Assembly: GCA_965655095.1 (NCBI GenBank)
Contig: OZ296653.1
Coordinates: forward strand, 71,734,001 to 71,798,000
Source of the DNA: Haplodiscus bocki
Lineage: Eukaryota
Length of the DNA stretch: 64,000 bases
Reading direction: 5' to 3'
Shown: in pieces, positions 1 to 64,000 of the stretch
Layout of the letters: every line of letters begins with the position of its first letter
How positions within the stretch are numbered: position 1 is the stretch's first letter
Translations under genes and position numbers: made by a program
The notes under the pieces: generated by a model
The model's database searches: none
What the model was told of the DNA's origin: nothing
The model's input: only the letters and a program-made list of their open reading frames with translations

Positions 1-184
1 AAAATAGATGCTCTATCTGGTTTTGAATAAAAAGTTTTTCCTTTTTGATTCTTGATCTTAGGTTTCCCTGAAAACCTAATTTTACCAATGAACTTTAAAC
101 AGTTCTAGTAATTTATTTATGTCTATTTAATGGGAAATAATACTGCGCGTAAAATATCGAGTTCAGAAGTGAAATAAGTAACTA

Positions 185-390
185 ATTGATTGGTGTGTTT
201 TTAACTAACCGAAAAGATTGTGACGCAATCATCTGAAGCTCTAGTCGGCTCAGCCTCAAAATAGTCTTTTCTCTCCGAAATACAAAATAATCAAGATCTT
301 AGAGTATTCGGGTTGAACATTCCGCCCGGAAGCGCTTCACGAGCCAACGCCCATAACCGTCTCTAATGATGGTGCGGATTCATTGGTTAG
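185..390. promoter_or_regulatory. Possible RNA Pol II promoter-like motif cluster (CCAAT boxes, CRE-like, GC/ETS-like)
   Basis: ATTGG at ~189 and ~382, TGACGCAA at ~221 and CCGCCCGGAAG at ~322 lie in a locally GC/CpG-richer patch ~2.2 kb upstream of the zinc-finger CDS. Motif presence only; no transcript evidence. Confidence 0.25.
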
Positions 391-519
391 GCTATACTGT
401 TTCAGGCTTTTATCTCGGGGGCCCCTTCCCCAAGGCTATCGAACTGGGTATCTCAGTTTTACCTTTAGTTGGCGCCCCACAAAGGACAGGAAATTAAGTC
501 GCACGGTGTTTTTTTGTTA

Positions 520-1320
520 CTTATAACTTTCGTCAGGCCTGATGAAGCTTGAAGTAGAACGTCAGTGTTTTTTATTCGCTGCATCAAATTGATATTATTC
601 ACTTGTTCAATGCAGTCAATAAACATCGTTCATGTGTTTAACGTTTTCAATTTTACTTCACGACAAGCAGTTATTTGATTTTTCACTTGTTAGCCGGAGT
701 CAATTGAAAAGCTGACCTGGTCGTTATCCGCCAGTTACGTCTTCTGCCAATATTACTGAAGTGAATATTTGTACGTCGTCCATCTAAAATAATGAAAATA
801 CTGAAATTCTCAAGTTTTGAATCTTGACACCTGATCAATTTGGATGGCGTGAGACGGAATTGGCTGATCTTGTTCGTTCCTTTAAAAAGACCGTGGTTGA
901 ACATGGTGCTTTTTGTTTACTACTAGTACAGTTTTAGCCCTTTTGGATGAGTTGGTTGAACTCGGATATCCAAAATTATCCCGAAAGCTGCCCTGAAGAT
1001 CGCGAATGTGTTCACTGTTCACCTGAATTTTGTAAAAACACCCTACTTTTTCTTCATTCACTAAATTCAATTCGTAGGTGCCCATAAGGGTAGTTTTAGG
1101 AGTTAACTGTTGGATGCTCCGCTAATTGGTGGAGTAAGAGCAAAATACCAAATATGTGTATCCGAGACTACCTTTTCTTTTCGTCATCAAAAATAAACTC
1201 TCAGTGGGTCCTTTTTAAAAAGTATCAACGTGATATTTCCAGCCTACGAATTCAAATTTACTAGGTTACGCCCATTACAAGGTTATTGAGTTTCCTTCGA
1301 TCTTTGAAATTGAATACAGC
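520..1320 (-). mobile_element. Highly decayed Penelope-like retroelement relic (RT + GIY-YIG fragments)
   Basis: Minus-strand fragments occur in the expected order. WKYHVDTF (1241-1218) resembles WxRYVDDTF; EFIFDDEK resembles IxFTxExE; YTYLVFCSY resembles TxxYLxFxSxH; EHIRDL...NFGYP (977-963) resembles the NGYP thumb motif; NIGRRRNWRITTR (754-716) resembles GIY-YIG YIGxTxRxLxxR. A hammerhead-core-like sequence follows at 529-566. Many stops, frameshifts and apparent deletions. Confidence 0.4.
529..566. ncRNA. Degenerate minimal hammerhead-ribozyme-like cores, back to back (Penelope pLTR type)
   Basis: Near-palindrome TTCGTCAGG|CCTGATGAA (529-546) gives CUGAUGA on + and CUGACGA on -. The + strand continues ...GAACGTCAG (canonical GAAACGUC with one A missing). 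The - strand has a GTTA-TAAG-TAAC stem, then AAAA instead of GAAA. Probably inactive. Confidence 0.25.
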
Positions 1321-1560
1321 GGGGTTCCCTTGAGCATAGAATACAGGTTGGTAAATCTTCGCTCCGTCGAATGAGGAGGGAACTGGATGAGCTTTTTGAC
1401 TGCACGGAATCAATCGCTCGGGGATTCGGACTTCTCGAGGTTAGAGGAATGCCTTTATATGGTGAGACGATTCGGGGAGTTTTGAAACAAGAGGGCCGGC
1501 CACCACCGGCATAGTTTCCGCCCTCTAGCTTAGCTAAAGATACCTTTTAGAAGGATAAAA

Positions 1561-1810
1561 GCGTTTTTTTTTTCAAAAAATACTACCTTCGGCAAATTTT
1601 TATAACATTTTCAAATTTATATTTTTTTTGCAAAAAAAAATTAGATGAAAAAAAGACATATTTAAAAAATAACATCATTTTATACGCATTATACAGCAAA
1701 TTTGCCACTTCTACCCATTTTGAAAATTCCGTTTTTCGAAAAAAAACCTGAATTTCATACGTTTTGAGAAATCTTACTATTTCAGTCGCATTCTACGGCA
1801 AATTTGCTAT
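1561..1810. repeat. Degenerate ~103-bp tandem repeat, about 3 copies, with T-tract/A-tract dyads
   Basis: C(G/A)GCAAATTT at 1590, 1694 and 1796 (spacing 104, 102); CGCATT(A/C)TAC(A/G)GCAAATTTGC is shared by copies 2 and 3. Dyads TnCAn, TnGCAn and TnCGAn at ~1564, ~1622 and ~1732. Confidence 0.5.
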
Positions 1811-2540
1811 AATTTGGTGATCAAAAATTTTCAGAGACTGAAACGTCGAACATTGGACACTTTCACATCGGGCACCATCAATTGGCAAGTAAGCGTAAAA
1901 AAATCATTTGCTTTGAGTGGGTGATTGATTTTCCTCGCATATTACAATTGTGGCTGAAAATACTAAAGTTGGTTTTTCATCTCGAGTCTTTTGGGGGGAA
2001 AGGCATTCCCCATTGACGAGGAACCAATGAGATACACCATATATTGGCTTCATCCGTTCTAAGTTAGGGGAGAACGGGAGTTTTTTCTTTTTGACGAATT
2101 GATCAATCCTCTTGCTCAAACTATGTATGAAACAAATCAACTTGAAAAAGGGAAAGAAAAGGCATATTTAAAAGGGGTATCACAACAATTAAGCTATAGC
2201 AATTTCCTCATTTTGTAGTGCTTTTGTGAAGTTTAACCTCAACGTTTGCGAATCCACGAGTGGTAGCAGCTGAAACGCATCTTTGATGAGTACGTTATCG
2301 TTCTAATAAGTACGTAATTCATCAAGCACCAATATTTTCACGTGGTATTATGTTTTATTGGCTTTCGACGTTTTCAGCTCTATTACTGCCATTTCTTAGT
2401 ATATTGGGATTTCATTGGAATTACAGATAGGACTGTCTGATCGGACCAATTTTTTTAAGTAAAATTAGTTCGTCACAAAATTGGTAGTTCCAGCCACCAA
2501 ACTTATTACCTGATTAGTTCATTACAATTCACGATCTTAA

Positions 2541-2555
2541 TCGCTCTTATTTCAG
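2541..2555 (+). promoter_or_regulatory. 3' splice acceptor (cis or trans) 10 nt upstream of the zinc-finger start codon
   Basis: TCGCTCTTATTTCAG|G ends at 2555: a pyrimidine tract plus TTTCAG. A candidate donor AA|GTAAGC lies at 1889. Confidence 0.6.
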
Positions 2556-2565
2556 GGTGTTTGTA

Positions 2566-5500
2566 ATGGATGAATTAGATGATCTGATTTCTTTGGTTAA
2601 CGACGACAGTTCTTCCGAGAAATCTGGCGAGAAAAGGGAGAGACTCGCTTCCAATGAAGTGTTTCAAGGGGATCTGTTGTCTCAAATTCTCGATAACAAG
2701 AATCTAACCGCCGAAACTAAACTGGAATATATAATGGATGAGCTGCAGAACAATAGTTTCGGTTGCAGTGATCAAGATATAAACATAGCGCTGCAGCGGA
2801 AAGGCTGGAACAACCTGAAAGTTGATGACATCAAGCGTGAATGTAAGCATATAGCGCGGTCAATGAAAGACATGTCTGAAGAATGGTACCAGTGCTCCTT
2901 ATGTGAACAGAGTTATCCTGCTGATAAGTATCATTGTACATCTTGCGGAGAAGAGTTTGTGAATTTGTTGGATCTTCAAATTCATGTGTCAGAGTTTCAC
3001 GTTTCGATAGGCGGTAAAGATGAACAGGTGTGTAATTCGTGTGGGATTAACTTTGGAACCAGTAAGAAAAGTCTTCAGAAACATATGTATGAGAAGCACA
3101 TATGTTCACAAGGACACGTTGAGTGCCCAGTGGGATGTAAAGTGCTCATACCTGCCGAAAGTGAAAATTCAATCAAAGTATCTCGACACATATCTAGTAA
3201 ACATGTATGTGAATTTTGTGGTGAAAAAACTTTGTTTTTATATCGGCATTTTGTCGTCTTTCATGCTATGCGTGATGATGATGTATCCAGCCAAGGATCT
3301 ATTACTGGCCGACATGATACACCAGGCTCAAAAGCTGTCTCTGTTGCCAAAGAAGAAATGAAAGCTTTGCATCCCGTTAGAAATATGTCTCATGACACCT
3401 TTCAAGCTCGTCAAAAAGACGAAAATAACGACCATGTTGTCTGTAATTTTTGTCGTTTGTCGACTCCCCTCAATGGATTTTCCTGCCCAGTCTGTTCTGA
3501 GAACTTTGATTATTATGCGGATTCACTCGTGCATTTAGTAAATGATCACCAGTACTCGATAGATTCAGAAATTGGATGCGAAATTTGTCAGAAGCCTCTT
3601 CTCTTGCACGAGTTGAAAGGTCATATCCAGCGTCAACATTTTTGTTATAGCTCACATCTGAGATGTCCTAGAAATTGTTTGGTTCTTTTTGGAAATGAGA
3701 CTGATGTAATGAATCATCTTCAAGTGGAACATAATTCGGTGCCTCTTGTACGGGCACCTCCCGTCGTTCAAGCTCCTATAGTTAACAAGCTTAAAAACGC
3801 TGGGATTCTCGAAACTCCTCATTCTCCTGGAGCGTTACTTCCTCAAAAGTTAAGCGAAGTATTTTTCGCCAAATCCAATTCATTGAACAACATGAACCAT
3901 TTGCAAGCACGTGAGATGTGGACTCCGAAAAACCCACTTATTGAAGGAAAGCCATATCAAATGCAAAGCTTGCCTGTTTTAAATAGTGCTATCATCCAGA
4001 TCGACACCACAAGTTTTAAACACACTGGCAATATTAAGTCATTCGCAGAATGGGAAGAGTGGATAGAAGAAAACGGACCTGTGAGCCTTGGACTTCCCGG
4101 GTATATGGTTTATTTATCGCCTCTGCCAAGACAGATTGACCCTAAACGAAGCAATAAAGCAGAAGATAGTATGGAATGTTCCGTCTGTCGATTTAAATAC
4201 CCAAAACAGTTACTCGAATGCAATTTGTGTAACATGCGTTTTTGTACTAAAGGCAGTTTCTATTTCCATAATGAAACAATGCATAGCATTGTTGGGGAAA
4301 ATATGATTTGTAGTTGCTGTCAAAAGCCGTGGCCATCTGTAAATGTGATGATGTCTCATGAATTGTACAATGCGTGTAAACTGCATTTCGAATGCCCATT
4401 TAATTGCAATGACTTGCTCAATAGTAAAAAGGGATTACAGGAACACTTGCTTAGTGAGCACAAAGCAGTGGCTGCTCCCAACACATCGAATATGTTGCCC
4501 TTCGGACTGTCAACGTATGGGAAAAGTATCGGAATCTCTGGTGTCCCTTGCCTTAAGTGTGGACTAGTTTGTTACAAAAAAGAGCGCTGGTCTCAATGCA
4601 CTTTGTGTGACAAGCATAAAACACCTATAGTATACACGTTTGTTAATGGGCTCGAGTTTTTGACCCATTTGTGTCGTCACCATAAGTTGAAACTGCCAAT
4701 TTATCTGACTTGTCCCTCTTGCGGAATGATCTCCCCCAATGTAGGTCAATTCCAAAGACATCAACTGAGCATGCATGGCTATTGTTCATTCCATCAACCT
4801 TGCTCAAATAAGCAATGTAATGTTATTTTTCCAAATGGAAGTGATTTAATGAAGAATCATGTCAGTAAGTGTGAGTTCAATAAGAGAAAGGTGAAAGCAA
4901 CTCCCACTCACCCGCAAGGTAGTACGCAGCCATCCACAATTGAGCCCTTTTCAATGACTAAACCGAATGTAGAGAAAGAGGTGCTTATCAAGGCTTCAGT
5001 CTCTGCAAACTCAACAACACAACGTGGGGTTTTACCCCTGCCAATTCAATCAACAGTTGCGCCCAAACAGCAGAATGCCAATACAAGTTATCCAATAGCG
5101 AATTTTCCGAGTTTAGAATCTTTGCCAGTTATGCAAAACATGAAGGACCCAGTCCAATTGTACAGAAAATCAGTGTCGAATTCTTCAGCAAATTCTTTTG
5201 CAAGAACAATTTTGAATCATCCTACAAATGTGAACCCACCGTTGTCTTCCGTCGAATTAGGAAACGAAGCTCTACTATCTCAGGCATATCAACCAGTTCT
5301 TGAGTTTGAGGAAAACCCAAACGCAATGACTTACGATTTGCAAACCAATTCAGATATGGAAATAGAAGATGTGGATGTCACTCCTGCAAAAGGTCCTCCA
5401 AAGGGGGAAGCTCCATCTTCAGTTGATCTGAGGAAAACAAGCTGTAGAAATTGTTACTTCGGTTACCATCCAGAGAAGCTGTCACGTGAACATTACTGCC

Positions 5501-6339
5501 TTGATTGCAACTTGAATTTCCACAGAGTTTTTGACCTACACTTTCACTTAATGTTAGCCCATCAACAAGAGGTGAACGTATCAAATAAATACTACTGCGA
5601 ACTTTGCGGTGAAAGGACAAAGCGATTCGATACGTCTGATCTTTTATCACATCGTGTGGAACAGCATGGCATTTGCCTGGTGCACGTGATGTGCTCGAAT
5701 TCGGGCTGTGAGACATTGTGGGGTGACATAAAGGACATGAAAAAGCACAGTGAAGGTAGTTGTCCTTACAAGTCCGCCAACAACCTTCAAACTACTAACT
5801 CCAGTCTTCCTCGCAAGAGACAGAAACCACCCACTGAACTAACGTTACAAACTCCCTCCGCAAAAAGGAGGAGTCACGCAGGTCAACTAGTTGCATTCAG
5901 AGAAACCCAAAACCTGTTCATAACCCATAACATTAAGGAAGATAACTTTCCAGGTTGTGACGACTGTGGGAAAGTGAAACCTTCCACGAAGTTATATGAA
6001 TGTAGACTCTGCAACAAAGAAGTTCGAAGGTCTGAAAAACAGTTTCTTTTATACCTAGAAGCTCTAATGCATCTTATTGAAGACCACGGATTCGAGGTAA
6101 CTGGCGCAAAAAAGATGTGCCAGAATAGCGGGTGTTTAGACAATGCAGGAATGGCGCTTGAGTTCATAAAAATTGAAGATTACTACAAACATGGAGTTGA
6201 AAAGCATAAAGTCTGTCCGAGACACTTTGTTTGCCCAAGAGGCTGCCTGGCTGTGTTCAATAATACCAAAAAGGTTGGTATTCATGTATCGAAGTGTCAA
6301 TTCTCAAAGTCAAAGAAGAAAGAACAGACAAGCTTTTAA
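2566..6339 (+). CDS. Multi-C2H2 zinc-finger protein, 1257 aa, six repeated three-finger modules; likely a nuclear nucleic-acid-binding protein
   Basis: Uninterrupted 3.77-kb ORF. ATG at 2566 is in GTAATGG context (the ORF track's GTG 2557 start is unlikely in a eukaryote). About 19 C-x2/4-C...H-x3/4-H(C) fingers in six clusters, separated by low-complexity P/S/T/N/Q linkers. Basic NLS-like stretches PRKRQK...AKRR and KSKKK; TAA stop. An upstream coding exon cannot be excluded. Confidence 0.92.
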   Translation: MDELDDLISLVNDDSSSEKSGEKRERLASNEVFQGDLLSQILDNKNLTAETKLEYIMDELQNNSFGCSDQDINIALQRKGWNNLKVDDIKRECKHIARSMKDMSEEWYQCSLCEQSYPADKYHCTSCGEEFVNLLDLQIHVSEFHVSIGGKDEQVCNSCGINFGTSKKSLQKHMYEKHICSQGHVECPVGCKVLIPAESENSIKVSRHISSKHVCEFCGEKTLFLYRHFVVFHAMRDDDVSSQGSITGRHDTPGSKAVSVAKEEMKALHPVRNMSHDTFQARQKDENNDHVVCNFCRLSTPLNGFSCPVCSENFDYYADSLVHLVNDHQYSIDSEIGCEICQKPLLLHELKGHIQRQHFCYSSHLRCPRNCLVLFGNETDVMNHLQVEHNSVPLVRAPPVVQAPIVNKLKNAGILETPHSPGALLPQKLSEVFFAKSNSLNNMNHLQAREMWTPKNPLIEGKPYQMQSLPVLNSAIIQIDTTSFKHTGNIKSFAEWEEWIEENGPVSLGLPGYMVYLSPLPRQIDPKRSNKAEDSMECSVCRFKYPKQLLECNLCNMRFCTKGSFYFHNETMHSIVGENMICSCCQKPWPSVNVMMSHELYNACKLHFECPFNCNDLLNSKKGLQEHLLSEHKAVAAPNTSNMLPFGLSTYGKSIGISGVPCLKCGLVCYKKERWSQCTLCDKHKTPIVYTFVNGLEFLTHLCRHHKLKLPIYLTCPSCGMISPNVGQFQRHQLSMHGYCSFHQPCSNKQCNVIFPNGSDLMKNHVSKCEFNKRKVKATPTHPQGSTQPSTIEPFSMTKPNVEKEVLIKASVSANSTTQRGVLPLPIQSTVAPKQQNANTSYPIANFPSLESLPVMQNMKDPVQLYRKSVSNSSANSFARTILNHPTNVNPPLSSVELGNEALLSQAYQPVLEFEENPNAMTYDLQTNSDMEIEDVDVTPAKGPPKGEAPSSVDLRKTSCRNCYFGYHPEKLSREHYCLDCNLNFHRVFDLHFHLMLAHQQEVNVSNKYYCELCGERTKRFDTSDLLSHRVEQHGICLVHVMCSNSGCETLWGDIKDMKKHSEGSCPYKSANNLQTTNSSLPRKRQKPPTELTLQTPSAKRRSHAGQLVAFRETQNLFITHNIKEDNFPGCDDCGKVKPSTKLYECRLCNKEVRRSEKQFLLYLEALMHLIEDHGFEVTGAKKMCQNSGCLDNAGMALEFIKIEDYYKHGVEKHKVCPRHFVCPRGCLAVFNNTKKVGIHVSKCQFSKSKKKEQTSF

Positions 6340-6769
6340 ATTCTAGTCATCACAGCACTTCTTCAACGTATGCTATACACTCTTAACTTTATCTTGATTA
6401 CCACTGACAACTACTTCTGTCAATTTGGGTCCATCAAGATGTTCTTTACCTCAAAAACTCAATGTTTCAAATTTTGATCTATTTTCCTTGCCGTTCCATT
6501 TCGAACAAACTCAACGAAATCCACCATGCTTATCATATCGAGCAGCCCTCAATTTTTCTCCATCTAACTTCTAACCGCAACGTGGTGAAACACCACCTTT
6601 TTGAGCATTTTAACAGCTCACATGAAGACATACTGAGTGCGTACCGTTTGAAAGTAAAGTATTGAATAGTATTTAACGCCGAAGATGAAAAACTGAGCGC
6701 TCAATGTACAAGGTTGAGGATCTAGCAATTTTGAAAGGTTTTTTGTTCCCCAGTCAAGTGTTGGCACTG

Positions 6770-7514
6770 CAGTAGTGGTTTTAATTAAGTGTGAATTCCT
6801 GAGCAAAAATTGGAGTTTTAGGCTCGAAATCTCAGAAAGTAAAAATTGTAGGAGCAAAAGTTTCTCAGATTTTCGATAAGATTACAAAGGTCTTTATTTC
6901 ATCGAAATCAGACAAGATCGCAAAAAGTTTCAGACCCCAAAATTTGGATATTTTTTTTGTCATTTTTGCACTTTTGATGGGCTGAATGGACAGATAATTT
7001 CAACTTCATGCACCTAAATGAGCTTTTACCATCACCCCAAAGCCATGGTAAGCAAATTTGACCCAAATTTCATTCTCTTTGGAAAATCTCGGGCTTCGAA
7101 GATTGTGATTTCATGTTACCCCTACTTTTTTAAAGCGTCAAAATCTCAACCCTCAGTACAGGTAGAAAAAACACAAGTACACACCATTTTGGAGCCGTAG
7201 ATCTCTCGTAAATATTGAAAACTCATTTCAGCTAAGTTGCGTAAACTTTTAAGACTTCATTTTCCCAAAAAAGTCAAAGGTTTAAGGAGAGATTCAAAGC
7301 TACAAAATTGTGCTGAACGTTTTTCTGTATTTCTTGTAGTTTGAGATAAAAAAACCTCAAATTGGGTCAAAAATGGCCAAAGTCAGGGTAGTGATAACTT
7401 GTCAACTTTTGGCACAATTTTAAGACAAAAAGTACCAATAAAATTTTATTAAAAATCTGAGAAACTTTTGCTCAATGTTTGCTCAGAAAATTCACTTAAT
7501 GAAAATCAGTACTG
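6770..7514. mobile_element. Non-autonomous Tc1/mariner-type TIR element (MITE), ~745 bp
   Basis: Left end CAGTAGTGGTTTTAATTAAGTGTGAATTCCTGAGCAAAAATTG...GAGCAAAAGTTTCTCAGATTTT matches the reverse complement of the right end, CAGTACTGATTTTCATTAAGTGAATTTTCTGAGCAAACATTGAGCAAAAGTTTCTCAGATTTT. Termini CAGT...ACTG; TA on the right flank (7515-16), TG on the left (possibly a mutated TA TSD). No transposase ORF. Confidence 0.75.
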
Positions 7515-8048
7515 TAAATCTTGAGCGTTATTTCTGCTACGAGTTCCTGTTTGATAATATTGAAGTAAAACTAAACCGCATCATTCTGGAGTAACAATCT
7601 TTCAAACGAATACTTTCTCACTCAAATTGAATTGAACTCTTTCTAGCGACATTTGTGGCTGTTAGCATACGTTCAGTTCTTATTTATCCTAATTTGTTTT
7701 TGATCAGTTTTGCTGGCTTTTGACACTTCCAATATTTTCGATCTCATATTTCATTTCTTGAGTGATTGGCATCACATTGTGAAAATCTTGCTGCAACTTC
7801 AATTTCTACGGAATCGTTAAGCTGATCTGAATGGAACATTGCCAAAATTTTCATCGTCCCAACTGAAATGAAAGCATTTTTTTTTTCAAAAAAAAACATG
7901 CTTAACACGGAACTCATATCTCGGTGCTCCAGTTTTCAATGTACTAGCATACCTTATTTTCATGACAATTCGTAATTATGAGCTCATTGACTCTGAATTT
8001 TCTTTCCAAAATGTTTATCCTAAATGAAAATTTATTAGCAGATAATTA

Positions 8049-8297
8049 CCGTGTTTAATCAAAATTTAGCCGCTGTCTAGTTGATGTCGCCTTCGAATTC
8101 GAGTCGCACAAAAGGTTGCTGAAAGAAGTTAGAAGCAGCACATGAATAGAAGCTGCAACCAAAAATTGGATTCAGACAAAAGTTGAATCCCCCCTCTATG
8201 TTGAGTAATAATCGTAAAAATGTATGAATTGAAAAATGAAATAGCATCCAAAGTTACAGTAATTTAGACGTAGTCAAAGTATTTCGCTTAAACACGG
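8049..8297. mobile_element. Small MITE (~249 bp) with CCGTGTTTAA terminal inverted repeats and TA target duplication
   Basis: TA|CCGTGTTTAATCAAAAT at 8047, versus the reverse complement of ATTTCGCTTAAACACGG|TA (ends 8299) = TACCGTGTTTAAGCGAAAT. TA|CCGT ends resemble Tc2/pogo-like members of the Tc1/mariner superfamily. Confidence 0.7.
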
Positions 8298-11028
8298 TAT
8301 ATGGAATGTTGTGTTGGTGTGAATAAGTATTAGTATATATTTCCTTTTATTTTATCGATTATTTGCCGTGCAATTCATATTCTTAAATAAATGAAAGTAA
8401 CTGGCTGGTTATAGAAAAATTTTCATGTAAAAAATGTCATAAAAAAATTTTTAGAAAAATTTTATGATAAGTTTCAATCTTTTTTGAATCAATGGTCCCA
8501 ATATTATAGGATGTTGTTCGCTAATTTTAGCAATCATACAAATCTTTTTGCTCCTCATGTTTTTCAAATCCTAAACACACTCAAACTTTCTGAAGCTGGC
8601 AATTCGAATATCTGGAAGTATTTTCCCGAACTGGAAAGTGTACATGATGAAAGTACAAAAACGGGACAACCCTCACTTTTTTACACATTCTGACAGAACG
8701 GAACACCCTCATTTTTGCATTGTGAAAAGTACTAATTTTGTAAACATATGGTCTGAAAAAATGAACAGCAGCCTGCTAAAAAGTCATGTTTTACGTGTCA
8801 ACGTTTTGAATTTGAAACAGTTGGTGGTATTTTGTTCTTTTCCGCGTTCTTTTTTGTTCAAATTTTAAACATTGGGTTGCAAAATGGCAAAACCTAAAAA
8901 GGCGTGATTGATAGATTAAATCTTTGAGTATGAGGCACTGTAGCAGGTACTTATCTGATTTCGATTTTTTCGAACAAGCTGGTTTAGTATTTCTCAAAGT
9001 GTCAATCACATCTCAGATCATGTTTTCATATGTTGCTCAGGACATTTGATGTGTAGTTCTTGTGTTTGAGCTCTCCTGACTAGTCAGAATGTGTTGTGAA
9101 GTTCTGCTTCGCTTGTGTTAAGTTTTTCACATGTGAAAAAATGAAGAAAATGACCCAAAGCAGGTTTTTGGACTTCAAGCGAATAATCTTTCCAATTACG
9201 GATTAAACATGTTCGAAAACTGGAAAATACTTCCTTCCTTAACGCAGACCTCGCTCACGCGAATATTCGGAAGCTTAATTTTACCTGTTTGAACTGTGCA
9301 TATCCAATTTTCTGAATTAATCAATTCTGAATTTGTAGATAATGCAGATGATAGAAGCAACTAATACTGTGCTTTGTCCCGTTTAATGTTTATTCAAAAA
9401 CGAAAAATATTTACTTGAAATTGAATTATGTGCATTTTCAGGACAGTCTTCCTTAGAAGCCAAAAATTTTGGAGGGTAATCATTTATGAAAAGACTATTT
9501 ATCTTAACTGAAAAGATCTTCCAGTTGCTAATGTTTATCAGGTTATTTTACCAAAGAGTTAGGTGTGTTTACTTTCATTGATTTCTTCGACTGCCCAATC
9601 TTTGAATGTTGAATGTTGGAAACTTCATTATTGTAGTATAATCAATCATCTAAATAAATTATTCCAAATCGTAAACAGTCTCTAATTCAACTGGGCCCAA
9701 ATTTTCCTTCATGAAACACCAACTCTATCCCTTTATCTTGAGTAGTAAAGTCACTTTTAAAACTAACTCTTCATGGACTTCACAAGTCGACCTGCTCTCT
9801 TAGTCAGGTATCAACTTTGAATACTTGTATTTGTTAACAGGTATTTGGACTGCCTATGTGGGCCAATTTTATGTTGTTTAAACCATATTGTTCAAGTGCC
9901 TGTTCCTAATTTTGGTAATAGTGGACACCGAAGGTGACGCGCGACCAATAAAAATATTCTTCAATTACTACTCCATTACCCACTATTTCAATCAAACGTT
10001 ACATTGTCCCGCGTTTGTGAGCTATAATCCTAGATCATGTTTGCTGTTTCTTTAAAAAGCCTATATTTCTCTAAATTTCAAACACCTGACACGCGTTATT
10101 TCCAAAGTGATAATAGCCACCCACCATTACACTTTCAGTTCTTGTGATAGGCTTCACTTAGCAAGAATGAGATTTGTCGTGAGCATGGACTACCTGAGTT
10201 CCGAATATCTCCTGTAGGAAACGTTATTCACCATGCAGAGATCGCGTGAGCATGTAGACAAACTAGAAATGCATAGAATTATTCTGACAAGCAAAGGCAA
10301 AGATGAATCGAGTGAGCTTCAGCTCCATAACACTTTAGATAGCCACAAACAATAAATACACTGAGGCAAAGCTTCGCTCCGACGAAAAGCAATCAAAAAC
10401 TGAAGCAAACTGAACATGAAAGTCAGGCGAATGAAAGACTGGAAATTGACCGCACAAGAAATAGGAAATCTCGATTTTTCCTTGCTGAAAATGTTCAAAA
10501 ACTTCATGAAAATTCAATATTTGCCATAAAAAGGCCCCGTGAAAATGAAGGGGATAATTTTTTTGTTTTTCTTGAGCATGTCTGAGTTGTCTTCATAGAA
10601 TGAAAAGGACAATTCTTCACAGTAACGAATTTCTGAAGATATGATGTCACACTTGTATATTGTCTTTAGCTCACTATTAGTGCATTAAGTACACTACTAA
10701 CCAAACTGGCAAGGTCTTCTAGTAATCAAACATTAGTTGAAAATTTTACTAATTTGAAGCCTTCTTCCTACCAACTGAGGCATCAGAAGCCATTGGCATC
10801 TGTATAAAAGTAAGGCTAAGCGTCAGACAACATCTCTAAACACTTGCAGCACTTGGGTGATTCCGTTTTCAACAAATATTTTAGAATTTAAACGATACTT
10901 TCAGGCCTACTGCTTTCATTTTTTTCCTCATCAATCTCTGACGCGAAATAAGCAGCAGTGAAACGAAGAAGAGAGGTTCAGCCCAAGTAGAACCTATACT
11001 AACTTCATGGAAACTTCCGAAAGTGAAA

Positions 11029-11600
11029 TTTATTCACTAGCAAACGCCATCTGTCCAAGGGGAGACAAAGTTTAGCATTGGCAATAAACTTTTCAAAATC
11101 CGACTACGTTTGTTGAATCCAGTCGATAAAAACATAAAATTGCTACAAATTTCTCAATTTTGAAAAATTTTGGGCTTCTAGGCATTGAAATAGATTGAAA
11201 TTGAACGTCCACTGCATCACAATTTCAGATTGAATTTAGGTTTGCCTGAAGTTGAACTTTCGTTTCATCTGATTTTGATGGTGAAAAGGTATATTTTGTG
11301 AATTGATAGTTTTCGCGTATCGTAATTTTTTTTGGCTAACTTCTCTGGCATTCAAATTCGTTCTTAATCGTTAAGTAATCAGCATCTGATGAAAAATGAT
11401 CCATGAAAACTGCATCTAGCGTCGTTATAATATGATTACACTAATTCTGCTGTTGTAATGTACGATCGTCTGTACTTTCGTTCACTTTCTAGGGAATGAC
11501 GAACGATTGGATCCACTATAAACTGCCTGATAAGTAATTCCGCTCGCTTTCGGGTGCTGATTCAAATTGATCAGTCAGCTCCCACAATGCTGGCCGACCT
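11029..11600 (-). pseudogene. Decayed hAT-family transposase fragment (C-terminal region including dimerisation-domain-like motif)
   Basis: Minus-strand translation gives HIITTLDAVFMDHF (~11435-11395), resembling ATLLDPRFK. It also gives NFSKLRNL*QFYVFIDWIQQT*SDFEKFIANAKLCLPLDRWRLLVNKF (~11170-11029), resembling FPxLxxLA...S..vERxFSxAKx.L...RxRL. In-frame stops; TIRs not identified; the relic may extend to ~12.2 kb. Confidence 0.5.
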
Positions 11601-12400
11601 CATATTATATACTCACCGCTGAAAGTGTTGAACTCAAAGATCAACCGTGAACTTGGTGAAAATGAGGTTGTACAAAACTAAAAAGAGTAAATCAGCCAAC
11701 AGATTGTTTTCTTTTCTGACCTAGTGGCTTTTGACATTTGACAAGTGTTTTCACGAAATCAGAATCCAAACGAAGTCAGTCTCCTTGTGTGTTTAGAAAA
11801 TATATCGAAACGAACTTCCGTCATTTTTCAAACTTCTGAGTGAAAATTTCGCTAGCTTTCTTGTCTTTCTTTAGTGATGTACTGAGTAAATTGGCTGATA
11901 TTGCCGTCCAGAGTCTTCATTCAGATTGTAGTACCGTAATGAACCACGCAGAGTAACTAAATTTAAGACAGTTTTTCTTGGCAAATAGCTGTGAAAGTGG
12001 AGCTACACGCTAAAATTTTGAACTCAATCGAATGAACGAACGTCTGAACACTTCCAACGTTTCAACTGACTTTTTGTCGAGTTCAGGAAATTTTCTGAAA
12101 TTAAGAGTGATCAAGACTTTCTGACGGTGATTATATATTTTTTACCGTGCGATTTTTTCCTCAGTACTTTTTGCCTGACTATGTTAGCTATATTTGACCA
12201 CAGAGGCGAAGCTGTTTTTGCGCCAACGGAATACTAGTGAACAAATCGACTAAGTGTAATAGATTTTTGAAGGGCCACAATACTAAAAAATACTACTGAT
12301 AACAAGTACAGAAACTCTCAATTCTACTTTTTTGTACAAGTAAGAATTGATATAGTATTCCTTTTGCTTCATACTTTCAAATCAAAAGACTGTTTCCTAA

Positions 12401-12479
12401 GCGGCAATGGCAGACAGTAAAGCATGCGACTGTGGCGCTAAAAGTCCCAGGTTCGAGCCTAGTACACGCCTTCCTTTTT
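12401..12479 (+). mobile_element. tRNA-derived sequence (SINE head or tRNA pseudogene, His-GTG-like loop)
   Basis: A-box-like TGGCAGACAGTAA (12408), loop-like CTGTGGC and B-box GGTTCGAGCC (12450) at tRNA spacing, followed by TTTTT. The acceptor, anticodon and T stems pair poorly, so this is not a functional tRNA. A SINE body may extend to ~12690. Confidence 0.55.
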
Positions 12480-12799
12480 GGTCAAAATCTGAGATCTTGT
12501 GTCACATGTAAACGGATGGGAGAATATGAAGACTTATAACATTTGCTAGAACACTGAAGCCAGGCAAAAAACCAAACTCGCCTAGTGCGGATAGTGGGAA
12601 GGCCAACTAAACAAATCATTGTGAAAGCCTTTTCAGGCTACAACCGTTTGTGAGATTCCCCTCACGGAGACATTTAACAAGTGAGAAAGTTCTCAATCTT
12701 ATATTTTTCCCTCGGAATCTTTAAAAATCTACCAGTCAGAAAAAAAGTATAACGGAAAAGTTTTCGTATTTTTGTTTTATACCAGGACTCTCCTGAAAG

Positions 12800-14000
12800 G
12801 GCCCGATTACTGCGTTTTGCTTTTTTTGTTCTGAAAGTGTTCAAAAACGCCCTAATTACTGTTTTAGGTGTTAAGATCGGTTTTTCGCATAAAACTAATC
12901 ACTCAAATCGTTTCATTGAAGGCCTAATTTACAGTCTATTTCATGTAGGTTGATTCAGGTGGAGCATTTTTTAAATTTTGTTTTTTGTCTGAAAATAATA
13001 GAGCAAACATTGCTTCTGATGCGTATGCCGTTTTCCGTCAGTTATCTGAACGCTTTCGCTCAATCACTCTTCTTGTTTTGTCTCTTCGGCCTAATCGCTT
13101 GCTTATTATTTGTAAATTGATGCAAGTGGAGCAGTTCTTACTGGTTTTCCTCACATTCCCAAGAGCTTTGGTTCAAAAATACCACGAATGCATATAACGA
13201 ATTTAGTCAAGCTTCTAAAAGCTCTCACACTACTCACTCTGTTCTTCTCATTTACCACTTTTTAACTGTAAATTCCTTTCACTGGCGCAATTTTCGTGAT
13301 TTTGATGTTTTTTTCATTAATGGTGGCCCGAAAAATTCTGCTCAACCTAGTCATTGTAGTCGTTTTTACGAATGTTTTACATCACCCACTGCATTCTTTC
13401 CCTTCACGGATAGGGCCACAGCTTTTTATAAGTAAATTGATTTAACTGGAGAGTTTTTCCAGAGTGTGATCCAGTTTCTAAAAGAGTTTTTGGTCGAAAT
13501 AATGCTACATTTGCTGATGATGGCGCGTCTAGTATTTTTTGAAAATGCTTCCCTTCTTGCACTTTCCACTCAATTGTTCTCATGGCCTAAGTCGCGGCTT
13601 TATGTATGCATGTTCACTTAAAAGAAGCAATTTATCGCAAAGTTGTTCCAACTTCGGAAAATGACGTTCCAAACTGCTTCTGAGGCATATTGTCTTTCAT
13701 GAATTGTTTTTTTTTCGAGTTTTTCATCCAGGGCACAATCGATAGGTCTTCATATATGAATTGATGAGAGGATTTTTTCCGGAGATTGCGTTCCATTTTC
13801 TCAAAATGATGCTCCGGAACTGCTTCAAAGGAAAAGGATGAGGACTTTAGCCATTACTTCAATTGGATCTTTTCTACGCTGTGGATTCTTCCGATCTTGA
13901 GCTTAGTCGGGAGATTTTTGTAGGAAAATCTAATTCATTTCCAATGTCTGTTTGTTTTCATGGAAAGTCTAAGTTTCTAATTGTTTGTTTCATTTCCTAG
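12800..14000. repeat. Highly diverged ~160-bp monomeric tandem repeat (old satellite layer)
   Basis: A recurrent T-rich + TC(G)GAAA-like anchor at ~12830, 12988, 13170, 13328, 13495, 13656, 13802 and 13961 (spacing 146-182). Parallel motifs (A/T)TGCTTC(T/A) at ~13010, 13674, 13819 and GGCCTAA-like at ~12921, 13089, 13584. Confidence 0.5.
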
Positions 14001-15039
14001 AAATTTTGATCCAAATATTTTCAACTTTCCAAAATATTCCTCTAAATTGGACGGTCACTTTAGCTTTTGGGGCTTTGTTTTGTGTAGTTTGGTGAAGCAG
14101 ATGCGCCTTCTCTAGCTACCATCTTTTATATACTAATGTTGTTCAACTGTAATCGGGTTGTCAGTTTCCAAAAACTTTGTTCATTTCAATTGCTCAGCCA
14201 TACCGAATATCAGTTGAAAATTTTTGACAAATCATCAATTGTTTAAAAGAAGTGATCTCGTTCGTGTGCAAAATCAACTTGGTCTCTAATTTAGTCGGCG
14301 CTTTGCGAATAATTGAACGTGCGAGAGTACTAAAGAGGCTTTTTTCGTTTGGTGGACGAAGCTGAAGTCGATATAATTCTCTCGCAAAAGAGAAAGGGTC
14401 TTTATGAAAGGCTGAATCCTGCACCTTACAGAGGAGCACATCAAAACGTGAAAACAGCGTACTTATATGGGAGAAAGATTTGAGCCTTCGCTCCAATTTT
14501 TTCTCGTGAAACCTGCCTTCCATATAGCGACAATTTTTGCGAAAAGATTTATCATTTATTTCTGAAGTAAACGCTTACCCAGGCAGTGAATTTTGAATCA
14601 TTGAATGACTCTTGTTTTTTGACGCTTTCTAGCAGTTTTTTCAAAGACAAAAGATTTTACCATATTTTTGTTGGAGAAGTAAGTTTCCTCAAACAACAGA
14701 CTAGATATTTGCTGGATTTTTTTCGTGCTTTGCGTGCGGCGCCGACTTACTTGAGCTGTTCCCGTGTTTCTGTCGCAAAACTCTGGCGGATAGCGGAGTT
14801 CTTTTCCTAGACTTCACCGATGAGACGCAAAGTGAAGACAAGACAATGTAGTGGTTTTGCACAGACATCCTAATCGGTAATAAATAAAAGTGATCTTCCT
14901 GGCGATTATATAGCCTACAGGTAGCTGGTTAGAATCCCTCTACGAACACTCTTTTGGCTGCTCTTTTACAAATTCTGAATTTTCTGGCCGAAAATTTCTA
15001 TAGGAACAATCTCTACTTTTCCGCTTTTGTTTTAATTCG

Positions 15040-15594
15040 AGCCCTAACCGAACACAAGTGAATTGCAAAACTTTTGCCATGGGAACCTGAGCGGTGGGCC
15101 AAATAGGGCAACTAGTAATGATTTCTCCGGGCTTTTAATCCCTTTTGCTCACGAAGTACCAGTGGGAAATCCAGCAAGATCTCAGCCGACAATTTTTACA
15201 TCAATTGTTAAACATTTAGGGTGTTGGTCCAAGCATGCAAAGCCTGATGGGCCAAAAAGGCAACCAATTGAGTTTTTGATGCTATCTCTCGGCATTGACA
15301 CTCACTTTCTTCAAAAACTAACTGTTGGAGTTCTTCCATCTAGAGATCGAAGCAAACTTGTTCACTTGTAGAAGGGTTTTCAGTATCAATATTTTAAATT
15401 TTGTGCCTCGTATCGGAACCTTCAGAACTGGGAAAGCCAACGAAAGGGACAGCTGAATTTTCTCGCTGTTCAAACTCGATGCCCGCCAGAAGTAACGATT
15501 GGATTTCTTTTATCAGGAGAACAATAACCTGATTTTTTACTTCCAGAAAATCATTCCCTTTCAAGATATTGCATTTTTGGTTTTTGCGTCGTCT
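15040..15594. repeat. Diverged monomers of the same ~167-bp family as the HOR array (transition layer)
   Basis: TGTTGGTCCAAGCATGCAAAGCCTGATGGGCCAAAAAG (~15222) versus array TTTTGGTCCTTGCATGGAAAACCACATGGGCCTCAAAAG. Also CTTTTGCCATGGGAACC...GGGCCAAA (~15071) and TTTTGTGCCTCGTATCGGAACC (~15399). Anchor spacing 156, 177, 185, continuing into the array. Confidence 0.7.
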
Positions 15595-16743
15595 CCTCTG
15601 AAACCTGATTGGCGAAGAAAAGCTATGAATTCGACTATCAAATGAATTTTCTTGACATTGAGATTCTTTCTCATTGAAGCAGACATTTGGATATCTTACA
15701 TCGGGGTGTCAAACGATATTTGTTGACTCGTAGACCGTTCTTTCGATATTTTCATTCTTATGCCTTGAACCGAAATCCTCAGTAGCTGAGATGGCCGACG
15801 CTGGAAAAAGAACCCGATTTCCTCCACAATTAGCGGTTGAATCTTCCCGATCAAACTGAGAATAGACAAATAGCTTCTCTCAGCAAGTTTTTCCAGTTCA
15901 ATGTTTTGGTCCTTGCAGGGAAAACCACATGGGCCTCAAAAGTGTAAGATTTCATTTTGTAAAGCTTTTCTGTGGTACAGAGTCACTTTTGACCTAAATA
16001 TCGATTGATTTTCTGCCGTCCTTATCTCAACCGAAACTTTCAGTACTGGAAGTTCGCTCAATATCAATATCTCCTGCTCTTTCCCTGCGTCGAAAAATTG
16101 ACGAACTGTAAATGAAATTGGTGATGAATTGTTTTACATTCAAAAGCTCCTGCAAATGTACAGTTTGCTTTGTGTCCTTAACTTTTCAATAAACACCCTT
16201 ATACTTCCAAAAGATTTGTCTCTTTGCACCTTGCATCCTGAACATGTGCCTCAAATGCAGAACATTTTGTTTTGTTATTTCCTTTTGTTCTACTAATTCA
16301 CAATCTGACTGAATTTCCGGTTGATTTTCAGCTGTCTAAGACTTAACGAAACTTGATCGCTTGTAGGATTTCTATCAGTTTCAATTTTTTCCTCAGTTTT
16401 GTGTATAGGAAACTTAATGTGCCGAAAAAAAGTTATTTTTCTTCGATTTTTAAACAAGTTCCTGCATAGGTACCGGTGGCATTTCTCCCATTAAGATTTG
16501 AATCATCGGGTATATGCTGGCGAAGTTTTTCTCACTGAATGTTTTTCTGGGTTTTCTTCTTTCTATCGAAAAGCTTCAGTGGCACTTCACAAAACTGTGC
16601 AATAATTATCTTTCGTCGTTACTTAATTTCGATTTCCTTCAAAGCCAAGTTCGTCGCTTTCTTTGGTCAATGTCTCAAGTAACAGATTTCTAACGGCTGA
16701 AATCTTTCAACACGGGCATTCAGGGTTCAGGTTGTGGCCTCCG
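15595..16743. repeat. Edge HOR copy carrying a ~521-bp internal deletion (about 3 monomers)
   Basis: Unit length 1143 versus ~1669. The junction GATTTGTCT-CTTTG-CACCTTGCA at 16222-16226 joins positions equivalent to 17368 and 17889 of the next copy. Confidence 0.9.
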
Positions 16744-19700
16744 AAACCTGATTGGTGAAGAAAAGCGATGAATTCGACTATCAAATGAATTTTCTTGACA
16801 TTGAGACTCTTTCTCATCGAAGCACACCTTTGGATATCTTACATCAGGGTGTCAAACGATATTTGTTGACTCGTAGACCGTTCTTTCGATATTTTCATTC
16901 TTATGCCTCGAACCGAAATCCTCAGTAGCTGAGATGACCGACGCTGGAAAAAGAACCCGATTTCTTCCACAATTAACGGTTGAATCTTCTCTATCAAAGT
17001 GATAATAGACAAATAGCTTCTCTCAGCAAGTTTTTAAAGTTGAATGTTTTGGTCCTTGCATGGAAAACCACAAGGGCCGCAAAAGTGTAAGATTTCAATT
17101 TGTAAAGTTTTTTTTTGTGGTACAGAGTCACTTTTGACCTAAAATATCGATTGATTGTCTGCCGTCCCTATCTCAACCGAAACTCTCAGTACTGGAAGTT
17201 CGCTCAATATCAATATCTCCTGCTCTTTCTCTGCGTCGAAAAATTGACGAACCGTAAATGAAATTAGTGATGAATTGTTTTATATTCAAAAGCTCCTGCA
17301 AATGTACAGTTTGCTTTGTCTCCTCAACTTTTCAATAAACACCCTTATACTTGCAAAAGATTTGTCTCTATGTATTATCTTCTGTTTTGTTCCTTTTTTG
17401 GGAAACCTTCGGTCGAACTTTTTCAAAAGTGAAACTAGTAATTATTTCGGTCGATGCTCACTTTCAATCTAAGAATCCATCGGTGTCGCGTTTTTTTTTT
17501 AAATTTCTAGTGACAGAGTTTTACTACCTGAACGTTTTCAACCTTGACAGGTTAGTTTTCGGTCATGGCATCTATATAAGATTGACCGATCAGGTCGCAA
17601 GTTTTGATTTTCAGTGTTTTTGCTCGCAATCCGAAATCACTTTCCAAAATTAACGATTATATTTGTTGCATCAAGGTCTGCAAGAAAACTTGTCCTCTTG
17701 GAGAGCCTGTGTTCTATCAAAGTTTTTGGTTTTCTGCCTTGCTTCAGAGACATTACAATGTAAAAAGGCTCCAAGTGAAAACCTTTTTTTGATTTTCAAG
17801 CGCATCCTTCAAAAGTAAAGGTTGGAATCGCTCGATCAAAGTGACAGAAAAATAATTGCTACATCCAGCACGGCTGTCCCTTTCGATGCTTTGCACCTTG
17901 CATTCCGAACATCTGCCTCAAATGCAGAACATTTTGTTTTGTTATTGCCTTTCGTTTTACTAACTCAAATTCTGACTGAATTTCCGGTTGATTTTCAGCC
18001 GTCTATGATTCACCGAAACTTGATCGCTTGTAGGAATTCTATCAGTATCAACGTTTTCCTCAGTTTTCTGTATCGGAAACTTGATGTGCCGAAAAATTGA
18101 GTTATTTTTCTTCGATTTTTAAACAAGTTCCTGCATAGGTACCGGTGGAATTTCTCCCATTAAGGTTTGAATCATCGGGTATATGCTGGCGAAATTTTTC
18201 TCACTGAATGTTTTTCTGGGTTTTCTTCTTTCTATCGGAAAGCTTCAGTGGCACTTCACAAAACTGTGCAATAATTATCTTTCGTCGTTACTGAATTTCG
18301 ATTTCCTCCTAAGCCAAGGTCGCCGCTTTCTTTGGTCGAGGTCTCCGGTGACAGATTTCTAACGGCTCAAATTTTTCAACACGAACATTCTGGGTTGAGG
18401 TTGTGGCCTCCGAAACCTGATTGGCGAAGAAAAGCTATGAATTCGACTATCAAATGAATTTTCTTGACATTGAAACTCTTTCTCGTCGAAGCAGACATTT
18501 GGATATCTTACAGCAGGGTGTCAAACGATATTTGTTGACTCATAGACCGTTCTTTCGATATTTTCATTCTTATGTTTTGAACCGAAATCCTCAGTAGCTG
18601 AGATGACCGACGCTGGAAAAAGAACCCGATTTCCTCCACAACTGACGGTTGAATCTTCTCGATCAAAGTGATAATAGACAAATAGCTTCTCTCAGCAAGT
18701 TATTCCAGTTGAATGTTTTGGTCCTTGCATGGAAAACCACAAGGGCCGCAAAAGTGTAAGATTTCTTTTTGTAATGCTTTTTTTGTCGTACAGAGTCACT
18801 TTTGACCTAAAATATCGATTGATTGTCTGCCGTCCCTATCTCAACCGAAACTCTCAGTACTGGAAGTTCGCTCAATATCAATATCTCCTGCTCTTTCTCT
18901 GCGTCGAAAAATTGACGAACCGTAAATAAAATTAGTGATGAATTGTTTTATATTCAAAAGCTCCTGCAAATGTACAGTTTGCTTTGTCTCCTCAACTTTT
19001 CAATAAACACCCTTATACTTGCAAAAGATTTGTCTCTATGTATTATCTTCTGTTTTGTTCCTTTTTTGGGAAACCTTCGGTCAAACTTTTTCAAAAGTGA
19101 AACTAGTAATTATTTCGGTCGATGCTCACTTTCAATCTAAGTATCCATCGGTGTCGCGTTTTTTTAAAAAATTTCTAGTGACAGAGTTTTACTACCTGAA
19201 CGTTTTCAACCATGACAGGTTAGTTTTCGGTCATGGCATCTATATAAGATTGACCGATCAGGTCGCAAGTTTTGATTTTCAGTGTTTTTGCTCGCAATCC
19301 GAAATCACTTTCCAAAATTAACGATTAGATTTGTTGCATCAAGGTCTGCAAGAAAACTTGTCCTCTTGGAGAGCCTCTGTTCTATCAAAGTTTTTGGTTT
19401 TCTGCCTTGCTTCAGAGACATTACAATGTAAAAAGGCTCCAAGTGAAAACCTTTTTTTGATTTTCAAGCGCATCCTCCAAAAGTAAAGGTTGGAATCGCT
19501 CGATCAAAGTGACAGAAAAATAATTGCTACATCCAGCACGGCTGTCCCTTTCGATGCTTTGCACCTTGCATTCCGAACATCTGCCTCAAATGCAGAACAT
19601 TTTGTTTTGTTATTGCCTTTCGTTTTACTAACTCACATTCTGACTGAATTTCCGGTTGATTTTCAGCCGTCTATGATTCACCGAAACTTGATCGCTTGTA

Positions 19701-22700
19701 GGAATTCTATCAGTATCAACGTTTTCCTCAGTTTTCTGTATCGGAAACTTGATGTGCCGAAAAATTGAGTTATTTTTCTTCGATTTTTAAACAAGTTCCT
19801 GCATAGGTACCGGTGGAATTTCTCCCATTAAGATTTGAATCATCGGGTATATGCTGGCGAAATTTTTCTCACTGAATGCTTTTCTGGCTTTTCTTCTTTC
19901 TTTCGGAAAGCTTCAGTGGCACTTCACAAAACTGTGCAATAATTATCTTTCGTCGTTACTGAATTTCGATTTCCTCCAAAGCCAAGTTCATCGCTTTCTT
20001 TGGTCAAGGTCTCAAGTGACAGATTTCTAACGGCTGAAATCTTTCAACACGGGCATTCAGGGTTCAGGTTGTGGCCTCCGAAACCTGATTCGTGAAGAAA
20101 AGCTATGAATTCGACTATCAAATGAATTTTCTTCACATTGAGACTCTTTCTCATCGAAGCAGACCTTTGGATATCTTACATCAGGGTGTCAAACGATATT
20201 TGTTGACTCGTAGACCGTTCTTTCGATGTTTTCATTCTTATGCCTTGAACCGAAATCCTCAGTAGCTGACATGGCCGACGCTGGAAAAAGAACCCGATTT
20301 CCTCCACAACTAACGCTTGAATCTTCTCGATCAAAGTGATAAAAGACAAATAGCTTCTCTCAGCAAGTTTTTCCAGTTGAATGTTTTGGTCCTTGCATGG
20401 AAAACCACAAGGGCCGCAAAAGTGTAAGATTTCTATTTTTAATGCTTTTTTTTGTGGTACAGAGGCACTTTTGACCTAAAATATCGATTGATTGTCTGCC
20501 GTCCCTATCTCAACCGAAACTCTCAGTACTGGAAGGTCTTTCAATATCAATATCTCCTGCTCTTTCCCTGCGTGGGAAAATTGACGAACCGTAAATGAAA
20601 TTAGTGATGAATTGTTTTATATTCAAAAGCTCCTGCAAATGTACAGTTTGCTTTGTGTCCTTAACTTTTCAGTAAACACCCTTATACTTCCAAAAGATTT
20701 GTCTCTGTGTATTATCTTCTGTTCTGTTCCTTTTATGGGAATCCTTGGGTCAAATTTTTTCGAAAGTGAAACTAGTAGTTATTTCGGTCGATGCTCATTT
20801 TCAATCTAAGAATCCATCGGTGTCGCGTTTTTTCTTTAAATTTCGAGTGACAGAGTTTTACTACCTGAACGTTTTCAACCTTGACAGGTTAGCTTTCGGT
20901 CATGGCATCTATATAAGATTGACCGATCAGGTCAAAAGTTTTGATTTTCAGTGTTTTTGCTCGCAATCCGAAATCACTTTCCAAAATTAACCATTAGTTT
21001 TGTTGCATCAAGGTCTGCAAGAAAACTTGTCCTCTTGGAGAGCCTGTGTTCTATCAAAGTTTTTGGTTTTCTGCCTTGCTTCAGAGACCTTACAATGTAA
21101 AAAGGCCTCCAAGTGAAAACCTTTTTTTTGATTTTCAAGCGCATCCTCCAAAAGTAAAGGTTGGAATCGCTCGATCAAAGTGACAGAAGAATAATTGCTA
21201 CTTCCAGCACGGCTGTCCCTTTCGATGCTTTGCACCTTGCATTCCGAACATGTGCCTCAAATGCAGAACTTTTTGTTTTGCTACTGCCTTTCGTTTTACT
21301 AACTCACATTCTGACTGAATTTCCGGTTGATTTTCAGCCGTCTAAGATTCACCGAAACTTGATCGCTTGTAGGAATTCTATCAGTATCAACGTTTTCTTC
21401 AGTTTTCTGTATCGGAAACTTGATGTGCCGAAAAATTGAGTTATTTTTCTTCGATTTTTAAACAAGTTCCTGCATAAGTACCGGTGGAATTTCTCCCATT
21501 AAGATTTGAATCATCGGGTATATGCTGGCGAAACTTTTCTCAGTGAATGTTTTTCTGGGTTTTCTTTTTCTTTCGGAAAGCTTCAGTGGCACTTCACAAA
21601 ACTGTGCAATAATTTTCTTTCGTCGTTACTGAATTTCCATTTCCTTCAAAGCCAAGTTCATCGCTTTCTTTGGTCAAGGTCTCAAGTTACAGATTTCTAA
21701 CGGCTGAAATCTTTCAACACGGGCATTCAGGGTTCAGGTTGTGGCCTCCGAAACCTGATTGGTGAAGAAAGCTATGAATTCGACTATCAAATGAATTTTC
21801 TTGACATTGAAACTCTTTCTCGTCGAAGCAGACATTTGGATATCTTACACCAGGGTGTCAAACGATATTTGTTGACTCGTAGACCGTTCTTTCGATATTT
21901 TCATTCTTATGCCTCGAACCGAAATCCTCAGTAGCTGAGATGACCGACGCTGGAAAAGGAACCTGATTTCCTCCACAATTAACGGTTGAATCTTCTCTAT
22001 CAAAGTGATAATAGACAAAAAGCTTCTCTCAGCAAGTTTTTCCAGTTGAATGTTTTGGTCCTTGCATGGAAAACCACAAGGGCCGCAAAAGTGTGCGATT
22101 TCATTTTGTAATGCTTTTTTGTGGTACAGTCACTTTTGACCTAAAATATCGGTTGATTGTCTGCCGTCCCTATCTCAACCGAAACTCTCAGTACTGGAAG
22201 GTCTTTCAATATCAATATCTCCTGCTCTTTCCCTGCGTGGGAAAATTGACGAACCGTAAATGAAATTAGTGATGAATTGTTTTATATTCAAAAGCTCCTG
22301 CAAATGTACAGTTTGCTTTGTCTCCTTAACTTTTCAATAAACACCCTTATACTTGCAAAAGATTTGTCTCTATGTATTATCTTCTGTTCTGTTCCTTTTT
22401 TGGGAAACCTTCGGTCAAACTTTTTCAAAAGTGAAACTAGTAATTATTTCGGTCGATGCTCACTTTCAATCTAAGAATCCATCGGTGTCGCGTTTTTTCT
22501 TTAAATTTCGAGTGACAGAGTTTTACTACCTGAACGTTGTCAACCTTGACAGGTTAGTTTTCGGTCATGGCATCTATATAAGATTGACCGATCAGGTCAA
22601 AAGTTTTGATTTTCAGTGTTTTTGCTCGCAATCCGAAATCACTTTCCATAATTAACGATTAGTTTTGTCTCATCAAGGTCTGCAAGAAAACTTGTCCTCT

Positions 22701-25700
22701 TGGAGAGCCTGTGTTCTATCAAAGTTTTTGGTTTTCTGCCTTGCTTCATAGACCTTACAATGTAAAAAGGCCTCCAAGTGAAAACATTTTTTTGATTTTC
22801 AAGCGCATCCTCCAAAAGTAAAGGTTGGAATCGCTCGATCAAAGTGACAGAAAAATAATTGCTACTTCCAGCACGGCTGTCCCTTTCAATGCTTTGCTCC
22901 TTGCATTTTTGAACATGTGCCTCAAATGGAGAATATTTTTTTTCCTTTCGTTCCACTAACTCACATTCTGACTGAATTTCCGGTTGATTTTCAGCCGTCT
23001 AAGACTCATCGAAACTTGATCGCTTGTAGTATTTCTATCAGTATCATTATTTTCCTCAGTTTTTTGTATCGGAAACTTGATGTGCCGAAAAAATGAGTTA
23101 ATTTTCTTCGATTTTTAAACAAGTACCTGCATAGGTACCGGTGGAATTTCTCCCATTAGGATTTGAATCATCGGGTATATGCTGGCGAAGTTTTTCTGAT
23201 TGAATATTCTTCTTGGTTTTCTTCTTTCTATCGGAAAGCTTCAGTGGCACTTCACAAAACTGTGCAATAATTTTCTTTCGTCGTTACTGAATTTCCATTT
23301 TCTTCAAAGCCAAGTTCATCGCTTTCTTTGGTCAAGGTCTCAAGTTACAGATTTCTAACGGCTGAAATCTTTCAACACGGGCATTCAGGGTTCAGGTTGT
23401 GGCCTCCGAAACCTGATTGGTGAAGAAAGCTATGAATTCGACTATCAAATGAATTTTCTTGACATTGAAACTCTTTCTCGTCGAAGCAGACATTTGGATA
23501 TCTTACACCAGGGTGTCAAACGATATTTGTTGACTCGTAGACCGTTCTTTCGATATTTTCATTCTTATGCCTTGAACCGAAATCCTCAGTAGCTGAGATG
23601 ACCGACGCTGGAAAAGGAACCTGATTTCCTCCACAATTAACGGTTGAATCTCGATCAAAGTGATAATAGACAAATAGCTTCTCTCAGCAAGTTTTTCCAG
23701 TTGAATGTTTTGGTCCTTGCATGGAAAACCACAAGGGCCGCAAAAAAGTGAGATTTCAATTCGTATTACTTTTTTTGTGCTACAGAGTCACTTTTGACCT
23801 AAAATATCGGTTGATTGTCTGCCGTCCCTATGTCAACCGAAACTCTCAGTACTGGAAGGTCTTTCCTTATCAATATCTCCTGCTCTTTCCCTGCGTCGGA
23901 AAGTTGACGAACCGTAAATGAAATTAGTGATGAATTGTTTTATATTCAAAAGCTCCTGCAAATGTACAGTTTGCTTTGTCTCCTTAACTTTTCAATAAAC
24001 ACCCTTATACTTGCAAAAGATTTGTCTCTATGTATTATCTTCTGTTTTGTTCTTTTTATGGGAAACCTTGGGTCAAACTTTTTCAAAAGTGAAACTAGTA
24101 ATTATTTCGGTCGATGCTCACTTTCAATCTAAAAATCCATCGGTGTCGCGTTTTTTCTTTTCGAGTGACAGAGTTTTACCACCTGAACGTTTTCAACCTT
24201 GACAGGTTAGTTTTTGGTCATGGCATCTATATAAGATTGACCGATCAGGTCGCAAGTTTTGATTTTCAGTGTTTTTGCTGGCAATCCGAAATCACTTTCC
24301 AAAATTAACGATTAGTTTTGTTGCATCGAGGTCTGCAAGAAAACTTGTCCTCTTGGAGAGCCTGTGTTCTATCAAAGTTTTTGGCTTTCTGCCTTGCTTC
24401 AGAGACCTTACAATGTAAAAAGGCCTCCAAGTGAAAACATTTTTTTGATTTTCAAGCGCATCATCCAAAAGTAACGGTTGGAATTGTTCGATCAAAAAGA
24501 CAAAATAAAAATTGCTACTTCCAGCACGGCTGTCCCGTTCAATGCTTTGCTCCTTGCATTTTTGAACATGTGCCTCAAATGCAGAATATTTTGTTTAATT
24601 TCCTTTCGTTCCACTAACTCACATTCTGACTGAATTTCCGGTTGATTTTCAGCCGTCTAAGACTCACCGAAACTTGATCGCTTGTAGGATTTCTATCAGT
24701 ATCAATATTTTCCTCAGTTTTCTGTATCGGAAACTTGATGTGCCGAAAAAATGAGTTATTCTTTCTCCGATTTTTAAACAAGTTCCTGCATAGGTACCGG
24801 TGGAATTTCTCCCATTAAGATTTGAATCATCGGGTATATGCTGGCGAAATTTTTCTCACTGATTATTTATCTGGGTTTTCTTCTTTCTATCGGAAAGCTT
24901 CAGTGGCACTTCACAAAACTGTGCAAGAATTTTCTTTCGTCGTTACTGAATTTCGATTTCCTCCAAAGCCAAGTTCGTCGCTTTCTTTGGTCAAGATCTC
25001 AAGTGACAGATTTCTAACGGCTGAAATCTTTCAACACGGGCATTCAGGGTTCAGGTTGTGGCCTCCGAAACCTGATTGGTGAAGAAAAGCTATGAGTTCG
25101 ACTATCGAATGAATTTTCTTGACATTGAGACTCTTTCTCATCGAAGCAGACATTTAGATATCTTACATCAGGGTGTCAAGCGATATTTGTTGACTCGTAG
25201 ACCCTTCTTTCGATATTTTCATTCTTATGCCTTGAACCGAAATCCTCAGTAGCTGAGATGGCCGACGCTGGAAAAAACCCGATTTTCTCCGCGATTAACG
25301 GTTGAATCTTCTCGATCAAAGTGATAGTAGACAAATAAAATCTCTCAGCAAGTTTTTCCAGTTGAATGTTTTGGTCCTTGCATGGAAAACCACAAGGACC
25401 GCAAAAGTGTAATATTTCAATTTTTAATGCTTTTTTTTGTGGTAAAGTGTCACTTTTGACCTAAAATATCGATTGATTGTCTGCCGTCCTTATCTCAACC
25501 GAAACTCTCAGTACTGGAAGGTCTTTCAATATCAATATCTCCTGCTCTTTCCGTGCGTCGGAAAATCGACGAACTGTAAATGAAATTAGTGATTAATTGT
25601 TTTATATTCAAAAGCTCCTGCAAATGTACAGTTTGCTTTGTGTCCTTAACTTTTCGTTAAACACCCTTATACTTGCAAAAGATTTGTCTCTATGTATTAT

Positions 25701-28700
25701 CTTCTGTTTTGTTTCTTATATGGGAAAACTTGGGTCAAATTTTTTCAAAAGTGAAACTAGTAAATATTTCGGTCGATGCTCACTTTCAATCTAAGAATCC
25801 ATCGGTGTCGCGTTTTTTCATTAAATTTCGAGTGACAGTTTTACTACCTGAACGTTGTCAACCTTGACAGGTTAGTTTTCGGTCGTGGCATCTATTTAAG
25901 ATTGACCGATCAAGCCACAAGTTTTGATTTTCAGTGTTTTTTCTCGCAATCCAAAATCACTTTCCAAACTTAACGATTACATATTTTGCATCAAGGTCTG
26001 CAAGAAAACTTGTCCTCTTGGAGAGCCTGTGTTCTATCAAAGTTTTTGGTTTTCTGCCTTGCTTCAGAGACCTTACAATGTAAAAAGGCCTCCAAGTGAA
26101 AACATTTTTTTGATTTTAAAGCGCATCCTCCAAAAGTAACGGTTGGAATTGTTCGATCAAAAAGACAAAATAAAAATTGCTACTTCCAGCACGGCTGTCC
26201 CTTTCAATGCTTTGCTCCTTGCATTTCTGAACATGTGCCTCAAATGCAGATTATTTTGTTTTATTTCCTTTCGTTCCACTAACTCACATTCTGACTGAAC
26301 TTCCGGTTGATTTTGAGCCGTCTAAGACTCACCGAAACTTGATCGCTTGTAGGATTTCTATCAGTATCAATATTTTCCTCAGTTTTCTGTATCGGAAACT
26401 TGATGTGCCGAAAAAATGAGTTATTTTTTCTTCGATTTTTGAACAAGTTCCTGCATAGGTACCGGTGGCATTTCTCCCATTAAGATTTGAATCATCGGGT
26501 ATATGATGGCGAAATTTTTCTCACTGAATGTTTTTCTGGGTTTTCTTCTTTCTATCGGAAAGCTTCAGTGGCACTTCACAAAACTGTGCAATAATTATTT
26601 TTCGTCGTTACTGAATTTCGATTTCCTCCAAAGCCAAGTTCGTCGCTTTCTTTGGTCAAGATCTCAAGTGACAGATTTCTAACGGCTGAAATCTTTCAAC
26701 AGGGGCATTCAGGGTTCAGGTTGTGGCCTCCGAAACCTGATTGGTGAAGAAAAGCTATGAGTTCGACTATCGAATGAATTTTCTTGACATTGAGACTCTT
26801 TCTCATCGAAGCAGACATTTAGATATCTTACATCAGGGTGTCAAGCGATATTTGTTGACTCGTAGACCCTTCTTTCGATATTTTCATTCTTATGCCTTGA
26901 ACCGAAATCCTCAGTAGCTGAGATGGCCGACGCTGGAAAAAACCCGATTTTCTCCGCGATTAACGGTTGAATCTTCTCGATCAAAGTGATAGTAGACAAA
27001 TAAAATCTCTCAGCAAGTTTTTCCAATTGAATGTTTTGGTCCTTGCATGGAAAACCACAAGGACCGCAAAAGTGTAATATTTCAATTTTTAATGCTTTTT
27101 TTTGTGGTAAAGTGTCACTTTTGACCTAAAATATCGATTGATTGTCTGCCGTCCTTATCTCAACCGAAACTCTCAGTACTGGAAGGTCTTTCAATATCAA
27201 TATCTCCTGCTCTTTCCGTGCGTCGGAAAATCGACGAACTGTAAATGAAATTAGTGATTAATTGTTTTATATTCAAAAGCTCCTGCAAATGTACAGTTTG
27301 CTTTGTGTCCTTAACTTTTCGTTAAACACCCTTATACTTGCAAAAGATTTGTCTCTATGTATTATCTTCTGTTTTGTTTCTTATATGGGAAAACTTGGGT
27401 CAAATTTTTTCAAAAGTGAAACTAGTAAATATTTCGGTCGATGCTCACTTTCAATCTAAGAATCCATCGGTGTCGCGTTTTTTCATTAAATTTCGAGTGA
27501 CAGTTTTACTACCTGAACGTTGTCAACCTTGACAGGTTAGTTTTCGGTCGTGGCATCTATTTAAGATTGACCGATCAAGCCACAAGTTTTGATTTTCAGT
27601 GTTTTTTCTCGCAATCCAAAATCACTTTCCAAACTTAACGATTACATTTGTTGCATCAAGGTCTGCAAGAAAACTTGTCCTCTTGGAGAGCCTGTGTTCT
27701 ATCAAAGTTTTTGGTTTTCTGCCTTGCTTCAGAGACCTTACAATGTAAAAAGGCCTCCAAGTGAAAACATTTTTTTGATTTTAAAGCGCATCCTCCAAAA
27801 GTAACGGTTGGAATTGTTCGATCAAAAAGACAAAATAAAAATTGCTACTTCCAGCACGGCTGTCCCTTTCAATGCTTTGCTCCTTGCATTTCTGAACATG
27901 TGCCTCAAATGCAGATTATTTTGTTTTATTTCCTTTCGTTCCACTAACTCACATTCTGACTGAACTTCCGGTTGATTTTGAGCCGTCTAAGACTCACCGA
28001 AACTTGATCGCTTGTAGGATTTCTATCAGTATCAATATTTTCCTCAGTTTTCTGTATCGGAAACTTGATGTGCCGAAAAAATGAGTTATTTTTTCTCCGA
28101 TTTTTAAACAAGTTCCTGCATAGGTACCGGTGGAATTTCTCCCATTAAGATTTGAATCATCGGGTATATGCTGGCGAAATTTTTCTCACTGAATAATATT
28201 CTGGGTTTTCTTCTTTCTATCGGAAAGCTTCAGCGGCACTTCACGAAACTGTGCAAGAATTATCTTTCGTCGTTACTGAATTTCGATTTCCTCCAAAGCC
28301 AAGTTCGTCGCTTTCTTTGGTCAAGATCTCAAGTGACAGATTTCTAACGGCTGAAATCTTTCAACACGGGCATTCAGGGTTCAGGTTGTGGCCTCCGAAA
28401 CCTGATTGGTGAAGAAAAGCTATGAGTTTGACTATCAAATGAATTTTCTTGACATTGAGACTCTTTCTCATCGAAGCAGACATTTAGATATCTTAAATCA
28501 GGGTGTCAAACGGTATTTGTTGACTCGTAGACCCTTCTTTCGATATTTTCATTCTTTTGCCTTGAACCAAAATCCTCAGTAGCTGAGATGGCCGACGCTG
28601 GAAAAAACACGATTTCCTCCACGATTAACGGTTGAATCTTCTCGATCAAAGTGATAATAGACAAATAGCTTCTCTCAGCAAGTTTTTCCAGTTGAATGTT

Positions 28701-31700
28701 TTGGTCCTTGCAGGGAAAACCACATGGGCCTCAAAAGTGTAAGATTTCAAATTGTAATGTTTTTTTGTGGTACAGAGTCACTTTTGACCTAAATATCGAT
28801 TGATTTTCTGCCGTCCTCATCTCAACCGAAACTCTCAGTACTGGAAGGTCTTTCAATATCATTATCTCCTGCTCTTTCCCTGCGTCGGAAAATCGACGAA
28901 CTGTAAATGAAATTAGTGATTAATTGTTTTATATTCAAAAGCTCCTGCAAATGTACAGTTTGCTTTGTGTCCTTAACTTTTCGTTAAACACCCTTATACT
29001 TGCAAAAGATTTGTCTCTTTGTATTGTGTTCTGTTTTGTTCCTTTTATGGGAGACCTTGGGTCAAACTTTTTCAAAAGTGAAACTAGTAATTATTCCGGT
29101 CGATGCTCACTTTCAATCTAAGAATCCATCGGTGTCGCGTTTTTTCTTTAAATTTCGAGTGACAGAGTTTTACTACCTGAACGTTGTCAAACTTGACAGG
29201 TTAGTTTTCGGTCGTGGCATCTATAAAAGATTGACCGATCAAGCCACAAGTTTTGATTTTCAGTGTTTTTTCTCGCAATCCAAAATCACTTTCCAAACTT
29301 AACGATTACATTTGTTGCATCAAGGTCTGCAAGAAAACTTGTCCTCTTGGAGAGCCTGTGTTCTATCAAAGTTTTTGGTTTTCTGCCTTGCTTCAGAGAC
29401 CTTACAATGTAAAAAGGCCTCCAAGTGAAAACATTTTTTTGATTTTCAAGCGCATCCTCCAAAAGTAACGGTTGGAATTGTTCGATCAAAAAGACAAAAT
29501 AAAAATTGCTACTTCCAGCACGGCTGTCCCTTTCAATGCTTTGCTCCTTGCATTTCTGAACATGTGCCTCAAATGCAGATTATTTTGTTTTATTTCCTTT
29601 CGTTCCACTAACTCACATTCTGACTGAACTTCCGGTTGATTTTGAGCCGTCTAAGACTCACCGAAACTTGATCGCTTGTAGGATTTCTATCAGTATCAAT
29701 ATTTTCCTCAGTTTTCTGTATCGGAAACTTGATGTGCCGAAAAAATGAGTTATTCTTTCTCCGATTTTTAAACAAGTTCCTGCATAGGTACCGGTGGAAT
29801 TTCTCCCATTAAGATTTGAATCATCGGGTATATGCTGGCGAAATTTTTCTCACTGAATAATATTCTGAGTTTTCTTCTTTCTATCGGAAAGCTTCAGCGG
29901 CACTTCACGAAACTGTGCAAGAATTATCTTTCGTCGTTACTGAATTTCGATTTCCTCCAAAGCCAAGTTCGTCGCTTTCTTTGGTCAAGATCTCAAGTGA
30001 CAGATTTCTAACGGCTGAAATCTTTCAACACGGGCATTCAGGGTTCAGGTTGTGGCCTCCGAAACCTGATTGGTGAAGAAAAGCTATGAGTTCGACTATC
30101 GAATGAATTTTCTTGACATTGAGACTCTTTCTCATCGAAGCAGACATTTAGATATCTTACATCAGGGTGTCAAGCGATATTTGTTGACTCGTAGACCCTT
30201 CTTTCGATATTTTCATTCTTATGCCTTGAACCGAAATCCTCAGTAGCTGAGATGGCCGACGCTGGAAAAAACCCGATTTTCTCCGCGATTAACGGTTGAA
30301 TCTTCTCGATCAAAGTGATAATAGACAAATAACTTCTCTCAGCAAGTTTTTCCAGTTGAATGTTTTGGTCCTTGCATGGAAAACCACAAGGGCCGCAAAA
30401 ATGTAATATTTCAATTTTTAATGCTTTTTTGTGGTAAAGTGTCACTTCTGACCTAAAATATCGATTGATTGTATGCCGTCCCTATCTCAACCGAAACTCT
30501 CAGTACTGGAAGGTCTTTCAATATCAATATCTCCTGCTCTTTCTCTGCGTCGGAAAATTGACGAACCGTAAATGATATTAGTGATGAATTGTTTTATATT
30601 CAAAAGCTCCTGCAAATGTAGTTTGCTTTGTCTCCTTAACTTTTCAATAAACACCCTTATACTTGCAAAAGAATTGTCTCTATGTATTATCTTCTGTTTT
30701 GTTCCTTTTATGGGAAACCTTGGGTTAAACTTTATCAAAAGTGAAACTAGTAATTATTTCGGTCGATGCTCACTTTCAATCTAAGAATCCATCGGTGTCC
30801 CGTTTTTCCTTTAAATTTCGATTGACAGAGTTTTAATACCTGAACGTTGGCAACCTTGACAGGTTAGTTTTCGGTCGTGGCATCTATATTAGGTTGACCG
30901 ATCAAGCCACAAGTTTTGACTTTCAGTGTTTATTCTCGCAATCCAAAATCACTTTCCAAACTTAACGATTACATTTGTTGCATCAAGGTCTGCAAGAAAA
31001 CTTGTCTTTTTGGAGAGCCTGTGTTCTATCAAAGTTTTTGGTTTTCTGCCTTGCTTCAGAGACCTTACAATGTAAAAAGGCCTCCAAGTGAAAACATTTT
31101 TTTGATTTCCAAGCGCATCCTCCAAAAGTATCGGTTGGAATTGTTCGATCAAAAAGACAAAATAAAAATTGCTACTTCCAGCACGGCTGTCCCGTTCAAT
31201 GCTTTGCTCCTTGCATTTTTGAACATGTGCCTCAAATGCAGAATATTTTGTTTTATTTCCTTTCGTTCCACTAACTCACATTCTGACTGAATTTCCGGTT
31301 GATTTTCAGCCGTCCAAGACTTAACGAAACTTGATCGCTGGTAGGATTTCTATCAGTATCAATATTTTCCTCAGTTTTCTGTATCGGAAACTTGATGTGC
31401 CGAAAAATTGAGTTAGTCTTTCTCCGATTTTTAAACAAGTTCCTGCATAGGTACCGGTGGAATTTCTCACATTAAGATTTGAATCATCGGGTATATGCTG
31501 GCGAAATTTTTCTCACTGAATATTTATTGGGTTTTCTTCTTTCTATCGGAAAGCTTCAGCGGCACTTCACGAAACTGTGCAAGAATTATCTTTCGTCGTT
31601 ACTGAATTTCGATTTCCTCCAAAGCCAAGTTCGTCGCTTTCTTTGGTCAAGATCTCAAGTGACAGATTTCTAACGGCTGAAATCTTTCAACACGGGCATT

Positions 31701-34700
31701 CAGGGTTCAGGTTGTGGCCTCCGAAACCTGATTGGTGAAGAAAAGCTATGAGTTCGACTATCGAATGAATTTTCTTGACATTGAGACTCTTTCTCATCGA
31801 AGCAGACATTTAGATATCTTACATCAGGGTGTCAAGCGATATTTGTTGACTCGTAGACCCTTCTTTCGATATTTTCATTCTTATGCCTTGAACCGAAATC
31901 CTCAGTAGCTGAGATGGCCGACGCTGGAAAAAACCCGATTTTCTCCGCGATTAACGGTTGAATCTTCTCGATCAAAGTGATAGTAGACAAATAAATTCTC
32001 TCAGCAAGTTTTTCCGGTTGAATGTTTTGGTCCTTGCATGGAAAACCACAAGGGCCGCAAAAGTGTAATATTTCAATTTTTAATGCTTTTTTTTGTGGTA
32101 AAGTGTCATTTTTGACCTAAAATATCGATTGATTGTCTGCCGTCCTTATCTCAACCGAAACTCTCAGTACTGGAAGGTCTTTCAATATCAATATCTCCTG
32201 CTCTTTCCCTGCGTCGGAAAATCGACGAACTGTAAATGAAATTAGTGATGAATTGTTTTATATTCAAAAGCTCCTGCAAATTTAGTTTGCTTTGTCTCCT
32301 TAACTTTTCAATAAACACCGTTATACTTGCAAAAGAATTGTCTCTATGTATTATCTTCTGTTTTGTTCCTTTTATGGGAAACCTTGGGTCAAACTTTTTC
32401 AAAAGTGAAACTAGTAAATATTTCGGTCGATGCTCACTTTCAATCTAAGAATCCATCGGTGTCGCGTTTTTTCTTTAAATTTCGAGTGACAGAGTTTTAC
32501 TACCTGAACGTTGTCAACCTTGACAGGTTAGTTTTCGGTCGTGGCATCTATTTAAGATTCACCGATCAAGCCACAAGTTTTGATTTTCAGTGTTTTTTCT
32601 CGCAATCCAAAATCACTTTCCAAACATAACGATTATAGTTGTTGCATCAAGGTCTGCAAGAAAACTTGTCCTCTTGGAGAGCCTGTGTTCTATCAAAGTT
32701 TTTGGTTTTCTGCCTTGCTTCAGAGACCTTACAATGTAAAAAGGCCTCCAAGTGAAAACATTTTTTTGATTTTCAAGCGCATCCTCCAAAAGTAACGGTT
32801 GGAATTGTTCGATCAAAAAGACAAAATAAAAATTGCTACTTCCAGCACGGCTGTCCCTTTCAATGCTTTGCTACTTGCATTTCTGAACATGTGCCTCAAA
32901 TGCAGATTATTTTGTTTTATTTCCTTTCGTTCCACTAACTCACATTCTGACTGAATTTTCGGTTGATTCTCAGCCTTCTAAGACTCACGGAAACTTGATC
33001 GCCTGTAGGATTTCTATCAGTATCATTATTTTCCTCAGTTTTCCGTATCGGAAACTTGATGTGCCGATAAAATGGAGTTATTCTTTCCGATTTTTAAACA
33101 AGTTGCTGCATAGGTACCGGTGGAATTTCTCCCATTAAGATCTGAGTCATCGGGTATATGCTGGCGAAATTTTTCTTTACTGAATGTTTTTCTGGGTTTT
33201 CTTCTTTCTATCGGAAAGCTTCAGTGGCACTTCACAAAACTGTGCAATGATTATTTTTCGTCGTTACTGAATTTCGATTTCCTCCTAAGCCAAGGTCGTC
33301 GCTTTCTTTGGTCGAGGTCTCAAGTGACAGATTTCTAACGGCTGAAATTTTTCAACACGGACATTCTGGGTTCAGGTTGTGGCCTCCGAAACCTGATTGG
33401 TGAAGAAAAGCTATGAGTTTGACTATCAAATGAATTTTCTTGACATTGAGACTCTTTCTCATCGAAGCAGACATTTAGATATCTTAAATCAGGGTGTCAA
33501 ACCGTATTTGTTGACTCGTAGACCCTTCTTTCGATATTTTCATTCTTATGCCCTGAACCGAAATCCTCAGTAGCTGAGATGGCCGACGCTGGAAAAAACA
33601 CGATTTCCTCCACGATTAACGGTTGAATCTTCTCGATCAAAGTGATAATAGACAAATAACTTCTCTCAGCAAGTTTTTCCAGTTGAATGTTTTGGTCCTT
33701 GCATGGAAAACCACAAGGGCCGCAAAAGTGTAATATTTCAATTTTTAATGCTTTTTTTTGTGGTAAAGTGTCACTTCTGACCTAAAATATCGATTGATTG
33801 TATGCCGTCCCTATCTCAACCGAAACTCTCAGTACTGGAAGGTCTTTCAATATCAATATCTCCTGCTCTTTCTCTGCGTCGGAAAATTGATGAACCGTAA
33901 ATGATATTAGTGATGAATTGTTTTTTATTCAAAAGCTCCTGCAAATGTAGTTTGCTTTGTCTCCTTAACTTTTCAATAAACACCCTTATACTTGCAAAAC
34001 AATTGTCTCTATGTATTATCTTCTGTTTTGTTCCTTTTATGGGAAACCTTGGGTCAAACTTTTTAAAAAGTGAAACTAGTAATTATTTCGGTCGATGCTC
34101 ACTTTCAATCTAAGAATCCATCGGTGTCGCGTTTTTTTCAAAGAAATTTCGAGTGACATAGTTTTACTACATGAACGTTTTCAGCCTTGACAGGTTAGTT
34201 TTTGGTCGTGGCATCTATATAAGATTGACTGATCAAGCCACAATTTTTGATTTTCAGTGTCTTTCCTCGCAATCCAAATTCACTTTCCACAATTAACTAT
34301 TAGATTTGTTGCATCATGGTCTGCAAGAAAACTTGTCCTCTTGGAGAGCCTTTGTTCTATCAAAGTTTTTGGTTTTTATGCCTTGCTTTAGAGAGCTTAC
34401 AATGTAAAAAGGCCTCCAAGTGAAAACCTTTCTTTGATTTTCAAGCGCATCCTCCAAAAGTAACGGCTGGAATTGTTCGATCAAAGTGACAGAAAAATAA
34501 TTGCTACTTCCAGCACGGCTGTCCCTTTCGATGCTTTGCACCTTGCATTCCGAACATGTGCCTCAAATGCAGAACATTTTGTTTTATTATTGCCTTTCGT
34601 TCCACTAACTCACATTCTGACTGAACTTCCGGTTGATTTTGAGCCGTCCAAGACTCACCGAAACTTGATCGCTTGTAGGATTTCTATCAGTATCAATATT

Positions 34701-37700
34701 TTCCTCAGTTTTCTGTATCAGAAACTTTGATGTGCCGAAAAAATGAGTTTTTTCTCAGATTTTTAAACAAGTTCCTGCATAGGTACCGGTGGAATTTCTC
34801 CCATTAAGATTTGAATCATCGGGTATATGCTGGCGAAATTTTTCTCACTGAATAATATTCTGGGTTTTCTTCTTTCTATCGGAAAGCTTGAGCGGCACTT
34901 CACGAAACTGTGCAAGAATTATCTTTCGTCGTTACTGATTTTCGATTTCCTCCAAAGCCAAGTTCGTCGCTTTCTTTGGTCAAGATCTCAAGTGACAGAT
35001 TTCTAACGGCTGAAATCTTTCAACAAGGGCATTCAGGGTTCAGGTTGTGGCCTCCGAAACCTGATTGGTGAAGAAAAGCTATGAGTTCGACTATCGAATG
35101 AATTTTCTTGACATTGAGACTCTTTCTCATCGAAGCAGACATTTAGATATCTTACATGAGGGTGTCAAGCGATATTTGTTGACTCGTAGACCCTTCTTTC
35201 GATATTTTCATTCTTATGCCTTGAACCAAAATCCTCAGTAGCTGAGATGGCCGACGCTGGAAAAAACCCGATTTTCTCCGCGATTAACGGTTGAATCTTC
35301 TCGATCAAAGTGATATTAGACAAATAACTTCTCTCAGCAAGTTTTTCCAGTTGAATGTTTTGGTCCTTGCATGGAAAACCACAAGGGCCGCAAAAGTGTA
35401 ATATTTCAATTTTTAATGCTTTTTTTTTGTGGTAAAGTGTCACTTCTGACCTAAAATATCGATTGATTGTATGCCGTCCCTATCTCAACCGAAACTCTCA
35501 GTACTGGAAGGTCTTTCAATATCAATATCTCCTGCTCTTTCTCTGCGTCGGAAAATTGACGAACCGTAAATGAAATTCGTGATGATTTGTTTTATATTCA
35601 AAAGCTCCTGCAAATGTACAGTTTGCTTTGTGTCCTTAACTTTTCGATAAACACTCTTATACTTGCAAAAGATTTGTCTCTTTGTATTGTCTTCTGTTTT
35701 GTTCCTTTTATGGGAAACCTTGGGTCAAACTTTTTCAAAAGTGAAGCTAGTAATTATTTCGGTCGATGCTCACTTTCAATCTAAGAATCCATCGGTGTCG
35801 CGTTTTTTCTTTAAATTTCGAGTGACAGAGTTTTACTACCTGAACGTTGTCAACCTTGACAGGTTAGTTTTCGGTCGTGGCATCTATATAAGGTTGACCG
35901 ATCAAGCCACAAGTTTTGATTTTCAGTGTTTTTTCTCGCAATCCAAAATCACTTTCCAAACTTATCGATTATATTTGTTGCATCAAGGTCTGCAAGAAAA
36001 CTTGTCTTTTTGGAGAGCCTGTGTTCTATCAAAGTTTTTGGTTTTCTGCCTTGCTTCAGAGACCTTACAATGTAAAAAGGCCTCCAATTGAAAACATTTT
36101 TTTGATTTTCAAGCGCATCCTCCAAAAGTAACGGTTGGAATTGTTCGATCAAAAAGACAAAATAAAAAATGCTACTTCCAGCACGGCTGTCCCGTTCAAT
36201 GCTTTGCTCCTTGCATTTTTGAACATATGCCTCAAATGCAGAATATTTTGTTTTATTTCCTTTCGTTCCACTAACTCACATTCTGACTGAACTTCCGGTT
36301 GATTTTGAGCCGTCTAAGACTCACCGAAACTTGATCGCTTGTAGGATTTCTATCAGTATCAATGTTTTCCTCAGTTTTCTGTATCGGAAACTTGAAGTGC
36401 CGAAAAAATGAGTTATTTTTTCTCCGATTTTCAAACAAGTTCCTGCATAGGTACCGGTGGAATTTCTCCCATTAAGATTTGAATCATCGGGTATATGCTG
36501 GCGAAATTTTTCTCACTGAATAATATTCTGGGTTTTCTTCTTTCTATCGGAAAGCTTCAGCGGCACTTCACGAAACTGTGCAAGAATTATCTTTCGTCGT
36601 TACTGAATTTCGATTTCCTCCAAAGCCAAGTTCGTCGCTTTCTTTGGTCAAGATCTCAAGTGACAGATTTCTAACGGCTGCAATCTTTAAACACGGGAAT
36701 TCAGGGTTCAGGTTCTGGCCTCCGAAACCTGATTGGTGAAGAAAAGCTATGAGTTCGACTATCGAATGAATTTTCTTGACATTGAGACTCTTTCTCATCG
36801 AAGCAGACATTTAGATATCTTACATCAGGGTGTCAAGCGATATTTGTTGACTCGTAGACACTTCTTTCGATATTTTCATTCTTATGCCTTGAACCGAAAT
36901 CCTCAGTAGCTGAGATGGCCGACGCTGGAAAAAACCCGATTTTCCCCGCGATTAACGGTTGAATCTTCTCGATCAAATTGATAATAGACAAATAACTTCT
37001 CTCAGCAAGTTTTTCCAGTTGAAAGTTTTGGTCCTTGCATGGAAAACCACAAGGGCCGCAAAAGTGTAATATTTCAATTTTTAATGCTTTTTTTTGTGGT
37101 AAAGTGTCACTTCTGACCTAAAATATCGATTGATTGTATGCCGTCCCTATCTCAACCGAAACTCTCAGTACTGGAAGGTCTTTCAATATCAATATCTCCT
37201 GCTCTTTCTCTGCGTCGGAAAATTGACGAACCGTAAATGATATTAGTGATGAATTGTTTTGTATTCAAAAGCTCCTGCAAATGTAGTTTGCTTTGTCTCC
37301 TTAACTTTTCAATAAACACCCTTATACATGCAAAACAATTGTCTCTATGTAATATCTTCTGTTTTGTTCCTTTTATGGGAAACCTTGGGTCAAACTTTTT
37401 CAAAAGTGAAACTCGTAATTATTTCGGTCGATGCTCACTTTCAATCTAAGAATCCATCGGTGTCGCGTTTTTTCTTTAAATTTCGAGTGACAGAGTTTTA
37501 CTACCTGAACGTTGTCAACCTTGACAGGTTAGTTTTCGGTCGTGGCATCTATATAAGGTTGACCGATCAAGCCACAAGTTTTGATTTTCAGTGTTTTTTC
37601 TCGCAATCCAAAATCACTTTCCAAACTTATCGATTACATTTGTTGCATCAAGGTCTGCAAGAAAACTTGTCTTTTTGGAGAGCCTGTGTTCTATCAAAGT

Positions 37701-40700
37701 TTTTGGTTTTCTGCCTTGCTTCAGAGACCTTACAATGTAAAAAGGCCTCCAAGTGAAAACATCTTTTTGATTTTCAAGCGCATCCTCCAAAAGTAACGGT
37801 TGGAATTGTTCGATCAAAAAGACAAAATAAAAATTGCTACTTCCAGCACGGCTGTCCCGTTCAATGCTTTGCTCCTTGCATTTTTGAACATGTGCCTCAA
37901 ATGCAGAATATTTTGTTTTATTTCCTTTCGTTCCACTAACTCACATTCTGACTGAACTTCCGGTTGATTTTGAGCCGTCTAAGACTCACCGAAACTTGAT
38001 CGCTTGTAGGATTTCTATCAGTATCAATATTTTCCTCAGTTTTCTGTATCGGAAACCTGATGTGCCGAAAAAAAAGAGTTATTCTTTCTCCGATTATTAA
38101 ACAAGTTCCTGCATAGGTACCGGTGGAATTTCTCCCATTAAGATTTGAATCATCGGGTTTATGCTGGCGAAATTTTTCTCACTGAATATTTTTCTGGGTT
38201 TTCTTCTTTCTATCGGGAAGCTTCAGCGGCACTTCACAAAACTGTGAAATAATTATCTTTCGTCGTTAATTGAATTTCGATTTCCTCCAAAGCCAAGTTC
38301 GTCGCTTTCTTTGGTCAATGTCTCAACTAACAGATTTCTAACGGCTGAAATCTTTCAACACGGGCATTCAGGGTTCAGGTTGTGGCCTCCGAAACCTGAT
38401 TGGTGAAGAAAAGCTATGAGTTCGACTCTCAAATGAATTTTCTTGACATTGAGACTCTTTCTCATCGAAGCAGACATTTAGATATCTTACATCAGGGTGT
38501 CAAACGATATTTGTTGACTCGTAGACCCTTCTTTCGATATTTTCATTCTTATGCCTTGAACCGAAATCCTCAGTAGCTGAGATGGCCGACGCTGGAAAAA
38601 ACCGATTTCCTCCACAACTAACGGTTGAATCTTATCGATCAAAGTGATAATAGACAAATAGCTTCTCTCAGCAAGTTTTTCCAGTTGAATGTTTTGGTTC
38701 TTGCATGGAAAACCACAAGGGCCGCAAAAGTGTAAGATTTCAATTTGTAATGATTTTTTGTGGTACAGAGTCACTTTTGACCTGAAATATCGATTGATTG
38801 TCTGCCGTCCTTATCTCAACCGAAACTCTCAGTACTGGAAGGTCTTTCAATATCATTATCTCCTGCTCTTTCTCTGCGTCGGAAAATTGACGAACCGTAA
38901 ATGAAATTAGTGATGATTTGTTTTATATTCAAAAGCTCCTGCAAATGTACAGTTTGCTTTGTGTCCTTATTTTCGATAAACACCCTTATACTTGCAAAAG
39001 ATTTGTCTCTATGTATTATCTTCTGTTTTGTTTCTTATATGGGAAAACTTGGGTCAAACTTTTTCAAAAGTGAAACTAGTAAATATTCCGGTCGATGCTC
39101 ACTTTCAATCTAAGAATCCATCGGTGTCGCGTTTTTTCTTTAAATTTCGAGTGACAGAGTTTTACTACCTGAACGTTGTCAACCTTGACAGGTTAGTTTT
39201 CGGTCGTGGCATCTATATAAGGTTGACCGATCAAGCCACAAGTTTTGATTTTCAGTGTTTTTTCTCGCAATCCAAAATCACTTTCCAAACTTATCGATTA
39301 CATTTGTTGCATCAAGGTCTGCAAGAAAACTTGTCTTTTTGGAGAGCCTGTGTTCTATCAAAGTTTTTGGTTTTCTGCCTTGCTTCAGAGACCTTACAAT
39401 GTAAAAAGGCCTCCAAGTGAAAACATTTTTTTGATTTTCAAGCGCATCATCCAAAAGTAACGGTTGGAATTGTTCGATCAAAAAGACAAAATAAAAATTG
39501 CTACTTCCAGCACGGCTGTCCCGTTCAATGCTTTGCTCCTTGCATTTTTGAACATGTGCCTCAAATGCAGAATATTTTGTTTAATTTCCTTTCGTTCCAC
39601 TAACTCACATTCTGACTGAACTTCCGGTTGATTTTGAGCCGTCTAAGACTCACCGAAACTTGATCGCTTGTAGGATTTCTATCAGTATCAATATTTTCCT
39701 CAGTTTTCTGTATCGGAAACCTGATGTGCCGAAAAAAAAGAGTTATTCTTTCTCCGATTATTAAACAAGTTCCTGCATAGGTACCGGTGGAATTTCTCCC
39801 ATTAAGATTTGAATCATCGGGTTTATGCTGGCGAAATTTTTCTCACTGAATATTTTTCTGGGTTTTCTTCTTTCTATCGGGAAGCTTCAGCGGCACTTCA
39901 CAAAACTGTGAAATAATTATCTTTCGTCGTTAATTGAATTTCGATTTCCTCCAAAGCCAAGTTCGTCGCTTTCTTTGGTCAATGTCTCAACTAACAGATT
40001 TCTAACGGCTGAAATCTTTCAACACGGGCATTCAGGGTTCAGGTTGTGGCCTCCGAAACCTGATTGGTGAAGAAAAGCTATGAGTTCGACTCTCAAATGA
40101 ATTTTCTTGACATTGAGACTCTTTCTCATCGAAGCAGACATTTAGATATCTTACATCAGGGTGTCAAACGATATTTGTTGACTCGTAGACCCTTCTTTCG
40201 ATATTTTCATTCTTATGCCTTGAACCGAAATCCTCAGTAGCTGAGATGGCCGACGCTGGAAAAAAACCGATTTCCTCCACAACTAACGGTTGAATCTTAT
40301 CGATCAAAGTGATAAAAGACAAATAGCTTCTCTCAGCAAGTTTTTCCAGTTGAATGTTTTGGTCCTTGCATGGAAAACCACAAGGGCCGCAAAAGTGTAA
40401 GATTTCTATTTTTAATGCTTTTTTTTGTGGTACAGAGGCACTTTTGACCTAAAATATCGATTGATTGTCTGCCGTCCCTATCTCAACCGAAACTCTCAGT
40501 ACTGGAAGGTCTTTCAATATCAATATCTCCTGCTCTTTCCCTGCGTGGGAAAATTGACGAACCGTAATTGATATTAGTGATGAATTGTTTTATATTCAAA
40601 AGCTCCTGCAAATGTAGTTTGCTTTGTCTCCTTAACTTTTCAATAAACACCCTTATACTTGCAAAAGAATTGTCTCTATGTATTATCTTCTGTTTTGTTC

Positions 40701-43700
40701 CTTTTATGGGAAACCTTGGGTCAAACTTTTTCAAAAGTGAAACTAGTAATTATTTCGGTCGATGTTCACTTTCAATCTAAGAATCCATCGGTGTCGCGTT
40801 TTTTTCAAAAAAAATTTCGAGTGACAAGAGTTTTACTACATGAACGTTTTCAACCTTGACAGGTTAGTTTTCGGTCGTGGCATCTATATAAGATTGACTG
40901 ATCAAGCCACAAGTTTTGATTTTCAGTGTTTTTCCTCGCAATCCAAAATCACTTTCTACAATTAACTATTAGATTTGTTGCATCATGGTCTGCAAGAAAA
41001 CTTGTCCTCTTGGAGAGCCTTTGTTCTATCAAAGTTTTTGGTTTTATGCCTTGGTTTAGAGACCTTACAAGGTAAAAAGGCCTCCAAGTGAAAACCTTTC
41101 TTTGATTTTCAAGCGCATCCTCCAAAAGTAACGGTTGGAATTGTTCGATCAAAAAGACAAAATAAAAATTGCTACTTCCAGCACGGCTGTCCCGTTCAAT
41201 GCTTTGCTCCTTGCATTTTTGAACATGTGCCTCAAATGCAGAATATTTTGTTTTATTTCCTTTCGTTCCACTAACTCACATTCTGACTGAACTTCCGGTT
41301 GATTTTGAGCCATCTAAGACTCACCGAAACTTGATCGCTTGTAGGATTTCTATCAGTATCATTATTTTCCTCAGTTTTCTGTATCGGAAACCTGATGTGC
41401 CGAAAAAAAGAGTTATTCTTTCTCCGATTATTAAACAAGTTCCTGCATAGGTACCGGTGGAATTTCTCCCATTAAGATTTGAATCATCGGGTTTATGCTG
41501 GCGAAATTTTTCTCACTGAATATTTTTCTGGGTTTTCTTCTTTCTATCGGGAAGCTTCAGCGGCACTTCACAAAACTGTGCAATAATTATTTTTCGTCGT
41601 TACTGAATTTCGATTTCCTCCTAAGCCAAGGTCGCCGCTTTCTTTTGTCGAGGTCTCCGGTGACAGATTTCTAACGGCTGAAATTTTTCAACACGAACAT
41701 TCTGGGTTCAAGTTGTGGCCTCCGAAACCTTATTGGCGAAGAAAAGCTATGAATTCGACTATCAAATGAATTTTCTTGACATTGAAACTCTTTCTCGTCG
41801 AAGCAGACATTTAGATATCTTACATCAGGGTGTCAAACGATATTTGTTGACTCGTAGACCCTTCTTTCGATAATTTCATTCTTATGCCTTGAACCGAAAT
41901 CCTCAGTAGCTGAGATGGCCGATGCTGGAAAAAAACCGATTTCCTCCACAACTAACGGTTGAATCTTCTCGATCAAAGTGATAATAGACAAATAACTTCT
42001 CTCAGCAAGTTTTTCCAGTTGAATGTTTTGGTCCTTGCATGGAAAACCACAAGGGCCGCAAAAGGTAAGATTTCAATTTGTAATGCTTTTTTTGTGGTAC
42101 AGAGTCACTTTTGACCTAAAATATCGATTGATTGTCTGCCGTCCTTATCTCAACCGAAACTCTCATTACTGGAAGGTCTTTCAATATCAATATCTCCTGC
42201 TCTTTCTCTGCGTCGGAAAATTCACGAACCGTAAATGAAATTAGTGATGATTTGTTTTATAATCAAAAGCTCCTGCAAATGTAGTTTGCTTTGTGTCCTT
42301 AACTTTTCGATAATCACCCTTATACTTGCAAAAGATTTCTCTCTATGTAATATCTTCTGTTTTGTTTCTTATATGGGAAACTTTGGGTCAAACTTTTTAA
42401 AAAGTGAAACTAGTAATTATTTCGGTCGATGCTCACTTTCAATCTAAGAATCCATCGGTGTCGCGTTTTTTTAAAAAAAATTTCGATTGACAAGAGTTTT
42501 ACTACCTGAACGTTTTCAACCTTGACAGGTTAGTTTTCGGTCGTGGCATCTATATAAGATTGACTGATCAAGCCACAAGTTTTGATTTTCAGTGTTTTTC
42601 CTCGCAATCCAAAATCACTTTCTACAATTAACTATTAGATTTGTTGCATCATGGTCTGCAAGAAAACTTGTCCTCTTGGAGAGCCTTTGTTCTATCAAAG
42701 TTTTTGGTTTTATGCCTTGGTTTAGAGACCTTACAAGGTAAAAAGGCCTCCAAGTGAAAACCTTTCTTTGATTTTCAAGCGCATCCTCCAAAAGTTACGG
42801 TTGGAATTGTTCGATCAAAAAGACAAAATAAAAATTGCTACTTCCAGCACGGCTGTCCCGTTCAATGCTTTGCTCCTTGCATTTTCGAACATGTGCCTCA
42901 AATGCAGAATATTTTGTTTTATTTCCTTTCGTTCCACTAACTCACATTCTGACTGAACTTCCGGTTGATTTTGAGCCATCTAAGACTCACCGAAACTTGA
43001 TCGCTTGTAGGATTTCTATCAGTATCATTATTTTCCTCAGTTTTCTGTATCGGAAACCTGATGTGCCGAAAAAAAGAGTTATTCTTTCTCCGATTATTAA
43101 ACAAGTTCCTGCATAGGTACCGGTGGAATTTCTCCCATTAAGATTTGAATCATCGGGTTTATGCTGGCGAAATTTTTCTCACTGAATATTTTTCTGGGTT
43201 TTCTTCTTTCTATCGGGAAGCTTCAGCGGCACTTCACAAAACTGTGAAATAATTATCTTTCGTCGTTAATTGAATTTCGATTTCCTCCAAAGCCAAGTTC
43301 GTCGCTTTCTTTGGTCAATGTCTCAACTAACAGATTTCTAACGGCTGAAATCTTTCAACACGGGCATTCAGGGTTCAGGTTGTGGCCTCCGAAACCTGAT
43401 TGGTGAAGAAAAGCTATGAGTTCGACTCTCAAATGAATTTTCTTGACATTGAGACTCTTTCTCATCGAAGCAGACATTTAGATATCTTACATCAGGGTGT
43501 CAAACGATATTTGTTGACTCGTAGACCCTTCTTTCGATATTTTCATTCTTATGCCTTGAACCGAAATCCTCAGTAGCTGAGATGGCCGACGCTGGAAAAA
43601 AACCGATTTCCTCCACAACTAACGGTTGAATCTTATCGATCAAAGTGATAATAGACAAATAGCTTCTCTCAGCAAGTTTTTCCAGTTGAATGTTTTGGTT

Positions 43701-46700
43701 CTTGCATGGAAAACCACAAGGGCCGCAAAAGTGTAAGATTTCAATTTGTAATGATTTTTTGTGGTACAGAGTCACTTTTGACCTAAAATATCGATTGATT
43801 GTCTGCCGTCCTTATCTCAACCGAAACTCTCAGTACTGGAAGGTCTTTCAATATCAATATCTCCTGCTCTTTCCCTGCGTCGGAAAATCGACGAACTGTA
43901 AATGAAATTAGTGATTAACTGTTTTATATTCAAAAGCTCCTGCAAATGTACAGTTTGCTTTGTGTCCTTATTTTCGGTAAACACCCTTATACTTGCAAAA
44001 GATTTGTCTCTATGTATTATCTTCTGTTTTGTTTCTTATATGGGAAGCCTTGGGTCAAACGTTTTCAAAAGTGAAACTAGTAAATATTTCGGTCGATGCT
44101 CACTTTCAATCTAAGAATCCATCGGTGTCGCGTTTTTTCTTTAAATTTCGAGTGACAGAGTTTTACTACCTGAACGTTGTCAACCTTGACAGGTTAGTTT
44201 TCGGTCGTGGCATCTATTTAAGATTGACCGATCAAGCTACAAGTTTTGATTTTCAGTGTTTTTTCTCGCAATCCAAAATCACTTTCCGAACTTAACAATT
44301 ATATTTGTTGCATCAAGGTCTGCAAGAAAACTTGTCCTCTTGGAGAGCCTGTGTTCTATCAAAGTTTTTGGTTTTCTGCCTTGCTTCAGAGACCCTACAA
44401 TGCAAAAAGGCCTCCAAGTGAAAACATTTTTTTGATTTTCAAGCGCATCCTCCAAAAGTAACGGTTGGAATTGTTCGATCAAAAAGACAAAATAAAAATT
44501 GCTACTTCCAGCACGGCTGTCCCTTTCAATGCTTTGCTCCTTGCATTTCTGAACATGTGCCTCAAATGAAGATTATTTTGTTTTATTTCCTTTCGTTCCA
44601 CTAACTCACATTCTGACTGAACTTCCGGTTGATTTTGAGCCGTCTAAGACTCACCGAAACTTGATCGCTTGTAGGATTTCTATCAGTATCAATATTTTCC
44701 TCAGTTTTCTGTATCGGAAACTTGATGTGCCGAAAAAATGAGTTATTTTTTCTCCGATTTTTAAACAAGTTCCTGCATAGGTACCGGTGGAATTTCTCCC
44801 ATTAAGATTTGAATCATCGGGTATATGCTGGCGAAATTTTTCTCACTGAATGTTTTTCTGGGTTTTCTTCTTTCTATCGAAAAGCTTCAGTGGCACTTCA
44901 CAAAACTGTGCAATAATTATCTTTCGTCGTTACTTAATTTCGATTTCCTTCAAAGCCAAGTTCGTCGCTTTCTTTGGTCAAGGTCTCAAGTGACAGATTT
45001 CTAACGGCTGAAATCTTTCAACACGGGCATTCAGGGTTCAGGTTGTGGCCTCCGAAACCTGATTGGTGAAGAAAAGCTATGAGTTCGACTATCGAATGAA
45101 TTTTCTTGACATTGAGACTCTTTCTCATCGAAGCAGACATTTAGATATCTTACATCAGGGTGTCAAACGATATTTGTTGACTCGTAGACCCTTCTTTCGA
45201 TAATTTCATTCTTATGCCTTGAACCGAAATCCTCAGTAGCTGAGATGGCCGACGCTGGAAAAAAACCGATTTCCTCCACAACTAACGGTTGAATCTTATC
45301 GATCAAAGTGATAATAGACAAATAGCTTCTCTCAGCAAGTTTTTCCAGTTGAATGTTTTGGTTCTTGCATGGAAAACCACAAGGGCCGCAAAAGTGTAAG
45401 ATTTCAATTTGTAATGATTTTTTGTGGTACAGAGTCACTTTTGACGTAAAATATCGATTGATTGTCTGCCGTCCTTATCTCAACCGAAACTCTCAGTACT
45501 GGAAGGTCTTTCAATATCATTATCTCCTGCTCTTTCTCTGCGTCGGAAAATTGACGAACCGTAAATGAAATTAGTGATGATTTGTTTTATATTCAAAAGC
45601 TCCTGCAAATGTACAGTTTGCTTTGTGTCCTTATTTTCGATAAACACCCTTATACTTGCAAAAGATTTGTCTCTATGTATCATCTTCTGTTTTGTTTCTT
45701 ATATGGGAAAACTTGGGTCAAACTTTTTCAAAAGTGAAACTAGTAAATATTTCGGTCGATGCTCACTTTCAATCTAAGACTCCATCGGTGTCGCGTTTTT
45801 TCTTTAAATTTCGAGTGACAGAGTTTTACTACCTGAACGTTGTCAACTTTGACAGGTTAGTTTTCGGTCGCGGAATCATTTTAACATTGACCGATCAAGC
45901 CACAAGTTTTGATTTTCAGTGTTTTTTCTCGCAATATAAAATCACTTTCCAAACTTAACAATTATATTTGTTGCATCAAGGTCTGCAAGAAAACTTGTCC
46001 TCTTGGAGAGCCTGTGTTCTATCAAAGTTTTTGGTTTTCTGCCTTGCTTCAGAGACCTTACAATGTAAAAAGGCCTCCAAGTGAAAACATTTGTTTGATT
46101 TCCAAGCGCATCCTCCAAAAGTAACGGTTGGAATTGTTCGATCAAAAAGACAAAATAAAAATTGCTACTTCCAGCACGGCTGTCCCTTTCAATGCTTTGC
46201 TCCTTGCATTTCTGAACATGTGCCTCAAATGCAGAATATTTTGTTTTATTTCCTTTCGTTCCACTAACTCACATTCCGACTGAATTACCGGTTGATTTTC
46301 AGCCGACTAAGACTCACCGAAACTTGACCGCTTGTAGGATTTCTACCAGTATCAATAATTCCCTCAGTTTTTTGTATCGGAAACTTGATGTGCCGAAAAA
46401 ATGAGTTATTCTTTCTGCGATTTTTAAACATGTTCCTGCATAGGTACCGGTGGAATTTCTCCCATTAAGATTTGAATCATCCGGTATATGCTGGCGAAAT
46501 TTTTCTCACTGAATATTTTTCTGGGTTTTCTTCTTTCTATCGGAAAGCTTCAGTGGCACTTCACAAAACTGTGCAATACTTATTTTTCGTCGTTAACTGA
46601 ATTTCGATTTCCTCCAAAGCCAAGTTCGTCGCTTTCTTTGGTCAAGGTCTCAAGTGACAGATTTCTAACGGCTGAAATCTTTCAACACGGGCATTCAGGG

Positions 46701-49700
46701 TTCAGGTTGTGGCCTCCGAAACCTGATTGGTGAAGAAAAGCTATGAGTTCGACTATCGAATGAATTTTCTTGACATTGAGACTCTTTCTCATCGAAGCAG
46801 ACATTTAGATATCTTACATCAGGGTGTCAAACGATACTTGTTGACTCGTAGACCCTTCTTTCGATAATTTCATTCTTATGCCTTGAACCGAAATCCTCAG
46901 TAGCTGAGATGGCCGATGCTGGAAAAAAACCGATTTCCTCCACAACTAACGGTTGAATCTTCTCGATCAAAATGATAATAGACAAATAACTTCTCTCAGC
47001 AAGTTTTTCCAGTTGAATGTTTTGGTCCTTGCATGGAAAACCACAAGGGCCGCAAAAGGTAAGATTTCAATTTGTAATGCTTTTTTTGTGGTACAGAGTC
47101 ACTTTTGACCTAAAATATCGATTGATTGTCTGCCGTCCTTATCTCAACCGAAACTCTCATTACTGGAAGGTCTTTCAATATCAATATCTCCTGCTCTTTC
47201 TCTGCGTCGGAAAATTCACGAACCGTAAATGAAATTAGTGATGATTTGTTTTATAATCAAAAGCTCCTGCAAATGTAGTTTGCTTTGTGTCCTTAACTTT
47301 TCGATAATCACCCTTATACTTGCAAAAGATTTGTCTCTATGTAATATCTTCTGTTTTGTTTCTTATATGGGAAAATTTGGGTCAAACTTTTTAAAAAGTG
47401 AAACTAGTTTTTATTTCGGTCGATGCTCACTTTCAATCTAAGAATCCATCGGTGTCGCGTTTTTTTCAAAAAAATTTCGAGTGACAAGAGTTTTACTACA
47501 TGAACGTTTTCAGCCTTGACAGGTTAGTTTTTGGTCGTGGCATCTATATAAGATTGACTGATCAAGCCACAAGTTTTGATTTTCAGGGTTTTTTCTCGCA
47601 ATCCAAAATCACTTTCTACATTTAACTATTAGATTTGTTGCATCATGGTCTGCAAGAAAACTTGTCCTCTTGGAGAGCCTTTGTTCTATCAAAGTTTTTG
47701 GTTTTATGCCTTGCTTTAGAGACCTTACAATGTAAAAAGACCTCCGAGTGAAAACCTTTCCTTGATTTTCAAGCGCATCCTCCAAAAGTAACGGTTGGAA
47801 TTGTTCGATCAAAGTGACAGAAAAATAATTGCTACTTCCAGCACGGCTGTCCCTTTCGATGCTTTGCACCTTGCATTCCGAACATGTGCCTCAAATGCAG
47901 AACATTTTGTTTTATTATTGCCTTTCGTTTTACTAACTCACATTCTGACTGAATTTCCGGTTGATTTTCAGCCGTCTAAGATTCATCGAAACTTGATCGC
48001 TTGTAGGAATTCTATCAGTACCAACGTTTTCCTCAGTTTTCTGTATCGGAAACTTGATGTGCCGAAAAAATGAGTTATTCTTTCTTCGATTTTTGAACAA
48101 GTTCCTGCATAGGTACCGGTGGCATTTCCCCCAATAAGATTTGAATCATCGGGTATATTTTGGCGAAATTTTTCTCAGTGAATGTTTTTCTGGGTTTTCT
48201 TCTTTCTATCGGAAAGCTTCAGTGGCACTTCACAAAACTGTGCAATAATTATTTTTCGTCGTTACTGAATTTCGATTTCCTCCTAAGCCAAGGTCGTCGC
48301 CTTTTTTGGTCGAGGTCTCAAGTGACAGATTTATAACGGCTGAAATTTTTCAACACGGACATTCTGGGTTCAGGTTGTGGCCTCCGAAACCTGATTGGCG
48401 AAGAAAAGCTATGAATTCGACTATCAAATGAATTTTCTTGACATTGAAACTGTTTCTCGTCGAAGCAGACATTTGGATATCTTACAGCAGGGTGTCAAAC
48501 GATATTTGTTGACTCATAGACCGTTCTTTCGATATTTTCATTCTTATGTTTTGAACCGAAATCCTCAGTAGCTGAGATGGCCGACGCTGGAAAAAGAACC
48601 CGATTTCCTCCACAATTAACGGTTGAATCTTCTCGATCAAAGTGAGAATAGACAAATAGCTTCTCTCAGCAAGTTTTTCCAGTTCAATGTTTTGTTCCTT
48701 GCATGGAAAACCACAAGGGCTGCAAAAGTGTAATATTTCAATTTTTAATGCTTTTGTTTGTGGTAAAGAGTCACTTTTGACCTAAAATATCGATTGATTG
48801 TATGCCGTCCCTATCTCAACCGAAACTCTCAGTACTGGAAGGTCTTTCAATATCAATATCTCCTGCTCTTTCTCTGCGTCGGAAAATTGACGAACCGTAA
48901 ATGATATTAGTGATGAATTGTTTTATATTCAAAAGCTCCTGCAAATGTAGTTTGCTTTGTCTCCCTAACTTTTCAATAAACACCCTTATACTTGCAAAAG
49001 AATTGTCTCTATGTATTATCTTCTGTTTTGTTCCTTTTATGGGAAACCTTGGGTCAAACTTTTTCAAAAGTGAAACTAGTAATTATTTCGGTCGATGCTC
49101 TTTTTCAATCTAAGAATCCATCGGTGTCGCGTTTTTTTTCAAAAAAATTTCGAGTGACATAGTTTTACTACATGAACGTTTTCAGCCTTGACAGGTTAGT
49201 TTTTGGTCGTGGCATCTATATAAGATTGACTGATCAAGCCACAAGTTTTGATTTTCAGTGTTTTTCCTCGCAATCCAAAATCACTTTCCACAATTAACTA
49301 TTAGATTTGTTGCATCATGGTCTGCAAGAAAACTTGTCCTCTTGGAGAGCCTTTGTTCTATCAAAGTTTTTGGTTTTATGCCTTGCTTTAGAGACCTTAC
49401 AATGTAAAAAGGCCTCCAAGTGAAAACCTTTCTTTGATTTTCAAGCGCACCCTCCAAAAGTAACGGTTGGAATTGTTCGATCAAAGTGACAGAAAAATAA
49501 TTGCTACTTCCAGCACGGCTGTCCCTTTCGATGCTTTGCACCTTGCATTCCGAACATGTGCCTCAAATGCAGAACATTTTGTTTTATTATTGCCTTTCGT
49601 TTTACTAACCCACATTCTGACTGAATTTCCGGTTGATTTTCAGCTGTCTAAGATTCACCGAAACTTGATCGCTTGTAGGAATTCTATCAGTACCAACGTT

Positions 49701-52700
49701 TTCCTCAGTTTTCTGTATCGGAAACTTGATGTGCCGAAAAAATGAGTTATTCTTTCTTCGATTTTTGAACAAGTTCCTGCATAGGTACCGGTGGCATTTC
49801 CCCCAATAAGATTTGAATCATCGGGTATATTTTGGCGAAATTTTTCTCAGTGAATGTTTTTCTGGGTTTTCTTCTTTCTATCGGAAAGCTTCAGTGGCAC
49901 TTCACAAAACTGTGCAATAATTATTTTTCGTCGTTACTGAATTTCGATTTCCTCCTAAGCCAAGGTCGTCGCCTTTTTTGGTCGAGGTCTCAAGTGACAG
50001 ATTTATAACGGCTGAAATTTTTCAACACGGACATTCTGGGTTCAGGTTGTGGCCTCCGAAACCTGATTGGCGAAGAAAAGCTATGAATTCGACTATCAAA
50101 TGAATTTTCTTGACATTGAAACTCTTTCTCGTCGAAGCAGACATTTGGATATCTTACAGCAGGGTGTCAAACGATATTTGTTGACTCATAGACCGTTCTT
50201 TCGATATTTTCATTCTTATGTTTTGAACCGAAATCCTCAGTAGCTGAGATGGCCGACGCTGGAAAAAGAACCCGATTTCCTCCACAATTAACGGTTGAAT
50301 CTTCTCGATCAAAGTGAGAATAGACAAATAGCTTCTCTCAGCAAGTTTTTCCAGTTCAATGTTTTGGTCCTTGCATGGAAAACCACAAGGGCCGCAAAAA
50401 AGTGAGATTTCAATTCGTATTACTTTTTTTGTGCTACAGAGTCACTTTTGACCTAAAATATCGATTGATTGTCTGCCGTCCTTATCTCAACCGAAACTCT
50501 CAGTACTGGAAGGTCTTTCAATATCATTATCTCCTGCTCTTTCTCTGCGTCGGAAAATTGACGAACCGTAAATGATATTAGTGATGAATTGTTTTATATT
50601 CAAAAGCTCCTGCAAATGTAGTTTGCTTTGTCTCCCTAACTTTTCAATAAACACCCTTATACTTGCAAAAGAATTGTCTCTATGTATTATCTTCTGTTTT
50701 GTTCCTTTTATGGGAAACCTTGGGTCAAACTTTTTCAAAAGTGAAACTAGTAATTATTTCGGTCGATGCTCTTTTTCAATCTAAGAATCCATCGGTGTCG
50801 CGTTTTTTTTCAAAAAAATTTCGAGTGACATAGTTTTACTACATGAACGTTTTCAGCCTTGACAGGTTAGTTTTTGGTCGTGGCATCTATATAAGATTGA
50901 CTGATCAAGCCACAAGTTTTGATTTTCAGTGTTTTTCCTCGCAATCCAAAATCACTTTCCACAATTAACTATTAGATTTGTTGCATCATGGTCTGCAAGA
51001 AAACTTGTCCTCTTGGAGAGCCTTTGTTCTATCAAAGTTTTTGGTTTTATGCCTTGCTTTAGAGACCTTACAATGTAAAAAGGCCTCCAAGTGAAAACCT
51101 TTCTTTGATTTTCAAGCGCACCCTCCAAAAGTAACGGTTGGAATTGTTCGATCAAAGTGACAGAAAAATAATTGCTACTTCCAGCACGGCTGTCCCTTTC
51201 GATGCTTTGCACCTTGCATTCCGAACATGTGCCTCAAATGCAGAACATTTTGTTTTATTATTGCCTTTCGTTTTACTAACCCACATTCTGACTGAATTTC
51301 CGGTTGATTTTCAGCTGTCTAAGATTCACCGAAACTTGATCGCTTGTAGGAATTCTATCAGTACCAACGTTTTCCTCAGTTTTCTGTATCGGAAACTTGA
51401 TGTGCCGAAAAAATGAGTTATTCTTTCTTCGATTTTTGAACAAGTTCCTGCATAGGTACCGGTGGCATTTCCCCCAATAAGATTTGAATCATCGGGTATA
51501 TTTTGGCGAAATTTTTCTCAGTGAATGTTTTTCTGGGTTTTCTTCTTTCTATCGGAAAGCTTCAGTGGCACTTCACAAAACTGTGCAATAATTATTTTTC
51601 GTCGTTACTGAATTTCGATTTCCTCCTAAGCCAAGGTCGCCGCTTTCTTTGGTCGAGATCTCCGGTGACAGATTTCTAACGGCTGAAATTTTTCAACACG
51701 AACATTCTGGGTTCAAGTTGTGGCCTCCGAAACCTTATTGGCGAAGAAAAGCTATGAATTCGACTATCAAATGAATTTTCTTGACATTGAAACTCTTTCT
51801 CGTCGAAGCAGACATTTGGATATCTTACACCAGGGTGTCAAACGATATTTGTTGACTCGTAGACCGTTCTTTCGATATTTTCATTCTTATGCCTTGAACC
51901 GAAATCCTCAGTAGCTGAGATGGCCGACGCTGGAAAAAGAACCCGATTTCCTCCACAATTAACGGTTGAATCTTCTCGATCAAAGTGAGAATAGACAAAT
52001 AGCTTCTCTCAGCAAGTTTTTCCAGTTCAATGTTTTGGTCCTTGCATGGAAAACCACAAGGGCCGCAAAAGTGTAATATTTCAATTTTTAATGCTTTTTT
52101 TTGTGGTACAGAGTCACTTTTGACCTAAAATATCGATTGATTGTATGCCGTCCCTATCTCAACCGAAACTCTCAGTACTGGAACGTCTTTCAATATCAAT
52201 ATCTCCTGCTCTTTCTCTGCGTCGGAAAATTGACGAACCGTAAATGATATTAGTGATGAATTGTTTTATATTCAAAAGCTCCTGCAAATGTAGTTTGCTT
52301 TGTCTCCTTAACTTTTCAATAAACACCCTTATACTTGCAAAAGAATTGTCTCTATGTATTATCTTCTGTTTTGTTCCTTTTATGGGAAACCTTGGGTCAA
52401 AGTTTTTCAAAAGTGAAACTAGTTATTATTTCGGTCGATGCTCACTTTCAATCTAAGAATCCATCGGTGTCGCGTTTTTTTCAAAAAAATTTCGAGTGAC
52501 ATAGTTTTACTACATGAACGTTTTCAGCCTTGACAGGTTAGTTTTTGGTCGTGGCATCTATATAAGATTGACTGATCAAGCCACAATTTTTGATTTTCAG
52601 TGTTTTTCCTCGCAATCCAAAATCATTTTCCGCAATTAACTATTAGATTTGTTGCATCATGGTCTGCAAGAAAACTTGTCCTCTTGGAGAGCCTTTGTTC

Positions 52701-55700
52701 TATCAAAGTTTTTGGTTTTTATGCCTTGCTTTAGAGAGCTTACAATGTAAAAAGGCCTCCAAGTGAAAACCTTTCTTTGATTTTCAAGCGCATCCTCCAA
52801 AAGTAACGGCTGGAATTGTTCGATCAAAGTGACAGAAAAATAATTGCTACTTCCAGCACGGCTGTCCCTTTCGATGCTTTGCACCTTGCATTCCGAACAT
52901 GTGCCTCAAATGCAGAACATTTTGTTTTATTATTGCCTTTCGTTTTACTAACTCACATTCTGACTGAATTTCCGGTTGATTTTCAGCCGTCTAAGATTCA
53001 CCGAAACTTGATCGCTTGTAGGAATTCTATCAGTACAAACGTTTTCCTCAGTTTTCTGTATCGGAAACTTGATGTGCCGAAAAAATGAGTTATTCTTTCT
53101 TCGATTTTTGAACAAGTTCCTGCATAGGTACCGGTGGCATTTCTCCCATTAAGATTTGAATCATCGGGTATATGATGGCGAAATTTTTCTCACTGAATGT
53201 TTTTCTGGGTTTTCTTCTTTCTATCGGAAAGCTTCAGTGGCACTTCACAAAACTGTGCAATAATTATTTTTCGTCGTTACTGAATTTCGATTTCCTCCTA
53301 AGCCAAGGTCGCCGCTTTCTTTGGTCGAGGTCTCCGGTGACAGATTTCTAACGGCTCAAATTTTTCAACACGAACATTCTGGGTTCAAGTTGTGGCCTCC
53401 GAAACCTTATTGGCGAAGAAAAGCTATGAATTCGACTATCAAATGAATTTTCTTGACATTGAAACTCTTTCTCGTCGAAGCAGACATTTGGATATCTTAC
53501 ACCAGGGTGTCAAACGATATTTGTTGACTCGTAGACCGTTCTTTCGATATTTTCATTCTTATGCCTTGAACCGAAATCCTCAGTAGCTGAGATGGCCGAC
53601 GCTGGAAAAAGAACCCGATTTCCTCCACAATTAACGGTTGAATCTTCTCGATCAAAGTGAGAATAGACAAATAGCTTCTCTCAGCAAGTTTTTCCAGTTC
53701 AATGTTTTGGTCCTTGCATGGAAAACCACAAGGGCCGCAAAAGTGTAATATTTCAATTTTTAATGCTTTTTTTTGTGGTACAGAGTCACTTTTGACCTAA
53801 AATATCGATTGATTGTATGCCGTCCCTATCTCAACCGAAACTCTCAGTATTGGAAGGTCTTTCAATATCAATATCTCCTGCTCTTTCTCTGCGTCGGAAA
53901 ATTGACGAACCGTAAATGATATTAGTGATGAATTGTTTTATATTCAAAAGCTCCTGCAAATGTAGTTTGCTTTGTCTCCTTAACTTTTCAATAAACACCC
54001 TTATACTTGCAAAAGAATTGTTTCTATGTATTATCTTCTGTTTTGTTCCTTTTATGGGAAACCTTGGGTCAAACTTTTTCAAAAGTGAAACTAGTAATTA
54101 TTTCGGTCGATGCTCACTTTCAATCTAAGAATCCATCGGTGTCGCGTTTTTTTCAAAAAAATTTCGAGTGACATAGTTTTACTACATGAACGTTTTCAGC
54201 CTTGACAGGTTAGTTTTTGGTCGTGGCATCTATATAAGATTGACTGATCAAGCCACAATTTTTGATTTTCAGTGTCTTTCCTCGCAATCCAAAATCACTT
54301 TCCACAATTAACTATTAGATTTGTTGCATCATGGTCTGCAAGAAAACTTGTCCTCTTGGAGAGCCTTTGTTCTATCAAAGTTTTTGGTTTTTATGCCTTG
54401 CTTTAGAGAGCTTACAATGTAAAAAGGCCTCCAAGTGAAAACCTTTCTTTGATTTTCAAGCGCATCCTCCAAAAGTAACGGCTAGAATTGTTCGATCAAA
54501 GTGACAGAAAAATAATTGCTACTTCCAGCACGGCTGTCCCTTTCGATGCTTTGGACCTTGCATTCCTTACATGTGCCTCAAATGCAGAACATTTTGTTTT
54601 ATTATTGCCTTCCGTTTTACTAACTCACATTCTGACTGAATTTCCGGTTGATTTTCAGCCGTCTAAGACTCACCGAAACTTGATCGCTTGTAGTAATTCT
54701 ATCAGTACCAACGTTTTCCTCATTTTTCTGTATCGGAAACTTGATGTGCCGAAAAAATGAGTTATTCTTTCTTCGATTTTTGAACAAGTTCCTGCATAGG
54801 TACCGGTGGCATTTCTCCCATTAAGATTTGAATCATCGGGTATATGATGGCGAAATTTTTCTCACTGAATGTTTTTCTGGGTTTTCTTCTTTCTATCGGA
54901 AAGCTTCAGTGGCACTTCACAAAACTGTGCAATAATTATTTTTCGTCGTTACTGAATTTCGATTTCCTCCTAAGCCAAGGTCGCCGCTTTCTTTGGTCGA
55001 GGTCTCCGGTGACAGATTTCTAACGGCTCAAATTTTTCAACACGAACATTCTGGGTTGAGGTTGTGGCCTCCGAAACCTGATTGGCGAAGAAAAGCTATG
55101 AATTCGACTATCAAATGAATTTTCTTGACATTGAAACTCTTTCTCGTCGAAGCAGACATTTGGATATCTTACACCAGTGTGTCAAACGATATTTGTTGAC
55201 TCGTAGACCGTTCTTTCGATATTTTCATTCTTATGCCTTGAACCGAAATCCTCAGTAGCTGAAATGGCCGACGCTGGAAAAAGAACCCGATTTCCTCCAC
55301 AATTAACGGTTGAATCTTCTCGATCAAAGTGAGAATAGACAAATAGCTTCTCTCAGCAAGTTTTTCCAGTTCAATGTTTTGGTCCTTGCATGGAAAACCA
55401 CAAGGGCCGCAAAAGTGTAATATTTCAATTTTTAATGCTTTTTTTGTGGTACAGAGTCACTTTTGACCTAAAATATCGATTGATTGTATGCCGTCCCTAT
55501 CTCAACCGAAACTCTCAGTATTGGAAGGTCTTTCAATATCAATATCTCCTGCTCTTTCTCTGCGTCGGAAAATTGACGAACCGTAAATGATATTAGTGAT
55601 GAATTGTTTTATATTCAAAAGCTCCTGCAAATGTAGTTTGCTTTGTCTCCTTAACTTTTCAATAAACACCCTTATATTTGCAAAAGAATTGTCTCTATGT

Positions 55701-58700
55701 ATTATCTTCTGTTTTGTTCCTTTTATGGGAAACCTTGGGTCAAACTTTTTCAAAAGTGAAACTAGTAATTATTTCGGTCGATGCTCACTTTCAATCTAAG
55801 AATCCATCGGTGTCGCGTTTTTTTCAAAAAAATTTCGAGTGACATAGTTTTACTACATGAACGTTTTCAGCCTTGACAGGTTAGTTTTTGGTCGTGGCAT
55901 CTATATAAGATTGACTGATCAAGCCACAATTTTTGATTTTCAGTGTTTTTCCTCGCAATCCAAAATCACTTTCCACAATTAACTATTAGATTTGTTGCAT
56001 CATGGTCTGCAAGAAAACTTGTCCTCTTGGAGGGCCTTTGTTCTATCAAAGTTTTTGGTTTTTATGCCTTGCTTTAGAGAGCTTACAATGTAAAAAGGCC
56101 TCCAAGTGAAAACCTTTCTTTGATTTTCAAGCGCATCCTCCAAAAGTAACGGCTGGAATTGTTCGATCAAAGTGACAGAAAAATAATTGCTACTTCCAGC
56201 ACGGCTGTCCCTTTCGATGCTTTGCACCTTGCATTCCTTACATGTGCCTCAAATGCAGAACATTTTGTTTTATTATTGCCTTCCGTTTTACTAACTCACA
56301 TTCTGACTGAATTTCCGGTTGATTTTCAGCCGTCTAAGATTCACCGAAACTTGATCGCTTGTAGGAATTCTATCAGTACCAACGTTTTCCTCATTTTTCT
56401 GTATCGGAAACTTGATGTGCCGAAAAAATGAGTTATTCTTTCTTCGATTTTTGAACAAGTTCCTGCATAGGTACCGGTGGCATTTCTCCCATTAAGATTT
56501 GAATCATCGGGTATATGATGGCGAAATTTTTCTCACTGAATGTTTTTCTGGGTTTTCTTCTTTCTATCGGAAAGCTTCAGTGGCACTTCACAAAACTGTG
56601 CAATAATTATTTTTCGTCGTTACTGAATTTCGATTTCCTCCTAAGCCAAGGTCGCCGCTTTCTTTTGTCGAGGTCTCCGGTGACAGATTTCTAACGGCTG
56701 AAATTTTTCAACACGAACATTCTGGGTTCAAGTTGTGGCCTCCGAAACCTTATTGGCGAAGAAAAGCTATGAATTCGACTATCAAATGAATTTTCTTGAC
56801 ATTGAAACTCTTTCTCGTCGAAGCAGACATTTGGATATCTTACACCAGGGTGTCAAACGATATTTGTTGACTCGTAGACCGTTCTTTCGATATTTTCATT
56901 CTTATGCCTTGAACCGAAATCCTCAGTAGCTGAGATGGCCGACGCTGGAAAAAGAACCCGATTTCCTCCACAATTAACGGTTGAATCTTCTCGATCAAAG
57001 TGAGAATAGACAAATAGCTTCTCTCAGCAAGTTTTTCCAGTTCAATGTTTTGGTCCTTGCATGGAAAACCACAAGGGCCGCAAAAGTGTAATATTTCAAT
57101 TTTTAATGCTTTTTTTTGTGGTACAGAGTCACTTTTGACCTAAAATATCGATTGATTGTATGCCGTCCCTATCTCAACCGAAACTCTCAGTACTGGAACG
57201 TCTTTCAATATCAATATCTCCTGCTCTTTCTCTGCGTCGGAAAATTGACGAACCGTAAATGATATTAGTGATGAATTGTTTTATATTCAAAAGCTCCTGC
57301 AAATGTAGTTTGCTTTGTCTCCTTAACCTTTCAATAAACACCCTTATACTTGCAAAAGAATTGTCTCTATGTATTATCTTCTGTTTTGTTCCTTTTATGG
57401 GAAACCTTGGGTCAAACTTTCTCAAAAGTGAAACTAGTAATTATTTCGGTCGATGCTCACTTTCAATCTAAGAATCCATCGGTGTCGCGTTTTTTTCAAA
57501 AAAATTTCGAGTGACATAGTTTTACTACATGAACGTTTTCAGCCTTGACAGGTTAGTTTTTGGTCGTGGCATCTATATAAGATTGACTGATCAAGCCACA
57601 ATTTTTGATTTTCAGTGTTTTTCCTCGCAATCCAAAATCACTTTCCACAATTAACTATTAGATTTGTTGCATCATGGTCTGCAAGAAAACTTGTCCTCTT
57701 GGAGAGCCTTTGTTCTATCAAAGTTTTTGGTTTTTATGCCTTGCTTTAGAGAGCTTACAATGTAAAAAGGCCTCCAAGTGAAAACCTTTCTTTGATTTTC
57801 GAGCGCATCCTCCAAAAGTAACGGCTGGAATTGTTCGATCAAAGTGACAGAAAAATAATTGCTACTTCCAGCACGGCTGTCCCTTTCGATGCTTTGCACC
57901 TTGCATTCCTTACATGCGCCTCAAATGCAGAACATTTTGTTTTATTATTGCCTTCCGTTTTACTAACTCACATTCTGACTGAATTTCCGGTTGATTTTCA
58001 GCCGTCTAAGACTCACCGAAACTTGATCGCTTTTAGGAATTCTATCAGTACCAACGTTTTCCTCAGTTTTCTGTATCGGAAACTTGATGTGCCGAAAAAA
58101 TGAGTTATTCTTTCTTCGATTTTTGAACAAGTTCCTGCATAGGTACCGCTGGCATTTCTCCCAATAAGATTTGAATCATCGGGTATATTTTGGCGAAATT
58201 TTTCTCAGTGAATGTTTTTCTGGGTTTTCTTCTTTCTATCGGAAAGCTTCAGTGGCACTTCACAAAACTGTGCAATAATTATTTTTCGTCGTTACTGAAT
58301 TTCGATTTCCTCCTAAGCCAAGGTCGTCGCCTTTTTTGGTCGAGGTCTCAAGTGACAGATTTATAACGGCTGAAATTTTTCAACACGGACATTCTGGGTT
58401 CAGGTTGTGGCCTCCGAAACCTGATTGGCGAAGAAAAGCTATGAATTCGACTATCAAATGAATTTTCTTGACATTGAAACTCTTTCTCGTCGAAGCAGAC
58501 ATTTGGATATCTTACACCAGGGTGTCAAACGATATTTGTTGACTCGTAGACCGTTCTTTCGATATTTTCATTCTTATGCCTTGAACCGAAATCCTCAGTA
58601 GCTGAGATGGCAGAGGCTGGAAAAAGAACCCGATTTCCTCCACAATTAACGGTTGAATCTTCTCGATCAAAGTGAGAATAGACAAATAGCTTCTCTCAGC

Positions 58701-61700
58701 AAGTTTTTCCAGTTCAATGTTTTGTTCCTTGCATGGAAAACCACAAGGGCTGCAAAAGTGTAATATTTCAATTTTTAATGCTTTTTTTTGTGGTAAAGAG
58801 TCACTTTTGACCTAAAATATCGATTGATTGTATGCCGTCCCTATCTCAACCGAAACTCTCAGTACTGGAAGGTCTTTCAATATCAATATCTCCTGTTCTT
58901 TCTCTGCGTCGGAAAATTGACGAACCGTAAATGATATTAGTGATGAATTGTTTTATATTCAAAAGCTCCTGCAAATGTAGTTTGCTTTGTCTCCTTAACT
59001 TTTCAATAAACACCCTTATACTTGCAAAAGAATTGTTTCTATGTATTATCTTCTGTTTTGTTCCTTTTATGGGAAACCTTGGGTCAAACTTTTTCAAAAG
59101 TGAAACTAGTAATTATTTCGGTCGATGCTCACTTTCAATCTAAGAATCCATCGGTGTCGCGTTTTTTTCAAAAAAATTTTGAGTGACATAGTTTTACTAC
59201 ATGAACGTTTTCAGCCTTGACAGGTTAGTTTTTGGTCGTGGCATCTATATAAGATTGACTGATCAAGCCACAATTTTTGATTTTCAGTGTTTTTGCTCGC
59301 AATCCGAAATCACTTTCCACAATTAACTATTAGATTTGTTGCATCATGGTCTGCAAGAAAACTTGTCCTCTTGGAGAGCCTTTGTTCTATCAAAGTTTTT
59401 GGTTTTTATGCCTTGCTTTAGAGAGCTTACAATGTAAAAAGGCCTCCAAGTGAAAACCTTTCTTTGATTTTCGAGCGCATCCTCCAAAAGTAACGGCTGG
59501 AATTGTTCGATCAAAGTGACGGAAAAATAACTGCTACTTCCAGCACGGCTGTCCTTTTCGATGCTTTGCACCTTGCATTCCGAACATGTGCCTCAAATGC
59601 AGAACATTTTGTTTTATTATTGCCTTTCGTTTTACTAACCCACATTCTGACTGAATTTCCGGTTGATTTTCAGCCGTCTAAGTTTCACCGAAACTTGATC
59701 GCTTGTAGGACTTCTATCAGTACCAACGTTTTCCTCAGTTTTCTGTATCGGAAACTTGATGTGCCGAAAAAATGAGTTATTCTTTCTTCGATCGATTTTT
59801 GAACAAGTTCCTGCATAGGTACCGGTGGCATTTCTCCCATTAAGATTTGAATCATCGGGTATATGATGGCGAAATTTTTCTCACTGAATGTTTTTCTGGG
59901 TTTTCTTCTTTCTATCGGAAAGCTTCAGTGGCACTTCACAAAACTGTGCAATAATTATTTTTCGTCGTTACTGAATTTCGATTTCCTCCTAAGCCAAGGT
60001 CGCCGCTTTCTTTGGTCGAGGTCTCAGGTGACAGATTTCTAACGGCTCAAATTTTTCAACACGAACATTCTGGGTTGAGGTTGTGGCCTCTGAAACCTGA
60101 TTGGCGAAGAAAAGCTATGAATTCGACTATCAAATGAATTTTCTTGACATTGAAACTCTTTCTCGTCGAAGCAGACATTTGGATATCTTACACCAGTGTG
60201 TCAAACGATATTTGTTGACTCGTAGACCGTTCTTTCGATATTTTCATTCTTATGCCTTGAACCGAAATCCTCAGTAGCTGAGATGGCAGAGGCTGGAAAA
60301 AGAACCCGATTTCCTCCACAATTAACGGTTGAATCTTCTCGATCAAAGTGAGAATAGACAAATAGCTTCTCTCAGCAAGTTTTTCCAGTTCAATGTTTTG
60401 TTCCTTGCATGGAAAACCACAAGGGCTGCAAAAGTGTAATATTTCAATTTTTAATGCTTTTTTTTTGTGGTAAAGAGTCACTTTTGACCTAAAATATCGA
60501 TTGATTGTATGCCGTCCCTATCTCAACCGAAACTCTCAGTACTGGAAAGTCTTTCAATATCAATATCTCCTGCTCTTTCTCTGCGTCGGAAAATTGACGA
60601 ACCGTAAATGATATTAGTGATGAATTGTTTTATATTCAAAAGCTCCTGCAAATGTAGTTTGCTTTGTCTCCCTAACTTTTCAATAAACACCCTTATACTT
60701 GCAAAAGAATTGTCTCTATGTATTATCTTCTGTTTTGTTCCTTTTATGGGAAACCTTGGGTCAAACTTTTTCAAAAGTGAAACTAGTAATTATTTCGGTC
60801 GATGCTCACTTTCAATCTAAGGATCCATCGGTGTCGCGTTTTTTTCAAAAAAATTTCGAGTGACATAGTTTTACTACATGAACGTTTTCAGCCTTGACAG
60901 GTTAGTTTTTGGTCGTGGCATCTATATAAGATTGACTGATCAAGCCACAATTTTTGATTTTCAGTGTCTTTCCTCGCAATCCAAAATCACTTTCCACAAT
61001 TAACTATTAGATTTGTTGCATCATGGTCTGCAAGAAAACTTGTCCTCTTGGAGAGCCTTTGTTCTATCAAAGTTTTTGGTTTTTATGCCTTGCTTTAGAG
61101 AGCTTACAATGTAAAAAGGCCTCCAAGTGAAAACCTTTCTTTGATTTTCAAGCGCATCCTCCAAAAGTAACGGCTGGAATTGTTCGATCAAAGTGACAGA
61201 AAAATAATTGCTACTTCCAGCACGGCTGTCCCTTTCGATGCTTTGCACCTTGCATTCCGAACATGTGCCTCAAATGCAGAACATTTTGTTTTATTATTGC
61301 CTTTCGTTTTACTAACTCACATTCTGACTGAATTTCCGGTTGATTTTCAGCCGTCTAAGACTCACCGAAACTTGATCGCTTTTAGGAATTCTATCAGTAC
61401 CAACGTTTTCCTCAGTTTTCTGTATCGGAAACTTGATGTGCCGAAAAAATGAGTTATTCTATCTTCGATGTTTGAACAAGTTCCTGCATAGGTACCGGTG
61501 GCATTTCTCCCATTAAGAGTTGAATCATCGGGTATATGATGGCGAAATTTTTCTCACTGAATGTTTTTCTGGGTTTTCTTCTTTCTATCGGAAAGCTTCA
61601 GTGGCACTTCACAAAACTGTGCAATAATTATTTTTCGTCGTTACTGAATTTCGATTTCCTCCTAAGCCAAGGTCGTCGCTTTCTTTGGTCGAGGTCTCAA

Positions 61701-64000
61701 GTGACAGATTTCTAACGGCTGAAATTTTTCAACACGAACATTCTGGGTTCAGGTTGTGGCCTCCGAAACCTGATTGGTGAAGAAAAGCTATGAGTTCGAC
61801 TATCGAATGAATTTTCTTGACATTGAGACTCTTTCTCATCGAAGCAGACATTTAGATATCTTACATCAGGGTGTCAAACGATACTTGTTGACTCGTAGAC
61901 CATTCTTTCGATATTTTCATTCTTATGCCTTGAAACGAAATCCCCAGTAGCTGAGATGGCCGACGCTGGAAATAGAACCCGATTTCCTCCACAATTAACG
62001 GTTGAATCTTCTCGATCAAAGTGAGAATAGACAAATAGCTTCTCTCAGCAAGTTTCTCCAGTTCAATGTTTTGTTCCTTGCATGGAAAACCACAAGGGCT
62101 GCAAAAGTGTAATATTTCAATTTTTAATGCTTTTTTTTGTGGTAAAGAGTCATTTTTGACCTAAAAAATGGATTGATTGTATGCCGTCCCTATCTCAAGC
62201 GAAACTCTCAGTACTGGAAGGTCTTTCAAAAGCAATATCTCCTGCTCTTTCTCTGCGTCGGAAAATTGACGAACCGTAAATGATATTAGTGATGAATTGT
62301 TTTATATTCAAAAGCTCCTGCAAATTTAGTTTGCTTTGTCTCCTTAACTTTTCAATAAACACCCTTATACTTGCAAAAGAATTGTCTCTATGTATTATCT
62401 TCTGTTTTGTTCCTTTTATGGGAAACCTTGGGTCAAACTTTTTCAAAAGTGAAACTAGTAATTATTTCGGTCGATGCTCACTTTCAATCTAAGGATCCAT
62501 CGGTGTCACGTTTTTTTTCAAAAAAATTTCGAGTGACATAGTTTTACTACCTGAACGTTTTCAGCCTTGACAGGTTAGTTTTTGGTCGTGGCAACTATAT
62601 AAGATTGACTGATCAAGCCACAAGTTTTGATTTTCAGTGTTTTTCCTCGCAATCCAAAATCACTCTCCACAATTAACTATTAGATTTGTTGCATCATGGT
62701 CTGCAAGAAAACTTGTCCTCTTGGAGGGCCTTTGTTCTATCAAAGTTTTTGGTTTTATGCCTTGCTTTAGAGACCTTACAATGTAAAAAGGCCTCCAAGT
62801 GAAAACCTTTCTTTGATTTTCAAGCTCATCCTCCAAAAGTAACGGTTGGAATTGTTCGATCAAAGTGACAGAAAAATAATTGCTACTTCCAGCACGGCTG
62901 TCCCTTTCGATGCTTTGCACCTTGCATTCCGAACATGTGCCTCAAATGCAGAACATTTTGTTTTATTATTGCCTTTCGTTTTACTAACTCACATTCTGAC
63001 TGAATTTCCGGTTGATTTTCAGCCGTCTAAGACTCACCGAAACTTGATCGCTTTTAGGAATTCTATCAGTACCAACGTTTTCCTCAGTTTTCTGTATCGG
63101 AAACTTGATGTGCCGAAAAAATGAGTTATTCTTTCTTCGATTTTTGAACAAGTTCCTGCATAGGTACCGCTGGCATTTCTCCCAATAAGATTTGAATCAT
63201 CGGGTATATTTTGGCGAAATTTTTCTCAGTGAATGTTTTTCTGGGTTTTCTTCTTTCTATCGGAAAGCTTCAGTGGCACTTCACAAAACTGTGCAATAAT
63301 TATTTTTCGTCGTTACTGAATTTCGATTTCCTCCTAAGCCAAGGTCGTCGCCTTTTTTGGTCGAGGTCTCAAGTGACAGATTTATAACGGCTGAAATTTT
63401 TCAACACGGACATTCTGGGTTCAGGTTGTGGCCTCCGAAACCTGATTGGCGAAGAAAAGCTAGGAATTCGACTATCAAATGAATTTTCTTGACATTGAAA
63501 CTCTTTCTCGTCGAAGCAGACATTTGGATATCTTACACCAGGGTGTCAAACGATATTTGTTGACTCGTAGACCGTTCTTTCGATATTTTCATTCTTATGC
63601 CTTGAACCGAAATCCACAGTAGCTGAGATGGCCGACGCTGGAAAAAGAACCCGATTTCCTCCACAATTAACGGTTGAATCTTCTCGATCAAAGTGAGAAT
63701 AGACAAATAGCTTCTCTCAGCAAGTTTTTCCAGTTCAATGTTTTGGTCCTTGCATGGAAAACCACAAGGGCCGCAAAAGTGTAATATTTCAATTTTTAAT
63801 GCTTGTTTTGTGGTAAAGAGTCACTTTTGACCTAAAATATCGATTGATTGTATGCCGTCCCTATCTCAACCGAAACTCTCAGTACTGGAAGGTCTTTCAA
63901 TATCAATATCTCCTGCTCTTTCTCTGCGTCGGAAAATTGACGAACCGTAAATGATATTAGTGATGAATTGTTTTATATTCAAAAGCTCCTGCAAATGTAA
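15595..64000. repeat. Tandem satellite array: ~1668-bp higher-order repeat = 10 x ~167-bp diverged monomers (2 x pentamer); runs off the window end
   Basis: Marker AAACCT(G/T)ATT recurs at 15601, 16744, 18413, 20081 ... 61766, 63438: 28 full units between 16744 and 63438, mean ~1668 bp. Copies are near-identical and head-to-tail with no inserted elements. The ORF track repeats with the same period. An internal anchor motif recurs every 148-175 bp. Confidence 0.97.

What the first reader, a model, noticed from the sequence alone, without database searches (positions are those of the whole stretch)
2893..6297. Zinc-finger protein built from six copies of an unusual 'clasped' module: CxxC-[C2H2]-[C2H2]-Cx2-3H-[C2H2/C2HC]
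Seen: modules at about 2893-3204, 3442-3732, 4177-4461, 4549-4872, 5443-5763 and 5956-6297. Each starts with an orphan CxxC (CSLC, CNFC, CSVC, CLKC, CRNC, CDDC) followed by two C2H2-type fingers. Next comes an orphan C-x2/3-H (CSQGH, CYSSH, CKLH, CSFH, CLVH, CPRH), two residues before a third finger with C-x3/4-C (CPVGC, CPRNC, CPFNC, CSNKQC, CSNSGC, CPRGC). The last three modules end in C2HC. There are no TGEKP linkers. Inference: the orphan CxxC and CxxH could jointly bind a fourth Zn (C3H), closing two fingers into a loop and forming a compact 4-Zn domain rather than a classical DNA-tracking array. I do not recognise this as a named domain.
Basis: partly seen in the sequence, partly recalled or inferred. 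Interest (0 to 1): 0.75.

Follow-up and report, generated by a model that had tools for sequence, protein, structure and literature searches.

The report
Zinc-stapled three-finger module, acoel-type family
An intronless 1,257-residue gene encodes six copies of a three-zinc-finger unit that carries four extra, strictly conserved zinc-binding residues, most likely forming a fourth "staple" zinc site; this layout matches no catalogued domain or solved structure and turned up only in a small family whose sole named source is the acoel worm Symsagittifera roscoffensis.

Summary
Window 2566-6339 (+) is one ORF (P0001, 1,257 aa). It holds six about 105-120-aa modules: CxxC knuckle, C2H2, C2H2, C-x2/3-H, then a C2H2 or C2HC finger.

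The reading of a fourth Cys3His "staple" zinc is supported indirectly:
- All ligands are invariant in three orthologues that share 31-41% identity, against about 21% invariance for other module positions.
- A module profile picks out 17 protein clusters among 1.84 billion. In their 114 modules the knuckle Cys and the orphan His are kept in 111-113.
- Three natural modules lack finger 3 yet keep the knuckle and C-x2-H.
- One module lost the knuckle and the orphan His together.
- AlphaFold2 predicts one compact unit (pLDDT 92, pTM 0.83).

Pfam and PDB match only single fingers or finger pairs, and no solved structure matches the whole arrangement. I could not measure the ligand distances, because no model coordinates are returned.

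The only named family members are "uncharacterized" proteins of the acoel Symsagittifera roscoffensis. This argues that the genome is an acoel, not the coral suggested in earlier notes. Function is unknown. I found no RNA evidence.

Verdict: a new variant of the C2H2 kind, of moderate interest.

The parts
2566..6339 (+). Single-exon ORF for P0001 (1,257 aa plus stop). This is the whole protein.
   Evidence: The orthologues P0002 and P0003 start at the same Met and are also uninterrupted ORFs.
2677..2865 (+). N-terminal helical region shared by the whole family. It carries the motif L-[TS]-[AS]-E-x-[KR]-[IL]...W, with W81 invariant. It has no known relative.
   Evidence: Alignment A4 of 14 family members. 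A profile search of the PDB gave only designed helical repeats at E 1e-3 or weaker.
2878..3213 (+). Module 1 (aa 105-216). Knuckle C110/C113; ZF1 C124,C127,H140,H145; ZF2 C156,C159,H173,H178; orphan pair C180/H184; ZF3 C187,C191,H208,H213.
3208..3264 (+). Extra short C2H2 finger abutting module 1 (C215,C218,H228,H233). It is also kept in module 1 of the long paralogues.
   Evidence: P0005, P0006 and P0010 show the same H-x-C-x2-C...H-x4-H after their module 1.
3427..3741 (+). Module 2 (aa 288-392). Knuckle C293/C296; orphan pair C360/H364; ZF3 C367,C371,H384,H389.
4036..4131 (+). Conserved non-finger motif KSFAEWEEWI..NGPVSLGLPGY.VYL.P..R (aa 491-522), lying between modules 2 and 3.
   Evidence: Invariant columns K491-R522 in alignment A1.
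4162..4473 (+). Module 3 (aa 533-636), a variant. Knuckle C538/C541. ZF2 lacks its second His (C582,C584,C585,H598, then C604-x2-H607). ZF3 C610,C614,H627,H632.
   Evidence: The same CxCC / H-x5-C-x2-H variant occurs in the equivalent module of P0002, P0003, P0021 and P0048.
4534..4881 (+). Module 4 (aa 657-772). Knuckle C662/C665; orphan pair C740/H743; ZF3 is C2HC (C746,C751,H765,C769).
5428..5772 (+). Module 5 (aa 955-1069). Knuckle C960/C963; orphan pair C1037/H1040; ZF3 is C2HC (C1043,C1048,H1061,C1066). This is the module modelled with AlphaFold2.
   Evidence: pLDDT 92.1, pTM 0.83.
5941..6306 (+). Module 6 (aa 1126-1247). Knuckle C1131/C1134; orphan pair C1217/H1220; ZF3 is C2HC (C1223,C1227,H1240,C1244).

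Best explanation
The window encodes one member of a small, lineage-restricted family of intronless multi-zinc proteins. Each of its six modules is a self-contained globular unit.

Three beta-beta-alpha C2H2-type fingers are held in a fixed mutual orientation by a fourth, structural zinc. Its ligands are the two Cys of an N-terminal beta-hairpin knuckle and the Cys and His in the 8-residue linker between fingers 2 and 3. This is a Cys3His (C2CH) 'staple' that encloses fingers 1 and 2 in a loop.

Because the linker that normally lets fingers wrap around the DNA major groove is used as a metal ligand segment, the modules cannot track DNA like a TGEKP-linked array. They are separated by 20-180-residue poorly conserved linkers. 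They most likely act as independent rigid recognition beads for protein or structured nucleic-acid partners in the nucleus.

Shown: the pattern, its conservation, the family, the compact high-confidence model, and the lack of any catalogued match. Inferred: the staple's ligand set and any function.
For: Ligand bookkeeping gives 16 conserved ligands per module, which is 3 canonical fingers plus exactly one C,C,C,H set.

Conservation in orthologues: all ligands are invariant in three orthologues, while only 15-27% of the other module positions are.

Conservation in the wider family: a profile of the 18 modules, searched against 1.84 billion representative proteins, ranks P0001-P0003 and 14 further clusters (17 in all) with 4-10 full-length modules each among generic polydactyl zinc-finger proteins. 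In their 114 modules the counts are:
- knuckle C6: 111/114
- knuckle C9: 113/114
- orphan His: 113/114
- an orphan Cys and orphan His in the canonical register in 98 of 114; the orphan-His-x2-Cys spacing is x2 in all 98.

Natural experiments: three two-finger modules lack finger 3 and keep the knuckle and C-x2-H. One module lost the knuckle Cys and the orphan His together.

AlphaFold2:
- Module 5 has pLDDT 92.1 and pTM 0.83. The knuckle forms a beta-hairpin and the linker block has pLDDT 96.
- The natural two-finger module has pTM 0.71, and its order ends right after C-x2-H.

Not an extended array: Foldseek gives TM 0.22-0.31 to DNA-bound arrays, and VIA-align gives Z of 3.5 or less.

Against classical DNA binding: no TGEKP linker, and modules 1-3 have net charges of -5, -6 and -1.
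Against: No coordinates were available, so the distances between C960, C963, C1037 and H1040 were never measured. AlphaFold2 carries no zinc.

Five or six of the 114 modules have no orphan Cys within four residues of the orphan His. The module-3 type has a rearranged ligand set.

The co-loss evidence is a single evolutionary event. The 114 modules come from only about 4-5 species and include many orthologues, so they are not independent.

No RNA run holds the gene, so expression is unproven. Modules 4 and 6 are basic (+8 and +4), so nucleic-acid binding by some modules is not excluded.
Confidence: 0.7

Rival explanations
1. The knuckle and the linker Cys/His do not share a metal within one module. 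The knuckle is a vestigial half-finger, and the half-sites either bind zinc between modules or between molecules (a zinc-hook-like dimerisation) or are not metal ligands at all.
For: No distance was measured. Five or six modules have no orphan Cys within four residues of the orphan His. Half-sites that pair across chains are known elsewhere (own knowledge, for example the Rad50 zinc hook).
Against: A vestigial element would not be kept in 111-113 of 114 modules and in three orthologues at 31% identity. Knuckles and C-x-H pairs occur in equal numbers in every protein. AlphaFold2 folds a single module alone with pTM 0.83 and high confidence at both half-sites.
Confidence: 0.12
2. An alternative pairing: C-x3-H-x2-C-x3-C forms a local CHCC knuckle site, and the N-terminal CxxC pairs with the final H-x3/4-H/C of 'finger 3'.
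For: The four ligands C-x2/3-H-x2-C-x3/4-C lie within 12 residues, which is a plausible local cluster.
Against: Three natural modules have no finger 3 at all, but keep the N-terminal knuckle and C-x2-H. AlphaFold2 builds finger 3 as a normal hairpin plus helix. A PDB profile search aligns fingers 1-3 with three consecutive CTCF fingers.
Confidence: 0.05
3. This is functionally an ordinary sequence-specific DNA-binding polydactyl zinc-finger transcription factor. The extra Cys/His are a lineage quirk with no effect on binding mode.
For: The profile of the module aligns with CTCF, ZFP568 and TFIIIA arrays at E 1e-13 to 1e-17. Modules 4 and 6 are basic.
Against: There are no TGEKP linkers and H-x4-H spacing predominates. 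Modules 1-3 are acidic. The predicted arrangement is compact and differs from DNA-bound arrays (rmsd 11-19 A). Only three fingers occur per unit, separated by long linkers.
Confidence: 0.1

Closest known systems
Classical C2H2 zinc-finger arrays (for example CTCF ZF7-9, ZFP568, TFIIIA; Pfam clan of PF00096/PF13894)
   Same: Fingers 1-3 have the C-x2-4-C-x12-H-x3-5-H pattern, the F/L core and a predicted beta-beta-alpha fold. The module profile aligns with three consecutive CTCF fingers at E 1.4e-17. The finger-2 to finger-3 linker has about the classical length.
   Different: There is no TGEKP linker. An extra N-terminal CxxC knuckle and a Cys/His pair inside the linker are both nearly invariant. 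The predicted structure is compact and fixed (pTM 0.83) and does not superpose on DNA-bound arrays (TM 0.22-0.28). The whole protein reaches no Pfam cut-off.
zf-Di19 double finger (PF05605; Di19, KCMF1)
   Same: Two C2H2 fingers with H-x4-H and an 8-9-residue non-TGEKP linker. Seven of the 18 modules match weakly. Module 1 of P0003 scores 28.6 bits against a cut-off of 27.5, over fingers 2-3. KCMF1 (9jni) is a weak PDB sequence hit at E 0.41.
   Different: Di19 covers only two fingers and, as far as I recall, has no ligands in its linker and no N-terminal knuckle (from memory, not checked here). Most modules fall below its cut-off.
THAP domain (C2CH zinc site; from own knowledge)
   Same: One zinc is bound by a CxxC knuckle and a distant C-x2-H, with a folded insert between them. 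This is the same ligand chemistry and the same 'long-range' logic as the proposed staple.
   Different: The THAP spacing is 35-53 residues with a beta-alpha-beta insert and an AVPTIF box. Here the insert is 66-90 residues and consists of two complete zinc fingers. There is no Pfam THAP hit. This is an analogy, not homology.
Packed C2H2 finger pairs or triplets (Zap1 zf1-zf2, AEBP2)
   Same: These are C2H2 fingers that pack on each other instead of tracking DNA. Finger 1 of module 1 matches Pfam Zap1_zf1 at 29-33 bits against a cut-off of 27.2. AEBP2 (5y0u) appears among the weak structural rows.
   Different: In those proteins the packing is by hydrophobic contacts, without an additional metal site (own knowledge). 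The match here covers a single 22-residue finger. The AEBP2 alignment has Z 2.1 and rmsd 5.0 A.

Membership tests
C2H2 zinc finger (PF00096/PF13894 clan) | C-x2-4-C-x12-H-x3-5-H ligand pattern with a hydrophobic core | tested here: met
   Seventeen of the 18 fingers in P0001 fit the pattern; the second finger of module 3 deviates. Twelve of the 18 modules hit zf-C2H2 or zf-C2H2_4, best E 8e-7. PDB profile hits to CTCF and similar arrays.
C2H2 zinc finger (PF00096/PF13894 clan) | beta-beta-alpha fold of each finger | tested here: met
   DSSP on the AlphaFold2 model shows a hairpin plus helix three times. Single fingers superpose on ADR1 and ZFAT fingers at rmsd 2-4 A.
Classical DNA-tracking polydactyl array | Conserved TGEKP-type linkers and an extended arrangement that wraps around DNA | tested here: not met
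   No TGEKP-like linker. Compact model with pTM 0.83. TM 0.22-0.28 and rmsd 11-19 A to DNA-bound arrays.
zf-Di19 (PF05605) | Score above the Pfam gathering cut-off (27.5 bits) over the two-finger model | tested here: inconclusive
   Whole protein scores 16 bits. One orthologue's module 1 reaches 28.6 bits and the others 16-20 bits. The model never covers the knuckle.
THAP (C2CH) | C-x2-4-C-x35-53-C-x2-H spacing, AVPTIF box and a Pfam match | tested here: not met
   The spacing here is 66-90 residues and there is no THAP hit in Pfam scans.
TRAF-type zinc finger (PF02176) | Pfam match or fold match over the finger-3 C-x3-4-C...H-x3-4-C region | tested here: not met
   No zf-TRAF row in the Pfam rows listed, of which only the first 25 of 80 families are shown. 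The only trace is an Atlas row at TM 0.37.
Proposed 'stapled' four-zinc module (this family) | N-terminal CxxC knuckle plus C-x2/3-H two residues before finger 3, both conserved | tested here: met
   All six modules of P0001 carry both. In 114 family modules the knuckle Cys and the orphan His are kept in 111-113.
Proposed 'stapled' four-zinc module (this family) | The four orphan ligands converge on one zinc, giving four Zn per module | not testable with these tools
   Structure prediction returns no coordinates and no metal. Only indirect support is available.

The most novel reading that the evidence does not exclude
The module is a new four-zinc fold in which a C2CH staple encloses two complete C2H2 fingers. 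The staple is a labile, regulatory site. Its occupancy (zinc or redox state) would switch each module between a locked globular reader and an open, nucleic-acid-tracking three-finger array. This would give an acoel-restricted, intronless, fast-evolving family of switchable chromatin or RNA binders.
Probability: 0.1. Interest if true: 0.8.

Novelty: new variant of a known kind. Interest (0 to 1): 0.5.

Why it matters
C2H2 fingers are the most abundant metazoan nucleic-acid-binding fold. They are almost always treated as independent beads joined by flexible linkers.

A module in which the inter-finger linker itself becomes a metal ligand, locked to an upstream knuckle, would be a distinct architectural solution. 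It would be a nested zinc site enclosing two whole fingers, and it would change how such arrays are predicted to bind. The search tools used here filed these proteins as nothing (Pfam-dark) or as generic zinc fingers.

It also marks a gene family that so far has a name only in Xenacoelomorpha, a phylum with very little functional annotation. It offers a clean, cheap test: zinc stoichiometry of a 115-residue domain.

Tried and rejected
- Pfam on the whole protein and on five long paralogues: nothing above cut-off.
- PDB sequence search with the protein: only weak single-finger or finger-pair hits (SALL4 at E 0.009, KCMF1 at E 0.41).
- Foldseek (PDB), VIA-align wide and ESM-Atlas shape searches with both models: only single fingers or generic arrays.
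- ESM Atlas feature search: generic small C2H2 clusters.
- N-terminal domain profile against the PDB: only designed helical repeats.
- A second Atlas call failed because the protein was too long.
- Sequencing-run search: four DNA runs of one study and no RNA run, so expression and splicing could not be checked.
- Literature searches (Symsagittifera + zinc finger; C2CH/C2H2/knuckle/linker) found no description of this module.
- I looked for model coordinates in the sandbox; none are stored.
- TRAF-type and THAP membership were considered and rejected.
- A transposon origin was considered. P0001 is single-copy in the collection, I saw no transposase or reverse-transcriptase domain in it, and the LINE fragment near P0003 is only a neighbour.
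Full report
**What is there**

The first 10 kb of the window hold one long ORF, 2557 (GTG) / 2566 (ATG) to 6339 on the + strand. Its translation has 65 Cys, and 62 of them lie in six blocks.

Every quoted tetrapeptide or pentapeptide is present. There is no TGEKP-like linker. A whole-module pattern never matched in 5,000 shuffles of the protein. Cys+His make up 16.2% of module residues and 2.7% of the rest.

Three details need amending:
- The second finger of module 3 has only one His. It carries a CxCC knuckle followed by H-x5-C-x2-H.
- Module 1 is followed directly by a fifth, short C2H2 finger.
- The orphan C-x2/3-H lies in an 8-residue linker between fingers 2 and 3, about the length of a classical H-TGEKPYK-C linker.

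**Conservation in orthologues**

A word-based search of 5.8 billion proteins found only two relatives, P0002 (41% identity) and P0003 (31%). Both are uninterrupted ORFs on long ENA contigs.

In the three-way alignment every ligand is invariant, including both orphan half-sites. Only 15-27% of the other positions inside the modules are invariant, and 3-18% of the inter-module linker positions. The six modules are 22-25% identical to each other.

**A wider family**

I searched a profile of the 18 modules against 1.84 billion representative proteins. It ranked P0001-P0003 and 14 further clusters among generic polydactyl zinc-finger proteins:
- These 14 clusters are 956-2,460 aa long.
- Each holds 4-10 full-length modules.
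- All other hits listed look like generic polydactyl C2H2 proteins, matching only profile positions 14-105; I read six of them.

A local hmmsearch extracted 114 modules from the 17 proteins. Conservation in these modules:
- knuckle Cys: 111 and 113 of 114
- orphan His: 113 of 114
- an orphan Cys and orphan His in the canonical register in 98 of 114
- the spacing orphan-His-x2-Cys(finger 3): x2 in all 98 of those modules

**Natural experiments**

Three modules (P0005:1245-1327, P0006:1186-1263, P0008:1649-1726) have no third finger, but keep the knuckle, fingers 1-2 and C-x2-H. In them the knuckle and C-x2-H are the conserved ligands left over once fingers 1 and 2 are filled (each also carries a few non-conserved extra Cys/His), so the two half-sites most simply pair with each other. 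This also rules out the alternative pairing of a local C-H-C-C knuckle plus a long-range CxxC...H-x4-H site.

In one orthologous module lineage the orphan Cys is lost in four proteins. In one of these (P0010:1025-1134) both knuckle Cys and the orphan His are gone as well. This is a single event, but it is in the direction expected for one shared site.

**Structure prediction**

AlphaFold2 on module 5, using the 18-module alignment, gave mean pLDDT 92.1 and pTM 0.83. The model has:
- a beta-hairpin around the knuckle
- three hairpin-helix fingers
- pLDDT 96 over the linker block

The natural two-finger module gave pLDDT 84 and pTM 0.71. Its confidence collapses just after C-x2-H.

Such pTM values indicate a fixed inter-finger geometry. 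DNA-bound arrays superpose only at TM 0.22-0.31 with rmsd 7-19 A. VIA-align against 48,161 chains gave Z of 3.5 or less, all from single fingers or finger pairs. The ESM Atlas shape search gave TM of 0.39 or less.

The tools return no coordinates. The decisive distance measurement between the four orphan ligands could therefore not be made. This remains the main gap.

**Comparison with known families**

On the whole protein no Pfam family reaches its cut-off. The long paralogues are Pfam-dark too.

Scanned alone, modules hit single-finger or two-finger models of the C2H2 clan:
- Zap1_zf1 at 29-33 bits on one finger
- zf-Di19 at 28.6 bits on fingers 2-3 of one orthologue
- zf-C2H2 and zf-C2H2_4 at E down to 8e-7

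None of these covers the knuckle or the whole module.

The PDB profile search aligns fingers 1-3 with three consecutive fingers of CTCF at E 1.4e-17, starting at profile position 16, which is after the knuckle.

So the fingers are bona fide C2H2 relatives, and the stapled arrangement is the new part. The closest analogy in metal chemistry is the THAP C2CH site, which pairs a CxxC with a distant C-x2-H. Its spacing, its insert and its Pfam model do not match.

**Likely mechanism and function**

The best-supported reading is a structural Cys3His zinc. It ties the N-terminal knuckle to the finger-2 to finger-3 linker and turns three fingers into one rigid four-zinc body (five-zinc in module 1).

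Several features argue against the classical DNA-wrapping mode and for independent recognition beads:
- the use of the linker as a ligand segment
- the H-x4-H spacing
- net acidic modules 1-3 (-5, -6, -1)
- long poorly conserved spacers between modules

Modules 4 and 6 are basic (+8, +4). Long paralogues carry RS-rich tails. A nuclear role that involves nucleic acids therefore stays open.

The family also shares an N-terminal helical region with no known relative. In the P0001 type there is a conserved FAEWEEW...GPVSLGLPGY motif. The biological function is unknown, and no RNA run holds the gene.

**Source organism**

The only names attached to any family member are 'uncharacterized protein LOC...' of Symsagittifera roscoffensis, an acoel (XP_063710966, XP_063718350, XP_063718018).

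The evidence linking this window to an acoel:
- P0003 and P0048 lie in an ENA assembly, ERZ25071366. That assembly also holds at least one protein at 90% identity or more to a S. roscoffensis protein, apparently on the same 574,982-bp contig as P0003.
- P0008 is the 49%-identical counterpart of S. roscoffensis P0006. It lies in the same assembly as this window, ERZ26859043.

Earlier notes of this scan call the genome a probable stony coral. No coral protein appeared among the named members that were looked up. I therefore think an acoel, or an acoel-containing sample, is more likely. I did not verify this with marker genes.

**Verdict**

The module is a new variant of the C2H2 kind. It defines a small, unannotated, lineage-restricted, apparently intronless family. 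Interest is moderate, and it would rise if the four-zinc stoichiometry and a function were shown.

Noticed in passing
window 12800-64000: From about 14 kb to the end the composition is strikingly uniform (GC 0.37-0.39, AT skew about -0.15). This fits the 1.67-kb higher-order satellite described in earlier notes. Tandem Repeats Finder reports nothing because its period limit is 500. The zinc-finger gene therefore lies about 6-8 kb from the edge of a satellite array of at least 50 kb.
   Followed up: no
window 2540-2566: The sequence just upstream of the ATG reads ...CTCTTATTTCAG|GGTGTTTGTAATG, a polypyrimidine tract plus CAG. It could be the splice acceptor of a 5'-UTR intron. I found no AATAAA or ATTAAA within 860 bases after the stop codon.
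   Followed up: partly
L001, L002/L003, L005-L010 (family loci): Eight of the ten family members I looked up by exact sequence (P0002, P0003, P0007, P0008, P0009, P0012, P0021, P0048; 956-2,460 aa) are called as one uninterrupted ORF on their contig; P0005 and P0006 were not looked up. Earlier notes describe eight-exon genes in this genome. The family appears to be intronless in its coding part.
   Followed up: partly
whole genome / assembly ERZ26859043: The organism label is in conflict. Earlier notes say it is probably a stony coral. The only named relatives of this gene family are from the acoel Symsagittifera roscoffensis, and a close counterpart of an S. roscoffensis paralogue (P0008) lies in the same assembly as this window. 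Its contig has 32x coverage against 68x for the window's contig.
   Followed up: partly
P0005, P0006, P0008, P0009, P0010, P0012 (C-terminal regions): The long paralogues share a C-terminal motif, W-[DE]-D-[MV]-M-[AST]-N-[MI]...(Y)-TD-[EQ]-L, inside an acidic tail. P0006 and P0008 also carry long Arg/Ser-rich stretches, and P0017 and P0032 shorter ones. P0001 has neither.
   Followed up: no
L002/L003 1780-2643: A LINE-type endonuclease fragment (Exo_endo_phos_2) lies about 2.4 kb upstream of the orthologue P0003. It is probably an unrelated neighbour.
   Followed up: no

What the first reader, a model, noticed from the sequence alone, without database searches (positions are those of the whole stretch)
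12800..15600. Layered array edge: old monomeric satellite grading into the homogeneous HOR
Seen: immediately left of the array (15040-15594) are three or four diverged monomers recognisably of the array family, in phase with it. Further left (12800-14000) is an even more decayed ~160-bp periodic zone. The 14.0-15.0 kb stretch is T-rich with only weak anchors. Unique DNA and TE debris lie beyond. Established: primate centromeres show unique DNA -> old monomeric layers -> active HOR (layered expansion). Inference: this window captures the same architecture independently, preserving fossil predecessors of the current array within ~3 kb.
Basis: partly seen in the sequence, partly recalled or inferred. 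Interest (0 to 1): 0.75.

Follow-up and report, generated by a model that had tools for sequence, protein, structure and literature searches.

The report
Old relic monomers at satellite edge
At the left end of a long 1.67-kb tandem repeat sit three much older, single-copy copies of its ~166-bp building block, joined to the array in register; this is a clear but ordinary "array-end" relic, and the periodic zone further left is an unrelated small repeat.

Summary
Partly confirmed. The array (15595 to beyond 64000) repeats a 1665-bp unit, copies 92-99% alike. The unit is ten eroded ~166-bp monomers arranged as two pentamer halves.

A monomer profile finds exactly three tandem monomers left of the array. 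They lie at 15117-15277 (19 bits), 15278-15451 (67 bits) and 15452-15594 (56 bits). Random flanks never exceed 7.8 bits. The third monomer joins the tail of array monomer 10 in monomer register.

There is no grading. Identity steps from about 62% to about 93% at 15575-15595.

The edge dimer is as far from monomers 1-2 (61.8%) as from monomers 6-7 (62.5%), and those differ equally from each other (62.9%). So it dates from about the time the two halves split. It is a true older relic, not a decayed modern copy.

The zone 12923-13899 is a real array of six ~163-bp units, about 50% alike. It shows no detectable homology to the array family in either direction.

13900-15116 is non-periodic. Read contigs show the flank is single-copy and the junction real.

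Nothing indicates a centromere. Earlier scan notes report many similar arrays elsewhere in this genome.

The parts
12923..13899 (+). Zone Z: six tandem ~163-bp units (starts 12923, 13089, 13246, 13409, 13585, 13740), about 50% alike, single-copy, with no detectable homology to the array monomers
   Evidence: Searches show periodicity, iterative nhmmer hits and pairwise scores up to 30 against a null of -1.8 +/- 5. Searches show no cross-homology. One search shows unique depth.
13900..15116 (.). Non-periodic spacer between zone Z and the relic monomers; no family hits, no coding signal
   Evidence: no hit with E below 5 on the + strand; no ~165 peak; segment e0 within the null range; ORFs have no Pfam match
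15117..15277 (+). Relic monomer e1. It is weakly preserved and its type is ambiguous (type 2/7 14 bits, type 5/10 9.7 bits). Its tail is the best match to the tail of array monomer 10.
15278..15451 (+). Relic monomer e2, of type m1/m6
   Evidence: 67 bits; 63 bits to the type 1/6 profile
15452..15594 (+). Relic monomer e3 (head only), of type m2/m7. It is fused in monomer register to the tail of array monomer 10.
   Evidence: Searches give one continuous profile alignment 15456-15630 with an 8-base insertion at the joint. Searches give the type assignment.
15575..15595 (+). Junction interval between the relic (about 62% to the array) and the array (above 90%), inside the shared motif TTGC.TCG..GAAACC
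   Evidence: (family D1). It is bridged by independent read contigs that reach 15624-15629.
15595..16737 (+). First array unit, a 1143-bp variant lacking consensus positions 633-1151 (about three monomers; the deletion is roughly in register, m4/m7 hybrid)
   Evidence: loose ends at 16222-16273 match the canonical units
16738..64000 (+). Canonical array of 1658-1676-bp units, 28 full units plus a part, running off the window. Each unit has ten ~166-bp monomers arranged as two ~830-bp halves.

Best explanation
This is an ordinary satellite array end that preserves a small relic of the array's own ancestry. The steps below are inferred unless marked as shown.

1. An old tandem array of ~166-bp monomers had already diversified into five types.
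2. At about one time, three lineages of the same type-1/type-2 stretch separated. Two became the halves of today's ten-monomer unit. The third was left at the left margin.
3. The ten-monomer block was later amplified and kept homogeneous, presumably by unequal exchange and conversion, to at least 29 copies that are 92-99% alike.
4. The three marginal monomers (15117-15594) lay outside the exchanging domain and drifted as single-copy DNA to about 62% identity.
5. The joint between relic and array is in monomer register: a type-2/7 head joined to the tail of monomer 10, inside a motif shared by the monomers. That is the expected footprint of an exchange between misaligned monomers.

The six-unit ~163-bp array at 12.9-13.9 kb is a separate, equally eroded short tandem repeat with no demonstrable kinship to the family.

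Shown here: the monomers, their types, the register, the three-way equidistance, single-copy status, and the lack of homology of zone Z. Inferred: the order of events and the exchange mechanism. No function, centromeric or other, is indicated.
For: - Monomer profile hits only at 15123-15269, 15281-15439 and 15456-15630 in the 15.6-kb flank. Random controls reach at most 7.8 bits.
- A continuous profile alignment runs across the joint.
- Type assignment: e2 matches m1/m6 and e3 matches m2/m7.
- Three-way alignment gives 62.9 / 61.8 / 62.5% identity, with informative site patterns 41 / 38 / 40.
- Array copies are 92-99% alike.
- Edge units carry more private changes, Spearman -0.45, p 0.018.
- Unique-depth contigs cover 12800-15629 with 0-3 differences and cross the joint.
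- The array-end effect is established knowledge: McAllister & Werren 1999, as reviewed in PMC5615363.
Against: - e1 cannot be typed with confidence, so colinearity of the relic with the unit rests on two monomers plus one tail.
- Equidistance assumes similar substitution rates in relic and array.
- The breakpoint can only be placed within about 20 bases.
- The array interior cannot be validated by the short-read contigs.
- The within-array gradient is weak and its units are not independent.
- The other end of the array was not seen.
Confidence: 0.7

Rival explanations
1. The window holds a primate-like layered centromere edge, in which the 12.9-13.9 kb zone is the oldest layer of the same family, the 15.1-15.6 kb monomers are a middle layer, and the array is the active core.
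For: - Zone Z has nearly the same period as the array monomers (about 163 against about 166 bp).
- It shares the array's T-over-A strand bias: T 38%, A 24% against T 35%, A 27%.
- It lies only 1.2 kb from the relic.
- Its units are about as eroded (50%) as the array's monomer types are from one another (47%).
Against: - There is no homology in either direction at a sensitivity that detects all ten monomer types and the weak e1.
- The profile-profile score is within the null, and the reverse strand scores equally.
- A non-periodic 1.2-kb spacer separates the zone from the relic.
- There is one abrupt step in identity, not graded layers.
- Array depth is only tens of times the unique level (a rough figure).
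- Earlier scan notes list many unrelated kilobase-unit arrays in this genome.
Confidence: 0.1
2. Late re-amplification of fossil DNA. The ~166-bp monomer array was long dead and single-copy when an arbitrary 1.67-kb piece of it was tandemly amplified, as appears to have happened to transposon pieces elsewhere in this genome. On this reading e1-e3 are simply the un-amplified continuation of the fossil, and the array is a macrosatellite rather than a homogenised higher-order repeat.
For: - There is a large gap between about 62% (halves and relic) and 92-99% (copies), with nothing in between.
- Monomer types are only about 47% alike.
- Earlier notes describe kilobase-unit arrays born from LINE, hAT and recombinase fragments in this genome.
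- Depth suggests tens of copies, probably at one locus.
Against: Under simple segmental amplification the left flank should continue colinearly into the first unit. Instead a type-2/7 head meets a monomer-10 tail. Monomer 10 also stays homologous to its partner monomer 5 across the unit boundary (alignment). So the unit boundary is not a novel chimeric joint. Both points rest on short, eroded stretches.
Confidence: 0.2

Closest known systems
Array-end effect in satellite DNA (McAllister & Werren 1999; reviewed in PMC5615363)
   Same: Repeats at the end of an array escape homogenisation and are far more divergent than interior repeats. Here the relic monomers are about 62% alike to the array against 92-99% between interior copies, and units near the edge carry more private changes.
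   Different: Here the end repeats are not merely drifted modern copies. They are equidistant from both halves of the unit, so they predate or coincide with the pentamer doubling.
Layered expansion of human and ape alpha-satellite centromeres (Altemose et al., 10.1101/2021.07.12.452052)
   Same: A homogeneous multi-monomer array of nucleosome-length monomers is bordered by older, diverged monomers of the same family, next to unique DNA.
   Different: The relic is only three monomers (about 480 bp) and a single step, not kilobase-to-megabase layers. Symmetry was not seen, there is no centromere evidence, and the outer periodic zone is not of the family. The array's monomers are far more eroded (about 47%) than alpha-satellite monomers within an HOR.
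Locus-specific macrosatellites amplified from pre-existing sequence (for example the transposon-derived arrays in earlier notes on this genome)
   Same: Kilobase unit, tens of copies, apparently one locus, sharp boundary with single-copy DNA.
   Different: The unit is itself an old tandem array. The boundary is an in-register hybrid monomer rather than an arbitrary breakpoint.

Membership tests
Layered centromeric satellite architecture (primate alpha-satellite type) | Homogeneous array of multi-monomer (higher-order) units built from nucleosome-length monomers | tested here: met
   1665-bp unit with copies 92-99% alike. Ten ~166-bp monomers: iterative nhmmer recovers nine, and harmonics appear at 167, 330, 503, 674 and 827.
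Layered centromeric satellite architecture (primate alpha-satellite type) | Successive flanking layers of the same family, with divergence increasing outward | tested here: not met
   Only one step occurs (about 93% to about 62%) and the relic holds only three monomers. The next 1.2 kb has no family signal. The outer periodic zone shows no homology. A weak gradient inside the array exists.
Layered centromeric satellite architecture (primate alpha-satellite type) | Mirror symmetry: older layers on both sides of the core | not testable with these tools
   The array runs off the window at 64000.
Layered centromeric satellite architecture (primate alpha-satellite type) | Centromere function (CENP-A / kinetochore occupancy) of the core | not testable with these tools
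   No chromatin data are available. The rough depth ratio of about 20-75x argues against a genome-wide centromeric family but not against a chromosome-specific one.
Satellite array-end relic (end effect) | Terminal repeats of the same family, tandem and in register with the array | tested here: met
   Three consecutive profile hits spaced 158-175 bp, with a continuous alignment across the joint.
Satellite array-end relic (end effect) | Terminal repeats markedly more divergent than interior repeats | tested here: met
   About 62% against 92-99%. Private changes per unit fall with distance from the edge.
Satellite array-end relic (end effect) | Terminal repeats are part of this locus, not a dispersed element or an assembly artefact | tested here: met
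   Unique-depth contigs from four runs (two samples at most, one study, possibly the source of the assembly) cover 12800-15629 and cross the joint by 30-35 bases.

The most novel reading that the evidence does not exclude
The array is one arm of a real, chromosome-specific centromere in a non-vertebrate animal, built by the same layered-expansion process as primate centromeres. On this reading zone Z is its oldest layer, eroded beyond recognition, and the relic dimer is a datable intermediate of the monomer to pentamer to decamer history.
Probability: 0.06. Interest if true: 0.75.

Novelty: new member of a known kind. Interest (0 to 1): 0.3.

Why it matters
The locus gives a clean, small-scale record of how a multi-monomer satellite unit was built. 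A third lineage, as old as the doubling of the pentamer, is stranded at the edge and joined in register. That supports unequal exchange between monomers as the process that set the array boundary. Beyond that it is a textbook array-end effect. It does not by itself show a centromere or an independent origin of primate-like layering.

Tried and rejected
- Tandem Repeats Finder found neither the array (period above 500) nor the eroded monomers. Custom autocorrelation and nhmmer were needed instead.
- Single-sequence searches of the unit consensus against the flank found only 15.1-15.6 kb, plus borderline minus-strand scraps at 12525-12579 and 3359-3401.
- A fourth monomer at 14950-15116 was rejected; its scores lie within the null range.
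- Homology of zone Z to the family was rejected three ways.
- A transposon or coding origin of the flank was not supported. ORFs in 6.4-15.6 kb have no Pfam match, apart from one sub-threshold DUF755 hit. Rfam found nothing in 1-24000. No terminal inverted repeats bracket the spacer.
- Look-up of the spacer sequence in earlier findings was blank.
- The organism was not established. Run names are coded, and earlier notes disagree between coral and acoel.

Full report
THE ARRAY

From 15595 to the end of the window the sequence is a tandem array. The period is 1658-1676 bp. Twenty-seven aligned full units are 92-99% identical.

The consensus unit (1665 bp) is an old dimer of two ~830-bp halves, about 60% alike. 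It shows a weak harmonic series at about 167, 330, 503, 674 and 827 bp. Iterative nhmmer from a single 167-bp seed recovers nine of ten monomers. First-round E-values, which are independent of training, range from 8.5e-6 to 0.04.

Cutting at the anchors gives ten monomers that pair 1/6, 2/7, 3/8, 4/9 and 5/10 at 55-62% identity. All other pairs are 36-52% alike. This agrees with earlier scan notes on this window, which I re-derived rather than assumed.

THE BOUNDARY

High identity to the unit begins at 15588-15595 (family D1). The first unit (15595-16737) is a 1143-bp variant that lacks consensus positions 633-1151.

THE NEAR ZONE, 15040-15594

A profile of the ten consensus monomers was scanned over 1-18500 on both strands. 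It gives exactly three significant hits left of the array:
- 15123-15269: 19.4 bits, E 9e-6
- 15281-15439: 67.1 bits, E 2e-20
- 15456-15630: 56.4 bits, E 3e-17

Nothing else in the flank is better than E 0.07. On 30 Markov-1 random flanks the best score was 7.8 bits, and on the reversed flank 2.0 bits.

The hits are tandem, 158-175 bp apart. The third aligns continuously across 15595 with only an 8-base insertion. The relic and the array are therefore in monomer register. The segment 14950-15116 shows nothing, so there are three monomers, not four.

Type-specific profiles assign e2 to type 1/6 (63 bits) and the e3 head to type 2/7 (30 bits). e1 is ambiguous, at 14 bits to type 2/7 and 9.7 bits to type 5/10. 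Its tail is the best match of monomer 10's tail. The relic thus reads roughly 10-like, 1-like, 2-like. It is then cut and joined to the tail of monomer 10, after which the array runs 1, 2, 3 and so on.

AGE OF THE RELIC

I aligned m1-m2, m6-m7 and e2-e3 together over 275 shared columns.

| Pair | Identity |
|---|---|
| m1-m2 vs m6-m7 | 62.9% |
| m1-m2 vs e2-e3 | 61.8% |
| m6-m7 vs e2-e3 | 62.5% |

The three informative site patterns number 41, 38 and 40. This is a trichotomy. The relic is not a decayed copy of today's unit, because that would make it much closer to one half. It is a third lineage that separated at about the time the pentamer doubled.

There are no intermediates. Identity jumps from about 62% to about 93% at the joint, so "grading" is the wrong word.

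Inside the array there is a modest gradient. The five leftmost units have 9-30 private changes each and a best identity to any other unit of 94.7-96.9%. The nine rightmost listed units (46713-60087) have 0-11 private changes; eight of them have a best identity of 98.2-99.1%, and the unit at 46713 has 96.0%. Spearman correlations with position are -0.45 (p 0.018) and +0.48 (p 0.012). The units are not independent, so this is suggestive only.

THE FAR ZONE, 12800-14000

Banded autocorrelation shows peaks at 165, 321 and 489-495 bp. These are absent from 14000-15100 and from three control flank segments.

Iterative nhmmer from one unit finds two more units at E 0.0015-0.0017 in the first round. 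Three more follow at E 0.002-0.007 in the second round. That makes six tandem units, 12923-13899. They are about 50% alike in a multiple alignment. Pairwise global scores reach 30 against a null of -1.8 +/- 5 with a maximum of 13. So the periodicity is real.

Homology to the array family is not detectable:
- The monomer profile scores at most 2.7 bits in the zone.
- The zone profile scores at most 3.1 bits on the whole array, and nothing on e1-e3.
- A gapped profile-profile comparison over all phases scores 16.4 against 13.1 +/- 2.5 for column shuffles. Seven of 100 shuffles reach it, and the reverse complement scores 16.1.

The same monomer profile detects all ten mutually 36-62%-identical monomers of the unit and the weak e1. 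If zone Z is kin, it is more remote than anything in the family. The shared period and shared T-over-A bias leave a small residual chance of very deep kinship.

THE MIDDLE, 13900-15116

This stretch has no ~165-bp periodicity and no profile hits. Its ORFs have no Pfam match. It is only mildly T-rich.

READS

Four public runs hold the stretch. They come from one study and at most two samples, and may be the source of the assembly.

Their contigs cover 12800-15629 in single pieces at unique depth with 0-3 differences. They stop 30-35 bases into the array, where summed depth rises roughly 20-75-fold. From this I draw three points:
- The junction is not an assembly artefact.
- Zone Z, the spacer and the relic are single-copy at 95% identity or more.
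- The array family has on the order of tens of copies genome-wide, so it is probably this one locus.

The tool warns that summed contig depth is not a copy number, so the last point is rough.

INTERPRETATION

The well-supported reading is the classical array-end effect. Terminal repeats escape homogenisation, as reviewed in PMC5615363. Here there is one added detail: the stranded monomers are as old as the pentamer doubling, and they are joined to the array by an in-register hybrid monomer. That is the footprint expected of exchange between misaligned monomers.

I cannot settle whether the ten-monomer block was continuously homogenised or was re-amplified late from fossil DNA. The hybrid joint and the continuity of the m5/m10 homology across the unit boundary lean against simple segmental amplification.

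The analogy with primate layered expansion (10.1101/2021.07.12.452052) holds only in minimal form. There is one thin older layer on one side, and no evidence of centromere function. Earlier scan notes list many other kilobase-unit arrays, several read as "layered", elsewhere in this genome. I did not test those. They suggest that this is a common feature of the genome rather than a special locus.

LIMITS

- The organism is unknown to me.
- The far end of the array is outside the window.
- The array interior is not validated by long reads.

Noticed in passing
window 15595-16737: The first array unit is a 1143-bp variant lacking consensus positions 633-1151 (about three monomers). Its breakpoint near 16223-16239 makes an approximately in-register m4/m7 hybrid. 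Read contigs from canonical units diverge exactly there.
   Followed up: partly
window 16738-64000: The array has at least three homogenisation blocks: left (16738-25061, 94-97%), middle (25062-46712, 95-99%) and right (48381 onward, 97-99%). A few middle units (33383, 40050, 41719) resemble the right block more than the other middle units do.
   Followed up: partly
window 14650-15200: Read contigs show loose ends at 14654, 14911 and 15191, and one joint skipping 14938-15169 (232 bp). The joint has only 22 bases on its shorter side, at depth near the unique level. This could be an allelic indel or a short shared repeat; it is unexplained.
   Followed up: no
window 16273-16423: Almost no contig of any of the four runs lies here at 95% identity or more, although neighbouring bins are deep. 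The tool warns that a hole proves nothing.
   Followed up: no
window 12525-12579 (minus strand): A 49-bp stretch is 75% identical to consensus positions 984-1031 in reverse orientation (blastn E 5.5e-4, nhmmer E 0.021). This is borderline: possibly a stray inverted monomer scrap, or chance.
   Followed up: no
window 6852-6898 and 7427-7473: 47-nt inverted repeats, 79% complementary, lie 528 bp apart. This is a MITE-like structure in the left flank.
   Followed up: no
window 2557-6339 (+): An uninterrupted 1260-codon ORF rich in C2H2-like zinc-finger motifs. It is already the subject of another note on this window.
   Followed up: no

What the first reader, a model, noticed from the sequence alone, without database searches (positions are those of the whole stretch)
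16975..18731. The 1.67-kb unit is a hidden 10-mer higher-order repeat of ~167-bp (nucleosome-length) monomers
Seen: a degenerate anchor of form TTTTnnTCCTTGCATCGGAAAC recurs in one unit at 17062, 17237, 17401, 17571, 17745, 17906, 18074, 18236, 18411, 18583 and 18731. Spacings are 175, 164, 170, 174, 161, 168, 162, 175, 172, 148 (sum 1669, mean ~167). A second anchor TAACGGTTGAAT-like follows the same phase in several monomers (16974, 17144, 17305, 17816, 17982, 18140). Monomers are very diverged from one another while whole units are near-identical, which defines a HOR. Established: 150-180-bp monomers organised as HORs typify centromeric satellites (e.g. primate 171-bp alpha satellite). Inference: a candidate centromeric or pericentromeric satellite with an unusually deep hierarchy.
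Basis: partly seen in the sequence, partly recalled or inferred. Interest (0 to 1): 0.85.

Follow-up and report, generated by a model that had tools for sequence, protein, structure and literature searches.

The report
Fossil ten-monomer satellite repeat, coral
A long stretch of non-coding repeat DNA in what earlier scan notes call a coral genome has a 1.67-kb unit built from ten very old, badly eroded copies of a ~167-bp piece, a layout like human centromere DNA, but nothing here shows that it works as a centromere.

Summary
From about 15,600 to the window end, a 1.67-kb unit repeats head to tail: 28 full copies plus partial ones, 92-99% alike.

- **Two halves.** Each unit is a dimer of ~835-bp halves (60.6% identity, E 6e-42).
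- **Ten monomers.** Each half holds five ~167-bp monomers. They are only ~44% alike, against 37.5% for shuffled controls.
- **Why the period is hidden.** Tandem Repeats Finder misses it, and plain lag profiles show no peak at 167 itself.
- **Why it is real.** Independently, a diverged monomer outside the array matches four in-phase unit positions.

Repeat-register rearrangements also occur: a three-monomer deletion at the array edge and a half-unit recombinant in public reads.

The array shows no coding, RNA-family, ribozyme, dyad or 10-bp dinucleotide signal. The best reading is an ordinary non-coding satellite built by stepwise amplification, now homogenised only at the 1.67-kb level.

Centromere function is untested. 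The scan has already noted several similar hidden 158-180-bp satellites on other pieces of this genome, two of them confirmed by follow-up. This is a new member of a known kind.

The parts
15054..15600 (+). Relic edge of the array: three diverged monomers (e1 15055-15211, e2 15212-15388, e3 15389-15570), only ~50-60% identical to the colinear unit positions.
   Evidence: Monomer HMM hits at 15073-15559, E 1e-7 to 1e-18. Identity in 40-bp windows jumps from 50-68% to 92-100% at about 15,600. e2 scores Z 8.6-10.3 against m1, m4, m6 and m9.
15595..16972 (+). Partial and rearranged units at the array start: m9-m10, then m10-m2 joined directly to m6-m10. Monomers m3-m5 are missing, in monomer register, with the junction at about 16222.
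   Evidence: BLAST segments 15595-15829, 15834-16223 (unit 3-395) and 16222-16972 (unit 915-1667). The junction alignment shows a switch from the m2 end to the m6 start.
16975..63668 (+). 28 full 1.67-kb units (1658-1676 bp), head to tail. There are local blocks: units 1-4, units 5-18 (94-98% alike) and units 19-28 (96-99%).
   Evidence: Identity falls steadily with unit distance and shows no multi-unit super-repeat.
63669..64000 (+). Start of a further unit; the array runs off the window.
   Evidence: The same DNA lies on an ENA contig of 110,948 bp that extends about 36 kb past the window end; that part was not read.
17037..17880 (+). First pentamer of the reference unit: m1 17037-17211, m2 17212-17375, m3 17376-17545, m4 17546-17719, m5 17720-17880.
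Evidence: Held-out HMM tests.
17881..18705 (+). Second pentamer: m6 17881-18048, m7 18049-18210, m8 18211-18385, m9 18386-18557, m10 18558-18705.
   Evidence: Halves align at 60.6% over 791 columns, E 6e-42. Pairs m1/m6, m2/m7, m3/m8, m4/m9 and m5/m10 score Z 9.4, 9.2, 9.2, 5.7 and 5.2.

Best explanation
This is a non-coding tandem satellite whose 1.67-kb unit is a fossil, nested higher-order repeat. The inferred history has four steps.
1. A ~167-bp monomer was arrayed head to tail and diverged.
2. A block of five monomers (~835 bp) was amplified and diverged by about 40%. Positions 1 and 4 of this block are the same monomer subtype.
3. A block of two such pentamers (1.67 kb) was amplified.
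4. Unequal exchange or gene conversion now homogenises the array only in the 1.67-kb register, and locally. Neighbouring units are therefore most alike, and blocks of 96-99% identity sit inside a 92-95% background.

Shown here: the three levels of similarity, the single orientation, the sharp edge with relic monomers, and rearrangements in repeat register. Inferred: the order of events and the recombination mechanism. The array has no detectable coding or RNA function. Any role would come from the chromatin it carries, which was not measured.
For: Levels of similarity:
- Units are 92-99% alike.
- Halves are 60.6% alike, E 6e-42.
- Monomers are 44% alike against 37.5% for shuffled controls, and the similarity is phase-specific even with the anchor motif masked.
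- Held-out profile tests are significant and in phase.

Layout:
- 294 consecutive monomers lie on one strand with mean spacing 166.7 bp.
- Relic monomers at 15054-15600 are followed by an abrupt jump to over 92% identity.
- Relic monomer e2 matches m1, m4, m6 and m9 at ~63% identity, which defines a monomer subtype at pentamer positions 1 and 4.

Recombination in register:
- The edge unit lacks m3-m5.
- Contigs of two public runs join m2 to m7 through a 22-nt m7-like stretch. That is an ~835-bp variant unit.
- Identity decays steadily with unit distance.

No function signal:
- No ORF of 143 aa or more in the array, and no Pfam hit in four of its longest ORFs.
- No Rfam family at gathering score over 1-22000, or at E up to 10 over 12800-18800.
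- No tRNA.
- Conservation is spread evenly along the monomer, as expected for neutral decay.
Against: - Monomer identity is close to the noise floor. Two of the ten monomers (m3, m6) are marginal and one (m9) gives no hit in the held-out test.
- Plain lag profiles show no peak at 167 bp itself.
- The order of amplification steps is inferred from divergence levels only. Gene conversion could distort those levels.
- Only one locus and one study's reads were seen, so genome-wide behaviour is unknown.
Confidence: 0.85

Rival explanations
1. The array is, or directly borders, a functional centromere: the satellite carries CenH3/CENP-A nucleosomes, one per ~167-bp monomer, and its HOR structure results from centromere-associated recombination. 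This adds a function to the main explanation rather than replacing it.
For: - The monomer length falls in the 100-200-bp class that dominates candidate centromere satellites (bioRxiv 10.64898/2026.09.17.752431; PMC4053949).
- The array has a single orientation and a homogeneous interior with a diverged edge.
- Contig word depth is in the hundreds to thousands in the organism's own runs, which suggests many copies, but this is uncalibrated.
- The genome holds several satellites of this style on other pieces (unchecked scan notes).
Against: - No measurement of chromatin or chromosomal position is available.
- GC content equals the flank.
- There is no conserved box within monomers, no 10-bp WW periodicity and no dyad-symmetry excess.
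- The ~167-bp period is so eroded that it can no longer be under sequence-level constraint.
- An intronless 1260-aa ORF lies only ~9 kb from the array edge.
- Many satellites with HORs are not centromeric.
Confidence: 0.2
2. The ~167-bp monomer began as the internal tandem repeat of a mobile element, for example a hammerhead-ribozyme non-LTR retrozyme or a repeat-bearing MITE. The array would then be a transposon-derived satellite.
For: - Retrozyme tandem repeats are reported across animals, and that paper's survey included a coral genome (bioRxiv 10.64898/2026.07.22.740005).
- The monomer consensus holds a superficial CTGATG...CGAAA string.
- Other satellites of this genome were traced to transposon or viral genes (unchecked notes).
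Against: - Rfam covariance models find no hammerhead or other ribozyme, even at E up to 10.
- There is no room for a helix II between the two core-like strings.
- No inverted terminal repeats and no coding remnants were found.
- No homologue of an array ORF exists outside this contig among 5.8 billion proteins.
Confidence: 0.06
3. The 167-bp period is not real. It is a by-eye pattern produced by T-rich composition and a loose motif inside a plain 835-bp or 1.67-kb repeat.
For: - TRF finds nothing.
- There is no lag-167 peak in the k-mer or local-alignment profiles.
- Monomer identity is only 7 points above shuffled controls.
- There is no compositional 167-bp periodicity.
Against: - The phase-specific similarity survives masking of the motif.
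- Held-out monomers are recovered in phase against 1000 shuffles.
- Lag peaks at 2x and 3x the period combined with 5x imply the common divisor.
Confidence: 0.03

Closest known systems
Primate alpha-satellite higher-order repeats (171-bp monomers, regimented HORs of 2-46 monomers)
   Same: Both have a nucleosome-scale monomer, head-to-tail orientation, a block of n diverged monomers repeated at high identity, a diverged layer at the array edge, and structural variants that differ by whole monomers.
   Different: Monomers here are ~44% alike, against roughly 60-80% in alpha satellite as I recall it. Standard tools therefore miss them. HOR copies are 92-99% alike rather than 95-100%. The relic layer seen is only ~0.5 kb. 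No sequence relationship is expected and none was tested. Centromere function is shown for alpha satellite and not here.
HORs that have become new long monomers, such as the 343-bp New World monkey repeat whose halves are weakly related (PMC4053949, Figure 6d legend)
   Same: In both, an old multimer is now the only unit that homogenisation acts on, and its internal repeats are only weakly related.
   Different: Here there are two nested old levels (5-mer, then 10-mer) instead of one dimerisation, and the organism is a cnidarian according to scan notes.
Other kilobase satellites with hidden 158-180-bp monomers in the same genome (scan notes s1-381257, s1-381258, s1-359302, s1-369382, s1-382623)
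   Same: The architecture is the same: 1.4-1.8-kb units of 8-10 very diverged monomers, and one is also described as a dimer of halves.
   Different: They have different unit lengths and lie on other pieces.

Membership tests
Higher-order repeat (HOR) satellite | Long tandem array of one unit, head to tail | tested here: met
   28 full units plus partial ones, all on the plus strand, from about 15,600 to beyond 64,000.
Higher-order repeat (HOR) satellite | The unit consists of a whole number of homologous monomers in one orientation | tested here: met
   Ten monomers of 148-175 bp. Homology is shown by the phase scan, held-out HMMs and edge monomer e2.
Higher-order repeat (HOR) satellite | Identity between units far exceeds identity between monomers within a unit | tested here: met
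   Units are 92-99% alike. Monomers are ~44% alike, or 54% for i/i+5 pairs.
Centromeric satellite | Occupied by CenH3/CENP-A chromatin | not testable with these tools
   No ChIP or CUT&Tag data are available.
Centromeric satellite | Located at the primary constriction, usually as large arrays on most chromosomes | not testable with these tools
   The window's chromosomal position is unknown. The array is at least 48 kb here. Read-contig word depth of hundreds to thousands is uncalibrated.
Centromeric satellite | Supportive, non-defining sequence marks: a conserved protein-binding box, dyad symmetry, or AT enrichment | tested here: not met
   No clustered conservation, DNA folding z-score -0.93 with few inverted repeats, and GC 0.38 equal to the flank.
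Non-LTR retrozyme / hammerhead-ribozyme satellite | A type I hammerhead ribozyme in the tandem repeats | tested here: not met
   Rfam covariance models found no hammerhead family at E up to 10 over 12800-18800, both strands, and none at gathering score over 1-22000.

The most novel reading that the evidence does not exclude
This array may be one member of a genome-wide set of piece-specific kilobase satellites that all descend from one ~160-180-bp monomer library and mark the centromeres of this anthozoan. That would be an alpha-satellite-like centromere system with chromosome-specific, deeply eroded HORs in an early-branching animal. The literature held here names a cnidarian candidate centromere satellite only for Hydra (183 bp) and clustered arrays in Ricordea.
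Probability: 0.15. Interest if true: 0.6.

Novelty: new member of a known kind. Interest (0 to 1): 0.35.

Why it matters
The array is a clear case of how a satellite's basic period can be almost erased while the higher-order unit stays homogeneous. TRF and plain autocorrelation both miss the period. That matters for annotating the many supra-nucleosomal (201 bp to 5 kb) satellites now seen in large genome surveys, some of which may be eroded HORs of nucleosome-length monomers.

For this genome, it adds one more family to a recurring pattern of kilobase units hiding 158-180-bp monomers. A chromatin or cytogenetic experiment could test that pattern as a candidate centromere system in a cnidarian. 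On its own, the finding is ordinary satellite biology.

Tried and rejected
- **Plain period detection.** TRF found no array with period up to 500. K-mer and local-alignment lag profiles showed no 167-bp peak, only 330, 500 and 835.
- **Coding origin.** The array has no ORF longer than 142 aa, and four of the longest have no Pfam hit. Monomer lengths vary from 148 to 175 bp and are not multiples of three.
- **RNA genes.** There is no Rfam family at gathering score or at E up to 10, and no tRNA.
- **Hammerhead or retrozyme lead.** This came from a CTGATG...CGAAA string in the consensus. I rejected it on the covariance-model result and the lack of a helix II. The loose pattern search was uninformative.
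- **Conserved binding box.** Clustering of conservation does not exceed a column-permutation control.
- **Nucleosome and structure signals.** No 10-bp WW signal, no 167-bp compositional signal, and no dyad-symmetry excess.
- **Super-repeat of several units.** None found.
- **Relatives elsewhere.** A 20-mer invariant in all units gave one chance 28-bp match in metagenome contigs. An array ORF found only its own contig among 5.8 billion proteins. An exact-product look-up found nothing.
- **Reading past the window end.** My attempt to read the ENA contig beyond the window failed, because the called gene does not translate in the standard frame.
- **Flank repeat.** The ~163-bp repeat at 12921-13700 shows no relationship to the array monomer (HMM search; consensus comparison p = 0.12).
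- **RNA evidence.** No RNA run holds the sequence. This does not show that it is silent.

Full report
**The array**

Rearranged partial copies lie at 15595-16972, and a last partial copy runs off the window end.
- Units are 1658-1676 bp long and 92-99% identical in pairs.
- They fall into local blocks: units 1-4, units 5-18 (94-98%) and units 19-28 (96-99%).
- Identity falls steadily with the distance between units, and there is no repeat of several units above the 1.67-kb level.
- GC content is 0.37-0.39, the same as the flank. One strand is T-rich throughout.

**The half-unit level**

A sensitive self-BLAST aligns unit positions 1-767 with 843-1605 at 60.6% identity over 791 columns, E 6e-42. 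K-mer lag counts and a windowed local-alignment lag profile both peak at 833-836 bp. This also agrees with scan note s1-354096.

**The 167-bp level**

This level is not visible to ordinary tools. TRF (period up to 500) reports nothing. Lag profiles show weak peaks near 330 and 500 bp but none at 167 or 668. Four stronger tests show that the period is nevertheless real.

1. **Phase scan.** The mean global alignment score is -15.4 in phase and about -27 at all other phases. Because the anchors were chosen by eye, I then removed about 40 bp around each anchor. The in-phase peak remains, at -13.4 against about -21.5.

2. **Held-out profiles.** I built profile HMMs from eight monomers and used each to search the two monomers left out.
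   - Seven of ten held-out monomers scored above all, or all but one, of 1000 dinucleotide shuffles. Scores were 26.9 and 27.7 bits for m1 and m7, and 16.3 to 5.1 bits for m4, m10, m8, m5 and m2.
   - Every alignment was in phase.
   - m3 and m6 were marginal, and m9 gave no hit.

3. **An independent monomer.** The array is preceded by about 0.5 kb of diverged monomers (see the next section). The consensus unit matches the stretch around the second of these, e2, at four places, with E from 4e-9 to 1e-23 and ~63% identity. Brought to a common origin, those places are unit positions 64, 571, 902 and 1411.

4. **Tiling.** A monomer HMM tiles 15054-64000 into 294 consecutive plus-strand monomers with mean spacing 166.7 bp (range 145-181). 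There are no minus-strand hits.

Pairwise identity in a MAFFT alignment is 44% for monomers in general and 54% for i/i+5 pairs. Shuffled monomers treated the same way give 37.5%.

**A further level**

The relic monomer e2 scores Z 9.0, 8.9, 8.6 and 10.3 against m1, m4, m6 and m9, and 1.9-5.4 against the other monomers.
- Pentamer positions 1 and 4 are therefore one monomer subtype.
- This explains why lags of two and three monomers show up while lags of one and four do not.
- Positions 2 and 5 may be a second subtype (mean Z 3.2), but that is only suggestive.

**The array edge and rearrangements**

- **Sharp edge.** Identity to the colinear consensus is 50-68% up to about 15,600 and 92-100% beyond it. 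Relic monomers reach back to about 15,054, and nothing related is detectable further left.
- **Edge deletion.** The first near-complete unit lacks m3-m5. The switch from the end of m2 to the start of m6 falls at the monomer boundary.
- **Half-unit recombinant.** In Logan contigs of two runs from the organism's own study, one contig form joins m2 to m7 through 22 letters that resemble the m7 anchor. This removes five monomers and gives an ~835-bp variant unit that does not occur in the window.
- **Another junction.** In both runs a loose end also falls at the m9 anchor, at the same unit position.
- **Breakpoints.** Three junctions at or near monomer boundaries fit exchange in repeat register. 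Three cases are too few to call a hotspot.

**What it is not**

- **Not coding.** There is no ORF above 142 aa in the array and no Pfam match in four of its longest ORFs.
- **Not a known RNA.** There is no Rfam family and no tRNA.
- **Not a ribozyme repeat.** A resemblance of the monomer consensus to the hammerhead core made me test a retrozyme origin. Such repeats are reported across animals (bioRxiv 10.64898/2026.07.22.740005). The covariance models find nothing even at E up to 10, and there is no room for a helix II, so I rejected this.
- **No conserved box.** Conservation along the monomer is not clustered beyond a permutation control. The 'anchor' is therefore not a conserved box, and the pattern looks like neutral decay.
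- **No positioning signal.** There is no 10-bp WW periodicity, no compositional 167-bp signal, and no excess of dyad symmetry.
- **No CpG depletion.** CpG observed/expected is 0.97 in the array against 0.83 in the flank. CpG sites are no more variable between units than other sites.

**Mechanism**

The simplest history is stepwise amplification with divergence in between.
1. A 167-bp monomer array formed and diverged.
2. A five-monomer block was amplified, and its copies are now ~40% diverged.
3. A ten-monomer block was amplified, and its copies are now 1-8% diverged.
4. Homogenisation continues locally.

Jukes-Cantor distances are roughly over 1.0, 0.56 and 0.01-0.085 for the three levels, computed by hand from the identities. 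The levels of similarity and the in-register rearrangements are shown. Unequal crossing-over or gene conversion as the driver is inferred from established models of satellite evolution (PMC4053949; bioRxiv 10.64898/2026.09.17.752431).

**Comparison with what is known**

- HORs were seen in 76 of 171 species in Melters et al., which also describes HORs turning into new long monomers (PMC4053949).
- A 2026 survey of 325 genomes finds HORs prevalent in plants and animals, and 103 of 263 candidate centromere satellite families with 201 bp to 5 kb monomers.
- For cnidarians, the papers held here name only a 183-bp Hydra candidate and clustered arrays in Ricordea. My searches found no paper on coral HOR satellites.

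The structure is thus a new member of a known kind.

Earlier notes of this scan, which are unchecked AI notes, call the genome a coral. They list similar hidden 158-180-bp satellites on other pieces, two of them confirmed by follow-up agents. The scan has therefore found this kind before on other DNA of the same genome.

**Centromere reading**

Nothing here tests it. Length class, orientation and layering fit a centromere but are not specific to one. The negative sequence tests are not decisive either, since the survey finds that the primary sequence of centromere satellites is not constrained. I put a functional centromere role at about 0.2.

**Limits**

- Only one locus was read.
- Reads came from one study, probably the assembly's own source.
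- Contig word depths of hundreds to thousands suggest many copies but were not calibrated.
- The ENA contig that carries this DNA (110,948 bp) runs about 36 kb past the window, and I could not fetch that part.

Noticed in passing
window 12921-13700: A separate short tandem repeat of four to five ~163-bp monomers, 56-58% alike (self-BLAST E 3e-7). It has no detectable relationship to the array monomer (HMM search; consensus comparison p = 0.12). A second eroded repeat of the same length class therefore lies 1.4 kb from the array.
   Followed up: partly
window 2557-6339 (+): An intronless 1260-aa ORF about 9 kb from the array has no Pfam family. It has only two distant homologues (41% and 31% identity) among 5.8 billion proteins, both from ENA assemblies. 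Another scan note calls it a zinc-finger protein.
   Followed up: partly
window 50290-53632 (reads laid): Contigs of two runs join unit position ~259 (m2) to ~1119 (m7) through 22 m7-like letters. This is an ~835-bp five-monomer variant that is absent from the window. Its word depth is ~220-240, against the 400-1900 typical of array bins.
   Followed up: partly
window 16222; 51724/53396; 52219: Three independent junctions fall at or next to monomer boundaries or anchors: the edge deletion, a loose end shared by both runs, and the m2/m7 joint. This may be a preferred exchange site, but there are too few cases to tell.
   Followed up: no
window 15600-64000 vs 1-12900: CpG observed/expected is 0.97 in the array and 0.83 in the flank. 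CpG sites are no more variable between units than other sites, so there is no sign of methylation-driven decay in the array.
   Followed up: partly
window 48618-63668 (units 19-28): A unit of this more homogeneous block (20) shares 0.50-0.64 of its sampled 31-mers with the public runs. The first unit shares only 0.24-0.28. This suggests that the block-type variant is the more common form in the genome.
   Followed up: no
L003 (ENA contig ctg83714, inside the array): The ENA assembly's gene caller placed many 'genes' of 82-253 aa on both strands of the satellite. The one I checked (17679-18113, -) has 2 in-frame stops in standard translation, and the locus copy of P0004 does not translate to its query. 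These are probably spurious calls.
   Followed up: no
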